DNA of 64,000 nucleotides, taken from the NCBI GenBank assembly GCA_964372875.1, contig CAYJTB010000002.1, positions 21,576 through 85,575 on the forward strand. The letters are read 5' to 3'. The notes under the pieces were generated by a model. The model did no database searches. It saw only the letters and a program-made list of their open reading frames with translations, and was not told where the DNA came from. Source of the stretch: an uncultured bacterium (lineage in GTDB: Bacteria > Omnitrophota > Omnitrophia > Omnitrophales > JACQLI01). Positions 1-64,000 of this stretch are shown here, one piece after another. The position numbers and the translations under genes are program-made. Within the stretch, counting starts at the first letter, position 1. Each line of letters begins with the position of its first letter.

Positions 1-557
1 ATTCCGTCACAGATGCCACCATCGGGTACATCACTCGTTACGCGCCGTCCGTTCGTGAAAATGGCGGTCTTTACACCCACGCCGGCAATTGGGCAATTCA
101 AGCGGAGGCCATTCGCCGCGACGGCGACAAGGCCTACCAACTCTACAAGAGTTTCAGCCCGATCCTCCGCGGGCTCGATCCGGATCACTATTTCACGGAA
201 CCTTATGTGACATCCGGAAACGTGGACGGACCGGACTCCCCGCATTTCGGTCGCGGTGGTTGGAGCTGGTACACAGGATCCGCACAATGGTATTTCACTG
301 TGGTGATGAATTGGATCCTGGGTGTCCGCGCCACCAAAGAAGGTTTACTGATTGATCCGGTTATCCCAAAAAGCTGGCCGGGTTTTAGCGTGAAAAGAAA
401 ATTCAGAAATGCTATCTACCAAATCGAAGTTAAGAATCCTAAAGGGGTCAGTGAAGGCGTTAAAGAAGTCCGCGTTGACGGAAAAGTCCATGCTTCAAAC
501 GTTCTTCCTGCTTTTGGAGATGGCAAGACCCACCGGGTCGAAGTTACACTGGGTTAA
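1..557 (+). CDS. Partial CDS, truncated at the window edge: C-terminal domain of a GH94-family glycoside phosphorylase (cellobiose / beta-1,2-glucan phosphorylase or cyclic-glucan-synthase type)
   Basis: Frame +3 reads ...ENGGLYTHAGNWAIQAE...EPYVTSGNVDGPDSPHFGRGGWSWYTGSAQWYF..., the typical GH94 catalytic C-terminus. Stop at 555-557. Confidence 0.6.
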   Translation, partial: SVTDATIGYITRYAPSVRENGGLYTHAGNWAIQAEAIRRDGDKAYQLYKSFSPILRGLDPDHYFTEPYVTSGNVDGPDSPHFGRGGWSWYTGSAQWYFTVVMNWILGVRATKEGLLIDPVIPKSWPGFSVKRKFRNAIYQIEVKNPKGVSEGVKEVRVDGKVHASNVLPAFGDGKTHRVEVTLG

Positions 558-2577
558 AACCCACTGGATTTTTCTCTCGCTGATCGGTCTATTCGCTTCG
601 TGTGCTCCCAGCACCCAGATTTTGGCCCCTCGCGAGACCAACGCTCTGTCTCCTTACAAGGAAATCCCCAAAGATAAAAGCTTGAGAGTGGTGCCGTCGA
701 TGTTGTTGATCGATGATTTTAATACCGGAGACGGAAAAAATCGTTTCGGTTCTCCTTGGAAAAGTGAAGGATTACGGCCCGCCGAATTTAAAATCGATTA
801 TCCCATGCAAGACGCGCGCCGTGGAAGGAGGGGAAAATCTCTTCTTCTTGAAGCGGTCCTCTATCCGCGCAAAAAAGGCATGGTTAAAAGTTCCCTAAAG
901 GGTCTTGATGTCAGTCAGGGCAAGGGTCTCGTATTCAAATGCCGGATAAAAACCAAAGAGAACAAACCCTTCGACGGCAAACTCCAATTAGCACTCAAAG
1001 ATCTACGAGGCAGCTCACAAACCGTTGATTTTACAGCCCCTTGCCTTCCCGACCCCGAATCGGATCCCGATAATTGGAGAGAAGTAATAATTCCCCGAGG
1101 TCTTCTGGCATCCTTAGATTGGAATCTTTTGGATGAGATTAGTTTTATTGTGAGCGCCTCAGAGACGACTTCCTTAAAAGCCCGGATCTGGATCGATGAA
1201 ATCACTTTTTTTGGCCCCGAGGAAATAGTTTTTTATTCCCAAAAAGATAATCTGGCGGGGTTTCCAACTTCCGTTGACGCAACCGCGCGGGCCAAAGCGC
1301 TTCTTGCAGAGCCTGACGATCAGAAGTTCCTTTTAGAAGTTGCGCGAGACACTTGGAAATACTTCGTCAATGCCTTGGACCGGAAAACGCATTTGCCCGT
1401 GGATCATATCCGGGTGGGTAAGCCCAACGACGTAGGTTCTTATACCACCCCGACCAACCTCGCCCTTTATTTCCTGGCCTGCGTTTCCGCAAGCGAATTG
1501 GGCATCATCTCCAAAAAAGAGGCCCGGCATCGGGCATTAGAAACTCTCCGGACCCTTAAAGAAATGAAGAGGTGGAAAGGTTTTCACTACAATTTCTACC
1601 AAACGCACTCCCTCATCGTATCGCGGCCCTATATTTCTGTAGTCGACCTTGGCTGGTTCACCGCTTCTTGGATTGTCTTGAGACAGGTTTTTTCGGAAGA
1701 CGCAGAAATTAAAGCACTCGCCAATCAGTTTTTGAAAGACGCCAAGTATCAGGAATTTTATGACTCCACCTTGGGGCAATTAAGACTTGGCTTCGACGAA
1801 GCAACAGGAAAGTATTCAGCCTTCCATTATGGACTGATTTCAACAGAGGCCCGGCTTGCGAGCTTTATAGGAATAGGAAAAGGTGATTTGCCCCTGGGGC
1901 ACTGGTGGTCCATTTACCGCGCGCCGCCCATAGATTGGGAATGGCAAATGCAAGTCCCTGAAGGCAAAAAAGTGAATATCGGAGGCTACCCTATTTTTTT
2001 AGGATTTTATAAATATGACCACATGAAGTTTATTCCTAGTTGGGGAGGGTCAGTTTTTGAATTTTTGATGCCGCCTCTTGTGATGAAAGAAAAAGAGCTG
2101 GCACCAAAATCATTTGGCATGAATAACCGGATCGCCACGCAAGTACATATTGATTATGCTATTAACCGCAAGGGTTATCCGATTTGGGGGATATCCCCAG
2201 CCTCGACCTCGAGTGGCCGGCTTTGGAAATACGGTGAATATGGCGTAAAAATACTAGGGGTTAAGGGCTACAAAGACGAAGGGATCATTGCCCCTTATGC
2301 CACCTTTTTGGCCCTGGAAACCCTACCCGAGGAGGCTATCCATAATATGCGCCGAATGCTCGAGCTTTACCCTGTCTATGGGGAGTATGGGTATTATGAC
2401 TCCGTGAATGTGAAAAATAATCATATCAACTCCCAGTATCTAGTCTTAGATCAAGGCATGATCCTAGTTGCTATCGCCAATTATCTCAGAAAAGGAGTTA
2501 TTAAAGAGTATTTTCACCGGGATGAAATTGCTAAGAAAGCGGCACCGCTTTTGGCACAAGAAGAATGGTTTAAATAG
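520..2577 (+). CDS. Lipoprotein with an (alpha/alpha)6-barrel glycoside-hydrolase-like domain (DUF3131/GH144-like; beta-1,2-glucanase-like?)
   Basis: I chose ATG 520 because the 409-519 extension overlaps the GH94 CDS in another frame. Signal peptide with lipobox, MARPTGSKLHWVKTHWIFLSLIGLFAS-C. Long ORF rich in W/Y motifs (HYNFYQTHS, GHWWSIY, YKYDHMKF). Family assignment is from memory only. Confidence 0.45.
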   Translation: MARPTGSKLHWVKTHWIFLSLIGLFASCAPSTQILAPRETNALSPYKEIPKDKSLRVVPSMLLIDDFNTGDGKNRFGSPWKSEGLRPAEFKIDYPMQDARRGRRGKSLLLEAVLYPRKKGMVKSSLKGLDVSQGKGLVFKCRIKTKENKPFDGKLQLALKDLRGSSQTVDFTAPCLPDPESDPDNWREVIIPRGLLASLDWNLLDEISFIVSASETTSLKARIWIDEITFFGPEEIVFYSQKDNLAGFPTSVDATARAKALLAEPDDQKFLLEVARDTWKYFVNALDRKTHLPVDHIRVGKPNDVGSYTTPTNLALYFLACVSASELGIISKKEARHRALETLRTLKEMKRWKGFHYNFYQTHSLIVSRPYISVVDLGWFTASWIVLRQVFSEDAEIKALANQFLKDAKYQEFYDSTLGQLRLGFDEATGKYSAFHYGLISTEARLASFIGIGKGDLPLGHWWSIYRAPPIDWEWQMQVPEGKKVNIGGYPIFLGFYKYDHMKFIPSWGGSVFEFLMPPLVMKEKELAPKSFGMNNRIATQVHIDYAINRKGYPIWGISPASTSSGRLWKYGEYGVKILGVKGYKDEGIIAPYATFLALETLPEEAIHNMRRMLELYPVYGEYGYYDSVNVKNNHINSQYLVLDQGMILVAIANYLRKGVIKEYFHRDEIAKKAAPLLAQEEWFK

Positions 2578-2702
2578 AGTCTTTTTATCCTTTTTTAAAG
2601 ACATAAAATTTCCCTTCACAAACCCCGTTTTATTACATACAATGAAGCCCGAGTTGTACATCAATAAAAGATTCTGCATGAGTTCGAAAGGAGCTAATTC
2701 AA

Positions 2703-3317
2703 ATGAAAGCGCAACAAATCCTTATCGCTTTAGCAGGTATGACACTCATTTCAACGACCCCTCTTTTAGCTGTTGAGGAAGCAGCCTCCGCAGGTGGCGG
2801 CAGCCAATTAGTACTCGCAGATTTTGACAGCGGTGACAAGCCTAACAATATCGGCGGAGACTTTGGTTCATGGGATAAAGACCCCAACGATGAAACCCAA
2901 TTTTCCCAAATGGCATTCGAAGGTGATGATGCTGCGGGAAATGCATCCGGTTATTCCATTCGGCTTGATTATGATGTCGACAGCCCCAATCCAGCCTACA
3001 ATGGTTTTTGGATGAAGTTAAACGGCGAAGACGCAACTCCCTACAATACGGTAAGTTTCTATCTCCGTGGAGATAAGGAAAAAGGATTCACCAAACGGAT
3101 CAAAGTTGAAATGAAAGATATGTCCAACCAGCCCTCGCCTTACATCGTTACCGGGATTACGGACCAGTGGCAGAAAATTTCTGTCCCCTTTGAAAAATTC
3201 CGCAAGGTCAAAGACTGGACCGCCATGAACGAATTCGTCGTGGTTTTTGACGACATCAACTCGAATCCCAAGGCCGGAACGATCTTTATCGATCAGATCA
3301 CGTTTGAAAAGCAGTAA
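2703..3317 (+). CDS. Secreted carbohydrate-binding-module-like protein (CIA30/CBM11-like beta-sandwich)
   Basis: SD aaaggag upstream. Signal peptide MKAQQILIALAGMTLISTTPLLAVEEA. C-terminal ...VVVFDDINSNPKAGTIFIDQITFEK, typical of the CIA30/CBM family. Confidence 0.45.
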   Translation: MKAQQILIALAGMTLISTTPLLAVEEAASAGGGSQLVLADFDSGDKPNNIGGDFGSWDKDPNDETQFSQMAFEGDDAAGNASGYSIRLDYDVDSPNPAYNGFWMKLNGEDATPYNTVSFYLRGDKEKGFTKRIKVEMKDMSNQPSPYIVTGITDQWQKISVPFEKFRKVKDWTAMNEFVVVFDDINSNPKAGTIFIDQITFEKQ

Positions 3318-3348
3318 GCTTTAAATAGCTTTGCACTGACGCACAACA

Positions 3349-4599
3349 ATGGATGCCCTAGCCCGGAGTAGCAGCTCAGCCATGCTAAAACAAGTCCTGC
3401 TCAAAGACCGTATCCTTACGGATAAGGAAAGAAAGAATCTGGCCATTTTGGAAGTCGTCCGGAAAAATGGCCCGATTTCCCGCACCGACATTTCCAAAGC
3501 GACCGAACTTAACATTGTGACGGTCTCCAATTACATCAATCACTACATCAAAAAAGGTTTGGTGATTGAAGGCGAACTTGACGAATCAACCGGCGGACGC
3601 AAACCCGTCTTAGTGGAACTCAATCCTAAGGCGGGTTACATTGTGGGTGTGGGTCTTAACATGCTCTCAATGGTGGGAATTATGGTCGATCTCGAGATTA
3701 ACGTATTAAAAGAAACGAAACGCGAGCGGGTTCCTGAGAATTCCGAGACCGTGATTCAGAAAATGGTGGATCTTGCAGAGGAGATCATCAGCGCCTCCGA
3801 TATCGACCGGTCAAAAATTGCGGGAGTCGGTGTCGGTGTTCCCGGCATTATTGACGAACGCGGCAGGACCATTCGTTGGCCCCAAAGCTTGGGCGACAAA
3901 GATGTTTCCATCTGCCTTTCCATTAAAGATACCTTCGAGAAAAAACTCAACATCCCAACGATCGTAGAAAATGATGCCAACTCCGCAGTGCTGGGCGAAA
4001 AATGGCTCGGTCTTGACCGCGAAGTCCGCCACATGATTTATATGTTTTCAGGCGTCGGCGTCGGTATTCTGATCAACGGCGAAATCTACCGAGGAGCAAC
4101 GGGTGCGGCCGGAGAACTCGGGGTTGCAAGTTTGAAGGAAAGTAAAGAAGAGGCCTTTGTGATTGCACCTCAACTCGGCCGTTGGGAAATGGATTTGGGG
4201 ATGGTCCGGGAAGCCCGCGAACGTCTGGAAAAAGGTGAAAAATCAGCACTTCGCGATATGGTAGAAGGCAATCTCCATAAACTTGGATTTAAAGAGTTGA
4301 TAAGAGGCGTGAAGGAAAAAGACCCCCTCACGCTTAAGATCGTCGAAGAAGGCGCAGTGCTCCTTGGAAGAAAAGTTGCTTTTCTTGTGAATCTTCTCAA
4401 TCCAGAAATTGTGGTCATCGGTGGAGGTGTAGAAGATTGCGGGGCCGGCTTTTTGGAGGCTTTAAAAAATACCGTCAAGGAATGGGCAGTGGAAGAGGCC
4501 TCAACCCGCGTCAGCATCATTCCCTCTGCCTTCGGCGAAAATGCTGTGGCCCTCGGGGCTGTTGGAATCGTAGCCCGGGAAATTTTCGCCCAGATTTAA
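3349..4599 (+). CDS. ROK-family transcriptional regulator / sugar kinase (NagC/XylR type)
   Basis: N-terminal wHTH (NGPISRTDISKATELNIVTVSNYI). ROK kinase core (GVGVGVPGIIDERG, GGGVEDCGAGFLE). Confidence 0.8.
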   Translation: MDALARSSSSAMLKQVLLKDRILTDKERKNLAILEVVRKNGPISRTDISKATELNIVTVSNYINHYIKKGLVIEGELDESTGGRKPVLVELNPKAGYIVGVGLNMLSMVGIMVDLEINVLKETKRERVPENSETVIQKMVDLAEEIISASDIDRSKIAGVGVGVPGIIDERGRTIRWPQSLGDKDVSICLSIKDTFEKKLNIPTIVENDANSAVLGEKWLGLDREVRHMIYMFSGVGVGILINGEIYRGATGAAGELGVASLKESKEEAFVIAPQLGRWEMDLGMVREARERLEKGEKSALRDMVEGNLHKLGFKELIRGVKEKDPLTLKIVEEGAVLLGRKVAFLVNLLNPEIVVIGGGVEDCGAGFLEALKNTVKEWAVEEASTRVSIIPSAFGENAVALGAVGIVAREIFAQI

Positions 4600-4612
4600 C
4601 CCTCAACTTACT

Positions 4613-5347
4613 TTGAGAGCCAGCTTTCTCGAGCATCTGGAAGAGCTGCGCTGGCGACTTATCGCATCGATCGCCGCCATTGTCGGTTTTTCCATGGCGG
4701 CGTATTTTTTTTCCGGCCAAATCCTCGAATTTTTTCTCTCACCCCTTAAGGCTTCCGGCGGCTACACTCTTTATTTTCACTCACCTTACGAAGCCTTCCT
4801 CACGCGCTTAAAAGTCTCTCTTCTGACAGGTGTCCTTGCCGCAAGCCCCGTGCTTTTTACCGAGCTATGGCTTTTTGTGGCCCCCGGTCTTCACCGCAGC
4901 GAAAAGAAGAAAATTTTTATTTTGATTTTAAGTTCAGTCATCCTATTTTTTGCAGGTGTGGTTTTTGCTTTTATGTTCCTTATGCCCTTTGGTCTTAATT
5001 TCTTTTTAGGTTTTCAGACGGATACCCTCCGGCCGCTTTTAGGCGTCACGCCTTATTTTTCGTTTTTGGTGGGGATGATCATAGCTTGTGGAATTTTTTT
5101 CGACCTTCCGATTATCGTACTCGGCTTAGTTGCTGCCGGTGTATTGAATGTAGAGCAGTTGAAAAAGGCCCGTAAATGGGTCATCGTCTTTTTCTTTTTA
5201 GCCTCCGCCATGATTACGCCTACCACCGATCCTGTGACACAAATCCTTTTAACGGTGCCTTTGATTTTATTTTACGAAATCTGCATCTTAATCGGCGGCC
5301 GGATGAGGAAGAAAGATAAGCATGAAAATCCTCTACGCAGGAGATAG
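4613..5347 (+). CDS. tatC: Twin-arginine translocase subunit TatC
   Basis: TTG start. FLEHLEELRWRLIASIAAIVGFSMAAYFF...; polytopic membrane protein of TatC length with the TatC N-terminal signature. Confidence 0.75.
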   Translation: MRASFLEHLEELRWRLIASIAAIVGFSMAAYFFSGQILEFFLSPLKASGGYTLYFHSPYEAFLTRLKVSLLTGVLAASPVLFTELWLFVAPGLHRSEKKKIFILILSSVILFFAGVVFAFMFLMPFGLNFFLGFQTDTLRPLLGVTPYFSFLVGMIIACGIFFDLPIIVLGLVAAGVLNVEQLKKARKWVIVFFFLASAMITPTTDPVTQILLTVPLILFYEICILIGGRMRKKDKHENPLRRR

Positions 5348-6068
5348 CCCCGCAGGCGGACCCGCGAATTACCTTTTAGGGATTCTTAGAGCGCTCAAAG
5401 CCGATTTTTTGCATCTGGGCCCCTCCGAAATTCTGGCGCCTCATATTCTTTCACGCCGTTTCGACACAATCATTCTAAGCGATTTCTCAGCCCAAAACGT
5501 CCCACAAACGTCCCAAAAAATCATTCGCGAACAACATTTATCCGGCGCCGGATTAATCATGGTGGGAGGCTGGGGATCTTTCTCAGGGCCTTTCGGCGGG
5601 TGGCGGGGAAGCGCGATTGAAAAAATCCTTCCGGTGTCTTGTCTGGCACGAGATGACCGCACCAATTTTCCGGGCGGCGCTTTGATGACTCTGAAGGCAA
5701 AACACAGCATGTTTAATAAAATCGATTTCAAAAATCCGCCTGTCATCTGTGGTCTTAATGAAATCCGCCCGAAAAAAGAGGCCCTCACGCTTTTAAGCGC
5801 AAGAAAAGTTCAAATAAAAAAAGGCGGCTGCAATCCTCAAATTGCTCTGGATCAAAAAGAATACCCCTTGCTTGTGATTGGAAGAAATCAACACCAAAGA
5901 GTCGCCGCTCTCACCACAGACCTTGCCCCGCATTGGTGCGGAGGATTAGTTGATTGGGGAGGGAAGCGTTTGAAGCTTCGCGTAAATTCCAAAATCCAAA
6001 TTGAAGTAGGAGACTTTTACGTGAAGTTTGTTTCCGGTCTCATCCGTTGGCTCGCCAAACAAGAATAG
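5322..6068 (+). CDS. Class-I glutamine-amidotransferase-like (DUF1355/ThuA-like) protein
   Basis: MKILYAGDSPAGGPANYLL...LIMVGGWGSF. Overlaps the tatC stop. Family call is tentative. Confidence 0.35.
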   Translation: MKILYAGDSPAGGPANYLLGILRALKADFLHLGPSEILAPHILSRRFDTIILSDFSAQNVPQTSQKIIREQHLSGAGLIMVGGWGSFSGPFGGWRGSAIEKILPVSCLARDDRTNFPGGALMTLKAKHSMFNKIDFKNPPVICGLNEIRPKKEALTLLSARKVQIKKGGCNPQIALDQKEYPLLVIGRNQHQRVAALTTDLAPHWCGGLVDWGGKRLKLRVNSKIQIEVGDFYVKFVSGLIRWLAKQE

Positions 6069-6104
6069 AAAAAATTTACGCGAAGAGGAAGCCCTGAAAT
6101 CCGA

Positions 6105-9100
6105 TTAAGCAGCGATGGCCATCTGTTTTGCGGCCTCGAAGACCTTCCAGATCGCTTCCACTAAGGCAAAAGCCGAGCTCTTTATTTTGAAACGGGATCC
6201 GTTGATCTCAAAGAGATCTTGTTTTTGTGAAAGGCTCAGAACATCTTGAGCAAGTTTGGTGGAAGCACCTGACATAATGACAAGATAAGCAGCGCGTTTA
6301 GCTTCTGGAATAGAATAGGTCACAGAACGCAGACTTTTTCCAAAGTCTTCGCCAAATTCAGCGATCTTATCAGACAGGTTTTCCGGAAGGCTCAAGACAA
6401 AATAACGTCCAAGAAACGTTTGAAATTTAACCTCACCTTCAGGAAAATATTGCTTGTGCGCTTCATGGGCTGCCTTCAAGACTTCCTTTCGTAAACCGAT
6501 CCAATCGGGCGCGTAAACAAGATTTGCCCGGCCATCGGGGACAAGCTTTGTAAGTTCATCCATTTGTTTTGTGAGTTCGTCCTGATCTTGCTGATTCTTC
6601 ACCGCCTCCGGGGTTACAAAAATACTCACTCTGGCTTTCTTATTTTCGACGAGGGGAACAATAAGGCCTCGAAGCTCTGAAGTGCTTGGAACATAATCTA
6701 AAGTCGCCACATGCACTCCGGGTTGATTCGCTCCTTTTGCCAACAATGTAAAAATGCGAGCGATTTCACTATTAAATTGAATACTCTCTGTTTCCGGTCT
6801 CTCACTTTGTTTGGAAAATTCAATTAAAGCTGGAAGAATTTCTTCATCGTCAGGACTAAAGACCCACCGCATTTGTTTGGCGATTTCCAAGATAGCCCGA
6901 ACGACCGTCTTTGGATCCATCTTAGGGTTAGAATAGGGACGATGTTTTACAGCCCTTTCCATCAAAGAGAGGGTGAGAACCTCAGTTTTGGGGGAAATTC
7001 TCATTTCCGAGCGGCCGGCTTCAGTGTCCGGCGGAGTCGGAGGCACTTGAGGAGGCTGGCGGAATAAATTCTCAAGGCTCGCCCGGTCCTGCTCTTTCAA
7101 AAGGTGAAGCGCAAAAATTCGCCCGGCAAGGGTTTCAATAAGTTCTTCCATGGCCGGCGTGAGCGGTTGCGATTTCACCCGAAACATCTTTATGTATTCA
7201 GAAGGAAGCGGAACATTATTCGCAATATCTGCAAAAGATTTGTTATCCGTTAATACAGCCACCGGGTTTTCCTTTTCATACTTACCTCCCTGAACATTTT
7301 GGAAGTAAAACTTTCGGGCGTCTTCAGGGGTGAGTTCACCTTTCAAACGGAGAAGCTTTTCAATGAGCTCAGTTCGTGGCTCAAGCGTCGTAAGAAAATC
7401 AATGAGATCTTTATAATTCCTGTCAAACCTTGCCAGCGGTTCGGTAAGACTCCAAACCTCGCTGCGCATTTCGGAGCGGTTCGGATTTTCGCCTTGACCG
7501 GGAAGGCCCTTCTCCAAAAGGTTGCGGATAAACAGAGCCGTGCTAAAAAGAAAATGTTTGGCTTCTTCATTAGGAACATCTTCCTTTTGGCTCGCTGTAT
7601 TTAAGGCGCTTGCGTAGCGCATGAGTTCGCTGCTAAAACGCGCAAGAACGCTTTGAGGATCTTTGTATTCCGGATTCGTTTCGGGATGAGTGAAGGAATA
7701 GGTTAGAGTCGATTCCCCCCCCGCCGTTTTTTCGGATTCGATCAAAGTGACTTCATTCTTATCGGGTTCAACCGTTAAATTCCAGTAAAACCCGTGCCCT
7801 TCTTCCAATTCCACGCTGTTGGACACCACGATTTTTCCGCCTTCCCCTTTATCAGACGGCAGTTGTTGCAATTGGATTTTATATTCAACGCCGTTCGCCG
7901 CCGTGAGTTGGGTTTCGTAAATATTTTTGGTATGAGTAGGCGCAATTAAAGGTATGCGCTCTGAGGTAGAAATGACTTTATGATAATAGGGAGAGGAAAT
8001 CAGTTGAGAGGGGATAGATTGGGCTTCGCCCTTAGAAGAATACAGGAGCGTCTCGGCGGGTTTTTCCGGGTTAGGTCCCAATACAAGGTAAAGCTCCGTT
8101 TCCAATTGAGTCTTGGCACCCTCGGGCACGGTGATCTCAACCTGCCCCTCTTCCGTGACCTTTTGAAGCGTCTCGACTAAATGTAAAATTCGGCCCACCA
8201 AGACATCGCCTTTTTCCGCTTTAAACAAAATGTCCTGAGGCCGAACCTCTTTTTCTGAAAAGGGCGACAGTTTGACTCGGTTGAGAAGCATTTTGACTTC
8301 ATAGCCAAAGCCGCTGGATTGTTCAGAAATGCTTTTGATTAACTCTTCACGATGGGCCAGCTCCCACAATTTGGAGAGGTATTGCTTTAATTCTTCATCA
8401 CTGGCCCGCGCCTCGGAACGGAAGTTGCGGGAGTCTGTGTGAGGATCATACATAGGTTCAAGGGCCCGACGGATGGGGTCAAAGACGAAAAAATGTTCCA
8501 GATGAAGACTGGGTTTATGGATCCCGGCATAGGCGTCCTTAACACGTGACGGTGAAAATACTATTTCCACGGCGCCAGCTATCGCGAGGATATTGCTGTA
8601 ATCTCCCGATCGAAACCAACGAATCAGCTCGTCTTTCGTGGGAGGAAATTCGAGCCTCCGATCTTCCAACGTCTTTTTCCATTCGTCAGGAAGATTTTCT
8701 TTCTTATACTGTGAAGCCATTTTTGAAAGAGTCTCCAAATCTCTTTCGTCAATCAGCCCATCCAAAACAGGATCGGCGATAAAACGTGGCGGTTTTCTCG
8801 GTTCGCGAATCTCGTAGAGCCTCCATTTCATACCGGTCGGTGAAAACTCGAGCACAAACCGCTTTAATTGTTCTTCCAGGCCCGCTTGATTTTCCGGAGA
8901 ATCTTCAGCCTGAAAAAGAAGATGATCGGGAGTCCACCGGTTTACCTTGTAGCCGCCGCCTCTAAAATATTCGGTTTCTGTTGCCTTGAGGTAGTCAAAC
9001 GCCGCCATTTTTTCTACGGGAAGCAGCTCCTTGATCCGATTTTGGAGGGCTTTAATAGCATCGCCGACGCTCATTCCTTTGCGCGCTTCGGGATCATCTG

Positions 9101-12100
9101 ATTCAAACAAGCCCGCGGGCGTAAGAAGCTTAGGAGTAGAATTCGCGACTTTGGCGGCGAAGTTGCCTTGGGGGTCAACTAATTTTTTCCTAAGAAGCGG
9201 TTGAGAAAAATCACCGGCATTCCTCAACCCTTCGATCGGGAGTTTGAGATCAAGATAGATGGGATAACGGGTCGAATCCACGATAAGAAACCGGTTCTGC
9301 CAGCCTAAGTTTGCGCGTTCTTTTAAGGAAACGATGCTGAAATTGTTAGAAATTGCCTGCTCCATGGTCGTTGTGGTGTGTCCGCCGATGGCGAAATCCA
9401 CTCCGTTTTTTTCTACATAATCAGCAATCGCACGTTCGGAGTAATCGCGGCTCCAAAGCGTTTCGAGAAGAGGGTTTGTTTGGCGCTGTTCTTTCTGCGA
9501 TCTTGGAATTCGCGTAAGGTCTCTTACTTCGGGCGTGAAGAAATTAATAACGTCTTTCAAGCTTTGAATGTTGTGAACGGCTCCCGCATGAGCTAACAGA
9601 ATTTTAGTCCGGTCATCTTCAGAATGAATTTTTAAAACAACGGGAGAGGCCTGTATGTAGTTCTTAAAACCTTCGAGGGCTTCTTCGGAAAATGGTTTTC
9701 CTTCCCCGAACACCTCTTTTTCAAAAAATGAATTTTGGGTTGTAAGACGCTTTTGTTGCCAGATAGCAAGCCCTCCCATTTCGTGAGGGAGATGAGCATA
9801 GTCATGATTGCCGGGAAGATAATGCACCTGAACAGGGAAACGGCGCTTCAACGCCAAAATTTGCAGCAAGGTTGTGAAGGAATCCGCATAAGCCTTGGGA
9901 TCTTCGAAGAGTTCGCTTCGATGAGTATGAATCGCATCGCCCGTAATCACAAGATGAGCGTTTTTATCTTTGCGGAGCGCCCGTTCGATATCGACTTCTT
10001 TTAAAATTGCCGCCAGATTTTCATAAGCGCCGTGAAGATCGCCGATCACAATCAGCCGGTCCGCGTTTTTAATTTCTACCAAAGCGCCCGGTTTTCCGTG
10101 ATCATCGAGCCACCGGACGCTGCGCTCCCGATTATTGATCTCTTCTCCCTGAGAGTGAAGCGGGTACGCATCAAGTGCCGTCACCGCCCGCGCGAAAAAT
10201 TTTTCCGCACCCTCTTTCATAAAGAATTCGTACATTTGTTCTTTATCCAAAACCGCGTCCTGCTTCGCTCGCACCTCGGCCCTCGCCCGCTCAGGCGAGG
10301 ACGGAGGAGTACCCGAATCCAACCGATTTGGGCGCACCTCGGCTCTTGCACCGGATTCTCTGAATTTTTCGGTTTCTAAAGTGAGGGATTGACCGTTCCC
10401 AGTTTGTGGATAATGACGGGCGGATTCAAGGACATTGATTTTCGAAGGACGGCTTACGATTCCGAAGTGCGTCTCGAGTTCTCCAAGGAGGCGGAAGATA
10501 ACTTCGTCTTCTTGAATGCTTGGGCTATAAGATCTCTGCTTCATGAAGTTCAGAGCTCGTTTGATCGTTCGAGTGTCGTAATTCTGAACGACGTATTGAA
10601 CGACCTCATTATCTTTACTGCGCACCTCGGCCCTCGCCCGCTCAGGCGAGGACGGAGGAGTACCCGAATCCAACCGATTCGGGTGCACCTCGGACCTTCG
10701 ACTCGGCTCCGTCCCGAGCGTAGTCGAGGGGCTCAGGTCAAAAACACTCGGCCCTGAGCGAAGCCCTTCGGACTGAGTCGAACGGGCCTCGGAGCGGGAT
10801 TGTAAGCTGGCGGGAATGGGATCGAGATCCGTTTGCTTAAGTTCTTGAATTTCTAAAGATTCATGATTCGGTGTAATTTCTCGCTCCCAAAGGATCAGAA
10901 CGCCCGGGGCTTTTAATCTTTCCCAAATCATTCTCGCTCTTTCCTTGATGGTCTCCGAAGTCCAGTGTTCTCCCATCCAGGTGTTTCTCCAAAAGAAGAT
11001 ATGAGAAGGCGCAATAAATTCTGGATGAGCGGGAAGATCAAACAGATTTCCGTAAATTCCTTTGAATTCAACATCGATTCGGGAACGGTCCGTTTTGGGT
11101 AATTCAAGAAGCCGGTCTTTGATTACTTGTTCAAGCTCCAGAAGCGCTTCTACACTTTGGTTTACCACCTGTAAAACGAGATGGATTTTTTGTCCCTTGC
11201 CTTTTAGGGTTTTTAGTTCAGCGATCACCGTTTCGACGGTCTCCATCAATTCATCCCCTTGCTTACCCGGTCCCAACGTCGTCACGACCATCCCACGCGT
11301 ACCCGCTTCCACTAAAGAATGAACGGCCGAACGCAAAGCTCTTTGCTCGTTCTCTTCTAGAGGAAAATTCGAATCCGAGATGGCTTGTCCTTGATCCAAT
11401 CCTGTTTGAACCAAACGACGAATCTCTTGTTCGTCTAAGTCGGTGTAAGGCAGGAAAAAATCTACGATTTTACCCGGCTTCCATAATTCAGGCCGGAAAG
11501 TCCCGCGCCGCATTTCCAATTGCTGCGCCACAATTTTTTCCAAACGTTCTCTTTTCGTGTCACTCCGCACCTCGGCCCTCGCCCGCTCAGGCGAGGACGG
11601 AGGAGTACCCGAATCCAACCGATTCGGGTGCACCTCGGACCTTCGACGCGGCTCCGTCCCGAGCGTAGTCGAGGGGCTCAGGTCAAAAACACTCGGCCCT
11701 AAGCGAAGCCCTTTGGGCTGAGTCGAACGGGCCTCGGAGCGGGGGGCCGTTATTTTATCTTTAATAATATTATGGTTGACTTTTAATAAATCATTTGTTA
11801 CCCTTTCCCCGTTCTGAAATGCTAAGGTATGATGAAAGGAGAACAAGCCTGAGGTGAAAATATTCTGGACTCCAAAACGGTTGGAGGCGATGTCAAAAAC
11901 TTCTTTAACGCTGTTCCAGGCATTTTTGGTGGCAGCAGTAGTTGGTGGCGTGTTAGGCAAAATTCCGAATGCCTGGCTCAAGTTGTTTTTTCTGTCGGCG
12001 ACGTTTAGCTTTTTGGTATTAGGAATTATAGTGGCCGATTGGCCTTTAATGAAAAAAGAGGAGGCCTGAAATGTTTGCTCTGATCTTTGCTTTGGTTCTG

Positions 12101-15100
12101 ATATTTGTAATTGCTGCTTGGATTGGAATCGAGCAGTACCGCCTGAAACACCGGCGTCATTAATCGTTTCCGCATTTCGCATCTCGGCCCTCGCCCGCTC
12201 AGGCGAGGACGGAGGAGTACCCGAATCCAACCGATTCGGGCGCACCTCGGAACGGGGGCCTTGGTTATCTTCAAACCCGCCGGCGATCTTCAAATCCTGA
12301 AGGCGATCATCAAGCCGCTCCACGGCGTAGTCAAGCCCCTGGAGAAGGTGGGCTTCCTTTTCCGGATCATTTTGCATGGAATTTTTTAAATCGGCGATCA
12401 GGGATTTGGCTTCACCGGCTTCACGGAAAATGGTTTCGACAATCTCCGGACTCACTCTCTGACCCGTATTATTGTGATGCTTCAACGCCTCCATCAGATT
12501 TCCGCGCAGCTTAATCAAGCTTTGATCCAGCAAACGGCGCAATTCCTCAGGCGTCTCGCCTCCTCCCTCAAGGGGCTCCGGAGTCGGTTGCGCCCGCACC
12601 TCAGCGCGGGGCAGCGCTAGAAACGTAGTTTTATTTAAATCAAATTTTTCTTGACTATAAAATATATCCTTGTTAAACTCTCCTTTAATGAAAGATCGAA
12701 CACGACGGCTTGAGTCTGGTAAAATGCTACTGGACGTCTCAAAGTATTTCTCGACAGTTACGGGCATCGGAAGCCTGGCGGGCGGTTCCGTGAATTGGCG
12801 GTTAGCCGCTGTAGGTCTATTCATGGCGTTCGTATCTTGGTTTGTCGGATTTGTGACAATTCCTAAAGATGAGGAAACCAAATGACTAATTTTGAAATCA
12901 CGGCCATTGGCATCGGGATATTCGCCCTGGCGGTGGGCCTGACGGTCTACCTCACCGAGCGCTGGGACTCGATGCGCCATAACTCCCGTAAGCCCAAACA
13001 CGCCTAATTTAACATCCCCGCTGTTTTTCTCACTCCGCACCTCGGCTCTCGCCCGCTCAGGCGAGGACGGAGGAGTCTCCGGCCGGTCAGCCGGAGGCAC
13101 CTCGGCTCTCGAGTCGGCGCGGGTGCGTTCCTGCCAACTCAAAATGATTTTTTGGATTTCTGGATGAAGTCGAAACGCCGCTGATCGAAACATTTCGAGC
13201 GGAGGCGCCTCCGACAATTGTAATTTTGAGTCGATTCCCTCTTTCCCCTGAGACTCTATCGATCTTTGGAACTCCGATAAAAAATAAAATGCGTAAATCC
13301 GCTGAGTAAGATTGTCTAACCCCGAGGCCCAGGCCCGAAAGTTGCCAAGGCCGAGCTGTATTTCCTTTTCAAGAATCCGGATAGGATCGCCCTGCGCCTT
13401 TAAAATTTCCTCATACCTTCCTTCGAACAATGCCCTTAGGCCCTGTGCGTCGCGCCCTTTCGCGGCACGTAAACTCGATTGAAAACGCTTGGGAAGAAAC
13501 AATCCTTTTTCCTTCCCCCACTTGATGGCTTCTTCCTGTCGCGATGTTTCATAAAATTCATTTGCCATAAGGATGGCAACAAAGCGTAGAATTTGTTCGT
13601 CATATTTTGATAAGAACCGGTTTACCGAGTCCCGGGGCCAAAAAGGTTGCGGGTTTCCCTCAAAAAGGGAAGCGGCCTCATTTCGGATGATGGGAATTCC
13701 TTCCTTCAATAGTTCCTTGTGTTCCGGATCACTCCACTTGAAAGCGGCACCCCCCCAAGCTTCACGGATGATGTCGGAGGCAAAGCCTAGAAAAAAATAA
13801 TCCAGAGAATCAAGATTTTGAATGGCATTCCATCTCCAATAAAGATGCGCATCATTGATGCGTATCGTCATGGTTCCTGATGGGTCATCTTTTTTCTTTG
13901 CGTAAATCATTCCTTGTCTTGCCAGTTCAGCAGGCAGCGGCTCCGCTTTCTTGACCGCTTCCTTATAGTTCTTGAGAACCTCGGGATGCGGGTATCCTTG
14001 TTCAATCAACCAATCAATCGTTGCCGAAATGGCTTGTTTGATACTTTCCAGATTGGGATCAACTTTGAAACGCAATTGTTTTGGCAATTTTGCCGGTGTG
14101 CTTTGGGTGGATGAAATACCTTTGAGGTCTCCGACGATTTTTACAATTTTTTCGAGTTGATCATTCGTCAGTCCTAGAATTCCCTTTTGATTTTTTATTT
14201 TTTCTTCAAGGATTCGCCGCAGCTCCTGCACGGTCAATGTTTCACTTCTGTAAAGAAGCCTCAAGCGATCTTCGTTTAAACGGTCATGAAATTTTTGTGG
14301 AATACCGCTCTTGGCTTTGATGTTATCCCTCAGCATCTCGAGCTTCCTTTTTTCGTCCGTTCCGTGAGAATCTGCCCGCATCTCGGCCCTCGCCCGCTCA
14401 GGCGAGGGCGGAGGAGTACCCGAATCCAACCGATTCGGGTGCACCTCGGACCTTCGACTCGGCTCCGTCCCGAGCGTAGTCGAGGGGCTCAGGTCAAAAA
14501 CACTCGGCCCTGAGCGAAGCCCTTCGGACTGAGTCGAACGGGCCTCGGAGCGTGAAGTTTGATTTTTATTATAATATTTATTGATATAAAATGAAACTCC
14601 TGCTAGACTCCCCAGCGCATAAGGAGCTCTATTCATGAAAGAAATCTTTTCACCCGATCGGCGGGAAGTTGCAGCACGAACGTTATTCGATACCTGGAAG
14701 CTATCCGTCCCCGCCGCTGTAGCAGGAGGGTTCTTCCTCCAATTCAATATTTTTGTTAAAATCGCATTTGTGGTAGGGCTTTTAGCCGGATTTGCCTTGG
14801 CATTTTTTATGTTCCCTCCGGAATCAAGGGGAAAAGGAGGTTGAGATGTTAGTTGCTGTGAGTATTTTATTGGTGTTGGTTCCCGCCGTCCTTCTTGCAG
14901 GAATGTATTTAGAACAGTACCTGAGGAAGCGTCGTCACCTACATTAGAAAGGAGCGGCTGAGATGGACGTTGCTTTGATTTCGATATTTGGGATCCTTGT
15001 AGTGATAGGGACGTGGTTTGGGATTGAGAAGTACCAGGAACGCCGGAAGAGACACCTTCATTAAACCTTCCGGTATTCTTCTCACTCCGCGCCTCGGAGC

Positions 15101-18100
15101 GGTTGGCACCTCGTGCTAGTTGGTCGGCTTTTTGAATTTTCTTTTTCAAGAGATTAAGGTTAGGAATCGCCTTTTCACTCGCGATCTTGTCTAAAGTTTC
15201 AAGAGCAAGTTTAGAAAAGCCATCTTCGGCAAGTTTTTCAAATGCGTCTTGACTTTGTGCCTGTTCTATTAAACCCTTCTTAAATTGTTCAACGATGTAA
15301 ATTGAAAAATCTTCAACCCCTTTTCTACGAAAGTTCGGAATCAACAAAGATTTCTTCGTCTCATCAAGAACGAAAAAATTGGAACTCCATTTCCTAATAA
15401 ATCGGATATGTGACGAATTGATAAATCTTCCGGTTTGTGGGTCTTTTCGGAAAAGATCTATCAAATATTCTTTCAATTTTGCGCCATTCTTCTCTTCTAT
15501 TATCGCCTCAAACAAAGCGTGATTTTTCCCAGCATCCTTCTCCGGATCCCCTAAATAACTAGCATCTTCAAACTCTTTTTGTAACGATGGAAAAATTTTC
15601 TTGAGCAGTAGCAGCTCTTCCTCAAACCTCTTCTTCAATCCTTTGGATTGGATAATGGGCAATGGAAGCTTCCGAAATGCTTCTATTTTTTCATCCCCCA
15701 TGCCGTAGGGATTTATATCTATCGAATTCCGAATAGCGTGAAGAGCCTGAACATTTTCGGGAATATCTAAATTCAATTTCTGAATCGCTTCCACAAAAGC
15801 AACGTCTTTAGTTCTTTCGCTCGCCCGCACCTCGGCCCTCGCCCGCTCAGGCGAGGACGGAGGAGTACCCGAATCCAACCGATTCGGGTGCACCTCGGAC
15901 CCTCGACGATCAGAAGTTAGAAGTCGGGAGTCAGATATCAGATTTGCCTCCGAGCGGGAAAACACTATTTCCTTATTCGTCAAAAATATATTGACTTTTA
16001 AGGAATATGGATATACACTCATTGCCGCAAAAGGAGAGTAAGTTTTGTTTACACCGCTTCGAAGATTTGAATATGGTAGGATGCTGTTGGCATTGATCCC
16101 CGTGCTTGTGGGCTCGGCAGTGGTAAGCCGTGTGTTTACAGAAGCACCGCCGTTCTTTAGAATAGGGGTGGTATTGCTGATATTAGTCATAAGCGTGCTT
16201 GGCTTTATTATTTTACCCGCATCAATGGAAACTAAAGAAGGGAGGCGTTGAAATGATAGATACCGCGACGGCAGCTCTTCTGGGTGTTTTTTTAATGTTG
16301 ATTGTGATGATGTCTTGGTTTGGGATCGAGAAATATCTGGAGCGGCGGAAGAAGACTCATTGATAACACCCGGCAGCTCAAAATCAGCGAGAATTTCTTT
16401 TTGAGTCGTCGGAGCGGAGCGGGCGTCTAGGACAGGCGTCTCAACCGTGATGGTTCCAAACGGGATCACGATCGGCGCGCCGTAGATATTACGAAGTGGT
16501 TTGTTTTCCACATTGTCCCACACGATAGCTTTCTCGCCCGTGCGGCTTAAAATAAGAACAAATCTTCGGTCAGAGGCGTAACTACTTTGATTGATAGCAC
16601 GAATAATTCGTGACGCCGCCATCCTCTCATCTTTTGCTGTCTCAATAATTGCCTGAAGAACACTTTTAATTTCTTGAATAATGATTTTGGGCCGGACGTT
16701 TTGATCACGCGTTGTCATCCGCATCCGGATGGCATTGGAGATTTCTTTGATCGCAGGCTCGAGGTAGTTTACATCAAACGAGGTTTTCTTTTCGCCGAGA
16801 AGAGACGAGATGTAATCTTGAGACGAAGTTTTTTCTGTGATGCGCGGAGAGAGGATCGTGTAAGAAATTCCTTTTTTTCGGAAGGCGCGCGAGAGTCCGT
16901 CGGCGTGGAAACCGCCGGTGATGAGGACGGTGACGCCGTTCTCCCTCATCTTGCTCTTCTCCTCCCGAGGGGGAGAAGAGACAGTTGAGGGGGGATTTAA
17001 TATTTTTTCCACCATCACATCTTCACGTTTTTTGGCAAGTTGGTAGAAACGCATTGCCTGTTGGTAAAGATATTCAATCGCCCGGATGTTCGCAGGAATG
17101 ATTTGAGACGGACCCAAGTTTGTTTTGTCATGAAGAGATTGCATATCAATAAGGTAACGGACAAGCGGGCGGTCGATCGTTTCAGCTTGCTGGATTTTGA
17201 CGTAATCTTTGGGCGTAAGTTCCAAGTCAAAGAGCCGCTCGAAAAGTCCGCCGCGCTGGGCAAGCCCGACCAGTTTTAATTCTTCCGGTTGGGCAGCAAC
17301 GGCTTGGATTAGATTTTGAAAGAGCCGCTCGATTTCACCAAAAAGCCGTTCCGCATCGAGTTCGCTTTGTAAAACAGCCGCCTCCAAATAATGTGTGAAG
17401 TAGGGATAGTGATCAAAAGAAAATCCCTTATCGACTGTGGAGACTACAAGGTATTCCGCCAAATAACGCGGCAGATCATTTTTATTAAAACCAGGATCGT
17501 AGACCATTCCCGTTTGGTAAGGGGAGAACGAGAGGTTTTCAAAGGCGTGGACAAGAACGGGATGAACCCCGATTTCTTTTAAGTCAGCGATTAATTTTTG
17601 ACGGTCCGTTTGAATTCGTTCAGGATCAAGGCCCGACTCCGCCTCCTGAAGCCTCAAGAGCCTGATCATCTGCGGCCAGTCTTTTTGGCTCTCAAAGTTT
17701 CTAAGATCCACGCCCAGAATTTGTTTGGTTCTTCGCTCGAGTTCAAAGGCATAAGAGAGAAGTTCCATCTGGCCGGCCTCAAAAGATTCATTCGTTCGGA
17801 GCAGTGTTCTCGTATGAGGCGTTAGCAGATGAGTTCCAAGCCGGTCGAGTTCGCCGTCCAGTCCTTTGGTGAAAGTATTCGTTTCATTTTGCCGGCTCAT
17901 TACAATTTGAAAACTCTCTAGGTTATCCCGGTAAAGATCAGGATCTTCAATTCCGTAGGCGGGGATTTTTTCCTGTGATTCAATGAGGAAAAGTTCCGCT
18001 CCCGTCAGTTCGCCCTTTTCAACAAGCTTTTGGGCAACCTCCACGTTCAACTGGTTTTGATCAAAAAATTTGAAGTAGTCGGGGTTGAGTTTTTCGCCGG

Positions 18101-18431
18101 CGCCTTCAATGAATAAAGCGCGAACGCCGTATTTCTCGTCCAGAAATTTTAGAAGGGCAAAAATCTTTTTCTGTGTCTCGGCGTGTGCGTGAACCGATTG
18201 GATATGAATGAGAGGAATATTTTCTGTTTTTGTGTCGGGAAGAAATGCTTCTTTAATCGAAGCAAGCTCCTGGGGAATTCCGAGGGGCATCAAAGACAAG
18301 GGAAGATTTTCTATGCCGCCTTCGGCCTTCGCGGGTGGAACGAGGATGGACGATGCAATGACACACATCGCGACCAAGAGAGATATAAACTTTTTATAAG
18401 TCTTCATTAATGTCATAAATCTAATTTTCAA
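6105..18431 (-). CDS. Giant 4108-aa secreted multidomain protein. N-terminal TraB/GumN(Tiki)-like domain, at least five unknown middle domains, C-terminal calcineurin-like metallophosphatase. Seven in-frame copies of a near-identical repeat linker
   Basis: Stop-free for 12,327 nt. Signal peptide MKTYKKFISLLVAMCVIASSILVPPAKA. HIQSVHAH...ITGGFHADGL (TraB/GumN-like). IVIGDLHG...ITGDAIHTHRS...LPGNHDYAH (metallophosphatase motifs I-III). Repeats encode RSEARSTQSEGLRSGPSVFDLSPSTTLGTEPSRRSEVHPNRLDSGTPPSSPERARAEVR. Confidence 0.7.
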   Translation of the reverse strand: MKIRFMTLMKTYKKFISLLVAMCVIASSILVPPAKAEGGIENLPLSLMPLGIPQELASIKEAFLPDTKTENIPLIHIQSVHAHAETQKKIFALLKFLDEKYGVRALFIEGAGEKLNPDYFKFFDQNQLNVEVAQKLVEKGELTGAELFLIESQEKIPAYGIEDPDLYRDNLESFQIVMSRQNETNTFTKGLDGELDRLGTHLLTPHTRTLLRTNESFEAGQMELLSYAFELERRTKQILGVDLRNFESQKDWPQMIRLLRLQEAESGLDPERIQTDRQKLIADLKEIGVHPVLVHAFENLSFSPYQTGMVYDPGFNKNDLPRYLAEYLVVSTVDKGFSFDHYPYFTHYLEAAVLQSELDAERLFGEIERLFQNLIQAVAAQPEELKLVGLAQRGGLFERLFDLELTPKDYVKIQQAETIDRPLVRYLIDMQSLHDKTNLGPSQIIPANIRAIEYLYQQAMRFYQLAKKREDVMVEKILNPPSTVSSPPREEKSKMRENGVTVLITGGFHADGLSRAFRKKGISYTILSPRITEKTSSQDYISSLLGEKKTSFDVNYLEPAIKEISNAIRMRMTTRDQNVRPKIIIQEIKSVLQAIIETAKDERMAASRIIRAINQSSYASDRRFVLILSRTGEKAIVWDNVENKPLRNIYGAPIVIPFGTITVETPVLDARSAPTTQKEILADFELPGVINESSSAAPDISRSQTKTSSQSTLKKHPEELPSRYLSFQRLPSLVSIDAGKIIKPSTLMTNISNTTPILKNGGASVNTRLTTAEPTSTGINANSILPYSNLRSGVNKTYSPFAAMSVYPYSLKVNIFLTNKEIVFSRSEANLISDSRLLTSDRRGSEVHPNRLDSGTPPSSPERARAEVRASERTKDVAFVEAIQKLNLDIPENVQALHAIRNSIDINPYGMGDEKIEAFRKLPLPIIQSKGLKKRFEEELLLLKKIFPSLQKEFEDASYLGDPEKDAGKNHALFEAIIEEKNGAKLKEYLIDLFRKDPQTGRFINSSHIRFIRKWSSNFFVLDETKKSLLIPNFRRKGVEDFSIYIVEQFKKGLIEQAQSQDAFEKLAEDGFSKLALETLDKIASEKAIPNLNLLKKKIQKADQLARGANRSEARSEKNTGRFNEGVSSGVPGTSQSQTTSLSLQGSQISKSKQRPSQPLLSNVGDDASSGTVLNTFLQEGRREPTPIKYSQQLTSQPPFPLDSGGNIKNAKANPAKSPTTNAILTKILNWRKNPPATAAGTDSFQVSNNVRAATSRRSGEKISFMNRAPYALGSLAGVSFYINKYYNKNQTSRSEARSTQSEGLRSGPSVFDLSPSTTLGTEPSRRSEVHPNRLDSGTPPPSPERARAEMRADSHGTDEKRKLEMLRDNIKAKSGIPQKFHDRLNEDRLRLLYRSETLTVQELRRILEEKIKNQKGILGLTNDQLEKIVKIVGDLKGISSTQSTPAKLPKQLRFKVDPNLESIKQAISATIDWLIEQGYPHPEVLKNYKEAVKKAEPLPAELARQGMIYAKKKDDPSGTMTIRINDAHLYWRWNAIQNLDSLDYFFLGFASDIIREAWGGAAFKWSDPEHKELLKEGIPIIRNEAASLFEGNPQPFWPRDSVNRFLSKYDEQILRFVAILMANEFYETSRQEEAIKWGKEKGLFLPKRFQSSLRAAKGRDAQGLRALFEGRYEEILKAQGDPIRILEKEIQLGLGNFRAWASGLDNLTQRIYAFYFLSEFQRSIESQGKEGIDSKLQLSEAPPLEMFRSAAFRLHPEIQKIILSWQERTRADSRAEVPPADRPETPPSSPERARAEVRSEKNSGDVKLGVFGLTGVMAHRVPALGEVDRQAHRQGEYPDANGRDFKISHLVSSSLGIVTNPTNQDTNAMNRPTAANRQFTEPPARLPMPVTVEKYFETSSSILPDSSRRVRSFIKGEFNKDIFYSQEKFDLNKTTFLALPRAEVRAQPTPEPLEGGGETPEELRRLLDQSLIKLRGNLMEALKHHNNTGQRVSPEIVETIFREAGEAKSLIADLKNSMQNDPEKEAHLLQGLDYAVERLDDRLQDLKIAGGFEDNQGPRSEVRPNRLDSGTPPSSPERARAEMRNAETINDAGVSGGTARFQSKQQLQISEPKQRSEQTFQASSFFIKGQSATIIPNTKKLNVADRKNNLSQAFGILPNTPPTTAATKNAWNSVKEVFDIASNRFGVQNIFTSGLFSFHHTLAFQNGERVTNDLLKVNHNIIKDKITAPRSEARSTQPKGLRLGPSVFDLSPSTTLGTEPRRRSEVHPNRLDSGTPPSSPERARAEVRSDTKRERLEKIVAQQLEMRRGTFRPELWKPGKIVDFFLPYTDLDEQEIRRLVQTGLDQGQAISDSNFPLEENEQRALRSAVHSLVEAGTRGMVVTTLGPGKQGDELMETVETVIAELKTLKGKGQKIHLVLQVVNQSVEALLELEQVIKDRLLELPKTDRSRIDVEFKGIYGNLFDLPAHPEFIAPSHIFFWRNTWMGEHWTSETIKERARMIWERLKAPGVLILWEREITPNHESLEIQELKQTDLDPIPASLQSRSEARSTQSEGLRSGPSVFDLSPSTTLGTEPSRRSEVHPNRLDSGTPPSSPERARAEVRSKDNEVVQYVVQNYDTRTIKRALNFMKQRSYSPSIQEDEVIFRLLGELETHFGIVSRPSKINVLESARHYPQTGNGQSLTLETEKFRESGARAEVRPNRLDSGTPPSSPERARAEVRAKQDAVLDKEQMYEFFMKEGAEKFFARAVTALDAYPLHSQGEEINNRERSVRWLDDHGKPGALVEIKNADRLIVIGDLHGAYENLAAILKEVDIERALRKDKNAHLVITGDAIHTHRSELFEDPKAYADSFTTLLQILALKRRFPVQVHYLPGNHDYAHLPHEMGGLAIWQQKRLTTQNSFFEKEVFGEGKPFSEEALEGFKNYIQASPVVLKIHSEDDRTKILLAHAGAVHNIQSLKDVINFFTPEVRDLTRIPRSQKEQRQTNPLLETLWSRDYSERAIADYVEKNGVDFAIGGHTTTTMEQAISNNFSIVSLKERANLGWQNRFLIVDSTRYPIYLDLKLPIEGLRNAGDFSQPLLRKKLVDPQGNFAAKVANSTPKLLTPAGLFESDDPEARKGMSVGDAIKALQNRIKELLPVEKMAAFDYLKATETEYFRGGGYKVNRWTPDHLLFQAEDSPENQAGLEEQLKRFVLEFSPTGMKWRLYEIREPRKPPRFIADPVLDGLIDERDLETLSKMASQYKKENLPDEWKKTLEDRRLEFPPTKDELIRWFRSGDYSNILAIAGAVEIVFSPSRVKDAYAGIHKPSLHLEHFFVFDPIRRALEPMYDPHTDSRNFRSEARASDEELKQYLSKLWELAHREELIKSISEQSSGFGYEVKMLLNRVKLSPFSEKEVRPQDILFKAEKGDVLVGRILHLVETLQKVTEEGQVEITVPEGAKTQLETELYLVLGPNPEKPAETLLYSSKGEAQSIPSQLISSPYYHKVISTSERIPLIAPTHTKNIYETQLTAANGVEYKIQLQQLPSDKGEGGKIVVSNSVELEEGHGFYWNLTVEPDKNEVTLIESEKTAGGESTLTYSFTHPETNPEYKDPQSVLARFSSELMRYASALNTASQKEDVPNEEAKHFLFSTALFIRNLLEKGLPGQGENPNRSEMRSEVWSLTEPLARFDRNYKDLIDFLTTLEPRTELIEKLLRLKGELTPEDARKFYFQNVQGGKYEKENPVAVLTDNKSFADIANNVPLPSEYIKMFRVKSQPLTPAMEELIETLAGRIFALHLLKEQDRASLENLFRQPPQVPPTPPDTEAGRSEMRISPKTEVLTLSLMERAVKHRPYSNPKMDPKTVVRAILEIAKQMRWVFSPDDEEILPALIEFSKQSERPETESIQFNSEIARIFTLLAKGANQPGVHVATLDYVPSTSELRGLIVPLVENKKARVSIFVTPEAVKNQQDQDELTKQMDELTKLVPDGRANLVYAPDWIGLRKEVLKAAHEAHKQYFPEGEVKFQTFLGRYFVLSLPENLSDKIAEFGEDFGKSLRSVTYSIPEAKRAAYLVIMSGASTKLAQDVLSLSQKQDLFEINGSRFKIKSSAFALVEAIWKVFEAAKQMAIAA
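9450..10110 (-). other. Calcineurin-like metallophosphoesterase domain of the giant protein, approximate bounds
   Basis: GDLHG at about 10031-10045 (- strand). GDxxxxH and GNHD motifs in order, GNHDYAH at about 9795-9815. Confidence 0.6.
10268..10350. repeat. Repeat copy R1 (short form), in-frame inside the giant CDS
   Basis: + strand core cacctcggccctcgcccgctcaggcgaggacggaggagtacccgaatccaaccgatt. Contains hairpins cctcgcc-cgctca-ggcgagg and cccgaatc-caacc-gattcggg. Confidence 0.85.
10621..10798. repeat. Repeat copy R2 (long form, about 178 bp)
   Basis: Core plus tail ...cgggtgcacctcggaccttcgactcggctccgtcccgagcgtagtcgaggggctcaggtcaaaaacactcggccctgagcgaagcccttcggactgagtcgaacgggcctcggagcg. 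Near-identical to R3 and R6. Confidence 0.85.
11565..11743. repeat. Repeat copy R3 (long form), immediately upstream (+ strand sense) of cassette 1
   Basis: About 98% identical to R2/R6 by eye. Directly abuts the AT-rich promoter region of cassette 1. Confidence 0.85.
11854..12069 (+). CDS. Cassette 1 gene A: small (71 aa) two-helix membrane protein, antisense-nested in the giant CDS
   Basis: GTG start with SD aaggag 12 nt upstream. Charged N-terminus, two hydrophobic helices (LVAAVVGGVLG / FFLSATFSFLVLGIIVA), charged C-terminus. The TGA stop sits immediately upstream of the ATG of gene B. Confidence 0.6.
   Translation: MKIFWTPKRLEAMSKTSLTLFQAFLVAAVVGGVLGKIPNAWLKLFFLSATFSFLVLGIIVADWPLMKKEEA
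12071..12163 (+). CDS. Cassette 1 gene B: 30-aa single-helix peptide with a W-I-G-I-E-Q-Y + basic tail
   Basis: MFALIFALVLIFVIAAWIGIEQYRLKHRRH. Translationally coupled (tgaaATG). Paralogous to the peptides at 14963 and 16253. Confidence 0.55.
   Translation: MFALIFALVLIFVIAAWIGIEQYRLKHRRH
12176..12256. repeat. Repeat copy R4 (short form), immediately downstream of cassette 1
   Basis: cgcatctcggccctcgcccgctcaggcgaggacggaggagtacccgaatccaaccgattcgggcgcacctcgg. Confidence 0.85.
12670..12885 (+). CDS. Cassette 2 gene A: small two-helix membrane protein; the true start may be the internal ATG near 12687
   Basis: Paralog of 11854/14635/16045 (…TGIGSLAGGSVNWRLAAVGLFMAFVSWFVGFV…KDEETK). The upstream TTGACT-N17-TAAACT promoter-like motif overlaps the annotated start, so a shorter or leaderless form is likely. 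Confidence 0.5.
   Translation: MLNSPLMKDRTRRLESGKMLLDVSKYFSTVTGIGSLAGGSVNWRLAAVGLFMAFVSWFVGFVTIPKDEETK
12882..13007 (+). CDS. Cassette 2 gene B: 41-aa single-helix peptide with a basic tail (diverged paralog)
   Basis: MTNFEITAIGIGIFALAVGLTVYLTERWDSMRHNSRKPKHA. ATGA start/stop overlap with gene A. Confidence 0.45.
   Translation: MTNFEITAIGIGIFALAVGLTVYLTERWDSMRHNSRKPKHA
13034..13120. repeat. Repeat copy R5 (diverged variant), downstream of cassette 2
   Basis: ccgcacctcggctctcgcccgctcaggcgaggacggaggagtctccggccggtcagccggaggcacctcgg. First hairpin intact, second replaced. Confidence 0.7.
14376..14552. repeat. Repeat copy R6 (long form), immediately upstream of cassette 3
   Basis: Near-identical to R2 and R3 over about 175 bp. 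Confidence 0.85.
14635..14844 (+). CDS. Cassette 3 gene A: small (69 aa) two-helix membrane protein
   Basis: SD aaggag 8 nt upstream of ATG. TTGATA-N17-TAGACT promoter-like motif at 14581-14609. …AAVAGGFFLQFNIFVKIAFVVGLLAGFALAFFMF…. Confidence 0.6.
   Translation: MKEIFSPDRREVAARTLFDTWKLSVPAAVAGGFFLQFNIFVKIAFVVGLLAGFALAFFMFPPESRGKGG
14846..14947 (+). CDS. Cassette 3 gene B1: 33-aa single-helix peptide
   Basis: MLVAVSILLVLVPAVLLAGMYLEQYLRKRRHLH. Coupled (tgagATG). Confidence 0.5.
   Translation: MLVAVSILLVLVPAVLLAGMYLEQYLRKRRHLH
14963..15064 (+). CDS. Cassette 3 gene B2: 33-aa single-helix peptide, tandem duplicate
   Basis: MDVALISIFGILVVIGTWFGIEKYQERRKRHLH. Own SD aaaggag 8 nt upstream. Confidence 0.5.
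   Translation: MDVALISIFGILVVIGTWFGIEKYQERRKRHLH
15825..15910. repeat. Repeat copy R7 (short form), upstream of cassette 4
   Basis: ccgcacctcggccctcgcccgctcaggcgaggacggaggagtacccgaatccaaccgattcgggtgcacctcggaccctcgacg. Confidence 0.85.
15991..16019 (+). promoter_or_regulatory. Sigma70-like promoter of cassette 4 (TTGACT-N17-TACACT)
   Basis: Seen directly in the sequence. Equivalent motifs precede cassettes 1 (TTGACT 11776), 2 (TTGACT 12650) and 3 (TTGATA 14581). Confidence 0.45.
16045..16251 (+). CDS. Cassette 4 gene A: small (68 aa) two-helix membrane protein
   Basis: TTG start with SD aaaggagag. TTGACT-N17-TACACT at 15991-16019. …LLALIPVLVGSAVVSRVF…IGVVLLILVISVLGFIIL…. Confidence 0.6.
   Translation: MFTPLRRFEYGRMLLALIPVLVGSAVVSRVFTEAPPFFRIGVVLLILVISVLGFIILPASMETKEGRR
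16253..16363 (+). CDS. Cassette 4 gene B: 36-aa single-helix peptide with a WFGIEKY + basic tail
   Basis: MIDTATAALLGVFLMLIVMMSWFGIEKYLERRKKTH. SD gaagggagg. Coupled (tgaaATG). Confidence 0.55.
   Translation: MIDTATAALLGVFLMLIVMMSWFGIEKYLERRKKTH
16880..18250 (-). other. TraB/GumN/PrgY (Tiki-like) domain of the giant protein, approximate bounds
   Basis: N-proximal LIHIQSVHAH and distal VLITGGFHADGL resemble the paired GxxH/HxxH motifs of the TraB/Tiki family. Called from memory. Confidence 0.4.
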
Positions 18432-18507
18432 TCTATGTTAGGTGATTGTTCCTCCTAGAGATGGAAGCTCCTAAAATATACCCCGTGAACAGGCAGGCGT
18501 CAAACGA

Positions 18508-18536
18508 AGCGCCCGCTTGACGGGATTTAAATAAAT
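18508..18536 (+). promoter_or_regulatory. Sigma70-like promoter for the cysC operon (TTGACG-N17-TATAGT, with TGn extended -10)
   Basis: ttgacg ggatttaaataaatgtg tatagt, 68 nt upstream of the cysC GTG start, which is preceded by aaggaggag. Lies in the divergent region shared with the giant gene. Confidence 0.5.
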
Positions 18537-18603
18537 GTGTATAGTCTTAAGTCTTTTTATAACAAGGAGATAAGCTATTAAAACCGAAGGAGGAGTTAAA
18601 GAA

Positions 18604-19158
18604 GTGGGCAATAAGAAATATACCCTGCAAAGGGGGGTTACGATTTGGTTCACCGGTCTTCCTAGTTCAGGCAAATCCACGGTCGCCCGGATCTTGGAAC
18701 GCAATTTTCGCCAATGGGGTCTCAAATGTGAACTTTTAGATGGCGATGTGATCCGTACCAACCTCAGCAAAGGTCTGGGATTTTCCCGTGAAGACCGTGA
18801 CGCCAACATTAAACGCATCGGTTTTGTGGCGCACCTTTTGACCCGTAATGACGTCATTGCGATGGGTGCTGCGATTTCACCTTTCCGCGAAGCGCGGGAT
18901 TACAATCGCAAACTCATCGGCAATTTCGTCGAAGTGTTTGTGAAATGCTCTGTTGATGAATGTGAGAAACGCGATGTGAAGGGACTTTTTAAGAAAGCCC
19001 GCGCGGGAGAAATCAAAGGTTTTACCGGCGTGGATGATCCTTACGAAGAGCCGCTTCACCCGGAACTTATCTTAGAGACGGAAAAACAATCGGCTGAAGA
19101 GTCGGCGGATATCGTCGTGAAAAAATTGGAAGAGTTAGGATATTTGAAGGCTCAATGA
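18604..19158 (+). CDS. cysC: Adenylylsulfate kinase
   Basis: Walker A GLPSSGKSTVARILE. APS-kinase length and motifs (DGDVIR, FVSPF-like AISPFR). Confidence 0.85.
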   Translation: MGNKKYTLQRGVTIWFTGLPSSGKSTVARILERNFRQWGLKCELLDGDVIRTNLSKGLGFSREDRDANIKRIGFVAHLLTRNDVIAMGAAISPFREARDYNRKLIGNFVEVFVKCSVDECEKRDVKGLFKKARAGEIKGFTGVDDPYEEPLHPELILETEKQSAEESADIVVKKLEELGYLKAQ

Positions 19159-20000
19159 ATCAGGTCGATCTTCACATGCACACCACGCATTCCGACGGCA
19201 CTTTTCTGCCCCGGGATCTTGTGAAGCACGCGAAGGAGCGGGGACTCAAATGCATTTCCGTGACCGATCACGATACCATGTCGAGTTATGAGGAATGCCT
19301 TGATGAGTCAAAAAAGTTAGGGATCGAACTGATTCCAGGAATTGAAATCAGTGCCGATTTTGAGCCGGGGACCCTTCATATTCTTGGGTATTTTCTGGAT
19401 CCCGAGCAGCCGGAGCTAAAGAAAACGCTCCTCGATATTCAAAAAGCACGGCTTGAACGAAATCCTCAGATCATCAAGAAATTAAATAACATCGGAATTG
19501 ATATCACGCTGGAAGAAGTGATTGCTGAATCGGGCGGAAAACAAGTCGGGCGTCCGCATTTCGCGCGGGTACTTTTGAAAAGAGGCTTCATCAAAAACAT
19601 GGAAGAGGCCTTCCGAAAATATTTGGCCAAAGGAAAACCGGGGTACGTGGATAAACGCAGACTTTCTTCTAAAGACGCCATCCAGAGTATTCATCAAGCA
19701 GGCGGGATTGCATCCATCGCGCACCCTAAACAGATGAAACTCCAAGAGCCCGAACTTTCTAAAGAATTCGAGCGGCTCGTGGATGAGGGATTGGGTGGTA
19801 TCGAGGCGTACAATAGTTGCCAAAGCGCTGCCGAAGCCAAGATCTACAAGCAAATCGCAAAACGTTTTAATCTCATCGTTACAGGCGGTAGTGATTTTCA
19901 TGGCGCCAACAAACCCGACGTGCAGTTAGGAAGTTTTGGCGCAGACCTGGACTACAAAGTGATTGAAGACATGAAAAAGTTTGTATGGGTGAAGAAATGA
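19155..20000 (+). CDS. PHP-family metal-dependent phosphoesterase; candidate 3'-phosphoadenosine-5'-phosphate (pAp) phosphatase
   Basis: VDLHMHTTHSDGT...SVTDHD, PHP histidine motifs. ATGA overlap with cysC. The pAp assignment rests on operon context only. Confidence 0.65.
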   Translation: MNQVDLHMHTTHSDGTFLPRDLVKHAKERGLKCISVTDHDTMSSYEECLDESKKLGIELIPGIEISADFEPGTLHILGYFLDPEQPELKKTLLDIQKARLERNPQIIKKLNNIGIDITLEEVIAESGGKQVGRPHFARVLLKRGFIKNMEEAFRKYLAKGKPGYVDKRRLSSKDAIQSIHQAGGIASIAHPKQMKLQEPELSKEFERLVDEGLGGIEAYNSCQSAAEAKIYKQIAKRFNLIVTGGSDFHGANKPDVQLGSFGADLDYKVIEDMKKFVWVKK

Positions 20001-20024
20001 CCGTCATGACGAATTTGAGGAGCA

Positions 20025-20804
20025 ATGGTGTTGGCAGAACACACGCTTGATCTCGCAAAATTAAATCAGGAGTTCGAAAAGAAAAAGCCGGAAGAGATTA
20101 TTGCTTGGGCGATCAAAGCATTCCCCGGCAAAATCGCAATGACCTCTTCTTTTGGTCCGGAGTCCGGCGTTTTGCTTCATATGGCAAGCCAGATCGATCC
20201 GGGCGTACCCGTTCTTTTCTTAGAAACCGGTTACCATTTTCAGGAAACCATCGTTTATAAAGAAGAGCTCGTAAAACTTTTGGGTCTGACGCGTCTCGTG
20301 GATCTAAAGGCTGAGCCCAAGAGAAAAGCGGAAGTCGTAAAACAATACGAAGGCGTTCCCTACGAAAAAAATCCGGACCTCTGCTGCCAAATCAATAAGG
20401 TCGAGCCCATGGACTTGGCGATGAAAGATTTCGACGCGTGGATGAGCGGTATTCGCCGGCACCAAACGGATTTCAGAAAATCGATTCGCGTTTTTGAAGA
20501 GTACAGGAAACCCGAAACGGGAAACCATCTCTACAAAATTAGCCCCTTAGCCAATTTCACCAGCCGGGAAATGTGGTGGTATCTGAAAGAACACAATATT
20601 CCCAAACACCCTCTCTATGACAAAGGCTATCTCAGTGTCGGCTGCTGGCCCTGCACGCGCCCCGTTCAACCGGGCGATGATGAACGCTCAGGCCGGTGGG
20701 CCGGAAAAACAAAAACAGAATGCGGTATTCACACTTTTTTAGAGATAAAAGAAGAAGAGAAAAAGGAAAAGAAAGACGGAATCAATTATTCGGGTGGAAT
20801 ATAA
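20025..20804 (+). CDS. cysH: Phosphoadenosine-phosphosulfate / adenylylsulfate reductase, thioredoxin-dependent, Fe-S type
   Basis: PAPS-reductase fold. Cys pairs DLCCQINK and SVGCWPCT typical of [4Fe-4S] APS reductases. C-terminal KTECGIH. Confidence 0.8.
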   Translation: MVLAEHTLDLAKLNQEFEKKKPEEIIAWAIKAFPGKIAMTSSFGPESGVLLHMASQIDPGVPVLFLETGYHFQETIVYKEELVKLLGLTRLVDLKAEPKRKAEVVKQYEGVPYEKNPDLCCQINKVEPMDLAMKDFDAWMSGIRRHQTDFRKSIRVFEEYRKPETGNHLYKISPLANFTSREMWWYLKEHNIPKHPLYDKGYLSVGCWPCTRPVQPGDDERSGRWAGKTKTECGIHTFLEIKEEEKKEKKDGINYSGGI

Positions 20805-20828
20805 AATGAAGGAGAATGATTACATCTA

Positions 20829-22001
20829 ATGATACAGCCCCACGGCGGTAAACTCATCAATCGTGAACTTTCTGGAAACGAAAAAGAAGAGGCCAAGAAA
20901 AAAGTCACAACCCTCAAGACACTTACACTCGCACCCTGCGAAGTTTCAGACCTTGAGATGCTTGCAACAGGTGCTCTGAGTCCCTTAGAAGGATTTATGG
21001 GCCAGGCGGATTTTAATTCCGTTCTGGAAAAAATGCACCTGGCAACGGGGCCTGTGTGGACACTCCCCGTCGTAAAATCCATCTCCGCCGAAGACAAAAA
21101 CAATTTGAAAGCAGGCGAAGAGGTTGCGCTTCAAGATGAAAAAGGCGAAGCACTTGCGATTTTAAAAATCGGCGAGATTTTTCCTTATGATAAAACCAAA
21201 CATGCCCAAAAGGCCTACGGGACTTTAGAAGAAACGCACCCCGGAGTTGCGCGCGTAATGAGCGCCGGAGGATTTTTAGTTTCAGGAAAAATTTCTCTTT
21301 TCCAACGGCCCAAATACACGGATTTTCTCCAATATCGCCTTGATCCCGCAGAGACCAGAAAAACTTTTGAATCACGCGGATGGAAAACCGTGGTGGCTTT
21401 TCAAACGCGCAATCCCATTCACCGGGCCCATGAATACATTCAGAAATGCGCACTGGAAATTGTGGATGGTTTGATGATTCATCCCTTGGTGGGTGCCACC
21501 AAGGGCGACGATGTCCCGGCCGCTGTCCGGATGCGTTGTTACGAAGTCCTCATTGAAAAATATTACCAAAAATCTCGTGTCCTTCTTTCGGTTTTTCCCG
21601 CGGCCATGCGTTATGCGGGCCCCAAAGAGGCGATCTTTCACGCGATTGTGAGAAAAAATTACGGCTGCACGCATTTTATTGTGGGCCGCGACCACGCCGG
21701 AGTTTCAAGACCCGACGGAAAAGGTTTTTATGGTCCCTTCGATGCCCAGAAAATTTTTGATGAATTCAAACCGGGCGAGATCGGTGTGACGCCCTTTTTC
21801 TTCGAAAATTCTTTCTATTGCCGCGCCTGCAAATCCATGGCCACGGAAAAAATTTGTCCGCACGATGCCTCGGGACGCGTCTTTTTAAGCGGGACCAAAG
21901 TCCGCGAGATGCTCCTCAAAGGAGAAATTCCACCGGAAGAGTTTTCACGGCCCGAGGTTGCGCGCGTTTTGCTCGAAGCTTACCAAACCAAGGAGAATTG
22001 A
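20829..22001 (+). CDS. sat: Sulfate adenylyltransferase (ATP sulfurylase)
   Basis: QTRNPIHRAHE and GRDHAG motifs. Confidence 0.85.
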   Translation: MIQPHGGKLINRELSGNEKEEAKKKVTTLKTLTLAPCEVSDLEMLATGALSPLEGFMGQADFNSVLEKMHLATGPVWTLPVVKSISAEDKNNLKAGEEVALQDEKGEALAILKIGEIFPYDKTKHAQKAYGTLEETHPGVARVMSAGGFLVSGKISLFQRPKYTDFLQYRLDPAETRKTFESRGWKTVVAFQTRNPIHRAHEYIQKCALEIVDGLMIHPLVGATKGDDVPAAVRMRCYEVLIEKYYQKSRVLLSVFPAAMRYAGPKEAIFHAIVRKNYGCTHFIVGRDHAGVSRPDGKGFYGPFDAQKIFDEFKPGEIGVTPFFFENSFYCRACKSMATEKICPHDASGRVFLSGTKVREMLLKGEIPPEEFSRPEVARVLLEAYQTKEN

Positions 22002-22976
22002 TTGTCCGCACCCCAAAGGACAAAACCTGTTCTTGCTGAAGAAGCCATCGGCCTCATCGGCAACACGCCGCTCGTAAAACTTAAAAGAATGGTGAAGCCG
22101 GGCTCCGCCCAAATTTTTGCCAAAATTGAATCGATGAATCCCGGCGGAAGTGTGAAGGACCGGATTTGTCTCAGCATGATTCGTGATGCGGAAGAAAAAG
22201 GCCTCCTCAAAAAAGATTCTGTGATCATTGAAGCCACGAGTGGAAACACAGGAATCGGCCTTGCCCTTATTTCTGCGGTGAGGGGCTACAAACTGATTCT
22301 TACGATGCCCGACTCCATGAGTTATGAAAGGCAATATCTTCTAAGAAGATTTGGGGCCGAGCTTGTTCTTACTCCGGCACTTGAAGGAATGAAAGGGGCC
22401 GTTGAAAAAGCCGAAGAGCTTTCAAAGAAATACAAAAATACTTTTACACCGCAACAGTTTAGTAACCCTGCAAACCCCAAAGTTCACCGCGAGACCACCG
22501 CGGAAGAAATTTGGGAAGCGCTGGACGGAAAATTCGATGCGTTTGTGGCGGGCGTCGGCACCGGAGGAACCATCACCGGATGCGGCGAGGTCTTTAAACA
22601 AAGAAATCCAAAAATTAAAATTATTGCAGTAGAACCTAAGCGTTCGCCCGTTCTTTCAGGCGGTGAGCCTGGGTATCACCGGATCCAAGGAATTGGCGCG
22701 GGTTTTGTACCTGAGGTCTTGAACCGGCGCATCATCGATCAAATTTATCAAGCAGACGATGAAGCCTCTTGGGACATGTCACTTACCTTGGCAAAAGAAG
22801 AGGGATTGTTGGTGGGCGTCTCTTCCGGCGCGGCCTGTGTTGTGGCGCTGCAAGTGGCCAGTGAACTGGGAACTGGAAAAAGTGTGGTAGTTATTTTTCC
22901 TGACACCGGCGAGCGTTACCTTACTTCTGCCGAAGAATTCACACCGCGCGAGAGCGGCGCAAAACGCACTTCATGA
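22002..22976 (+). CDS. cysK: Cysteine synthase A (O-acetylserine sulfhydrylase)
   Basis: PLP-lysine region KIESMNPGGSVKDR. TSGNTGIGLA. Confidence 0.85.
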   Translation: MSAPQRTKPVLAEEAIGLIGNTPLVKLKRMVKPGSAQIFAKIESMNPGGSVKDRICLSMIRDAEEKGLLKKDSVIIEATSGNTGIGLALISAVRGYKLILTMPDSMSYERQYLLRRFGAELVLTPALEGMKGAVEKAEELSKKYKNTFTPQQFSNPANPKVHRETTAEEIWEALDGKFDAFVAGVGTGGTITGCGEVFKQRNPKIKIIAVEPKRSPVLSGGEPGYHRIQGIGAGFVPEVLNRRIIDQIYQADDEASWDMSLTLAKEEGLLVGVSSGAACVVALQVASELGTGKSVVVIFPDTGERYLTSAEEFTPRESGAKRTS

Positions 22977-22980
22977 AGCG

Positions 22981-24255
22981 ATGTCATACGTTAAGGGATT
23001 AAAATGCAGAGAGTGCAGCCGTCTTTATCCTAAAGAAGCGATCTATGTTTGCGAATACTGTTTCGGATCGCTCGAAGTTGATTACGATTATGACGCCATC
23101 AAAAAAGTCCTGAGCCGTAAAAAAATTTCTGACGGCCCTCGAAGCCTTTGGCGGTATCGCGAACTCCTTCCCATTGACGGCGACCCAACCGTAGGACTTT
23201 GGTCGGGCTTCACGCCTTTTTTCCGCGCGAAAAATCTGGCAAAGCGTCTGGGCGTTGACGAGCTCTACATTAAAGATGATTCGTCGAGCCATCCCACCTG
23301 GTCTTTTAAAGACCGCGTTGTCTCGATTGCACTTTCCAAGGCGCGCGAACTGGGTTTTGATACAGTCTCCTGCGCTTCCACCGGAAATCTTGCCCACGCT
23401 GTTGCGGCCCACGCGGCCCAAGCCGGATTCAAATGTTATATTTTTATTCCCTCGGATCTTGAACTCGCAAAAATTGTCGGCACGCTTGTTTGCGGTCCCA
23501 CACTCGTGGCGGTCCAAGGAAATTATGATGATGTGAACCGGCTATGCGCTGAAATCGCCGCCCGGTACAAATGGGCGTTTGTGAATATCAATATCCGTCC
23601 TTATTATGCGGAAGGATCCAAGACCTTCGGTTATGAGATCGCAGAACAGCTCGGCTGGCGAACACCTGACCACGTGGTGATTCCGGCAGCAAGCGGCTCG
23701 CTTCTGACAAAAATCTGGAAGGCCTTTAAGGAATTTGAAAAACTGGGGCTTCTTGAAAATTCCGTGAAGACACGTCTTCATTGCGCCCAACCGGACGGAT
23801 GTTCTCCTATCGCCAAGGCCATCTTGGAAAAATCCGAGGTGATCCGTCCTGAAAAACCCAACACGATTGCCAAATCTCTTGCGATCGGAAATCCCGCGGA
23901 CGGTTATTATGCCCGTGATGCCGTGCTACAATCGGGCGGTACCGCCGCACGTGTGAGTGATGATGAGATTCGCGAAGGGATTAAACTTTTGGCCGAGACC
24001 GAAGGTGTTTTTACAGAGACAGCGGGCGGCGTTACGGTTGCCGCAGCGAAAAAATTAATCAACGAAGGAAAAATCAACCGGAAGGAATCGATCGTTCTTG
24101 CCATCACAGGAAACGGTCTCAAGACCCAAGAGGCGATCCAAAAATCCGTGGGTTCACCCCTAGCGATCGAGGCCCACCTTTCTTCATTTGAAGAGCGCGT
24201 GATGGGAAAGTATAATGAGCAGCGTCGCGTCATTGCGAAGGAGCGAAGCGACTGA
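22981..24255 (+). CDS. Threonine-synthase-family PLP enzyme with an N-terminal Cys4 zinc ribbon
   Basis: KCRECSRLYPKEAIYVCEYCFG (CxxC...CxxC). PLP fold-II motifs (SFKDR, ASTGN). Directly followed by a ThiS-like gene. Confidence 0.65.
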   Translation: MSYVKGLKCRECSRLYPKEAIYVCEYCFGSLEVDYDYDAIKKVLSRKKISDGPRSLWRYRELLPIDGDPTVGLWSGFTPFFRAKNLAKRLGVDELYIKDDSSSHPTWSFKDRVVSIALSKARELGFDTVSCASTGNLAHAVAAHAAQAGFKCYIFIPSDLELAKIVGTLVCGPTLVAVQGNYDDVNRLCAEIAARYKWAFVNINIRPYYAEGSKTFGYEIAEQLGWRTPDHVVIPAASGSLLTKIWKAFKEFEKLGLLENSVKTRLHCAQPDGCSPIAKAILEKSEVIRPEKPNTIAKSLAIGNPADGYYARDAVLQSGGTAARVSDDEIREGIKLLAETEGVFTETAGGVTVAAAKKLINEGKINRKESIVLAITGNGLKTQEAIQKSVGSPLAIEAHLSSFEERVMGKYNEQRRVIAKERSD

Positions 24256-24322
24256 AGCAATCTCTTGTTGATTGCTTCGTTGGCTAACGCCTCCTCGCAA
24301 TGACTAATAAGGAGGATTCATC

Positions 24323-24607
24323 ATGCCTGTTAAAGTAAGAATTCCAACGCCCCTTCAAAAATTGACGGCCGATCAAGCGGAAGTCGATATTACTGCCAAA
24401 ACGGTGAAAGAACTTTTAGATGCATTAGAAAAGAAATATCCCGGCATCAAAGGAAGACTTTGTGACGAATCGGGCCGCGTGCGCCGGTTTGTAAACATTT
24501 ATCTCAACGAAGAAGACATCCGGTTCCTCAACCAAGAATCCACGGCACTTAAAGAGGGCGACGAGGTTTCCATCGTTCCTGCCATTGCCGGCGGAAAAAC
24601 TCTCTAA
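24323..24607 (+). CDS. MoaD/ThiS-family sulfur-carrier protein; C-terminal Gly-Gly followed by a 3-residue extension (…AIAGG-KTL)
   Basis: Beta-grasp-sized (94 aa). Ends [15 protein letters not shown] aaggagg upstream. Confidence 0.55.
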
Positions 24608-24854
24608 GATCACCGTGGCAAAAAAAGCGCTTCACCTTATCTTTCCGCAAAATCTCATCCAAGAGCCCATCATGTTCCTGGTGGCTCGCGACAACAATTT
24701 AGTCCTCAGCATTCGACGCGCGAAGATCACAGCGACCGCTGGAGAAGCGACCATCGAACTTGAAGGAAAAGAGAGCGATTTGGTCCAGGCCGAGCGCGTT
24801 TTCAAAGAAAAAGGGGTTCAGGTGAAAAGTGTTTTAGGGGACACGGTGGAATGA
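24585..24854 (+). CDS. Small NIL-domain-like protein (tentative)
   Basis: ...[49 protein letters not shown] resembles the MetN C-terminal NIL domain pattern. Start uncertain; overlaps the ThiS-like stop. Confidence 0.3.
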
Positions 24855-25855
24855 AAAAAGCCGAGATCCAATCTTTAAAAGAAAAAGTTTTAGCGGGCGG
24901 TGAAATTTCTTTTGAGCAGGCTGTGGAACTTATTCAATTAAACAGCCAGGAAGAAATCCAATCCCTTTTAGAATCGGCCGACGAAATCACGCGACGGTTT
25001 AATTCCAACGAACCCGGCCTCTGTTCGCTTCTAAATGCCAAGAGTTATTTGTGCGGCGAGGACTGCGGGTTTTGCGCCCAATCCGTTCGCTTTGACACCT
25101 CGGCAGACCGGTACGGCCTGATGCATCCCGAAAAAGTTGTGGAGGCCGCAAAACGGGCGGAAAAAAATGGTGCGCAGAATTTCTGCATCGTTACAAGCGG
25201 CGCGGCACCGGGTGAAGAAGAGTTTGAAAAAATTATCGAAATTTTAAAAAAGTTATCTGAGGAATCAAAATTAAACCTTGATGCCTCGTTAGGGTTTATC
25301 ACCGAAGAACAGGCCCGGCGATTAAAAGAAGCGGGCCTCCGGCGTTTTAATCACAATCTTCAAAGCTCCCGCGAGTTTTACCCGAATATTGTTTCTACCC
25401 ATAGTTATGACACACGCATTCAAACCATTCGCGCGCTGGTCCAAGGCGGACTGGAGCTTTGTTCGGGTGGAATCCTCGGAATGGGAGAAACGCACGAAGA
25501 CCGTGTGAAGCTCGCTTTCGAATTAAAACAACACACTCCGCATTGCATCCCAGTCAACGTACTCAATCCCCGGCCCGGCACTCCGCTTGAAAACCAACCC
25601 AAGCCCGACCCGCGTGAGATTTTAAAAACCATTGCTGTCTTTCGCTTCGTCCATCCGCGCGCCAATATCAAATTAGCCGGCGGGCGTGAAATCAATCTCA
25701 CTGCGGAGGAGCAAGTCTTGGCACTGAAAGGCGGTGCCAACGGCCTCATCATGGGAGGCTACCTCACCACCGAAGGCAATCCGGTGCGGGAAGATTTTCG
25801 AATGCTGGAGGAAGCGGGCTACCAAGTTCCACAGCATGAAGCCCGTCCTTCTTAA
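24851..25855 (+). CDS. bioB: Biotin synthase
   Basis: Radical-SAM CGEDCGFC. BioB-like NFCIVTSG and C-terminal motifs. Confidence 0.85.
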   Translation: MKKAEIQSLKEKVLAGGEISFEQAVELIQLNSQEEIQSLLESADEITRRFNSNEPGLCSLLNAKSYLCGEDCGFCAQSVRFDTSADRYGLMHPEKVVEAAKRAEKNGAQNFCIVTSGAAPGEEEFEKIIEILKKLSEESKLNLDASLGFITEEQARRLKEAGLRRFNHNLQSSREFYPNIVSTHSYDTRIQTIRALVQGGLELCSGGILGMGETHEDRVKLAFELKQHTPHCIPVNVLNPRPGTPLENQPKPDPREILKTIAVFRFVHPRANIKLAGGREINLTAEEQVLALKGGANGLIMGGYLTTEGNPVREDFRMLEEAGYQVPQHEARPS

Positions 25856-25857
25856 GT

Positions 25858-26577
25858 TTGCTTGATCAAAAAAATATCCTCATTACCGGCGGCACCAGCG
25901 CGTTAGGAAGCGCCTTCGTCCGAAAGGCCGTTGGGGCGCACGGCCGCGTTTTTTTCACCTACCATCAGCATGAAACGCTCGCTTCCGAACTCCGCGCACT
26001 AGGCGCAGAAGGTTTTAAACTAGACCTCGCCTCTACCCCACAAATCGATGTCTTCCAAAAAGAATTCAGGGCCAAGGTCAAAATCCTTCATGTCTTAATC
26101 CACAATGCTGCGGCCACGAAAGATGCTACTGTACAAAATATGAGTGACGCCCAGTGGGATGAAGTGATGAACGTCAATCTCAAGGCACCCTATCTTTTAA
26201 CAAAAAAACTTTTGTCTCCGCTTTTTAAGGCTGATCCCGCGAAGATCTTTTTTATGATCAGCCGGGGCGCTCTTCAAGGAATCTTTGGCGCTGCTAATTA
26301 TGCGGCTTCTAAGGCAGGCCTTGTAGCGCTTACCAAATCACTGGCCCAAGAACTGGGGCGGAAAAATATTTTGGTCAATTCCGTGAACCCGGGCTTCATG
26401 AAATCGCGCATGACCGAGCCTCTCCCGCCGGAAGTTTTTGAAAAAAATATCAAAGAAAGCGTGTTGGGAAAAATCTCTAACCCCGACGAAGTCGCCGATT
26501 TTCTAATTTACCTTTCCAGTAACCACATGACCCAAGTGAGCGGCCAAATCTTCCACTTCGAGTCCCGCAAGATATGA
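25858..26577 (+). CDS. Short-chain dehydrogenase/reductase (FabG-like 3-oxoacyl-ACP reductase)
   Basis: ITGGTSALGSAF (Rossmann). NAA...YAASKAG catalytic triad region. Confidence 0.75.
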   Translation: MLDQKNILITGGTSALGSAFVRKAVGAHGRVFFTYHQHETLASELRALGAEGFKLDLASTPQIDVFQKEFRAKVKILHVLIHNAAATKDATVQNMSDAQWDEVMNVNLKAPYLLTKKLLSPLFKADPAKIFFMISRGALQGIFGAANYAASKAGLVALTKSLAQELGRKNILVNSVNPGFMKSRMTEPLPPEVFEKNIKESVLGKISNPDEVADFLIYLSSNHMTQVSGQIFHFESRKI

Positions 26578-27172
26578 AGCGCGCAGAATCTCCGCCTCCG
26601 TGGGATGCTCGGTCATCAGTAAAATCTTTATCCGCTGCAGGCACGAGTCTCGTCGCCACTCGGCGGGAATCCCCCCAAGCTCCTTCGGCGCTCAATGGCT
26701 CCAGCTTTTGGAAAAGACTAAGGCTGCTTCGCCGGGGGTCCCTCGCGGTTCCGGCCTCAGAAGGCCAGCCCGCGCTTCCCCCCCGGACGAATCAGCCGAG
26801 TTTTTCCGAAAAGCCTCCGCTATTCGCGCCCTCCGGACTTGGGGAGATTCCCGAACGTATCACGGTTGCATTAGAAGCAGAATCTCCGAAACTGAGGCGG
26901 CGTAGGGGCCGTACGAGAAAAATTCGGAATCAATTTTTCTCGAGGCCCCACGAGCGGAGGACGACTCCTTGTCCGCTGACTTACCCCTCATTCATGGTTG
27001 CATCTTCCCAGAATACGTTTGCTTCCAAACCGGCCGCGTTCATTTGGCAAAATAACTTTTATGTTTTCTCATCTGTTCAATTGTCGTCCGAGCGTCCGCC
27101 GAAGGAGGAGATTCTGCTATCAAAGCATGTCGGTTGCGGAGGAGTCTCCGAAACGGCAAGGGGAGTTTGCTT

Positions 27173-28375
27173 GTGAATCGACGAGTTGTGATTACAGGAA
27201 TGGGGGCGGTGACGCCGGCAGGGGTGGGGATTGAGGCATTTCGAAAATCACTGCGGGAGGGCCGGTCGGGATGCGGACCCTTAACATGTTTTGACCTCAC
27301 AGGATTCAAAGTCAAAAATGCTTTCGAGATAAAAAATTTCACACCCCTTCACGGAACCCGTCTCTTGGATCCTTTTATTCAATACGCACTTTGGGCTACC
27401 AATGAAGCGGCTCAGATGGCGCAATTTGATTCTTCATCCATGGATCCTTACCGAATGGGAATTGTGGTCAGTTCCAGCAAGGGAGGGCTTCACTCTTTTG
27501 ACGCGTTTCGCCAGAGGCTTGAACGAAATCCCAGCGTCATCCTTGGCGCGCGCGTTTACTCCAACACGGTTCCGAATTTTGCCGCCCAGTGGATTGCCAG
27601 AAAATGGAAAATATCAGGACCCGCCAAATGTTATGTGACAGCTTGCGCAACGGGTACGACCTCCATTATAGAAGGCGCCCGGATGGTTCAGGAAGACCTG
27701 GTCGATTATGTTTTTGCAGGTGCAGGCGATGCCTCACTTGTTCCTTTTCTTGTGGCAGGGTATGAGCAAATGGGAGTTCTTTCACCCGAGGGAATGTACC
27801 CCTTTGACCAAAGGCGGAAAGGTTTTCTTTTAGGAGAAGGCGCGGGTGTGGTACTCCTCGAAACCCTCGAAAGCGCCGAAGCGCGCGGCGCAAAAATTTA
27901 CGGCGAGATCGCAGGCTTTGCTTACGGAAATGATTGTTACAGTCCGGTGGCCTTTGATCCCAAAGGAGATTCACTCGCCCGAACACTCAAAAAACTTTGT
28001 GATGTTTTAAAAATAAACCCTGAGGAAATCGATTATTTAAACCTTCACGGTACCGGAACCATCGATGGCGATCTTTACGAAACGAATCAAATCAAACGGG
28101 CGTTTGGAAAAAAAGCTTATGAAATTCCTACTAGCTCCACGAAGTCGATCACAGGACACATGCTTGGCGCATCCGGGGCTGTTGAAATCATCGCGTGTTG
28201 TATCGCCATGGAAGAAGGTTTTGTTCCGCCTACCGCCAATTTAGAAAAACCGGATCCCCAATGCGATTTGGATTACACACCGCTCAGGGCACGCAAGCAA
28301 AAAATCCAAACGGCGATTTCTCATTCCATGGGTTTCGGCGGACATATCGCAGCCGTTGCTCTTAGGAAAACATAA
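27173..28375 (+). CDS. Beta-ketoacyl-ACP synthase I/II family (FabF/FabB-like)
   Basis: I chose GTG 27173 as the start, with SD aaggggag; NRRVVITGMGAVTPAGVG. Active-site Cys region (ACATGT) and His-His motifs (HGTGT, GHMLGASG). Confidence 0.8.
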   Translation: MNRRVVITGMGAVTPAGVGIEAFRKSLREGRSGCGPLTCFDLTGFKVKNAFEIKNFTPLHGTRLLDPFIQYALWATNEAAQMAQFDSSSMDPYRMGIVVSSSKGGLHSFDAFRQRLERNPSVILGARVYSNTVPNFAAQWIARKWKISGPAKCYVTACATGTTSIIEGARMVQEDLVDYVFAGAGDASLVPFLVAGYEQMGVLSPEGMYPFDQRRKGFLLGEGAGVVLLETLESAEARGAKIYGEIAGFAYGNDCYSPVAFDPKGDSLARTLKKLCDVLKINPEEIDYLNLHGTGTIDGDLYETNQIKRAFGKKAYEIPTSSTKSITGHMLGASGAVEIIACCIAMEEGFVPPTANLEKPDPQCDLDYTPLRARKQKIQTAISHSMGFGGHIAAVALRKT

Positions 28376-29518
28376 ATGGAAAGCCTCCTTACCACAGAAT
28401 TAAAAGAAATTCGCTTGAAGGGACTCTACCGGAAATTAAAAACGCTTTCTCCCGGCCAAGGCGCCCATGCCGTTTGGCGAGGAAGAGATCTCCTTTTATT
28501 TTGCGGAAATGATTATTTGGGTTTAAGCCGGCACCCTCGTGTTATTCAAGCCGCCCAGGAAACCCTTGAAAAATATGGCATTGGCGCCGGTGCCGCTCGT
28601 TTGATCTCCGGCACAAGCGATTTGCACAGCCAATTGGAAGAGGAACTCGCCCGCTTCAAATCAAAAGAGCGAGCGCTCCTTTTCGGTTCAGGTTATCTGA
28701 CCAATCTTGGAGTCTTGAGTGCCGTTGCCGGAAAAGAAGATCTCATTGTGATGGATAAACTTTGCCACGCCTCACTCATTGACGGGGCCAGACTCTCCGG
28801 CGCCATCATCCGAGTGTTTCCTCACAGAGACTATTCAAAGTGTAAGGAGATTTTAGAAAAAAGCCCCGAGTTTCGCAGGAAAATTCTTGTCTCCGACACT
28901 ATTTTTAGTATGGAGGGTGACCAAGCAGATTTAGAAGAACTTATTCAGATCAAAAATAAGTATAAGTGCCTTCTTGTGGTTGATGATGCGCATGGCGTAG
29001 GAGTCTTCGGCCCGACGGGCAGAGGACTCACCGAGGGAAAAGAAAAAGAAATCGACGTCATTGTGGGGACGCTTTCAAAGGCCTTCGGAGTTTTTGGGGG
29101 TTTTGCCGCAGCCTCTCGAACCCTCGTCGAATATTTCATTAATTTCTCGAGGTCTTTTATTTTTGCGACCGCACCGCCGCCGCTCGTCGCGGCCGCTGGT
29201 TTAGAGGCGCTTCATCTCATTCAAGAGGATCCATCTCTGCGTCAGAAGCTTTGGCGCAATATAGAACAAGTAAAAAAATTTCTCAAACCCCGGAATTTTT
29301 CATTTGAAAAAGCATCGCCTATTTTTCCAATTGTTTTAGGAGATGAGAAAAAAGCCGTAGAAGTTTCAGAGACACTTTTGGAACATGGAATCCTCATCCC
29401 CCCCATTCGGTACCCTTCCGTTCCAAGAGGTAAAGCAAGGCTGCGATTAACGTTAAGCGTCTCCCACACGGAAGAAGATTTGGAACAACTCTTCGAAGTA
29501 CTCCATAAAGTTTTATGA
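28376..29518 (+). CDS. bioF: 8-amino-7-oxononanoate synthase
   Basis: Alpha-oxoamine synthase PLP enzyme (GTLSKAFG). Position in the bio operon. Confidence 0.8.
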   Translation: MESLLTTELKEIRLKGLYRKLKTLSPGQGAHAVWRGRDLLLFCGNDYLGLSRHPRVIQAAQETLEKYGIGAGAARLISGTSDLHSQLEEELARFKSKERALLFGSGYLTNLGVLSAVAGKEDLIVMDKLCHASLIDGARLSGAIIRVFPHRDYSKCKEILEKSPEFRRKILVSDTIFSMEGDQADLEELIQIKNKYKCLLVVDDAHGVGVFGPTGRGLTEGKEKEIDVIVGTLSKAFGVFGGFAAASRTLVEYFINFSRSFIFATAPPPLVAAAGLEALHLIQEDPSLRQKLWRNIEQVKKFLKPRNFSFEKASPIFPIVLGDEKKAVEVSETLLEHGILIPPIRYPSVPRGKARLRLTLSVSHTEEDLEQLFEVLHKVL

Positions 29519-30870
29519 GAACAAGACACCTCAAGCAACTCGACAAGAAATATATTTGGCATCCCTTTACGCAAATGGCGGATTGGCAAAAAGAAGACGT
29601 CCTGATTATTGATCGGGCCAAAGGAAATTATTTGATTGATACAAAAGGCAAACGCTATTTGGACGGTGTATCCTCTCTTTGGTGCAACGTTCACGGGCAC
29701 CGGGTAAAAGAAATCGACCACGCCATCAAAAAACAATTGGAAAAAGTAGCACACAGCACTTTTCTCGGGCTTTCCAATGTCCCGGCCATTGAACTCGCCG
29801 AAAAATTAATTTTGATTGCACCGAAAGGACTCACACGGGTTTTTTATTCGGACTCGGGGTCCGAGGCCATGGAAATTGCTCTCAAGATGGCTTACCAATA
29901 TTGGCAGCAAAAAGGAAAAAAGAAGAAGACAAGGTTTCTACGCTTAAGCAATGCTTATCATGGAGACACATTGGGTGCGGTGAGTGTGGGAGGGATCGAA
30001 CTCTTTCATCAAACTTATCGCCCGCTTCTTTTTAAAACCTTCGAGGCGCCGAGTCCCTATGTTTACCGCTGGCCCGCGAAAGGCCGCACAGGGTCGCGCG
30101 AAGAAGTGATGGAAGAGTCTCTAGCCGCACTCGAATCTATCCTGAAAAAACATTCTTCAGAAATCGCCGCACTGGTGATGGAGCCTTTGATACAGGGAGC
30201 GGCCGGCATGATCGATCAACCGAGGGGTTATATTTCAGGAGCGCGAAAACTGACCTTGAGGTACAATACCCTCTTGATTTTTGACGAAGTAGCCACAGGA
30301 TTTGGTCGTACAGGACGGATGTTTGCGTCAGATCACGAAAGGGTGACTCCGGACATTATGGCCGTTGCCAAAGGGCTCACAGGAGGTTATCTCCCACTTG
30401 CGGCAACTCTAACCAAGGAAAACGTTTACAAGGAATTTCTTGGCGACTACTCCGAATTCAAAACTTTCTTTCACGGCCACACTTATACGGCCAATCCGCT
30501 TGCTTGCCGGGCGGCCCTCGCCAACCTCAAAATTTTCCGCACGAAAAAAACGCTTGAGAAATTGCAGGATAAGATCGATCTCTTAAGGAACAGATTGAGT
30601 AGCTTTTCAAATCTCGAACACGTCGGAGACATTCGCCAAACAGGCTTTATGGCCGGAATCGAACTCGTAGAAGATCGCGCTACAAAAAAATCATATCCTG
30701 CGGAACAAAAAATAGGCATCCGTGTGACCCGCGAAGCGCGCAGACGCGGGGTGATTTTACGGCCCTTAGGAAATGTCATCGCCCTCATGCCGCCTCTTGC
30801 GATTACAACCAAGGAACTTCATCAATTGCTAGACGTTACCTGCGAATCCATTAAAACGGTAACCCAATGA
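29515..30870 (+). CDS. bioA: Adenosylmethionine-8-amino-7-oxononanoate aminotransferase
   Basis: Class-III aminotransferase (DEVATGFGRTG, KGLTGGYLP). Confidence 0.85.
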   Translation: MRTRHLKQLDKKYIWHPFTQMADWQKEDVLIIDRAKGNYLIDTKGKRYLDGVSSLWCNVHGHRVKEIDHAIKKQLEKVAHSTFLGLSNVPAIELAEKLILIAPKGLTRVFYSDSGSEAMEIALKMAYQYWQQKGKKKKTRFLRLSNAYHGDTLGAVSVGGIELFHQTYRPLLFKTFEAPSPYVYRWPAKGRTGSREEVMEESLAALESILKKHSSEIAALVMEPLIQGAAGMIDQPRGYISGARKLTLRYNTLLIFDEVATGFGRTGRMFASDHERVTPDIMAVAKGLTGGYLPLAATLTKENVYKEFLGDYSEFKTFFHGHTYTANPLACRAALANLKIFRTKKTLEKLQDKIDLLRNRLSSFSNLEHVGDIRQTGFMAGIELVEDRATKKSYPAEQKIGIRVTREARRRGVILRPLGNVIALMPPLAITTKELHQLLDVTCESIKTVTQ

Positions 30871-31598
30871 AAAAAGCCGCCGGAATTTTTATTATAGGAA
30901 CGGACACAGGCGTCGGAAAAACCGTGGTGGCCGCAGGACTTGCCCTTGTCTTGAAGGAACGCGGCATGCGGGTCGGTGTGATGAAACCCGTAGCGACCGG
31001 ATGTTTTGGAGAGGGGAAGCGGCTTATTTCAGGAGATGCGGTTTATTTATTAGAAGCCGCTGAAAACGAGCGCCCTTATCTTGCCAATCCGCTTCGTTTT
31101 AGAAATCTGCTGGCCCCCAGCGTTGCCAGCGTCATTGAAAAAAAAGAAGTGCCGATTGAAAAAATCTTGAAGGCCTACCGGGAGCTGCAGCGTCATTATG
31201 ATTTTATTATTGTCGAAGGAATCGGCGGACTTTTAGTTCCGCTCACAAAAGATTATTTTGTGGCCAATCTCATTCACGAATTTGGTCTTCCTTTGATGGT
31301 GGTTGCCCGGGGGGGGCTCGGAACTATTAATCACACGCTTCTTACAATAGATGCAGCAATCATTCGGGGGTTTGAAATCCGGGGTATCATTTTTAACCGG
31401 ATGCCGCGTGTCAATTTCTCCATAGCGGAGATCACGAATCCTAAAGTGATCCACGACATCACAGGCATTCCCGTGCTCGGGACGTTGCCGGAACTGGATG
31501 ATGTGGACGTAGAAACCTGCCGCTTTGGGAATCTCAAAGAAGTCTTCCGCGAACGGATTGATCTGGACCAGCTTTTCCGGTTCGAGACCATTTCTTAG
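30867..31598 (+). CDS. bioD: Dethiobiotin synthetase
   Basis: GTDTGVGKT P-loop. BioD length. Confidence 0.85.
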   Translation: MKKAAGIFIIGTDTGVGKTVVAAGLALVLKERGMRVGVMKPVATGCFGEGKRLISGDAVYLLEAAENERPYLANPLRFRNLLAPSVASVIEKKEVPIEKILKAYRELQRHYDFIIVEGIGGLLVPLTKDYFVANLIHEFGLPLMVVARGGLGTINHTLLTIDAAIIRGFEIRGIIFNRMPRVNFSIAEITNPKVIHDITGIPVLGTLPELDDVDVETCRFGNLKEVFRERIDLDQLFRFETIS

Positions 31599-31676
31599 AC
31601 CGGCCCCAGAAGCCCAGGTTTAAAGGGCTTCATTCCTTCTTCAATCTTTGATAGAATCTCTCCAAATTTCCCACCT

Positions 31677-32762
31677 ATGAAACCAGTGCTTAGGAATCAA
31701 AAAATCCTTGTCGCAATGTCCGGGGGAGTGGACTCGAGTGTGGCGGCCGCTTTGCTTGTGGAGGCGGGCCATGAAGTCGCCGGGGCCACCATTAGGACAT
31801 GGGCGAGCAGCACGTGTGTGGACCGGAACACGCGCTCCTGCTGTGGTCTGACCGGAGTCGAGGATGCGCGAAGCGTGGCCGAGCGGATCGGCATCCGTTA
31901 TTGGGTTTTTAATTTTGAAGAAGAGTTTAAACGCCACGTCGTCGATTATTTCGCCAGCGAATATTTCAAAGGCCGAACCCCCAACCCCTGTATTGCCTGT
32001 AATGAACATATCAAGTTTCGCCTTTTCTTAAAACGCGCCCGCCAACTCGGTTTTGACGCCATCGCCACAGGCCATTATGCGAAGCTCCAAGAAGATCACG
32101 CGGGCAATTGTTATATCGAAGAAGGTGCAGATCCCGCCAAAGATCAATCTTATGTTCTTTTTCCTCTCGATCAAGATGTCTTAACGAATCTTTATCTGCC
32201 GCTGGGAGGTTATCAAAAATCGGAAATCCGTCAGAAGGCGCGCGATCTGGGTCTCAGTGCTGTGATGGAAAAACCGGATTCCCAGGAGATTTGTTTTATC
32301 CCAAGCAATAACCACGGGATTTTTTTACAAAAAGAATTCGATGCCCCTCAACAGGAAGGCGTCATCCGGACAAGAGAAGGAAAGATCCTTGGAAAACACA
32401 CGGGTTATTATCAATATACAAGAGGCCAGCGCCGGGGCCTTGGTGTTGCCTTTACTGAAAAACTTTATGTCCTCGAAACGATCCCCGAAACCAACGAAGT
32501 GATTGTCGGGACCAAAGACGAAGTGCTGGATGTGGAGTTTTGCGTTGCGCGGGTCAATTGGTTTTTAAGGCCTCAAGAAAAAAATTTCAAGGCCCTTGTG
32601 AAAATCCGGTCTCAGCATGTGAAGGCCCCTGCTCAAATCGAGATTCTGAAAGATCAGGAAGTCCGGGTCCATTTTGAAGAGCCCCAAGAAGCCGTCACAG
32701 CAGGTCAGGCCGCCGTTTTTTATGACGGCACCAAAGTTTTAGGTGGCGGGTGGATTGCGTAG
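31677..32762 (+). CDS. mnmA: tRNA-specific 2-thiouridylase
   Basis: PP-loop ILVAMSGGVDSSVAA. MnmA Cys and C-terminal domains. Confidence 0.85.
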   Translation: MKPVLRNQKILVAMSGGVDSSVAAALLVEAGHEVAGATIRTWASSTCVDRNTRSCCGLTGVEDARSVAERIGIRYWVFNFEEEFKRHVVDYFASEYFKGRTPNPCIACNEHIKFRLFLKRARQLGFDAIATGHYAKLQEDHAGNCYIEEGADPAKDQSYVLFPLDQDVLTNLYLPLGGYQKSEIRQKARDLGLSAVMEKPDSQEICFIPSNNHGIFLQKEFDAPQQEGVIRTREGKILGKHTGYYQYTRGQRRGLGVAFTEKLYVLETIPETNEVIVGTKDEVLDVEFCVARVNWFLRPQEKNFKALVKIRSQHVKAPAQIEILKDQEVRVHFEEPQEAVTAGQAAVFYDGTKVLGGGWIA

Positions 32763-33640
32763 ACAAACTCCAGCTTCTTAGGGAGGTCACACTCTCCTAT
32801 AAGAAAGTTCTCGTGGCCTTTTCGGGCGGCGCGGATTCTGCTTTCGTTTTAAAAATTGCCCGCGATGTCCTGGGAAAAGAAAATGTCCTTGGCGTGATTG
32901 CCAAAAGCCCTTCACTTCCCGCGGCTGAACTCGAAGCCGCCAAAAAAATTGCCGAGGAAATTGATGCCCCGCTTCAAGTGATAGAAACGAATGAGCTCGA
33001 AAATTCTTCCTACACCTCCAACTCCATTAACCGCTGTTACTTTTGCAAAACCGAACTTTATTCCCACATGATTCCCTTAGCCCAAAAATTGGGATACCCC
33101 TTTATTTTGAATGGCACGAATCAAGATGACTTAGGGGATTGGCGCCCCGGCCTTAAGGCCGCTGCCGAATACGAAATTAAAAGTCCGTTGGTCGAAGCTG
33201 GTTTTACTAAATCAGAAATCCGCGAGACCTCTCAGTCGCTCGGGCTTTCCACTTGGTCCAAGCCCCAGGCCGCTTGTCTTTCCAGCCGCATTCCTTTTGG
33301 GACTTCGATTACGCCGGAAAGACTCAGCCAAGTCGAAGTCGGAGAAAGCATCCTTAAAGAGCTTGGATTTGAAATCGTGCGCCTTCGCTGGCTCCAAGAA
33401 ACAGCGGTGATTGAAGTCGGCTCTGACGAAACCGGAACTTTTTTTCAAAACCAACACGTGCGCGAAGAATCTCTAGCGAGACTCAAAGCCCTTGGCTTTC
33501 AAAGGATTCAACTTGATCTTCTTGGCTACCGCTCCGGCCGTTTCAATCCAGCGAAATCTTTCTCGCGACCTCTCTTGCCTTCGCCGGACGCTCAGGCGAC
33601 AATCGAGAATACAGAATCAAAACTGGAATATTCCAAATGA
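32750..33640 (+). CDS. PP-loop ATP pyrophosphatase, LarE-like / TIGR00268-family adenine-nucleotide alpha-hydrolase
   Basis: KKVLVAFSGGADSAFVL. Cys-containing C-terminal half. Confidence 0.6.
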   Translation: MDCVDKLQLLREVTLSYKKVLVAFSGGADSAFVLKIARDVLGKENVLGVIAKSPSLPAAELEAAKKIAEEIDAPLQVIETNELENSSYTSNSINRCYFCKTELYSHMIPLAQKLGYPFILNGTNQDDLGDWRPGLKAAAEYEIKSPLVEAGFTKSEIRETSQSLGLSTWSKPQAACLSSRIPFGTSITPERLSQVEVGESILKELGFEIVRLRWLQETAVIEVGSDETGTFFQNQHVREESLARLKALGFQRIQLDLLGYRSGRFNPAKSFSRPLLPSPDAQATIENTESKLEYSK

Positions 33641-33998
33641 GGCGAGAGAACGAGAAAGCAAAACTTATTTGTGAAGATGCAGAATCCAAGATTAAAACGG
33701 ATAAGGTGTCGCCTTCGTTCGATGGACCTGGCGAAAAATCTTTTCCGGATTTTTCGCCGACGGTCCAACGCCGACTCCGGCTAATGAGAGGTCGCTTAAA
33801 AAATGGTTTCTCTTGCGGAAGGACACGGCCTGGGCGCGCTCGGAAGGCCGAGCGGGCATGGACTGGCCACCCAATCACTGTCTCTTATTTCTCTTATGGC
33901 CAGGAGCGAGGCCGGACGCGCGGGCGAAACACGCCTCGCTGAGGCGTGTTGAGCGGCGAACGGGACGTTGTACTTCCGCTTGTGGAACTAATCCTGTC

Positions 33999-35270
33999 AT
34001 GAAAGCACTCAAAGGCGGAATTAAGCTTGAAGGAAAAAAAGAGGCGACGACGATGCCATGGACGATCGCAAAGCCTTGGGCATCCAAACGCGTCCGGATT
34101 CCGCTTTGCGGATCCGCTCCGGTAAGTCTTCGCTCCCTTGTTAAAGAAGGCGAGCGAGTTCTGCGGGGTCAAAAAATCGCGGAACCCGAGGATGAAAACT
34201 CTACCGCGGCGCATGCTTCCCTGTCCGGAAAAGTAAATCAGATCGCATCTTTCCCGCACCCCCTTTTTGAAAATTTCGAAGCCATTGAAATTTTATCTGA
34301 CGGAAAAGATGAACCTGCCCAAGGAGTAGGACAAGAGCGCGCGGGATGGGAATCCCTGGAACCGCGTAACATCGTAGGAATTCTCCGTGACTTGGGAGTC
34401 ATCTCGCTTCTTCCCGCCCTTTCTCACCCTATCGACACTCTTATTATCAACGGCTGCGAATCCGAGCCGTATCTTACGTCAGAATATTGTCTGATGATGA
34501 GTCATCCTTCGGAAATCTTAAAGGGCGCGGAAATTTTAAGACGCGCTTTAGGGGCCCAAGATGTGATCTTGGCCGTGGAGGATAATAAAGAAGACGCCGC
34601 GGAACTATTCAAAAGCAAAATTTTTTTGGCCCGCTCCAACGTGCGGGTAAAGATGCCGCCTGCGCGTTATCCCCAAGGCAATGAAAAAATTCTCATCCGT
34701 GAAATTTTGGGAAGAAGAATTCATCACGGAGATCACCCGGCAAAATCCGGAGTGGTTGTTTTTGATATCGCAACCGCCCACGCCGCGTTTGAAGCCGTCG
34801 TGTTGCAAAAACCATTTTATGAAACGGTGGTCACGATCGGCGGCGAGTGTGTCGCCCAGCCGAAGAATTTTTGGCTTCGCGCGGGGACCTTGGTGGAAGA
34901 TGCGATCAAGCACTCCAAAGGTTTCCTAAGAAAACCGGCCAAGACGATTCTGGGAGGGCCGATGAGCGGTACTGAACTTTTAACGTTGGATGTTCCCGTC
35001 CTTAAAAGATCGGCCGCGATTCTGGGTCTTCCGCCTGAAGTGGCGAAACCGGAATCGATCGAGCCTTGCATCCGCTGCGGGCTCTGTGTGGATAATTGCC
35101 CGGCTTATATTTCTCCCGTGATGATTACACTGGCCGCCGAAAAAGATCTTTTCGATGTCGCCCAAGAGTATGATGCCCGCCTTTGTATTGAATGCGGAAA
35201 CTGCTCCTACGTTTGTCCCTCCAAACGTCCGATGGTGGAACTGATTCAATACGCGAATGCCAATTCCTAA
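33999..35270 (+). CDS. rnfC: Rnf-type electron-transport complex subunit C
   Basis: I chose ATG 33999 because the 62 upstream codons look spurious. GGIKLEG...VLRGQ N-terminus. Two [4Fe-4S] motifs, CIRCGLCVDNCP and CIECGNCSYVCP. Confidence 0.7.
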   Translation: MKALKGGIKLEGKKEATTMPWTIAKPWASKRVRIPLCGSAPVSLRSLVKEGERVLRGQKIAEPEDENSTAAHASLSGKVNQIASFPHPLFENFEAIEILSDGKDEPAQGVGQERAGWESLEPRNIVGILRDLGVISLLPALSHPIDTLIINGCESEPYLTSEYCLMMSHPSEILKGAEILRRALGAQDVILAVEDNKEDAAELFKSKIFLARSNVRVKMPPARYPQGNEKILIREILGRRIHHGDHPAKSGVVVFDIATAHAAFEAVVLQKPFYETVVTIGGECVAQPKNFWLRAGTLVEDAIKHSKGFLRKPAKTILGGPMSGTELLTLDVPVLKRSAAILGLPPEVAKPESIEPCIRCGLCVDNCPAYISPVMITLAAEKDLFDVAQEYDARLCIECGNCSYVCPSKRPMVELIQYANANS

Positions 35271-36090
35271 AGGCAAAGCGCCTCATATCCGGTCGAGCAA
35301 TTCTGTCCCTCGGATCATGTGGACTTTTATCCTTGCCCTTTTTCCCCTGGTCTTCGTGTTTTTGTGGACTGAAAAATTTGACGCGTTCCGCACGCTTGCC
35401 ATCTCTTCCGCCTCGGGTCTTTTAAGTGAAATGGGAATGCAGAAAATTTTAAGAAAGCGCGTGAGTCTTTACGATGGAAGCGCTCTTCTCGCTTCACTTC
35501 TCTTTGCTTTATTTATCCCTGTGCATTTAGCGTCCTGGCAGGTTGCCCTGGGCGCGGCCTTTGGAATGATCTTTGGAAAACAAATTTTTGGAGGCCTTGG
35601 CCAGAATCCGTTTCATCCCGCGGTCGTTGGCTGCGCGTTTATTTTCGTAGCCTTTGCACAGTCCTTAAATTTTGGAATTCCTTTAATAGGCGTCGAATCC
35701 TACAGTTTGATCACAGCAACAGCCCTTGGAGGACTTGTTCTGCTTTTTTCTAAAATTATCCGCTGGGAAGCGCCTCTTCTTTATTTAACAGGTTATGTTC
35801 TCTTTTCTCTCGCTTTAGGCAACCCCGGCGGCAATTTTGATTGGCTGCTTCTTATCGCCGCATTTTTTCTGGTGACCGATCCGGTCACAACCCCGCTTAC
35901 CCGGATGGGGCAACAATGGTTTGCCTTGGGGGCCGGGATTTTAAGCGCGCTTTTTTCAAAGCCTCTTCCTTTCTTTCAAGGAATCATCTACGCCATTTTG
36001 TGGATGAATGCCTTAAACCCTTGGTTTGACCAGCTCTTTCGTCCCGCCGGTACGCGAAAAGTTTACGGATTCAACCTCGCCCCGAAATGA
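35257..36090 (+). CDS. rnfD: RnfD/NqrB-family membrane subunit
   Basis: Polytopic. NPFHPAVVGCAF matches the RnfD NPAL-VG-R region. Confidence 0.6.
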   Translation: MPIPKGKAPHIRSSNSVPRIMWTFILALFPLVFVFLWTEKFDAFRTLAISSASGLLSEMGMQKILRKRVSLYDGSALLASLLFALFIPVHLASWQVALGAAFGMIFGKQIFGGLGQNPFHPAVVGCAFIFVAFAQSLNFGIPLIGVESYSLITATALGGLVLLFSKIIRWEAPLLYLTGYVLFSLALGNPGGNFDWLLLIAAFFLVTDPVTTPLTRMGQQWFALGAGILSALFSKPLPFFQGIIYAILWMNALNPWFDQLFRPAGTRKVYGFNLAPK

Positions 36091-36575
36091 ATTCTCTTTT
36101 CCTTCGCGCCCTTCTGGCGTCTTTGCCCGTCCTCGGATTTACCCTCCAAATGGAAAACGGATTTATTTATGCGGTCGTCGGTTCTGCAATATTTCTTTTA
36201 GCCGGTTTAGGATTTTTCCTGATTCAGGCGGTCCTGCACCGGTCCATCGAGCGTTTAGGATATTTCTTTCTTCTTTTAGTGTTTGTTGTCATCGCAGAAA
36301 AGTTTTTTTCCGTTTCCATTCTTCTTTTGGCAAGTGTGCTTATCCTGAGTCCGCCGGACCTTTTCAAAAAAAGGAAGAACAAGAAACCTATCCTCACCAA
36401 AATTATTTTTACTTCGTTTTTCTTTTTTATGATCCTCGCTTTTCACGGTGCGTTGGCCGAATGCCTGGGTGTGCGGGCCGGGATTTTATTTTTCCAGCAT
36501 CCTAGCGGCAGTTATTTTTTGGCGGGACTCACGCTCACCGTCTTATCCAAAAAAAGGAATCGAAATAATGATTGA
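36087..36575 (+). CDS. RnfE/RnfA-family-like membrane subunit (degenerate, tentative)
   Basis: Polytopic, 162 aa, sits in the Rnf gene order. Weak resemblance only. Confidence 0.35.
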   Translation: MNSLFLRALLASLPVLGFTLQMENGFIYAVVGSAIFLLAGLGFFLIQAVLHRSIERLGYFFLLLVFVVIAEKFFSVSILLLASVLILSPPDLFKKRKNKKPILTKIIFTSFFFFMILAFHGALAECLGVRAGILFFQHPSGSYFLAGLTLTVLSKKRNRNND

Positions 36576-37104
36576 GTGGCTTTATTTGCTTCTTGGCTTT
36601 TCAAGCCTTTTCGCTCTTCAAAAAGGCCAGGCGCGGACCGCCGACGCAGGCAGGCTTGCAAAATTTTATCTCCGGCTTTTTGGAGCTGTCGCGGTGCTTG
36701 TCGTCATTCATAATATTTGTAACATTTTTGCGTGGAGTCCCAGCGGGTATCAAGAATTGGGAACGGCCAGCATTTTTCTTTGGGCGATCCTTCTGGACTG
36801 GGCGGTTAATGGAATAAAGAAAAAAGAAGAAGGCAGGGGAGAAGCCGCTCTTGCGATCAGCCGGTTTGCCCTGGCGCTCTTTGCCTTCTCTGCCTGGACC
36901 TTAGAAGATGGCGCTATCCCAGCTTCCACGATGAGGTTCTTTTTGGGCTTGTCCCTGCCCCTTGTGACCGGGTTTTTAGAATGGGTATTAATAGGTTTAT
37001 GGAATAGGCTTAGGCTTTCAGACGTGCCTGAAAGGGTTCAAGGTAATCCCGCGCTCTTTTGGATCGCCATGATTCTTGTGCTCGGAATTTGTAAATTGGG
37101 ATAA
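36568..37104 (+). CDS. RnfA/RnfE-family membrane subunit
   Basis: C-terminal RLRLSDVPERVQGNPALFWIAMILVLGI matches the RnfA ...[24 protein letters not shown] region. ATGATTGA overlap with the previous gene. Confidence 0.55.
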   Translation: MIEWLYLLLGFSSLFALQKGQARTADAGRLAKFYLRLFGAVAVLVVIHNICNIFAWSPSGYQELGTASIFLWAILLDWAVNGIKKKEEGRGEAALAISRFALALFAFSAWTLEDGAIPASTMRFFLGLSLPLVTGFLEWVLIGLWNRLRLSDVPERVQGNPALFWIAMILVLGICKLG

Positions 37105-37146
37105 ATCGGCTACACTTTCATAGGAAATGATCGCAAGAGATAAAAC

Positions 37147-38226
37147 ATGATTAATTTACTCATTCAAGCAGCCCTCGAAAAAGGCGCCTCAGACCTTCAC
37201 CTCTCGGTGGGCCGCGGACCCACTTACCGTATTCATGGCGACCTCATTTCCTTTGACCCCAAACCTTTAACTCCCCAAGACCTGGAAACGATGACTCGTG
37301 AAATCACCACCGAAGAACATCGAAAAAAAATTGCTGAGGTAGGAGGTGTAGATTTTGGGTTCTCTTTCAACGAGCAAGCACGGATTCGTGCGTCGGTTTT
37401 TAAAGAAAAGGGAAATTTTGGAATCGCACTGCGCCCATTGCCCAACCGTTTTTTTAAATTCGAAGAGATTGGACTGTCAGAAAAAGTTATCGAGCTTTTG
37501 AACCGGCCTCGCGGCATGATCCTTGTCACAGGTCCGACGGGTTCCGGAAAAACGACCACCTTGGCGTCCATGCTCAATTACATCAATGAAAACCTCCCCA
37601 AACATATTATTACGGTTGAGGATCCAATCGAATTCATGCACCCTCACAAAAAAGCCTTGATTACGCAGCGTGAAGTGGGCGAGGACGTCTCTGATTTTTC
37701 TGAAGCCGTGGTCAAGGCCCTTCGCCAGGATCCGGACGTTATTCTTATCGGTGAAATGCGCGATCTTGCAACGATGGAATCCGCCATTCGTGCAGCAGAA
37801 ACCGGACACCTGGTTTTTGCGACCTTGCACACGACAGGCGCGGCCAGAACCGTCGACCGTATTATTGATGTCTTTCCATCGCACCAACAGGCACAAGTTC
37901 GCGTTCAGCTTTCTGCAACCCTTATTGCCGTTGTCTCGCAGACCCTCTTGCCTAAAGCGGACGGAAAAGGCCGTGTGGGCGCCTTCGAAATCATGATTGC
38001 AACACCCGCTATCCGGAATCTGATCCGGGAAGGAAAGACTTATCAGATTACCTCTGAGATCCAGACCGGGGCCCGGTACGGAATGAAACTCTTGGATGAT
38101 CACTTACGCGAGCTTTATGAAGCCAATCTCGTCTCTTTTGATTCTGCTATGCAGGCCGCTTACGAACCTAAAGAACTCTCCGAGAAAATTGTTCGGACCG
38201 TAGGTGCGGGCAAGGCGAAAAAATAA
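37147..38226 (+). CDS. pilT: Type IV pilus retraction ATPase
   Basis: Walker A GPTGSGKTTT. PilT N-terminus MINLLIQAALEKGASDLHL. AIRNLIREGK motif. Confidence 0.85.
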   Translation: MINLLIQAALEKGASDLHLSVGRGPTYRIHGDLISFDPKPLTPQDLETMTREITTEEHRKKIAEVGGVDFGFSFNEQARIRASVFKEKGNFGIALRPLPNRFFKFEEIGLSEKVIELLNRPRGMILVTGPTGSGKTTTLASMLNYINENLPKHIITVEDPIEFMHPHKKALITQREVGEDVSDFSEAVVKALRQDPDVILIGEMRDLATMESAIRAAETGHLVFATLHTTGAARTVDRIIDVFPSHQQAQVRVQLSATLIAVVSQTLLPKADGKGRVGAFEIMIATPAIRNLIREGKTYQITSEIQTGARYGMKLLDDHLRELYEANLVSFDSAMQAAYEPKELSEKIVRTVGAGKAKK

Positions 38227-38425
38227 GGCAAAGACAGCCTCGGATTTTGAGGTTGCAAGGGGCGAAAGTTTTAGTTATCATAGCGCAGCCTCAGGGATTA
38301 AAGGTTACGCGTGGGACTACCCCTTCCAATCTCCTCCCAGGCTCCGAATCTTAAATAATAGAGTAAATTGTAAGCGAGTAAAAACGTTCTTTCTGGCTAT
38401 TGACTCACCTTAAGCATGAAACCCT

Positions 38426-41110
38426 ATGTCTAAACGTCTGTTTCTCATTGACGGACATTCTTTTTGTTACCGGGCGTTTTACGCCATTAGGTCTCTTTCA
38501 ACGTCGCGCGGCGAGGCCACAAATGCCATTTATGGATTTGTGACCATGCTGAGAAAGCTCGTGAATGAAGAGAAACCGGATTACCTTGCAATCTGTTTTG
38601 ACCGTAAGGAACCCACGTTTCGTCATGAGCGGTACAAAGAGTACAAAGCGCACCGCAAACCCATGCCCGATGACCTCATCGAACAGATGCCGGCCATTAA
38701 GGAACTGGTGACCGAGGCCTACCGGATTTGCCTTTTTGAGATGCCGGGTTATGAGGCGGACGATCTCATCGGGACCATTGCGCGGCGGGCGGAAAAAGAA
38801 GGCTTTGAGGTTTTTATTGTCACAGGCGACAAAGATGCGCTGCAGCTGGTGGATGACAAAATCAGAATTTATAACACTCACAAAGAGGGACTCATTTACG
38901 ACTCAAAAAAAGTCATGGAACGATTTGAAGGTTTAGGCCCAGAAAAAGTGGTAGAGGTGATGGCGCTTATGGGAGATTCCTCCGACAATATCCCGGGCGT
39001 TCCGGGCATTGGAGAAAAAACCGCCATTCGTCTCATTCAAGAATACGGCTCCGTCGACAGTCTCTATAAAAATATTAATGGTTTGAAATTAAAAGCCTTG
39101 GTTCAAACACTGCGTGAGAATGAACAAATCGCCCGGCTCTCCAAAGACCTGGCGCAAATTGACGTTCAAGTTCCTCTTGAAATCCATTGGGATGACCTTC
39201 GAATGAAGCCTGCGGACGAAGAAAAACTCGGCCAGCTTTTCAAGCGTTACGAATTCCGCACTCTTTTAAAAGAGCTCACTCCTACCGGTGAGGAAAAAAG
39301 CGCCGCGCGGTGTTACCAATCGATTACCCATGAGAAAGACCTAACCGCTTTGGTGAAGGATCTAGAGAAAGTGGATTTTTTTAGCTTTGACACTGAAACG
39401 ACGTCAGCCGATCCCATGCGGGCCTGTCTGGTGGGGATGAGTTTTTCATGGAAGCATTACAAGGCGGCTTATATTCCTACTTCCTCAGACCGGCACAAAG
39501 GCCCGGGCATTCCCGAAAAGCGCGCGTTGGAGATCGTCAAACCCCTTTTAGAAAATCCAAAATACAAAAAAGCCGGGCAAAACATTAAATATGATTCCAT
39601 CGTCATGCGCCGTCACGGGGTTCATTTGCAGGGAATTTGTTTTGATACGATGATCGCCAGTTACCTCGCCAACCCCATTAAGCTCAACCACAATCTCGAT
39701 GACATCTCTTTTGAATTTCTCCATGTCAAAAAAATTACCACGAAATCGCTTCTTGAAGGCGAAGGCAAAACCAAACTTCAATCCATGGATCTAGTCGCAC
39801 TGGAAAAAATCAGCGAATACGCCTGTGAAGATGCGGACTGCGTTTACCGGCTGATTCCCATCTTAAAAGATAAATTGGCGGCGCTGGAGCTGACGGAATT
39901 TTACGAGACCCTCGAACTTCCTCTCTCTGAAGTCCTGGCCCAAATGGAAATGAACGGTGTCAAAATTGACCTTAAGTTTCTGGCCAAACTTTCCGAAAAG
40001 ATGGCAGGCGATCTTGAACGTCTTACCCGCGACATTTACCGCGGAGCGGGTGAAGAATTTAACATCAATTCCACCAAACAGCTCGCCGAAATCCTTTTCG
40101 TTAAATTGAAATTTCCCGTGATCAGACGAACCAAAACAGGTTTTTCCACCGATGTCAGCGTGCTCGAAAAGCTCGCGGAAAGTTATCCGCTTCCGAAGCT
40201 GCTTCTTGAATACCGCGAGAAGGCAAAACTCAAATCCACTTATTTTGACGCGCTGCCCGAGATGGTGAATCCCGAGACCGGTTTAATCCATACTTCTTAT
40301 CACCAGACCGTCACTGCCACAGGCAGGCTTTCAAGTTCTGAGCCCAATCTTCAAAATATTCCGATTAAAACCGAAACCGGCCGCGAGATCAGGAAGGCCT
40401 TTGTCGCACGCGCCAAAGACCGCAAGATCCTTTCTGCCGATTATTCACAGATTGAGCTCCGGATCCTGGCGCACCTGTCTGAAGATGAAAATTTGATCCA
40501 GGCCTTTTTGGAAGACCGCGACATTCATAGTTTTACAGCCACCCTTCTTTACGGCCTCGAAGAAAAAGATGTGACGTATGAAATGCGCAATGCCTCAAAG
40601 ACCATTAATTTCAGCATCATTTATGGAAAAACAGCCTTTGGTCTATCGCAAGATCTTGGGATTTCGGTCTCAGAAGCTGATGATTTTATCAAAGCCTATT
40701 TCCTTCGTTATCCGGGAGTCTCAGAATACCTAGAAGCTCAAAAAGAAAAAGCGCGTAAAGACGGATACCTCACCACTTTTCTAGGCCGGCGTTCTTATTT
40801 TCCTGAGATCGGAGCAAAAAATATGCAGCTTCGGGCGATGGCGGAGCGCGCAGCGATCAACGCGCCTATTCAAGGGGCGGCCGCCGATTTGATCAAACTC
40901 GCCATGATCTCGGTTCATAAAGAGCTCGAACGCCAAGAGCTCAAGAGTTTGATGATCATGCAAGTCCACGACGAACTTGTCTTTGATATTTTGAATTCCG
41001 AAGAAGCGGCCATAAAAAAACTTATTATCCGGGAAATGGAATCGGCCGGTAAACTCCGGGTTCCCTTAAAGGTTAAGGTTAATGTCAGTGAAACGTGGTT
41101 CAGGGAATAA
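38426..41110 (+). CDS. polA: DNA polymerase I
   Basis: 5' nuclease N-terminus, 3'-5' exo DTE motif (FDTETT), polymerase motifs A/B/C (DYSQIELR, RRSAKTINFSIIYG, VHDE). Confidence 0.9.
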   Translation: MSKRLFLIDGHSFCYRAFYAIRSLSTSRGEATNAIYGFVTMLRKLVNEEKPDYLAICFDRKEPTFRHERYKEYKAHRKPMPDDLIEQMPAIKELVTEAYRICLFEMPGYEADDLIGTIARRAEKEGFEVFIVTGDKDALQLVDDKIRIYNTHKEGLIYDSKKVMERFEGLGPEKVVEVMALMGDSSDNIPGVPGIGEKTAIRLIQEYGSVDSLYKNINGLKLKALVQTLRENEQIARLSKDLAQIDVQVPLEIHWDDLRMKPADEEKLGQLFKRYEFRTLLKELTPTGEEKSAARCYQSITHEKDLTALVKDLEKVDFFSFDTETTSADPMRACLVGMSFSWKHYKAAYIPTSSDRHKGPGIPEKRALEIVKPLLENPKYKKAGQNIKYDSIVMRRHGVHLQGICFDTMIASYLANPIKLNHNLDDISFEFLHVKKITTKSLLEGEGKTKLQSMDLVALEKISEYACEDADCVYRLIPILKDKLAALELTEFYETLELPLSEVLAQMEMNGVKIDLKFLAKLSEKMAGDLERLTRDIYRGAGEEFNINSTKQLAEILFVKLKFPVIRRTKTGFSTDVSVLEKLAESYPLPKLLLEYREKAKLKSTYFDALPEMVNPETGLIHTSYHQTVTATGRLSSSEPNLQNIPIKTETGREIRKAFVARAKDRKILSADYSQIELRILAHLSEDENLIQAFLEDRDIHSFTATLLYGLEEKDVTYEMRNASKTINFSIIYGKTAFGLSQDLGISVSEADDFIKAYFLRYPGVSEYLEAQKEKARKDGYLTTFLGRRSYFPEIGAKNMQLRAMAERAAINAPIQGAAADLIKLAMISVHKELERQELKSLMIMQVHDELVFDILNSEEAAIKKLIIREMESAGKLRVPLKVKVNVSETWFRE

Positions 41111-41708
41111 AAAAAAGAGGCCGCTTCGGGTGGGACTTACCGGCAGTTTTGGAGCCGGCAAGAGCACCGTGGCGGGACTTTTTAAAAAAAACGGGGCGCA
41201 TGTGATCAGCGCCGACCGGCTGGCTCATGAAGTGTTCCATAAAACCAATCCGGTTTCTAGAAAGATCCGGTCGCTTTTTCCGGAAATCAAAGGAAGTTTG
41301 ACCCGGGCCAAGGTCGCCCAAATCATTTTTCAAGATCCCTCGAGGCGTTTAGTTCTCGAGTCCGTCATTCATCCTTATGTTTTTCAGCGCATCGAAGAGG
41401 ATCTGGCGAAAAAAAGAAAAGGGATTTCACTGATGGAAATCCCGCTGCTTTTTGAAACAGGTTTTGACCGCCGGTGCGACAAAACGATTGTCGTCAAAGC
41501 CCCGCGCGAAAAAGTATTGAAGCGTCTCCGGGCGAAAGGTTTCGGAAAAAGCGAGATCGAAAAACGCCGGCTTGCCCAAATGAGCGATCAGGAAAAAAAC
41601 AGACGGGCGGATTATCTCATTGATAATTCGAATGGCCTCGAAAAAACCAAAGAACAAGTTAAGACAATTTGGAGTGAACTTTTAAATATTCAGAAAGGAG
41701 CCAATTGA
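41082..41708 (+). CDS. coaE: Dephospho-CoA kinase
   Basis: GLTGSFGAGKST P-loop. About 200 aa. Confidence 0.8.
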   Translation: MSVKRGSGNKKKRPLRVGLTGSFGAGKSTVAGLFKKNGAHVISADRLAHEVFHKTNPVSRKIRSLFPEIKGSLTRAKVAQIIFQDPSRRLVLESVIHPYVFQRIEEDLAKKRKGISLMEIPLLFETGFDRRCDKTIVVKAPREKVLKRLRAKGFGKSEIEKRRLAQMSDQEKNRRADYLIDNSNGLEKTKEQVKTIWSELLNIQKGAN

Positions 41709-41714
41709 AAAACA

Positions 41715-43136
41715 ATGGCTAGAGAAAGAGAAAGAGAACGAGAAAGAACAAGTAACCCAGCAGGAAGAAGAACCAACGATGTCCCCAAACCGGTTTCGGT
41801 GGAAGAGACGGAGTCCCGGCCCCCGATCCAAAGACAGGAGCCGCCGCCTACTACTTTTACGCGGCCCGATGGAGACAGGGGGCTTGATGTTGCCAGCCTC
41901 AAGAAGATGAAGATCAATGATCTTCATGACTTGGCGAGGAAATTCAAAGTCGAGCTTCCCACCGGCATCAAAAAACAGGATTTGATTTTTAAAATCTTGG
42001 AGGCGAAGGCCAAAGAATCCGGGCTCATGTATGGGGAAGGCGTCCTTGAAATCCTCCAAGACGGATTTGGATTCCTGCGCTCTCCCAATTACAATTATCT
42101 TCCTTCGCCGGATGATATTTATTGCAGCCCAAGCCAAATCCGGAAATTTAATTTAAGAACCGGTGACACGATAAGCGGACAAATTCGCTCCCCTAAAGAG
42201 GGCGAGCGTTATTTTGCGCTGCTGAAAGTGGAAGCGGTCAATTATGAGGATCCCGAAGCCATCAGGGACAAGATTCCTTTTGATAACCTGACGCCTCTTT
42301 ACCCGGAAGAAAAAATTCGTCTGGAAACTGCGCCCAACGAAATTTCGATGCGGGTTATGGATCTTCTGACACCCATCGGAAAAGGGCAACGCGGATTGAT
42401 TGTAGCCGCACCTTACAGCGGCAAGACAGTCCTCCTGCAAAAAATCGCCAATAGTGTTACGCAAAATCATCCGGAGGTTTATCTGATCGTCCTTTTGATC
42501 GATGAGCGTCCGGAAGAAGTGACAGACATGCAGCGTTCGGTGAAAGGCGAAGTCATTTCTTCCACCTTTGACGAACCGGCTGAGCGGCATGTGCAGGTGG
42601 CGGAGATCGTTTTGGAGAAAGCGAAGCGGCTGGTGGAACACAAACGCGACGTCTTGATCCTTCTTGATTCGATCACACGTCTTGCGCGGGCGTACAACAC
42701 GGTCGTGCCGCATTCAGGAAAGATTCTCTCAGGCGGTATCGATTCCAACGCGCTCCACAAGCCCAAGCGTTTCTTCGGTTCCGCAAGAAACGTCGAAGAG
42801 GGCGGAAGCCTTACGATCATTGCGACAGCTTTGGTCGACACGGGTTCGCGCATGGACGATGTCATCTTTGAAGAATTCAAAGGAACCGGCAACATGGAAC
42901 TTCAGCTCGACCGGAACCTTTTCCAGCGGAGAATTTATCCCGCCATCGATGTCAAAAAATCCAACACTAGAAAAGAGGAGCTTCTGCTTCCCTCGGATGA
43001 ACTTCAACGGGTTTGGATCCTCCGGAAAGTTCTCAATGAACTGAATCCGACCGAGGCGATGGAACTTTTGGTGAACCGTTTGGCAAAAACCAAAAGCAAC
43101 AGCGAATTTCTCTCTAACATGAATAAAATGGAGTAA
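41715..43136 (+). CDS. rho: Transcription termination factor Rho, with a low-complexity (RE)n N-terminal extension
   Basis: RNA-binding and RecA-like ATPase domains (APYSGKT Walker A). N-terminal [12 protein letters not shown]. Confidence 0.9.
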
Positions 43137-43372
43137 TGAAAATGAAAGAAGGAATACACCCCAGCTACGGACCCTCGGTGGTCCAATGCGCTTGCGGCAA
43201 CATGATCGAGACGCGCGGTACGAAATCCCGCGTGTCGGTGGATATCTGTTCCAGCTGCCATCCGTTTTATACGGGCCAACAAAAGCTCGTGGATACGGCA
43301 GGACGCATTGACCGGTTTCAGAAAAAGTATGCGGGAAAGGTTACTTCCGGCAAAAAGAGCAGTAAGAAGTAA
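43136..43372 (+). CDS. rpmE: 50S ribosomal protein L31
   Basis: MKEGIHPSY...CxC...CxxCHPFYTG zinc ribbon. Confidence 0.85.
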
Positions 43373-43392
43373 ACCCGGAGTAAAACCCTTTT

Positions 43393-44481
43393 GTGCTCCC
43401 CCGGCTCCGTCTCGAAAAAATTCTGAAAAGGTCCGAGGAAATTGAAAACCTCTTGGGCCAGATTGAAATCGCCCGAGATCCTTCCAAAACTCAGACGCTT
43501 TCTAAAGAACTGGCCGGGCTTTTGATCGTCCTCAAACCTTTCAAAGAATTTTTGAAGATTGAAAAAGAAGCCGCGGAGATCGAGTCTTTTTTAAAAGAGG
43601 CGGGCCACGAAGCCGAGCTGAAACGTCTCTATGAAGAAGAGAAAACAAAACTTCTTCAAACAAAAGATCAGTTAGAACGCGACATAGAAGACCAGATCCT
43701 GCGGGAAGATGACCCCGATGCCGCTAGAAACGCGATCGTAGAAATCAGGGCGGGTACCGGGGGCGAGGAGGCCGCACTTTTTGCGAGCGATCTTTTTAGG
43801 ATGTACAGCCGTTACGCCCAAGACCGCGGTTTAAAAGTGGAAGTGATGGATACGAGCCTTGCGGGCAAAGGTGGTTTTAAAGAAATTATTTTTGGAGTTT
43901 CAGGTCCGGATGCCTATCGCCGGTTTAAATATGAAAGCGGGATCCACCGCGTGCAGCGCGTTCCGGAGACTGAGGCAAGCGGAAGGATTCATACCTCGGC
44001 CGTCACGGTGGCGGTACTTCCTGAGGCGGAAGAGGTGGATGTAGCGATCCAGCCTACAGAAGTTAGGATTGAGACCTTTAGGTCTTCAGGCCCGGGCGGA
44101 CAGCACGTCAATAAGACCGATTCCGCGGTCCGGCTCATTCATATTCCGAGCGGGCTTGTGGTCAGTTGTCAGGACGAAAAGTCGCAGTATAAAAATAAGA
44201 CCAAGGCCTTCCGGATTTTAAGAACGCGGCTTCTGGAATTGAAGCGCAAGGAGCAAGACGAAAAAATCCGGGCTGCCCGCAGAAAGCAAGTGGGCTCAGG
44301 CGACCGCTCCGGAAAAATACGAACTTATAACTTTCATGATAGCCGGGTGAGTGACCACCGGGTAGGTTTGACTTTGCATAACCTCGATGATATTTTAAAC
44401 GGAAATTTGGAAGAATTATTCCAAGCTTTGGAAAAAAAAGAAAGGACTCGGCGCCTCGCCGGGGAAAACGATGGCGAGTAA
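43393..44481 (+). CDS. prfA: Peptide chain release factor 1
   Basis: GGQ motif SGPGGQHVNKTDSAVRL. RF1-type tripeptide region. Confidence 0.9.
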   Translation: MLPRLRLEKILKRSEEIENLLGQIEIARDPSKTQTLSKELAGLLIVLKPFKEFLKIEKEAAEIESFLKEAGHEAELKRLYEEEKTKLLQTKDQLERDIEDQILREDDPDAARNAIVEIRAGTGGEEAALFASDLFRMYSRYAQDRGLKVEVMDTSLAGKGGFKEIIFGVSGPDAYRRFKYESGIHRVQRVPETEASGRIHTSAVTVAVLPEAEEVDVAIQPTEVRIETFRSSGPGGQHVNKTDSAVRLIHIPSGLVVSCQDEKSQYKNKTKAFRILRTRLLELKRKEQDEKIRAARRKQVGSGDRSGKIRTYNFHDSRVSDHRVGLTLHNLDDILNGNLEELFQALEKKERTRRLAGENDGE

Positions 44482-45340
44482 CGTTTTAGTGCACGCTAAG
44501 GATCTTCGGTCGTCTGTCGAGTGGGGGCAAAAAGAGCTTTCATTTTTAAGCCCTGAAGAGGCCCAAGAAGAATGCGAAATTATTTTCTCAACACTCTTGG
44601 GTGTTTCCCGATCAGGAATTTATTTCGAGACAGATTTTAATCAGGAGCTCTGCCAAGAATTTTCTCGTTTGGTCAGGAACCGAAAACATAGAATTCCTCT
44701 CGCTTATCTTCTTAAGCGAGCCCCTTTTTGGGAAGACGAGCTTGAGGCGGAAGAAGGGGTTCTGATTCCAAGGCCCGAGACAGAGATTTTGATCGGGGCC
44801 TTTACTCAATTGTCCGGTTTTTCTAGCAAGGATTCATTCCGGTTTTTGGATTTAGGATCAGGTTCCGGGAATATTGCGGTTACGATTGCGAAATTGTTTC
44901 CCGGGTCCAAGGGCGTGGGTTCGGATATTTCGGCCCCAGCGATTTCACTTGGACAGAGAAATGCCGAGCGTCTTGGGGTCAGCAATCGGCTTGAATGGAT
45001 TCAAGCAGATGGCCTCAGTTTTTTTAGTGATAAAAAATTTGACGTTATTTTTTCCAATCCTCCTTATATAAAGACAAAGGATTGTAAGCGTCTTCAACCG
45101 GAAGTTTGCAAAGAGCCCGGGCTTGCCCTGGACGGCGGAGAAGACGGGCTTCATTTTTACCGGATGATTTTTCAAAATCTTCGTTGCCTTAAACCCAACG
45201 GAAGTCTTTGGGTTGAAATGGGCTGGGACCAAAGCAAGGCCGTGCAATCTTTTTTTAAAGGAAATTTTCAACAAGTGAATGTTTTCAAAGATTTTAATCA
45301 GATCGACCGGATTGTCGGCGGATTAGGATTGAATGGATAA
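44471..45340 (+). CDS. prmC: Release-factor glutamine N5-methyltransferase (HemK/PrmC)
   Basis: SAM-binding motif DLGSGSGNIA. NPPY motif. Overlaps prfA. Confidence 0.8.
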   Translation: MASNVLVHAKDLRSSVEWGQKELSFLSPEEAQEECEIIFSTLLGVSRSGIYFETDFNQELCQEFSRLVRNRKHRIPLAYLLKRAPFWEDELEAEEGVLIPRPETEILIGAFTQLSGFSSKDSFRFLDLGSGSGNIAVTIAKLFPGSKGVGSDISAPAISLGQRNAERLGVSNRLEWIQADGLSFFSDKKFDVIFSNPPYIKTKDCKRLQPEVCKEPGLALDGGEDGLHFYRMIFQNLRCLKPNGSLWVEMGWDQSKAVQSFFKGNFQQVNVFKDFNQIDRIVGGLGLNG

Positions 45341-46598
45341 GCTCGTTATCCACGGCGGCCGAAGGCTGAAAGGCGAAGTCGAGGTTTCGGGGGCTAAGAA
45401 CTCAGCGCTTCCTATTATGGCGGCAGCACTTCTGAGCGATGAAGAATCCATTTTGGAAAATGTCCCGTATCTTCGGGACATCTCTACCATGATGAAGCTT
45501 CTTCATTCTTTGGGGGCCAAGGTTCACTATGAAGCAGGAACTTTGGTGATTAAGCCCGGGAAAAATCTAAGACCCGTTGCTCCTTATAAATTAGTCAGTA
45601 CGATGCGTGCCTCCGTTTGTGTGTTGGGTCCTTTGCTTGCACGGCTTGGATATGCGGAAGTTTCACTTCCCGGAGGGTGCGTGATTGGGCCCCGGCCTAT
45701 TGATCTTCATTTAAAAGGCCTCCGCGGCCTGGGCGCTCAAATTGATATCGAACATGGTTACGTGAAAGCGCGGGCAAAGCGGAAACTTCGCGGAAACGAA
45801 ATTTTTCTGGGAGGATCTTTTGGCTCCTCCGTTCTTGCTACGGGAAATGTGATGATGGCGGCCACGCTTACTTCAGGGACGACGGTCATTGAAAATGCAG
45901 CCTGCGAGCCCGAAGTAGTGGATCTTGCAGCGTGCCTCAAAAAAATGGGGGCAAAGATTCACGGTGAAGGATCCCCGCGCGTCCAAATTGAAGGCGTGAA
46001 ACATCTGAGAGGAATGCGGCATCAAGTCATCCCGGACCGTATCGAGACAGGGACTTATATGGTAGCGGCTGCGATCACAGGCGGTGATGTTCTTGTGAAG
46101 AAGGCAATCCCCGAACATCAAAATGCTTTGATGGATAAACTCCTCCAAAGCGGGGTCAAAATAGAAAGAAAAGGAAATGGGATCCACATCAAGCGGAATG
46201 GAAAACTCCAACCCGTGGACCTCGCGACGCATCCTTATCCTGGATTTCCGACAGATCTGCAGGCCCAGATCATGGCTTTGATGACGGTGGCCCCGGGGAT
46301 CAGTGTCATCACAGAAAAAATTTATCCGGACCGGTTCATTCACGTCGCTGAACTGAATCGTATGGGATCGCGGATTTTTCTTGAGGGCAATAGCGCGATT
46401 GTCCACGGGGTAAAACAATTGAGCGGGGCGCCCGTCACGGCATCCGATTTGCGGGCAAGCGCAGCACTTCTTTTGGCGGGTCTGGTGGCGGAAGGAAAAA
46501 CCGAGGTCCACCGTGTGTATCACTTAGACCGCGGGTATGAACAAATCGAAGAGAAATTTTCAAAACTAGGGGCTCGGGTAACCCGAGAGAAAGAATAA
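45333..46598 (+). CDS. murA: UDP-N-acetylglucosamine 1-carboxyvinyltransferase
   Basis: EPSP-synthase-like fold. MurA N-terminus MDKLVIHGGRRLKGEVEVSGAKNSALP. Active-site Cys region GGCVIG. Confidence 0.9.
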   Translation: MDKLVIHGGRRLKGEVEVSGAKNSALPIMAAALLSDEESILENVPYLRDISTMMKLLHSLGAKVHYEAGTLVIKPGKNLRPVAPYKLVSTMRASVCVLGPLLARLGYAEVSLPGGCVIGPRPIDLHLKGLRGLGAQIDIEHGYVKARAKRKLRGNEIFLGGSFGSSVLATGNVMMAATLTSGTTVIENAACEPEVVDLAACLKKMGAKIHGEGSPRVQIEGVKHLRGMRHQVIPDRIETGTYMVAAAITGGDVLVKKAIPEHQNALMDKLLQSGVKIERKGNGIHIKRNGKLQPVDLATHPYPGFPTDLQAQIMALMTVAPGISVITEKIYPDRFIHVAELNRMGSRIFLEGNSAIVHGVKQLSGAPVTASDLRASAALLLAGLVAEGKTEVHRVYHLDRGYEQIEEKFSKLGARVTREKE

Positions 46599-46613
46599 AG
46601 GGGAACAATCACC

Positions 46614-46859
46614 ATGAATGTAATACGACTGAAAAAAGTGGGAACAAAAAATTTAAAAAAGTGGCGCGTGATTGTGACTGATCGTACTGCGCCGCGTAAC
46701 GGACGCCTCTTGGAAGAGCTGGGCTCTTACAACTCACTTGTCAATCCGCCTGAAATCCGGATCCGGCTTGATCAATATGAGACCTGGGTGAAAAATGGCG
46801 CTAAACCAAGTGCCACGGTTGCGAATCTGGTTAAGGAACAGAAAAAATCGAAGGCATAA
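46614..46859 (+). CDS. rpsP: 30S ribosomal protein S16
   Basis: MNVIRLKKVGTKN...YxxVVxD pattern. Confidence 0.85.
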   Translation: MNVIRLKKVGTKNLKKWRVIVTDRTAPRNGRLLEELGSYNSLVNPPEIRIRLDQYETWVKNGAKPSATVANLVKEQKKSKA

Positions 46860-46870
46860 GCTGATTAAAA

Positions 46871-47584
46871 ATGCGCATCGATCTGGTTACGCTTTTTCCT
46901 GATTTTTTTGATTGGCCCTTTTCAAATTCTATTTTTAAACGGGCCCAGTCCGAGGGAAAAGTTGAATTTCACGTTCATAACCCCCGCGATTTTACGGACG
47001 ACCGGCACCAAACCGTGGATGAAAAACCCTTCGGCGGTGGCGCGGGGATGGTGATGAAACCCGAGCCTGTGTTCCGATGTGTGGAATCGATTCCCGGAAA
47101 GGGCTGGGTGATTCTCTTGACGCCCCGGGGGCGGCCCTTAACGCAGGACCTTGCGCAAAAGCTGTCAAAAAAGAAGCATTTGATTTTATTGTGCGGTCAT
47201 TATGAAGGGATCGATGAAAGGGTCTCTGAGGGCTTGGCCGACCAGGAAATTTCGATTGGTGATTTTATTATGATGGGTGGTGAGGCCCCGGCTTTATGTT
47301 TGATCGAAAGTGTGGTTCGTCTGGGGCCCGGAATTTTAGGAAACCCAGAGTCTATCAAAGAAGAAAGTTTTAGCGAAGCGGGCCTGGAATTTCCACAATA
47401 CACAAAACCCCGAAGTTTTCGGGGAATGAAAGTACCGGAGGTTCTTCTTTCCGGCAATCATCAAGCAATTGAAGGATGGAGAAAAATGGAAGCGCTGCGT
47501 CAAACTCAAAAAAACCGCCCGGATCTTTTGGCGGTTTCTCATAACGGACGCGGGCCTAAGAATGGAAAGAGGAAATCAAAATGA
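46871..47584 (+). CDS. trmD: tRNA (guanine37-N1)-methyltransferase
   Basis: MRIDLVTLFPDFF. SPOUT knot motifs. Confidence 0.85.
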   Translation: MRIDLVTLFPDFFDWPFSNSIFKRAQSEGKVEFHVHNPRDFTDDRHQTVDEKPFGGGAGMVMKPEPVFRCVESIPGKGWVILLTPRGRPLTQDLAQKLSKKKHLILLCGHYEGIDERVSEGLADQEISIGDFIMMGGEAPALCLIESVVRLGPGILGNPESIKEESFSEAGLEFPQYTKPRSFRGMKVPEVLLSGNHQAIEGWRKMEALRQTQKNRPDLLAVSHNGRGPKNGKRKSK

Positions 47585-47859
47585 ATCTCATAGAAAAAAC
47601 AGAAGCTCCTTTTATGAAAAAAGACTTACCCGCTTTTCGCATCGGGGATACCTTAAAAGTTTATTTCCGCGTGAAGGAAGGAGAAAAAACAAGAACCCAA
47701 CTTTTTGAGGGAACTTGTACGGCAAGGCGGGGACGCGGACTGGGCGTCACTTGCACTGTGGTCAAAGAGGCTTACGGAGACAAAGTGGAAAAGACTTTTC
47801 CTTTGCATTCTCCGACCGTTGAAAAAATCTTTGTTGTTCAAAGCAAAACGAAAAAATAA
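47581..47859 (+). CDS. rplS: 50S ribosomal protein L19
   Basis: ...FRIGDTLKVYFRVKEG...TQLFEG... L19 signature. The gene order rpsP-trmD-rplS has no rimM. Confidence 0.8.
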   Translation: MNLIEKTEAPFMKKDLPAFRIGDTLKVYFRVKEGEKTRTQLFEGTCTARRGRGLGVTCTVVKEAYGDKVEKTFPLHSPTVEKIFVVQSKTKK

Positions 47860-47865
47860 TCCGCC

Positions 47866-48504
47866 TTGTTGAAACTAGATCGCGAGCGATCGCTCTTTCG
47901 ATTTGACCAACGTTTTGAGAAGGAAACTGCGGAAGTCATTGCAGGAGTTGATGAGGTAGGCCGTGGGCCGTTGGCCGGCCCGGTGGTAGCCGCCGCGGTG
48001 ATTCTGAGAAAAAAAATCTCTCTCCCCGGGCTTAACGATTCCAAAAAAGTTTCTGCCGAGACACGAAAAGAACTTTTTTTTCAAATCATCAGGCAGGCAG
48101 TGATCGGCATCGGAGCGGTAAGCGAAACGATCATCGACCAAATTAATATTTTGCAAGCCACGCGAGTGGCCATGAGGCAGGCTGTCCTGGCACTTTCTAG
48201 AACTCCAACCCTTCTTCTTATTGATGGCCAAATCCGGCTTGACCTGCCCCTGAAACAAATCGCAATCATCCAAGGAGACGGCCAGTCTGCAGCCATTGCC
48301 GCCGCTTCCATCGTGGCAAAAGTTTATCGTGATTCTTTGATGGAATCTCTTGATCGAGATTATCCGGAATACGGGTTTGCCCAGCACAAGGGTTACCCCA
48401 CGCCGGAACATCTGGAAGTGCTCCGCAAAAAAGGCCCCGCCAAAATTCACCGCCGAACCTTCGCGCCGGTTCACAAGTGCCTGCAAAGCATTTCTTATGA
48501 GTGA
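47866..48504 (+). CDS. rnhB: Ribonuclease HII
   Basis: GVDEVGRGPLAGPVVAAAV (DEVGRG catalytic motif). Confidence 0.85.
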   Translation: MLKLDRERSLFRFDQRFEKETAEVIAGVDEVGRGPLAGPVVAAAVILRKKISLPGLNDSKKVSAETRKELFFQIIRQAVIGIGAVSETIIDQINILQATRVAMRQAVLALSRTPTLLLIDGQIRLDLPLKQIAIIQGDGQSAAIAAASIVAKVYRDSLMESLDRDYPEYGFAQHKGYPTPEHLEVLRKKGPAKIHRRTFAPVHKCLQSISYE

Positions 48505-48865
48505 TTTTCTTGGATTGGGCGGACGCGGGGAGGGTCTGGCCTGGGGTTTTTTGAAAAAACAAGGTTACAAGATCCTCGAAAAAAACTACCGCACCAAACT
48601 TGGCGAAATTGATGTGATCGCTTCAAAAAAGCGTACCCTCGTATTTATCGAAATCAAAACAAGACGCAATCATAATTTCGGCCTGCCTGAAGAGGCGATC
48701 GATTGGAAAAAACGCCGGAAAATGATCCGTGCGGCGGAAATTTATCTCCAGTCAAAACGGCTAGAGAATAAAGAGGCGAGATTTGATATTCTTGCCATCA
48801 CATGGAACGGCGAAGAAGAGCCGCATTTTAATCTCTTGGAAAACGCTTTCGAAATAGAGGCCTGA
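48497..48865 (+). CDS. yraN: YraN-family (UPF0102) endonuclease-like protein
   Basis: GEIDVIASKKRTLVFIEIKTRR core. Start taken at the internal ATG (MSDFLGL). Confidence 0.65.
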   Translation: MSDFLGLGGRGEGLAWGFLKKQGYKILEKNYRTKLGEIDVIASKKRTLVFIEIKTRRNHNFGLPEEAIDWKKRRKMIRAAEIYLQSKRLENKEARFDILAITWNGEEEPHFNLLENAFEIEA

Positions 48866-51192
48866 TGAATTTTTTTAATCCGCTCGATATCCGCAAAGGC
48901 GAGGGCAGAAAAGCCCTCCTCATGTTCCTTTATTTTTTTATCACCATCACGGTCCTCTATGTTTTGAAACCGGTAAGAAGTTCTTTATTCCTGGAAGAGC
49001 TGGGAAGCCAAAAGCTCCGCTATGTCTATTTAGGCGAGGGAGTTTTTCTCCTTTTTGTGACGTGGATTTATGTGCAGCTTGCCAAACGGGTGCAGCGGAA
49101 AACTTTTTTTACGGGCGTCCTGGCGATCTTTATCTCGAACTTAATTATATTCTGGTGGCTTTTTCATCTCAAGGTTCCTTACTTGAGTGCCTTCTTTTAT
49201 ATTTGGGTTGCGTGTTTTTCGATTGTAAGCGTCACACAATTTTGGACCCTTGCCAACGATATTTTTAATCCGCAAGAAGCGAAACGCCTCTTCGGTTTGA
49301 TCATCAGCGGCGGAAGTGCCGGGGGAGTGATCGGAGGTCTTTTAACTAACCGCGCCGTCCGTTGGGTTCACACCGAAGACTTGCTGCTTCTTTCCAGCGT
49401 TCTTTTATCAAGCTGCATTGTCCTGGTGGGATTTCTTTGGCAATACCTCCCGGAAGGGTCGCCGGGTTTTGGAAAAGAAAGGGCCACGATCGAAGTCCAA
49501 TCCACACGGAAGCTTTTTATGACCTCAAAATACCTTTGGATGCTTGCCGGCATTGTCATGTTCGCCAAAGTTGCGTCCACCGTCGTGGATAACCAATTCA
49601 ACGCAATTGTGGAACTTCACTTGGTAGGTAAGCAAGCCAAAACAGCCTTCTTCGGGGCCTTCAGCGCCGGGCTTAATGTGATTTCTTTCTTGATGCAAAT
49701 TTATGCGACGAGCATGTCGCTTCGCCTCTTGGGGATCGGAATTTCACTCGCCCTTCTTCCTGTGGGTTTGTCTGGAGCGTTTCTTTTCACGGTTCTTATC
49801 CCAGCTTTGGGGACCGCTACCTTCCTTAAAATTTTTGATGGAAGCATTAATTATTCCATTCAGCAGGCTTCCAAAGAAGTGCTCTACTTGCCGCTTTCCT
49901 CCAGTGTCCGCTACCGCGCCAAACCGGTGATCGACATGCTGATTTACCGCGTCTCAAAAAGTTTGGGGGGGCTTCTGATCATTATTTCCGCAACCCTTTT
50001 TGCGATTCCCAACGACCGGACCGGGATTTTGATTTTTTTCTTAGCGCCGTTTTGGCTTTTTTTGGTTTGGAAAATGAAATCGTCCTACCTTCATTTATTA
50101 CGTGAAAGGCTTTGGACGGACAAAGGCAAGGGCTCCATTTCAAAACCTCGCCGGGTCACGGAAGTGCTGAGTTTCCTTTACGATGAAAAAACCGTAGGTG
50201 AATTAAAGACTTTTTTGAAAGAAGAGTCGACCTTGGCCCGAAAGATGGCGGCCGCTGCATGCCTTCTTTATCACAGGGCAGGCAAGGATCTGGAGGCCAC
50301 CCGGAGACTGGTCAATGATATGATTCGCTGGGAAGCTCTGGAGACGCCTTCTAAGGATTCTGCCGAAAATGGCATGGGCCAAGAACGGGAATTCTTAGAT
50401 GAACTTCTCTTGCGGCAAGCCGAGAAGGAAGTTTCGAATCAACCAACTTCATTGTCGCAGGAGGATGCGCCTGCCGTTTTAAAAAGGCTCGAGACCCTTT
50501 TGGAAGATCCCAAGCAGGGGATGGGCATCAAACGCTCTGCGTGCGAATTTCTGGAACACCAGGCCGGCCAAAAAACAGCCGACGCCCTTTTTAAAATTCT
50601 CTCCCAAACCCAAGGTCATGCGCTCCGGTTTCTTTTAATCCAGACTCTTTCAAAGGTACAGGAACGCAATCCCTCGATTCGCTGGAACCAGGCGCTCGTT
50701 AAAAAAGAAATTTTCAGGGAAACCGAGCTTTATTTTAAAATCGGAAAACTCTCGAATTTTTATCAAGAAAGCCCCGTCAAAAAAGAAGAATTCTTGGAAG
50801 TAGCCCTCGGCGCACTCTCAGATGAAAGCCTTGAACGTTTGTTTCGCTGTTTCGGATTGCTCTATCCCGGAGAGGCGATGCGGATCATCTATGAGCGTCT
50901 TTTAGAACACCCTCATCCCGACGCTGTTCGCTCCCACGCCCTGGAGCTTTTGCATAACCTGGTGGGTCCAGAATTTTACGGGCTTTTGGAAAAACTCTTT
51001 GATCAAAAACCTTTGAGCAAGATTTCAGAGCAAGAGGCCGTCTCTATCCTTGAAGGAATGCTGAATTCTTCCGACAGGTGGCTTTCTCTTGTTGCAAGAT
51101 TTTTAGTGGGCGAGACAGACTTGAAAGGCCGATGGCCTAAATTGGGTGGTTCGGTTTCTGATTATTTGAAATTTGAATCTTTGGATGTTTAG
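48865..51192 (+). CDS. NTT/Tlc-family nucleotide (ATP/ADP-type) transporter fused to a C-terminal ~330-aa HEAT/ARM-like helical-repeat domain
   Basis: N-terminal 12-TM region with LKPVRSSLF and FWTLANDIFNPQEAKRLFGLI, matching Tlc FWQFANQI..EAKRFY..FG. The C-terminal part is an all-helical repeat (…LEHPHPDAVRSHALELLHNLVG…). Confidence 0.65.
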   Translation: MNFFNPLDIRKGEGRKALLMFLYFFITITVLYVLKPVRSSLFLEELGSQKLRYVYLGEGVFLLFVTWIYVQLAKRVQRKTFFTGVLAIFISNLIIFWWLFHLKVPYLSAFFYIWVACFSIVSVTQFWTLANDIFNPQEAKRLFGLIISGGSAGGVIGGLLTNRAVRWVHTEDLLLLSSVLLSSCIVLVGFLWQYLPEGSPGFGKERATIEVQSTRKLFMTSKYLWMLAGIVMFAKVASTVVDNQFNAIVELHLVGKQAKTAFFGAFSAGLNVISFLMQIYATSMSLRLLGIGISLALLPVGLSGAFLFTVLIPALGTATFLKIFDGSINYSIQQASKEVLYLPLSSSVRYRAKPVIDMLIYRVSKSLGGLLIIISATLFAIPNDRTGILIFFLAPFWLFLVWKMKSSYLHLLRERLWTDKGKGSISKPRRVTEVLSFLYDEKTVGELKTFLKEESTLARKMAAAACLLYHRAGKDLEATRRLVNDMIRWEALETPSKDSAENGMGQEREFLDELLLRQAEKEVSNQPTSLSQEDAPAVLKRLETLLEDPKQGMGIKRSACEFLEHQAGQKTADALFKILSQTQGHALRFLLIQTLSKVQERNPSIRWNQALVKKEIFRETELYFKIGKLSNFYQESPVKKEEFLEVALGALSDESLERLFRCFGLLYPGEAMRIIYERLLEHPHPDAVRSHALELLHNLVGPEFYGLLEKLFDQKPLSKISEQEAVSILEGMLNSSDRWLSLVARFLVGETDLKGRWPKLGGSVSDYLKFESLDV

Positions 51193-51202
51193 AAATTGAC
51201 CG

Positions 51203-51670
51203 ATGATTCTTTGGATCACCCTTCTGCTTTTTTTATTTTCGGGATGCAGCACTTCGAAGTCTAGCCCTCCTTTGGAGATACCTCTTGTTCCCTCCGCTTC
51301 CGTGGAGGAAAGCACTACCTTTGAAAAAGCCCTGGCCTCACCGCCCGCCTCTAAAGAAGTCGAAAGGGCGAGAATCGAGTATCTCCTTGAACGGATCGCC
51401 AAGTCTCCTTATAATTTCATTCGTAATGGAACTCAACATAGCGGAAAGCGCGCTGAAATTCATTTAAGATGGAAATATCTGCGCAATCAAAAAAAAGCTG
51501 CGGCCGCCGAACAATTTATCAACGACGTCGCCACCCGTTCAAAAATTTCCGGGGAGAAATATCTCGTGGTGCTTCCGGACAAACGCCGCATTCCTCTCCG
51601 GAATTTTTTAGTTCATGAACTCCATTCCTTTGATAAAAGCCTTGAAGAAAAACACCGCGAAAATCTTTAG
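51203..51670 (+). CDS. Lipoprotein of unknown function
   Basis: Lipobox LLLFLFSG-C. Confidence 0.5.
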   Translation: MILWITLLLFLFSGCSTSKSSPPLEIPLVPSASVEESTTFEKALASPPASKEVERARIEYLLERIAKSPYNFIRNGTQHSGKRAEIHLRWKYLRNQKKAAAAEQFINDVATRSKISGEKYLVVLPDKRRIPLRNFLVHELHSFDKSLEEKHRENL

Positions 51671-53006
51671 ACTTTTTTCTTCTTTGGCGATCTTTTTAGC
51701 CCTCGCCCTTTTTCCATCCTTTTCACTTTGGGCCCAAGAAGATTCTTATGACCGTTACGGCGCTGTCTGGCCCGAGGGCTCAGAATCTCCAAAATCAGCC
51801 GCAGGCATGCAAAATTTCAGGGATCGTTTTTTAACCTATCCCTTTGAAGTCATCAGATGGCCGTTCAATAAGACCCTTGTCTATGTGGAAGAAACTCACT
51901 TGAAAGACAAGGCGGATTGGATTTACGAACGCATGAAAGATTTCGGGATCACGCCCCGTGTCCACAAAGGAACCAGCGTTCGAGACGGGTTTGGCGGCGG
52001 TCTTAATCTGGAGTTTGTTAAATTTCTCCACTTAAAAGAATATTTTCCTGATCTGAGCGTTGAAGCTTCAGGGTTATGGACTGTTGATCCTATCGTTGCC
52101 TATGAACTTAAAGTAAGACAAGATAGAATCTTAGAATCAGGATTTTTTACGGGCGGGAATTTTAAATATGAAAACCGGGGAGATGAGCACTTTTATGGAA
52201 TGGGGCCTCATACGAGCCTGGGCGACGGCACCTCCTATAAATTGGAAAGAACCACTCTCGACGGCTTCTTGGGTTATGAGTTTTTAAATACCTGGAATGT
52301 CAAACAAACTTTTAGTTACCGCAACGTCAATATCTCGAACGGCCGAAAAGGGGGAAGGGGCGTCATTGATTCTATTTTTGTCGCAACAGGACGTCAGGAC
52401 ATTCCTGGCCTTGCGGGGGATCGGATCCTGAGTTGGGATATGAATCTTGAGCACGACAACCGCGATAGTAAAGATGCGCCCACCGAAGGAGGGTATGAAA
52501 GGTTACATTTTGGTGTCAATAAAGGAACAGAAAACAACACCGGTTATCTTAAATACCGCGCGGAAGCTGGACATTTCTTTAAATTATTTTCAGACCCTAG
52601 AGTCTTTGCTGTTCGTGGGTTAGCAGAACAAAATAATGGTTTTGGTGACCGCAATGTTCCTTTTTTCGAAATGGCGCGCCTGGGAGGCTACGGGGCCTAC
52701 CCCCGTTTCGGCGAGGCCCACCGCGGCTACATGCGCGACCGTTTTTATGACCAAGACCTTATTTTATTCAATATGGAATACCGGTGGGTCGCTTGGGAAT
52801 ACCGGAGCTGGACGATGGATTCGGTCCTTTTTTCTGACATCGGTCAGGTGTTTGACCGGTGGAGAGATTTTTCACTCGGTGATTTTCGAGTCTCTTATGG
52901 CATGGGATTCCGGCTTAATTTTGAAAAAACTCAGCTGATAGGTTTTGAAATTGCCCGGGCAAATGAAGGAATAGAACTTTATGTTACAACTAAAGCGCCG
53001 TTTTAA
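51615..53006 (+). CDS. Putative outer-membrane beta-barrel protein
   Basis: Signal peptide. Alternating aromatic beta-strand pattern. Terminal ...ELYVTTKAPF with C-terminal Phe. Confidence 0.45.
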   Translation: MNSIPLIKALKKNTAKIFRLFSSLAIFLALALFPSFSLWAQEDSYDRYGAVWPEGSESPKSAAGMQNFRDRFLTYPFEVIRWPFNKTLVYVEETHLKDKADWIYERMKDFGITPRVHKGTSVRDGFGGGLNLEFVKFLHLKEYFPDLSVEASGLWTVDPIVAYELKVRQDRILESGFFTGGNFKYENRGDEHFYGMGPHTSLGDGTSYKLERTTLDGFLGYEFLNTWNVKQTFSYRNVNISNGRKGGRGVIDSIFVATGRQDIPGLAGDRILSWDMNLEHDNRDSKDAPTEGGYERLHFGVNKGTENNTGYLKYRAEAGHFFKLFSDPRVFAVRGLAEQNNGFGDRNVPFFEMARLGGYGAYPRFGEAHRGYMRDRFYDQDLILFNMEYRWVAWEYRSWTMDSVLFSDIGQVFDRWRDFSLGDFRVSYGMGFRLNFEKTQLIGFEIARANEGIELYVTTKAPF

Positions 53007-54645
53007 GGTCTTCGGCCTTTTTATCTTGCTGGTTTTTTTGGCGACGGGTGTTTGTGCTGAGACCGCCTCAACAAAAACTTCTTATTCCAAAAGACAAGCC
53101 GGACTCTACCGTGATGTGTCAGACCAAAACATTTATTATGAAGGTATTCAATACCTTCGTCTGGATAGATTTTATCGCCTTCTTGGCCGGGAAAAACGTG
53201 CGTTGGACATTAATGTTTTCGATGAAGTTCCGGACTCAAATTTCTTCATCAATCGTCATGGCCGTTCCCGGATGTCTTTAGAGGAATTAAAAAAAGGCCC
53301 CGGGGTAACTGACGGTCCCGATACCTCGGGTCTTTGGACGATCACCAAAGGCAAATTTGACGGTATTACCCCCGGCTTTTTCATTGAGGATGCCAAAGGC
53401 GATAAGTATCTTTTGAAATTTGATCCTGTGGATTCGCTGGAGCTGGGAACGGGGGCAGAGGCCATCGCAAGCCGGTTTCTCTATGCCATGGGCTACAATA
53501 TTCCTCAATACACCATCGTTGAATTCAACAAGGATCAGCTCGCGATCAGCGAAGGGGCGAAGGTTTTTGACGAGACCGGTTTCCGGGTGCACCTCACCCC
53601 GGAAAAACTGGATCAGTTTTTGCTTTTTGTTCCTCAAACCAAAGACGGATCCTACCGTGCTTCAGCAAGCCGCATCATCAAGGGAGAAATTTTAGGTCCT
53701 ATGAAATTTCAAGGCAGGCGGGAAAAAGATCCGCAGGACCCCATCAATCACGAAGACCGGCGCGTGATTCGGGCTCTTCAAGTATTTAACGCATGGATCA
53801 ATAATAATGATGTGAGGGAAAGTAATTCTCTGGATGTCGTCCAGGAAAAGGACGGCAAGGAAGAAATTGTGCATTACCTTATCGATTTCAATTCAAGCCT
53901 TGGGGCTACTCCGCGGGGAGCTAAGTCTCCGCAATTCGGGCATGAACACATGCTGGATTACGGTGAAACGGCCAAAGCAGTTTTGACGCTCGGCCTTCGG
54001 GACAAGCCCTGGCAGAAACGTTGGGATGAAGCCAATAGAGAAGTAGCTTCGCCCGCCGTGGGTTATTTCGATAACAGCCACTTTGATCCTGGAAAATTCA
54101 AGACCCAACTTCCTTACTATGCCTTTAAAGATTTAACCCGAGCGGACGCCTTTTGGGCGGCCAAAATCATCATGAGTTTTACAAATGAAGAAATCCAGGA
54201 AATTGTTTCGCAGGGAAAATTTTCCGATCCAAAGACCGCGGAAGAAATCGTAAAAATTCTTATCCAGCGCCGGGATCTGATGGGCCGGTATTGGTTTTCA
54301 CAGGCAAACCCGTTTGATCATTTTGAACTTGCCCCATCCGGCGATTCCTACGAGCTCCATTTTGACAATCTGGCTGTCAAATACGGCTTTGTCGATGCTG
54401 GTAAAAGCCTTTACCGTTTTGAAGTCTTCGCCCCAAAAGGGAAAAAAGAAAAAAGAATCGCCAAAGAAGAAACGACCGAGCCCGTTTTTAAGATCAACTC
54501 ACATCTTTTCAGCGAGCATCCCTCCTTGGACGTTGCGATCAGAACCCGCAGGCCCGAGGCCAAAGAATGGAGTCCCTTTGTGCGTGTTCGGATTCGTAAC
54601 GATGCCGGGGGCCCGCAAATTGCCGGCATCGCTCACGAAGACTGA
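52981..54645 (+). CDS. Secreted protein of unknown function
   Basis: Signal peptide MLQLKRRFKVFGLFILLVFLATGVCAE. 554-aa ORF; no domain recognised. Confidence 0.4.
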   Translation: MLQLKRRFKVFGLFILLVFLATGVCAETASTKTSYSKRQAGLYRDVSDQNIYYEGIQYLRLDRFYRLLGREKRALDINVFDEVPDSNFFINRHGRSRMSLEELKKGPGVTDGPDTSGLWTITKGKFDGITPGFFIEDAKGDKYLLKFDPVDSLELGTGAEAIASRFLYAMGYNIPQYTIVEFNKDQLAISEGAKVFDETGFRVHLTPEKLDQFLLFVPQTKDGSYRASASRIIKGEILGPMKFQGRREKDPQDPINHEDRRVIRALQVFNAWINNNDVRESNSLDVVQEKDGKEEIVHYLIDFNSSLGATPRGAKSPQFGHEHMLDYGETAKAVLTLGLRDKPWQKRWDEANREVASPAVGYFDNSHFDPGKFKTQLPYYAFKDLTRADAFWAAKIIMSFTNEEIQEIVSQGKFSDPKTAEEIVKILIQRRDLMGRYWFSQANPFDHFELAPSGDSYELHFDNLAVKYGFVDAGKSLYRFEVFAPKGKKEKRIAKEETTEPVFKINSHLFSEHPSLDVAIRTRRPEAKEWSPFVRVRIRNDAGGPQIAGIAHED

Positions 54646-54658
54646 AAAACCGAGTTCT

Positions 54659-55558
54659 ATGTTTTCTATTCTAAACCGTATTGGTCAAACCCCTCTGGTT
54701 CGTCTCAAAAAAATTCTCCCTCAAGGAACACCCTCTTCCGTTGAAGTGTACGCGAAGGCGGAATTGTTTAATCCTGGCGGTTCGGTCAAGGACCGGGCTG
54801 CCTGGAAAATGATCCAACAAGGAGAGGCAAAAGGGGAGTTTCGAGCAGGTAAAATTCTTATCGATTCAACCTCCGGCAATACGGGGATTGCCTATGCATG
54901 GATCGGGGCAGCCAGGGGTTTTCCCGTTGAGCTCGTGGTTCCAAAGAATGTGAGCGAAGAACGCAAAAAAATTATGAGCGGATTCGGAGCGAAGATTATT
55001 TACTCAGATCCTTTATTGGGTTCTGACGGTGCGCGGGAACTCGTAGAAGAAATCATAAAAAAAGATTCGAGCAAATATTTTTTCCCGGATCAATACAGCA
55101 ACGCCTGTAATTGGAAGGCTCATTATGAAACCACGGGGCCGGAGATTTGGGAACAGACCCAAAGAAAGGTCACCCATTTTGTCGCGGGTCTTGGCACCAG
55201 CGGGACCATGATGGGGACCAGCCGGTTTCTTAAAGAAAAAAATCCCAAGGTTTTTGCCTTGGCCGTTCAGCCGGAATCTTTTCACGGCTTGGAAGGGCTT
55301 AAAAATATGGAGTCCGCCCTCCCGGTTCCTATTTATGAACCGAAGCGCCACGACGCAAAAATTACTGTAGAAACTGAACCCGCCTATGAACTCACACGCC
55401 GCCTTGCCCGGGAAGAAGGGTTATGGGTCGGACCTTCTTCGGGGGCAGCGCTTTTGGGCGTCTTCGAACTTCTCAAGACCGTCAAAGAAGGAGTGATCGT
55501 CGCTCTCTTTCCAGACGGAGGAGATACCTATTTGAGTACCCAGCTTTGGGAAGTCTAG
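54659..55558 (+). CDS. cysM: Cysteine synthase B-like (CysM-type; possibly sulfur-carrier-dependent)
   Basis: I chose the internal ATG 54659 because the upstream 115 codons are a low-complexity extension. KAELFNPGGSVKDR PLP-Lys. SGNTGIAYA. Confidence 0.75.
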   Translation: MFSILNRIGQTPLVRLKKILPQGTPSSVEVYAKAELFNPGGSVKDRAAWKMIQQGEAKGEFRAGKILIDSTSGNTGIAYAWIGAARGFPVELVVPKNVSEERKKIMSGFGAKIIYSDPLLGSDGARELVEEIIKKDSSKYFFPDQYSNACNWKAHYETTGPEIWEQTQRKVTHFVAGLGTSGTMMGTSRFLKEKNPKVFALAVQPESFHGLEGLKNMESALPVPIYEPKRHDAKITVETEPAYELTRRLAREEGLWVGPSSGAALLGVFELLKTVKEGVIVALFPDGGDTYLSTQLWEV

Positions 55559-56016
55559 TGAATGTGATTATTCCCTCCGAATATCTCCAAGAAATCCGCC
55601 TTCAGGCAGAAGCCGATTATCCTAACGAAACTTGCGGAATCTTGTTGAGTCCTAAAAATCAAAAAGACCAATTATCCGCTATTTTCCCCTGCCGCAATGT
55701 CCAAGATGAGTATCATGCCCAAGACCCCGTAAGCTTTCCTAGAACCGCTCGTACCGCCTACTTTATTGATCCCAAGGACCTTTTGAAAATCCAGAGGGCG
55801 GCCCGGGAAACAAATACTGAGATGCGGGTCATTTATCATTCCCATGTCGAGGCAGGGGCTTATTTTTCCGACGAGGACCAGCGGATTGCCATTTCAGAAG
55901 GCCGGCCCGCTTACCCCGGCGTTACTTACTTGGTGGTATCGGTGTGCGAAAAAAAGGTTCAAGAAACAGCCCTTTTTGACTGGGATGATCAATCAAAATC
56001 TTATAAAAAAATTTAA
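55558..56016 (+). CDS. JAMM/MPN+ metalloprotease (Mec+/CysO-peptidase-like)
   Basis: E...HSHVEAGAYFSDED fits E-x(n)-HxH-x(7)-S-x(2)-D. GTG start overlapping the cysM stop. Confidence 0.65.
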   Translation: MNVIIPSEYLQEIRLQAEADYPNETCGILLSPKNQKDQLSAIFPCRNVQDEYHAQDPVSFPRTARTAYFIDPKDLLKIQRAARETNTEMRVIYHSHVEAGAYFSDEDQRIAISEGRPAYPGVTYLVVSVCEKKVQETALFDWDDQSKSYKKI

Positions 56017-56056
56017 GATAAAACCGTCTTCGCCGATATAATGGAGTAATTATAAT

Positions 56057-57787
56057 ATGTCTCAATCTACCCGAACACTCTTTATAGGTTTTGTCGTTGG
56101 GTTCCTCTTTGGACTCGTACTCATCGGCGTCATCAGGCCTCGTGGCATTCGTCCCTCCGATCGAGTCATAGCTAAGTTTGGTGGTGTCGAGCTCAAAGAG
56201 AATGAACTCAGAGAACGAATTGCAGAGCAGCTTGCACCCGCTGAAAATGAAGAATATCGAAGTCTCCAGGCGGGCGCCCAAGATTGGATCAATACCGGGC
56301 TTTTAGAAAAGGAAGCCAAAGCCCGAGGCGTTGATATCAAAGAAATCTATAAAGATGTCTGGAACCGCGTGCATGTCGGCTATGAGGATATGCTGCAAGT
56401 CTATAAGCAAAACAAGGAAAGTTATGGCAATCAGCCCTTTGAGCAGGCAAGCGGTTTGATCGCCTCGCAGTTGCGTACCATCAAATATGGCGAAGCGAAG
56501 AAAGCTTATGTCCAAGAACTTCATAAAAAATATCACGCCGAGATTTTCTTAGAAAAACCAAAAATTCTTATCGAGGGTTCAGCCCTGCCAATCCAACTTA
56601 AAATAGGCGAATCGGCCGCGGTGCAGGTAGAGGGAGACAAGATTCAGCCGGAAGCCCCCTCGGTTAAAACAGGAGCCGCCCCCGAGGTTGGGGTCGGCGC
56701 AAAGGGTGCTCCTGCCAAGGGATCGCCTAGTGCGCCTATCAAGATGGTTGAATTTGCAGATTTTCACTGTCATTTTTGCAGAAAAGTTGCCGCGACTTTG
56801 GAAAAAGTTGTGCAAAATTATCCTGACAAGGTTCAGTTAATCTTTCGGCATTACCCTCTTTCGCCTTCTCCTGGGAGCGAGTCCTTTTTAACCCATGAGG
56901 CGTCCGCTTGCGCAAATGAGCAAGGTAAATTTTGGGAATTTTACGATGAAATTTATAAAACCGAATCTTCTCCAAAGCCTGATGATTTGGAAGGTCTGGC
57001 CTCCAACGTTGGTCTGGATATGGGAAAATATAAAGAATGCATGCAGAGCCACCGTTATCAAAGCGCTATTCAAAATGATATTGCCGCAGGAAAAGCAAAA
57101 GGGGTCCAAGGTACACCCACGATTTTTGTCAATGAGGAAACCGTCAACGGCGCTTATCCTTATGAATATTTTGTGGATCTAGTTAATAACATTCTCACCC
57201 CGGGAAAAGTTAAGCCCACCCAAAAACCTGCCCAGCCCTCACCGGCCGCGGAAGGCCCCGTTCAATTTAATAACGATGACTTAAAAGGCAGACCCAGCAT
57301 AGGACCTGACAATGCACCCATCACGATCGTAGAATTCAGCGATTTTCATTGTCCTTTCTGTAAACGCGTGGGCCCCACCTTGGAACAAGTCATGAAAAAC
57401 TACAAAGGCAAAGTCCGGAGGGTTTGGCGTCATTATCCTCTTCCCATGCATGCCGGAGCCGACCGCACCCATCAAGCCTCGGAATGCGCCCATGAACAAG
57501 GCAAATTCTGGCAATACCACGACAAAATTTTTGAGACCCAAGGTCCGAAGCATGACCAGTTACTTACGGAAATTTCGAAACAAGTAGGACTCGATCAAAA
57601 GAAATTTGAGAAATGTCTCTCCCAAGGCAAATACAAAAATCTTATTCAACAGGAAATTGCCGAAGGCAGCAAAGTGGGAGTCCGGGGTACGCCTACTCTT
57701 TTTGTCAACGGTCAAAGACTTCCCGGAGCCGTACCTTATGAAAGTTTCGACTCAATTATCAAGAGCGAATTAGCAAAAAAATCTTAA
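56057..57787 (+). CDS. Membrane-anchored protein with an N-terminal chaperone-like region and two DsbA-like thioredoxin domains
   Basis: N-terminal TM. Two CxxC motifs in DsbA context (DFHCHFCRK and DFHCPFCKR). Confidence 0.6.
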   Translation: MSQSTRTLFIGFVVGFLFGLVLIGVIRPRGIRPSDRVIAKFGGVELKENELRERIAEQLAPAENEEYRSLQAGAQDWINTGLLEKEAKARGVDIKEIYKDVWNRVHVGYEDMLQVYKQNKESYGNQPFEQASGLIASQLRTIKYGEAKKAYVQELHKKYHAEIFLEKPKILIEGSALPIQLKIGESAAVQVEGDKIQPEAPSVKTGAAPEVGVGAKGAPAKGSPSAPIKMVEFADFHCHFCRKVAATLEKVVQNYPDKVQLIFRHYPLSPSPGSESFLTHEASACANEQGKFWEFYDEIYKTESSPKPDDLEGLASNVGLDMGKYKECMQSHRYQSAIQNDIAAGKAKGVQGTPTIFVNEETVNGAYPYEYFVDLVNNILTPGKVKPTQKPAQPSPAAEGPVQFNNDDLKGRPSIGPDNAPITIVEFSDFHCPFCKRVGPTLEQVMKNYKGKVRRVWRHYPLPMHAGADRTHQASECAHEQGKFWQYHDKIFETQGPKHDQLLTEISKQVGLDQKKFEKCLSQGKYKNLIQQEIAEGSKVGVRGTPTLFVNGQRLPGAVPYESFDSIIKSELAKKS

Positions 57788-57825
57788 TCCTCTAACGAGA
57801 TTTCTCGTTCTATGAGGGCCTTGCA

Positions 57826-58335
57826 ATGAAGCAAATTGTCCAGCGGCTTCTAAGACTACTTCCCATCTTATTTATGTGTGCGGGGGTGAATGTTTACGCC
57901 GAGGAAATCGTTCAGCTCGAGATTATTTCCCAAACCGCGGGTTCTTTCACTGCAAACCAATCTTCCTTTACTTTAACGTTCCCTGATTTTAAAAAAAATG
58001 CGGTGACAAATTCTGTAAGCGTCGGTTATTCCATCCAGGGTAATGAGGTCTTACGTACGGATGACGTGGTGATGGCAAGACTTGACGCCTCCTTTGATAA
58101 TATTGCTTTTGAAGCCCTTTTTGCCTCTTATACTGCAAATGGCGGGGACGCTACCTTGGCTGCTTCACAATCCGATTTCATCGCCGTCGGCACCAACGAG
58201 GTAGGGATTGTCCGAAAAGAAGGCGGGCAAATGCTCGACGGAAGCTTTGTCGTTACCTATCGGGCCCAGGCCCTTGAAGATCAGCCTGCGGGAGAAGAAG
58301 TTAGGACCTTAACGGTAACTTTCGCGCCGACTTAA
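57826..58335 (+). CDS. Secreted beta-rich pilin-like subunit (SCPU/archaic chaperone-usher-like), paralog of 63338
   Basis: Signal peptide. SSFTLTFPDF...TLTVTFAPT C-terminus, aligning with 63338 SSFTLAFQDF...ILNITLTTI. Confidence 0.4.
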   Translation: MKQIVQRLLRLLPILFMCAGVNVYAEEIVQLEIISQTAGSFTANQSSFTLTFPDFKKNAVTNSVSVGYSIQGNEVLRTDDVVMARLDASFDNIAFEALFASYTANGGDATLAASQSDFIAVGTNEVGIVRKEGGQMLDGSFVVTYRAQALEDQPAGEEVRTLTVTFAPT

Positions 58336-58343
58336 AGAAAACG

Positions 58344-58871
58344 ATGATACAAAAAAAAGCATTTTTTCTTATGGGGATATTCGGTACCCTGCTTTTTCTT
58401 CCCCTCAATGGGTTGTGGGCGGATACCGAGATAAAGATTGTCAGAATTTTATTTGAAATCGAACCGGTGACCGCCATGAAAGTCGCTTCCGATACCGGCG
58501 TCAAGGCGGTTCAGTTGGGCCCCCTTTCTCCTCACGCGGAAGTGCCCGCTCAATCGCTTGAGGTCTCCATTTTGTCGAACATCCGTCAATCCTATCAAAT
58601 CTATCACCGCCTGGAGGAAGATGTCACGAATGCCAGGGGAACAAAATTTCCTCATGAAAAATTACTTTTTATGGTGGCAGGAGGAAAAGAAGGAGGGACG
58701 AGTGCGTTTTCCGGTTTGTCCAGCATCCCTTCGGGCGAGACTTTAATTTTCCGTTCAAAACCGGATGGCGGTTCGGATGTTTTTCGCATTTTATATTCGG
58801 TAGAAAATACGAAACTTTTCGAGGCGGGTCTCTACTATGGTAATATTTATCTCGATATTCGAACAGAATAA
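58344..58871 (+). CDS. Secreted SCPU-like subunit, paralog of 58837
   Basis: C-terminal ...SGETLIFRSKPDGGSDVFRILYSVE...EAGLYYGNIYLDIRTE. Confidence 0.4.
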   Translation: MIQKKAFFLMGIFGTLLFLPLNGLWADTEIKIVRILFEIEPVTAMKVASDTGVKAVQLGPLSPHAEVPAQSLEVSILSNIRQSYQIYHRLEEDVTNARGTKFPHEKLLFMVAGGKEGGTSAFSGLSSIPSGETLIFRSKPDGGSDVFRILYSVENTKLFEAGLYYGNIYLDIRTE

Positions 58872-59376
58872 GAAAATTTTAGCGTTGTCTTGGCTCCTCC
58901 TTTTAGGGGCTGGGTTTTTTGTCCCTAGGGCGTGGGCCGCGGATGAGATCAACCTTCAAGTTACCTTTATTGAAGGTGGAGATTCACTCGATTTTGGCCG
59001 ATTAAGAAATTTAGAAACTGACGGCACGCCTACCACCGAGGCGGCCACTCGTCAAGTGAGACTAAACATTGATCCTGTGGGGGGAAGCTTGAAGTCCTAT
59101 ATCGTTACTCAAATTGTCCAAGAAACTCCGGCCAATCAAGTCGGTACTCCCGTTCCGCTCGATACCGTTTTATATCGTGTTCAAGAAGAAGTTGGATCTG
59201 GAGTCGTAAGAGTCCCCAACCAAACTCCTTTGGTTTCCGGAGAGGAAGAAATTTATCGCTCCAGCCCCACGGGGGGATCCTCTCAACTCCTTGTAATCTA
59301 TGATCTTGCAGCATCTCCGCAGCAGGAAGCAGGCAGTTATTCGGGAAGCATTGCCTATAGGGTTTCTGCGGTATGA
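58837..59376 (+). CDS. Secreted SCPU-like subunit
   Basis: C-terminal ...SGEEEIYRSSPTGGSSQLLVIYDLA...EAGSYSGSIAYRVSAV, the G-x-Y-x-G/D-x-V/I-x-V ending typical of spore-coat-U/Csu pilins. Confidence 0.4.
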   Translation: MVIFISIFEQNKKILALSWLLLLGAGFFVPRAWAADEINLQVTFIEGGDSLDFGRLRNLETDGTPTTEAATRQVRLNIDPVGGSLKSYIVTQIVQETPANQVGTPVPLDTVLYRVQEEVGSGVVRVPNQTPLVSGEEEIYRSSPTGGSSQLLVIYDLAASPQQEAGSYSGSIAYRVSAV

Positions 59377-60227
59377 AGAAAATATTTCTTGTTATATTTT
59401 TTCTCTGCCTTGGAAGCTTGTCTCTTTTTGCTGAAGAGGCCGCTGCGCCCGCTAAAAAAGGATTCGGTGTTTCTATTTCACCTTCGCTGATTCGTCTGAC
59501 CGGTAAACCTGGGCAGGCCCAAAATGCTACGGTTCGGGTATTGAATAATGGAGTAAGCCCTACGCAAGTCATTACGGATATGAGCGATGTAGGCAACATG
59601 GTCGACAAAGAAGGAAGATTGACCCGCCAATTTCCCCCCGCAGGAACCACTCCATTTTCCTGCGCGAAGTGGACGCTTCTACGAGAAAATCAATTTATGC
59701 TCGGGCCCAAACAATTCAAAGATGTCACCTTTGTCATTTCTCCTCCCGCGGACAGTGTGGGAGGTTCGGCATGCGTTGTTTTTTTTAAAGGGATTCCTCC
59801 GCCCGAAGACAGTACAGGCGAGGCCGGCAAATACGCGCAGGCAACGATACAAATCCAACCGCGTCTCGGAGCCATGGTTTTTTATGAGATCGAAGGCACC
59901 GTCCGGCGGACCGCCAAACTCCTTGATATCAAATCCGATCCCCCCACCGCAGACACTCCTTTAAAAATTCACTATACTTTTAAGAACACGGGCAACACGG
60001 ATGTTCTGATCTCGGGCACGTTTTATATTTTGGATTCCAACAAAACTTTGGTCACCAAAGGAGATTTAAAAACCATCCGGATGTTTCCCGGCGATGAAGG
60101 CGCGAGCGAGACAGAGTCCACCGTCAGTTCCCTTTCATCCGGAAAATATCAATTGGTGGTAAGTTTTGAGTTGGGGCCCAATGTCCGGGAGGTGATTGTT
60201 AAGGAGCTTGAATTTTCAATTCCCTAG
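59373..60227 (+). CDS. Periplasmic protein, candidate pilus chaperone (tentative)
   Basis: Signal peptide. 284 aa, beta-rich, sits between subunit genes and the large OM protein. No motif verified. Confidence 0.3.
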   Translation: MKKIFLVIFFLCLGSLSLFAEEAAAPAKKGFGVSISPSLIRLTGKPGQAQNATVRVLNNGVSPTQVITDMSDVGNMVDKEGRLTRQFPPAGTTPFSCAKWTLLRENQFMLGPKQFKDVTFVISPPADSVGGSACVVFFKGIPPPEDSTGEAGKYAQATIQIQPRLGAMVFYEIEGTVRRTAKLLDIKSDPPTADTPLKIHYTFKNTGNTDVLISGTFYILDSNKTLVTKGDLKTIRMFPGDEGASETESTVSSLSSGKYQLVVSFELGPNVREVIVKELEFSIP

Positions 60228-63125
60228 GTGTCTTACCCCCGCTTAGGAAAATGGAAAAATGTTTTTTTCTGCCTTCTATTTGCCTTCGCGATTTCTAAAA
60301 CCTCTTCTGCTGAGACGTCGCCCTCAATCGAATTGGCAGTTCATTCCCCCGAAAATCTCGCGGTTCAGTCTTACAGTGTGGAAATAGGAAAGTCTCTTGC
60401 CCTTCCTGCCCGCAATCCATCGCGTTATTTAGTTTCTTCTCCCGAGGTGATTCGAATCACACAGGTGAGACCGGATGCCATTGATCTGGTCGGCCAGAAG
60501 TTGGGATCGACCCTCATCCTGGTGTGGGAAGAGACGGGGATCAGGAGTATTCAAATCACCGTAACGCGTGAGATGAAAGAAATAGAGAAAATACAGCAGA
60601 TCAAACAAGGGTCTTCCAAACTTTATCAGTCCCGGAAAAGCAGGTCCTTTAAGACAACCTACGAATCCGGCTATTCCATTCTCGAACAAGGCAAGATTTT
60701 AAACCGGGTCAGCGAGGTGCGTAAAATTTATAATCACGCCGTGAGCTTGAAGGGCAATACCCCCTTGGGTGATCTTGCGGGAAGCTTCTTCTATGAATAC
60801 CGCAAAGAACAAAGCATGAGAAAATCCGTGGCCCTTCCAAGAAACGCCTGGATAGGATTCTTTGATACGGATTTGCCCGGGAAAATTTTGGACCACTATG
60901 ACATGATCGGAGGAGAACAATATCTCAGTTTAAGTGAGTTTGGGTTTCCCGGCGCAAGATACTCGGGCTTTACCCTGTTACCTACAGAAAAAAGAGCAGA
61001 GAAGCCGGAAAAGGGACGTTTGGACTTGTCTTTTTTTGTCGGTCGCGAAGAGCGCGGCGCTTTTTTAGATAACCCCGCCAATACCAACCAGAGAGATATT
61101 AAACTCAATAACCGATTCACCGGTGAGAAGGTGGATTATCATCTATGGGAGCGCGGAAAAATTTCCCTGGGTACTTATCAAAAATGGGGCGGCCCCACCG
61201 CAGCCAATCAGGCGGAAAAAAATTACGACACAGGGTTTGATTTTGGCTTTCCTTATGTGCGTTTCAAAGGGCAAACGGGTTTGGACAACCGAAGACACAC
61301 GGCCATGCGGTACCACGCCCTATTTGAAAACAGCTGGACCCACACCGAGAATATTTTTCTGTACGTCGATCCAAATTACCGCACGATTACGGGAACCACA
61401 TTAGATCAGGGCCGCCGCGGCTGGCAGCTGCATTCAAGATTTCTCCCTTTGATGCCTTGGATAAAATCCGACGCCGTGGAATTAAAATTTGACGCCGACA
61501 TCACCCGGGATCTTTTGTCAGTCAATCCCAAACACCCGCACGATTACAACAAGTACTTTAAAGCGGGTGCGGGAACCCGCCTTCCTTTTAAATTAAAAAA
61601 TGAGGTGTCCTTTGAATATCGCAATCGTTTAGCGACTTCTTTCCCCTACACGCGCAAAAGAATCCACGAGCGGCTGAGTAGGGAAATCTCATTTAATTCG
61701 AGATGGATTAGACGCATGCGCCTTTACGGTCTTTCCACCCTTGAGCGTTATGGAGATGCGGAAAATACACCGGGTTTTAATGCCATCCGGTACGAAGTGG
61801 GCGGAGGAAATTACGTTTATTTGTTAGGAGGAATCTGGCTTTCCGGACAATATCTTTGGGACCGATTGGATGAGAAGGAAGCAAATCTGCATCCGGATAA
61901 AAGGACAAACCCCGGGCAGCTCACTTTAGCGGGAGGGGTCAATCATTCTTTCCGCAGGCTTCCTATCAGTGTGGGGACAAGCTTTCGCTACACCGATGAA
62001 AGGAAAACCATCCCCAAGCTTCACGACCCTTTCATTAATGAAGATCGATTTGAGGTGCGGGGTTCTGTCAATGTGAGGCTTCCTGATAACAGCACCTTTT
62101 ATGTCGAAACAAGGGCCACAAGAATAGAGTCTTTGGTGGGCAATCCCAAACGCATGGAGCTTACACTCGCCTTCGGGACACGTTTAAATTTTGATACCCA
62201 TTTTTATTTTCCCCAAAAGGCAACCATCGAAGGGTGCTTTTTTTTAGATAAGAATGCCAACGGACTCAAGGATGCCGAAGAAGAAGGCCTTCCGGGTATG
62301 GAAGTGGGAGTGGAAAGGGGGCCCAAAACCAAATCCGGCCACTTGGGTTTTTACCGGCTCAGACTTTGGGAAGGACTTGTTGTTTTTAAAGCTACTGACA
62401 AAATTCCCGAGGGATACTTCTTTACCACGCCTAGCGAACACGAACTTGAAATGTTGCCTAAAATGAAAACCCGCGTTGATTTCGGAATTGTTCCGCAAAC
62501 CCAAGTAAAAGGAAGGGCTTATGTGGATATCAATGAAAATTTTATTTTTGATAAAGACGATGTGCCAGTTCCAGCATTACAAGCGGTTCTTGATTCGGGG
62601 GAGTTTGCAGTGACTTCGTCGCAGGGACTTTATTCGATCCTTCAAATCAAACCGGGAGCTAACCGAATCCGTCTTTACATTCCTAGCATCCCCACAGGTT
62701 ACCGAACCATCACTCCGATTGAAGAGAAGTTTGAAGGCAAGCCCGGTGAACTTACGGTTTTTGATATCGTGATGACGATTGAGAGACACGTAGGCGGAAG
62801 CGTTTTTCTCGATACTAATAAAGATGGACGCCGGGCGCTGGATGAGCCGGGCATCGCTAATGTCTCGCTTTCTATCGACGCTCAAAAAGCAACAACGGAT
62901 AAGAGTGGAAAATACTCATTCAAAGACTTAAAGCCGGGGATAAAAAAGATAAGAATAGAAAAGTCGAGTTTAAGGTCGGATTACACCCCATCACTCGATA
63001 CGCTGGAGATTGAAATACCAGCAGGTTTCATAGCCCAAACCGACCTTAACTTTCCCGTCCAAGAAAAAGATGTACCCATGCCGGCATTGGAAGAGTCTCA
63101 AATTGACCCGCCAGGCACGAATTAA
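60228..63125 (+). CDS. Large secreted/outer-membrane protein, candidate usher-like, with three C-terminal SdrD-B/Cna-B-like repeats
   Basis: Signal peptide. C-terminal repeats FFLDKNANGLKDAEEEGLPGMEVGV, YVDINENFIFDKDDVPVPALQAV and VFLDTNKDGRRALDEPGIANVSL (DxNxDG-type). Confidence 0.35.
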   Translation: MSYPRLGKWKNVFFCLLFAFAISKTSSAETSPSIELAVHSPENLAVQSYSVEIGKSLALPARNPSRYLVSSPEVIRITQVRPDAIDLVGQKLGSTLILVWEETGIRSIQITVTREMKEIEKIQQIKQGSSKLYQSRKSRSFKTTYESGYSILEQGKILNRVSEVRKIYNHAVSLKGNTPLGDLAGSFFYEYRKEQSMRKSVALPRNAWIGFFDTDLPGKILDHYDMIGGEQYLSLSEFGFPGARYSGFTLLPTEKRAEKPEKGRLDLSFFVGREERGAFLDNPANTNQRDIKLNNRFTGEKVDYHLWERGKISLGTYQKWGGPTAANQAEKNYDTGFDFGFPYVRFKGQTGLDNRRHTAMRYHALFENSWTHTENIFLYVDPNYRTITGTTLDQGRRGWQLHSRFLPLMPWIKSDAVELKFDADITRDLLSVNPKHPHDYNKYFKAGAGTRLPFKLKNEVSFEYRNRLATSFPYTRKRIHERLSREISFNSRWIRRMRLYGLSTLERYGDAENTPGFNAIRYEVGGGNYVYLLGGIWLSGQYLWDRLDEKEANLHPDKRTNPGQLTLAGGVNHSFRRLPISVGTSFRYTDERKTIPKLHDPFINEDRFEVRGSVNVRLPDNSTFYVETRATRIESLVGNPKRMELTLAFGTRLNFDTHFYFPQKATIEGCFFLDKNANGLKDAEEEGLPGMEVGVERGPKTKSGHLGFYRLRLWEGLVVFKATDKIPEGYFFTTPSEHELEMLPKMKTRVDFGIVPQTQVKGRAYVDINENFIFDKDDVPVPALQAVLDSGEFAVTSSQGLYSILQIKPGANRIRLYIPSIPTGYRTITPIEEKFEGKPGELTVFDIVMTIERHVGGSVFLDTNKDGRRALDEPGIANVSLSIDAQKATTDKSGKYSFKDLKPGIKKIRIEKSSLRSDYTPSLDTLEIEIPAGFIAQTDLNFPVQEKDVPMPALEESQIDPPGTN

Positions 63126-63337
63126 GCTGTCCTTATTTCAAGACTAAAAAAAGTTTAATCCTTTACTCTTATTCTATAACCCAAAATGAAAACACAAGTT
63201 ACAGCATAGACGTTTTATTAAATACTATATAAATTTATTTACAAAGACTTGACAAAATGTTTTTTATTGGGTAAGGTTCTGACATTCATGGGAGCTAAGC
63301 CACATTCCCAGAAGAATCTAAAAAGGAGACAACTCAG

Positions 63338-63886
63338 ATGAAAACAACGTTGAAAAAAGTAAATGTAGTTGTACTAACCGTATTGTTAGGTTTAGGCACA
63401 GCTACTATGGGTTTTGCAGCTGATTGGGTAACCACCAACCACGCTGTGACAGTTCAAATTCCGGAAGTATTGTCGATTTCCGCCGATGCCTCAAGCTTTA
63501 CCCTCGCGTTTCAGGATTTTATAACCACAGGGGAAGAGTCTTGGGCGCAGACTGTGACGTATACAATGCAAAGCAACAACATGCGTCAAGCGGATGGATC
63601 ACCGGCAATCAATGCGAATCTGGATTTTGCGTATGATCGTTTGGATCTGAAGGCTCAAGTAGGAAACTATACGAAGACCTCAGGCAATACGGAACTCGCA
63701 GCCCAGCAAGCCGGATATGTGACCATCGGTACCGAAAACGTCACTTTGGCTAAAAAGACAAATTCGTTAGGAGATGGAAAATTGTTGAATGGTTCCATTC
63801 CCATTACGTATAAAGCCGTTGCCACAAGCGATGTCCCGTCGGGTGACCAGACTCACATCTTGAACATTACGTTAACTACGATCTAA
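63338..63886 (+). CDS. Secreted pilin-like subunit, paralog of 57826
   Basis: SD aaaggag. Signal peptide. TTGACA-N17 promoter-like motif at 63250. Confidence 0.45.
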   Translation: MKTTLKKVNVVVLTVLLGLGTATMGFAADWVTTNHAVTVQIPEVLSISADASSFTLAFQDFITTGEESWAQTVTYTMQSNNMRQADGSPAINANLDFAYDRLDLKAQVGNYTKTSGNTELAAQQAGYVTIGTENVTLAKKTNSLGDGKLLNGSIPITYKAVATSDVPSGDQTHILNITLTTI

Positions 63887-63913
63887 GCCAAGAATCAAAC
63901 TGGCTACAAATAA

Positions 63914-63952
63914 ACAGCCATCTCGCAGAGATAACGCGAGATGGCTGTTTTT
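63914..63952 (+). terminator. Rho-independent terminator
   Basis: acagccatctcgc-agagataac-gcgagatggctgt followed by ttttt. Confidence 0.6.
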
Positions 63953-64000
63953 ATACATAAAACCTCTCTTCTTAAGCCTCAAAAGCATCTTACTTACTAA

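Follow-up and report, generated by a model that had tools for sequence, protein, structure and literature searches.

What does a nucleotide transporter with a helical-repeat tail do in a bacterium of the Omnitrophota? Genes for NTTs are routinely taken as markers of energy parasitism, and in 2023 the 'ATP/ADP translocase' of Omnitrophota was read as an ATP-scavenging symbiosis trait (Seymour et al. 2023, Nat Microbiol; PMC10066038). We analysed such a gene in a 64,000-nucleotide stretch of an uncultured Omnitrophota genome (hereafter the window; contig CAYJTB010000002.1). The features discussed are collected in Table 1.

Table 1. Features of the NTT-HEAT locus (positions in the window)
Feature	Position	Strand	Extent	Basis and remarks
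NTT-HEAT gene	48865..51192	+	775 aa	ATG start; ORF call, Pfam match, independent gene call
NTT/Tlc-type 12-TM transporter domain	48865..50139	+	residues 1-425	Pfam, AF2, Foldseek, family profile
Cytoplasmic HEAT-like alpha-solenoid tail	50155..51189	+	residues 431-775 (~345 aa)	HEAT_2, AF2, profile, topology
DUF5329 probable lipoprotein	51203..51670	+	155 aa	lipobox-like LFSGC; 10 nt past NTT-HEAT stop
Omp85-superfamily outer-membrane barrel (orf463)	51615..53006	+	463 aa	signal peptide
Exported atypical kinase-like protein (orf554)	52981..54645	+	554 aa	Sec signal peptide, kinase-like domain

We found the open reading frame with the bounds, strand and length that an initial annotation had given it, and independent gene calling on the public contig returned the same gene; the motif FWTLANDIFNPQEAKRLFGLI occupies residues 126-146 of the protein. 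The annotation's assignment of the N-terminal part to the Tlc/NTT family also held. Pfam TLC (PF03219) matches residues 109-408 (E=4e-13; 49.5 bits vs a cutoff of 21), the AF2 model (pLDDT 76) has 12 long helices across residues 13-421, and a Foldseek comparison with the PDB placed NTT1 structures at ranks 1-5 (9j3n, 9j3l, 9j3m, 9j3o and 9j3j; E 8e-10 to 1e-6). Generic MFS transporters were the next matches, at ~1e-5. A 13-sequence family profile gave E=2.7e-31 for C. pneumoniae NTT1 (9j3n) and E=9.8e-24 for AtNTT1 (9j3j), and the domain keeps the NTT motifs FW..AN(D/E)I, EAKR, KE..Y.P, K.K..ID and R362/K365. Like Chlamydia Npt1/NTT1, Rickettsia Tlc1 and plastid AtNTT1 (PDB 9j3j-9j3o; TC 2.A.12), it has the 12-TM fold, the signature motifs and equivalents of E385 and K527. 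Unlike the canonical ATP/ADP translocases, it is 18% identical to NTT1 (E 1e-6 to 2e-3), has no K155 or E245 and carries the extra 345-aa cytoplasmic tail. Judged by sequence, the characterised ATP/ADP exchangers are distant relatives: the transporter scores 38.6 bits against TIGR00769, the NCBIfam model of the canonical NTP/NDP exchanger, and does not reach its cutoff of 387.2, so we did not assign the canonical ATP/ADP translocase label.

The cytoplasmic HEAT-like tail, previously put at ~330 aa, was confirmed at slightly greater length by structure prediction, HEAT_2, profile and topology. The AF2 model places ~17 short helices across residues 433-763 as an alpha-solenoid, HEAT_2 scores 28.0 bits on the tail alone (cutoff 27.7), and with the family profile alphaRep/HEAT-like repeat proteins come up at E 1e-23 to 1e-12. 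The tail is placed in the cytoplasm because the K+R count (~26 inside vs 10 outside) gives an N-in/C-in topology, with TM10 taken from the AF2 helices since a crude hydropathy scan missed this amphipathic segment. Its invariant residues, charged and other, are E441, R459, K460, E490, R588, E619, E654, R658, E694 and W739, and the fusion of NTT and HEAT parts is kept in homologues down to 38% identity. These results show that the gene product is an NTT/Tlc-type transporter of the inner membrane that carries a cytoplasmic HEAT solenoid, and it probably belongs to the NTT-HEAT clade.

The initial annotation was right that canonical NTTs lack this tail, but the fusion is not peculiar to this gene: NTT-HEAT proteins have been published as a monophyletic clade, spread widely among free-living bacteria and without functional characterisation (Major et al. 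2017, Genome Biol Evol; PMC5381601). Like the members of that clade (PMC5381601), the window protein joins an N-terminal PF03219 domain to C-terminal HEAT repeats (PF13646), and like them it comes from a bacterium not known as intracellular. In the transporter domain, it is 31-38% identical to NTT-HEAT proteins of 885-1002 aa (E 1e-59 to 1e-76), some of which have a cNMP-binding neighbour (cf. PMC5381601); unlike these, it has neither a cNMP-binding neighbour nor such a fusion. The kinase/Omp85-linked subfamily to which the window protein belongs is not mentioned in PMC5381601.

The most informative feature of the gene is this operon context, which the initial annotation missed. We found that the NTT-HEAT gene is the first of a tightly packed NTT-HEAT/DUF5329/Omp85/kinase unit that is conserved across phyla and rearrangements. 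Its start shares 1 nt with the stop of the upstream yraN/UPF0102 gene (TGATG), a 10-nt gap follows its stop, the Omp85 gene, counted from its first ATG, overlaps the DUF5329 gene by 56 nt, and the kinase gene overlaps the Omp85 gene by 26 nt; independent gene calls were identical. A scan for promoters and terminators from 43 to 57 kb gave counts not above those of shuffled controls and hence is silent on the operon boundaries. In orf463, Pfam detects only the Omp85 barrel domain at E<=1 and no POTRA domain. A barrel gene beside and overlapping the gene of an exported partner is also seen in two-partner secretion (TpsB/TpsA) and other Omp85-partner pairs; unlike in TpsB/TpsA, the partner here is a 554-aa kinase-like protein and not a large beta-helical exoprotein. 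We rejected classical two-partner secretion for orf463/orf554, as neither a POTRA domain nor a TPS domain was matched with Pfam.

Three gene orders were found for the unit: NTT-DUF5329-Omp85-kinase, as in the window (arrangement A), PTP-Omp85-kinase-NTT-DUF5329 (arrangement B) and NTT-kinase (arrangement C), with the DUF5329 gene located with the NTT gene in both A and B. We counted 50 non-redundant loci flanked by 2.5 kb or more on each side, taken from the best 80 of 470 metagenome matches and thus biased to relatives of the window protein; the kinase was at 40/50 of these loci and Omp85 at 34/50, and ten informative NTT-HEAT loci had no kinase. The linkage is retained amid unrelated flanks in a Pseudomonadota MAG, a Terriglobia MAG and other lineages. 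Omp85-kinase pairs with no NTT within 7 kb occur in a Krumholzibacteriia MAG and an Acidobacteriota-type metagenome contig; hence, the NTT is not an obligatory neighbour. Two further contigs with the kinase were too short to inform on its surroundings. The rpsP-trmD-rplS-rnhB-yraN block is likewise syntenic within Omnitrophota.

Sequence searches for relatives of orf554 gave nothing significant in Pfam, NCBIfam or the PDB (the PDB even with a profile), so its identity is known only through fold comparison; of the HipA_C, HipA_2, CotH and Fam20 families none matched above threshold, with HipA_2 at 16.1 (cutoff 27) and HipA_C at 13.8 (cutoff 30.5). The fold is bilobal and kinase-like, of the atypical class (HipA/CtkA, Fam20, CotH, PI4K-II), and the best structural match is CtkA. 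We found the catalytic Lys, the Glu, the D-x4-N loop and the DFG-type metal-binding Asp all present in the kinase-like domain (~residues 95-440; K146, E160, D277, N282 and D302-F-N), and K146, E160, D277, N282 and D302 do not vary in 57 homologues spanning all three arrangements. The domain is preceded by a conserved N-terminal motif (residues 78-93, modelled at low confidence) and followed by an FnIII-like beta-sandwich (residues 445-552). Signal peptides with n-h-c organisation are present in 20/20 aligned kinase homologues, and the kinases of arrangement C carry lipoboxes. The phosphatases of arrangement B carry signal peptides, and their CX5R(T) loop is intact. Within the window, no PTP phosphatase matched at E<=1, either with phmmer or with an HMM of 13 arrangement-B phosphatases; hence, arrangement A lacks a local phosphatase here.

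For the substrate site, we compared four mutagenesis-derived residues (PMC4256464) and aligned the motifs. AtNTT1 K155, E245, E385 and K527 are the four conserved charged TM residues of the family, and K527 is reported as important for transport of NTP and Pi (PMC4256464). The window protein keeps 2/4, with D242 for E385 and K365 for K527; K155 aligns with Y55/G57 and E245 with A116. Some accepted microsporidian members of the family also lack 3/4 of these residues (PMC4256464). In the C-terminal half, a cluster of basic residues (R349, R351, K353, R362 and K365) is identical to that of C. pneumoniae NTT1 at each position, as are D357 and KE..Y.P. We found K365 in 61/62 kinase-linked transporters vs 3/9 kinase-less ones, and R362, K337, Y330 and Y341, which also match C. 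pneumoniae NTT1, follow the same pattern; these canonical-NTT residues, together with D132, are mostly lost in the sampled kinase-less NTT-HEAT proteins.

The conserved operon with an exported kinase and an outer-membrane barrel suggests that ATP is fed to the cell envelope and not taken from a host. Because of the transporter fold, the operon packing, the linkage, the export signals and the kept K365/R362 residues, we tentatively regard export of ATP to the periplasm by NTT-HEAT, for use by the exported kinase, as the best explanation as a whole. The transporter would perform the reversible nucleotide antiport of its family with a net direction that we infer to be opposite to that in energy parasites, so that cytoplasmic ATP would enter the periplasm while ADP (with or without Pi) moves the other way. 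The released ATP would be the phosphate donor for the kinase in a compartment otherwise without one, and the kinase would phosphorylate an envelope target, possibly on or through its Omp85 partner. The exported PTP phosphatase of the sister gene order would reverse this phosphorylation, and the cytoplasmic HEAT tail may gate or otherwise control the flux, probably together with a cNMP-binding partner in other lineages. It is a more doubtful proposal that several phyla own a dedicated envelope phosphorylation system of kinase, Omp85 and sometimes PTP that is fuelled by HEAT-controlled ATP export through the NTT. In eukaryotes, ATP/ADP exchange at the ER/Golgi supplies lumenal ATP to Fam20-type secretory kinases (Fam20C). 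This is the closest analogy, in function only, as the eukaryotic carrier is from a different transporter family.

Several points weigh against ATP export. Going by the alignment, two of the four classical charged residues appear lost and the score falls far under the TIGR00769 cutoff; periplasmic ATP could leak through porins; and Omp85-kinase pairs occur with no NTT nearby. The losses would also fit a different substrate, i.e. another phosphorylated metabolite, a substrate or product of the kinase, Pi, or a cofactor (NAD, SAM) as in some NTT-family members. We consider this unlikely: the C-terminal basic cluster, D357 and KE..Y.P equal those of C. pneumoniae NTT1, and these residues are selectively kept in the kinase-linked subfamily, as expected for a polyphosphate-bearing nucleotide. 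In its favour, in addition to the low identity to NTT1, the loss of K155 and E245 and the TIGR00769 score, NTT sequence does not predict substrate range (PMC4256464) and the Foldseek matches that follow NTT1 are generic MFS transporters. That there is no functional link at all, with synteny inherited beside a housekeeping operon, the transporter acting alone and the HEAT tail only a scaffold or regulator, the role that the initial annotation had suggested for it, is very unlikely. The synteny of the whole rpsP-trmD-rplS-rnhB-yraN block in Omnitrophota, the two Omp85-kinase pairs without an adjacent NTT and the ten kinase-less loci among the best 80 of 470 matches agree with it; however, the linkage survives permuted gene order and wholly different flanks in Pseudomonadota, Terriglobia and other contigs, and transporters with and without a linked kinase differ in their residue patterns.

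A nucleotide importer, serving parasitism or scavenging from host, prey or environment as in Chlamydia and Rickettsia, with the kinase and Omp85 as a co-regulated host-interaction module (e.g. a surface or secreted effector), is somewhat unlikely. Every characterised NTT works as an importer, whether in a parasite or in a plastid (PMC5381601), and the NTP-associated lysine is conserved. Seymour et al. count the ATP/ADP translocase of Omnitrophota (K03301) as a symbiosis factor, and the window gene very probably belongs to that family; their study mentions no HEAT tail and no operon with kinase, Omp85 and DUF5329 (PMC10066038). Import would also suit the JGI label of family members ('AAA family ATP:ADP antiporter'), the ultra-small cells and host-dependent traits of Omnitrophota, and the top structural match of the kinase, as CtkA is a secreted effector kinase. 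However, it does not account for a translational coupling to the exported kinase (in arrangement B also to an exported phosphatase) that persists through three rearrangements; the lipoprotein kinases of arrangement C would be cell-bound rather than released; and NTT-HEAT proteins occur in a wide range of free-living bacteria. Nucleotide biosynthesis is encoded in >75% of Omnitrophota genomes (PMC10066038), and the window itself has broad biosynthesis, encoding sulfate assimilation and biotin synthesis, as well as Rnf subunits. The conserved partners are exported envelope proteins and not recognisable host-interaction genes; unlike for the canonical translocases, the context points to the cell's own envelope. 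Hence, the bearing on a host-dependent lifestyle that the initial annotation had raised as a possibility is weakly founded, and we caution against taking this gene as evidence of host dependence.

The NTT-HEAT clade has had no assigned function since its description in 2017, and the conserved coupling to an exported kinase with intact catalytic residues, joined in one gene order by a phosphatase, offers a concrete hypothesis of ATP export. If true, ATP export would give part of the clade its first function and overturn the assumption that the periplasm is without ATP-dependent signalling. We found no earlier description of the module in the literature on NTT-HEAT function, periplasmic ATP and kinases, or DUF5329. 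The locus also exposes orf554 as a member of a separate, unnamed and large family of exported kinase-like proteins, which no Pfam or NCBIfam model covers and which comprises 3,688 clusters at 50% identity (E<=1e-3).

We found that the initial annotation, which placed at 48865-51192 an ORF for a nucleotide transporter with a HEAT-like repeat tail, was correct in each of these respects; the ORF starts with ATG. An independent gene call on a public contig returned the same 775-aa protein (NTT-HEAT), and the quoted motif lies within it. The Pfam TLC model (PF03219) matches residues 109-408 with 49.5 bits (gathering score 21), and a profile built from 13 diverse members of the family retrieved the characterised ATP/ADP exchangers C. 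pneumoniae NTT1 (E = 2.7e-31) and AtNTT1 (9.8e-24). In the AlphaFold2 model (pLDDT 76), residues 13-421 form 12 long helices, and the top five PDB matches are NTT1 cryo-EM structures (2025), with generic MFS transporters ranking below. The chain then continues as a short-helix alpha-solenoid up to residue 763; the C-terminal part of the family profile matches alphaRep/HEAT-like repeat proteins (E 1e-23 to 1e-12), and HEAT_2 scores 28.0 on the tail alone, slightly over the threshold of 27.7 (26.1, slightly under it, on the whole protein). The mutual placement of the two domains is uncertain in this model (pTM 0.52). With TM10 placed from the model, loops carry ~26 K+R inside vs 10 outside for an N-in/C-in topology; hence, the tail is predicted to lie in the cytoplasm.

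The NTT-HEAT architecture itself is already known: such fusions form a monophyletic clade, common in free-living bacteria, uncharacterised, and often followed by a cNMP-binding gene (Major et al. 2017, PMC5381601). The homologues we found come nearly all from Omnitrophota MAGs and retain the fusion at identities as low as 38%. By sequence, the window protein is only distantly related to the characterised exchangers, with 18% identity to NTT1 and 38.6 against a cutoff of 387 for the canonical NTP/NDP exchanger model TIGR00769. AtNTT1 has four classical charged residues (K155, E245, E385 and K527; PMC4256464), of which the window protein retains only two, E385 as D242 and K527 as K365; unlike the characterised exchangers, it has no K155 and E245 equivalents.

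The gene context is the informative part of the observation. The NTT-HEAT start shares one base with the upstream yraN stop (TGATG), and three genes follow closely. Downstream of this module are a CysK/CysM-like PALP gene and genes for a Prok-JAB/JAMM protein and for a 576-aa protein carrying two DsbA/thioredoxin domains; synteny of the PALP and JAMM genes extends to many related loci.

Positions of features in the window and in compared loci
Sequence	Feature	Position	Strand	Remark
Window	Giant ORF	6105-18431	-	4,108 aa
Window	Assimilatory sulfate cluster	18604-24255
Window	Biotin synthesis cluster	24851-31598
Window	RnfC-/RnfD-like subunits	33813-36090
Window	PilT/T2SSE-type ATPase	37147-38226
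Window	NTT-HEAT	48865-51192	+
Window	DUF5329 lipoprotein	51203-51670		10 bases past NTT-HEAT stop
Window	Omp85-superfamily barrel	51615-53006		overlaps DUF5329 gene by 56 nt
Window	554-aa kinase-like protein	52981-54645	+	overlaps Omp85 gene by 26 nt
Window	PALP, JAMM and DsbA genes	54700-57787
Window	965-aa protein	60228-63125
L121	Omp85-kinase pair	5529-8769
L122	Omp85-kinase pair	5516-8833
L029	Tandem transporters	540-4614
L123	Tandem transporters	8965-13175
L124	Tandem transporters	8933-13188
L034	NT5C nucleotidase	6039-6608
L124	5_nucleotid nucleotidase	3902-5386
L012, L015, L016, L017, L020, L024, L028, L030, L035, L057, L059, L067, L073, L125	PTP-type phosphatase			arrangement B

Comparison of the window neighbours against 33 genome loci was followed by HMM scoring of 117 loci. 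Three gene orders emerged: NTT-DUF5329-Omp85-kinase (arrangement A, that of the window), Omp85-kinase-NTT-DUF5329 (B) and NTT-kinase with no Omp85 nearby (C). In this sample, which is skewed towards sequences related to the window protein (of 470 metagenome matches, the best 80 were retained), the 554-aa family occurs at 40 and Omp85 at 34 of 50 non-redundant loci flanked on each side by 2.5 kb or more. The 10 loci without the 554-aa family all encode long NTT-HEAT proteins (885-1002 aa, 24-35% identity to the window's), four of them with cNMP-binding neighbours. Some Omnitrophota (L023, L064, L068, L070, L076; P0094-P0111) carry a tail-less NTT of ~430 aa, ~50% identical to the window TM domain and still followed by Omp85 and kinase, with DUF5329 too in 4/5 loci; hence, the HEAT tail is dispensable for the linkage. 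Outside Omnitrophota, tandem transporters pair a tail-less NTT (~445 aa) with an NTT-HEAT protein (~900-930 aa), and one such locus (L029) additionally encodes a cNMP-binding protein and a histidine kinase.

The 554-aa kinase-like protein is predicted to be extracytoplasmic, since n-h-c Sec signal peptides are present in 20/20 aligned homologues and lipoboxes in the arrangement-C kinases. It also looks catalytically competent: K146, E160, D277, N282 and D302-F303 are invariant in 57 homologues from all three arrangements, with position 304 split between G (32) and N (25), which gives DFG or DFN. It belongs to a large family: at 50% identity, 3,688 clusters reach E<=1e-3 and 1,058 reach E<=1e-30. 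Residues 34-95, a segment with AF2 pLDDT <50, hold an invariant motif (N78, D81, E82, P84, D85, F88, F89, N91, R92, H93) that may be a partner-binding element; it is also present in lipoprotein kinases without adjacent Omp85. At arrangement-B loci, a PTP-type phosphatase lies directly upstream of Omp85 (17 matches at 13 distinct loci, plus L125 via Pfam). In every case its C-x5-R(T) loop is intact and its N-terminus resembles a signal peptide, and the full operon reads PTP-Omp85-kinase-NTT-HEAT-DUF5329. The window contains no PTP-type phosphatase.

Since an exported kinase requires an extracytoplasmic phosphate donor and NTT-type antiporters are reversible, the simplest model, which we put forward tentatively, is that the transporter would swap cytoplasmic ATP for periplasmic ADP (+/- Pi), that this ATP would feed the kinase, and that the HEAT tail would regulate flux from the cytoplasmic side. 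Omp85 could serve as an anchor, a translocator or a substrate. Counting against ATP supply are the loss of two classical NTT residues, possible leakage of ATP via porins, and two loci (L121, L122; a Krumholzibacteriia MAG and an Acidobacteriota-type contig) where the Omp85-kinase pair has no NTT within 7 kb. Because such pairs exist, Omp85 and kinase form the invariant core, which is more widespread than its NTT association; NTT was found in 3/5 kinase-anchored look-ups having usable flanks. The NTT/Omp85/kinase trio also stands amid unrelated flanks in a Pseudomonadota MAG, a Terriglobia MAG and other lineages, its middle gene being homologous in two of them (BLASTP 36-39% identity, E 2e-94 to 7e-143), and we judge synteny alone, with no functional link, quite improbable.

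An ATP/ADP translocase (K03301) in Omnitrophia and Aquiviventia has been interpreted as a symbiosis factor, with the tail unmentioned (Seymour et al. 2023, PMC10066038). Nucleotide import for parasitism or scavenging is nevertheless doubtful here: the NTT-HEAT clade is found in free-living bacteria (PMC5381601), >75% of Omnitrophota genomes encode nucleotide biosynthesis (PMC10066038), and the window carries sulfate-assimilation, biotin and Rnf genes. As to the substrate, we compared 62 kinase-linked transporters with nine informative kinase-less NTT-HEAT proteins at six positions, which in C. pneumoniae NTT1 are E, Y, K, Y, R and K. The kinase-linked proteins retain D132, Y330 and K365 (61/62 each), R362 (62/62), K337 (57/62, remainder R) and Y341 (57/62, remainder F), whereas the kinase-less ones are mostly substituted, with K365 in only 3/9. 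The AtNTT1 equivalent of K365, K527, is reported to be important for nucleoside-triphosphate and Pi transport (PMC4256464). Retention of these NTT1-like residues, K365 included, favours a predicted nucleotide substrate for the kinase-linked subfamily; carriage of a different substrate is unlikely. The window protein belongs to a known, uncharacterised kind, and we found no description in the searchable literature of a module that unites NTT, exported kinase, Omp85 and DUF5329 (plus PTP in one order).

In two unrelated lineages, a nucleotidase gene sits just upstream of the Omp85-kinase-NTT cluster, an adjacency that may be coincidence. Elsewhere in the window, the giant ORF has a calcineurin-like metallophosphoesterase domain (residues 2792-3019) as its sole Pfam match; such giant ORFs have been noted as a trait of Omnitrophota, and biotin synthesis is not universal within the phylum (Seymour et al. 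2023, PMC10066038). The biotin cluster comprises BioB-like radical SAM, FabG/FabF-like, BioF-, BioA- and BioD-like genes, and the sulfate cluster comprises APS kinase, a PHP-domain protein, PAPS reductase, ATP sulfurylase and two PLP (PALP) enzymes. The 965-aa protein combines a pilus N-terminal region with an SdrD B-like domain.
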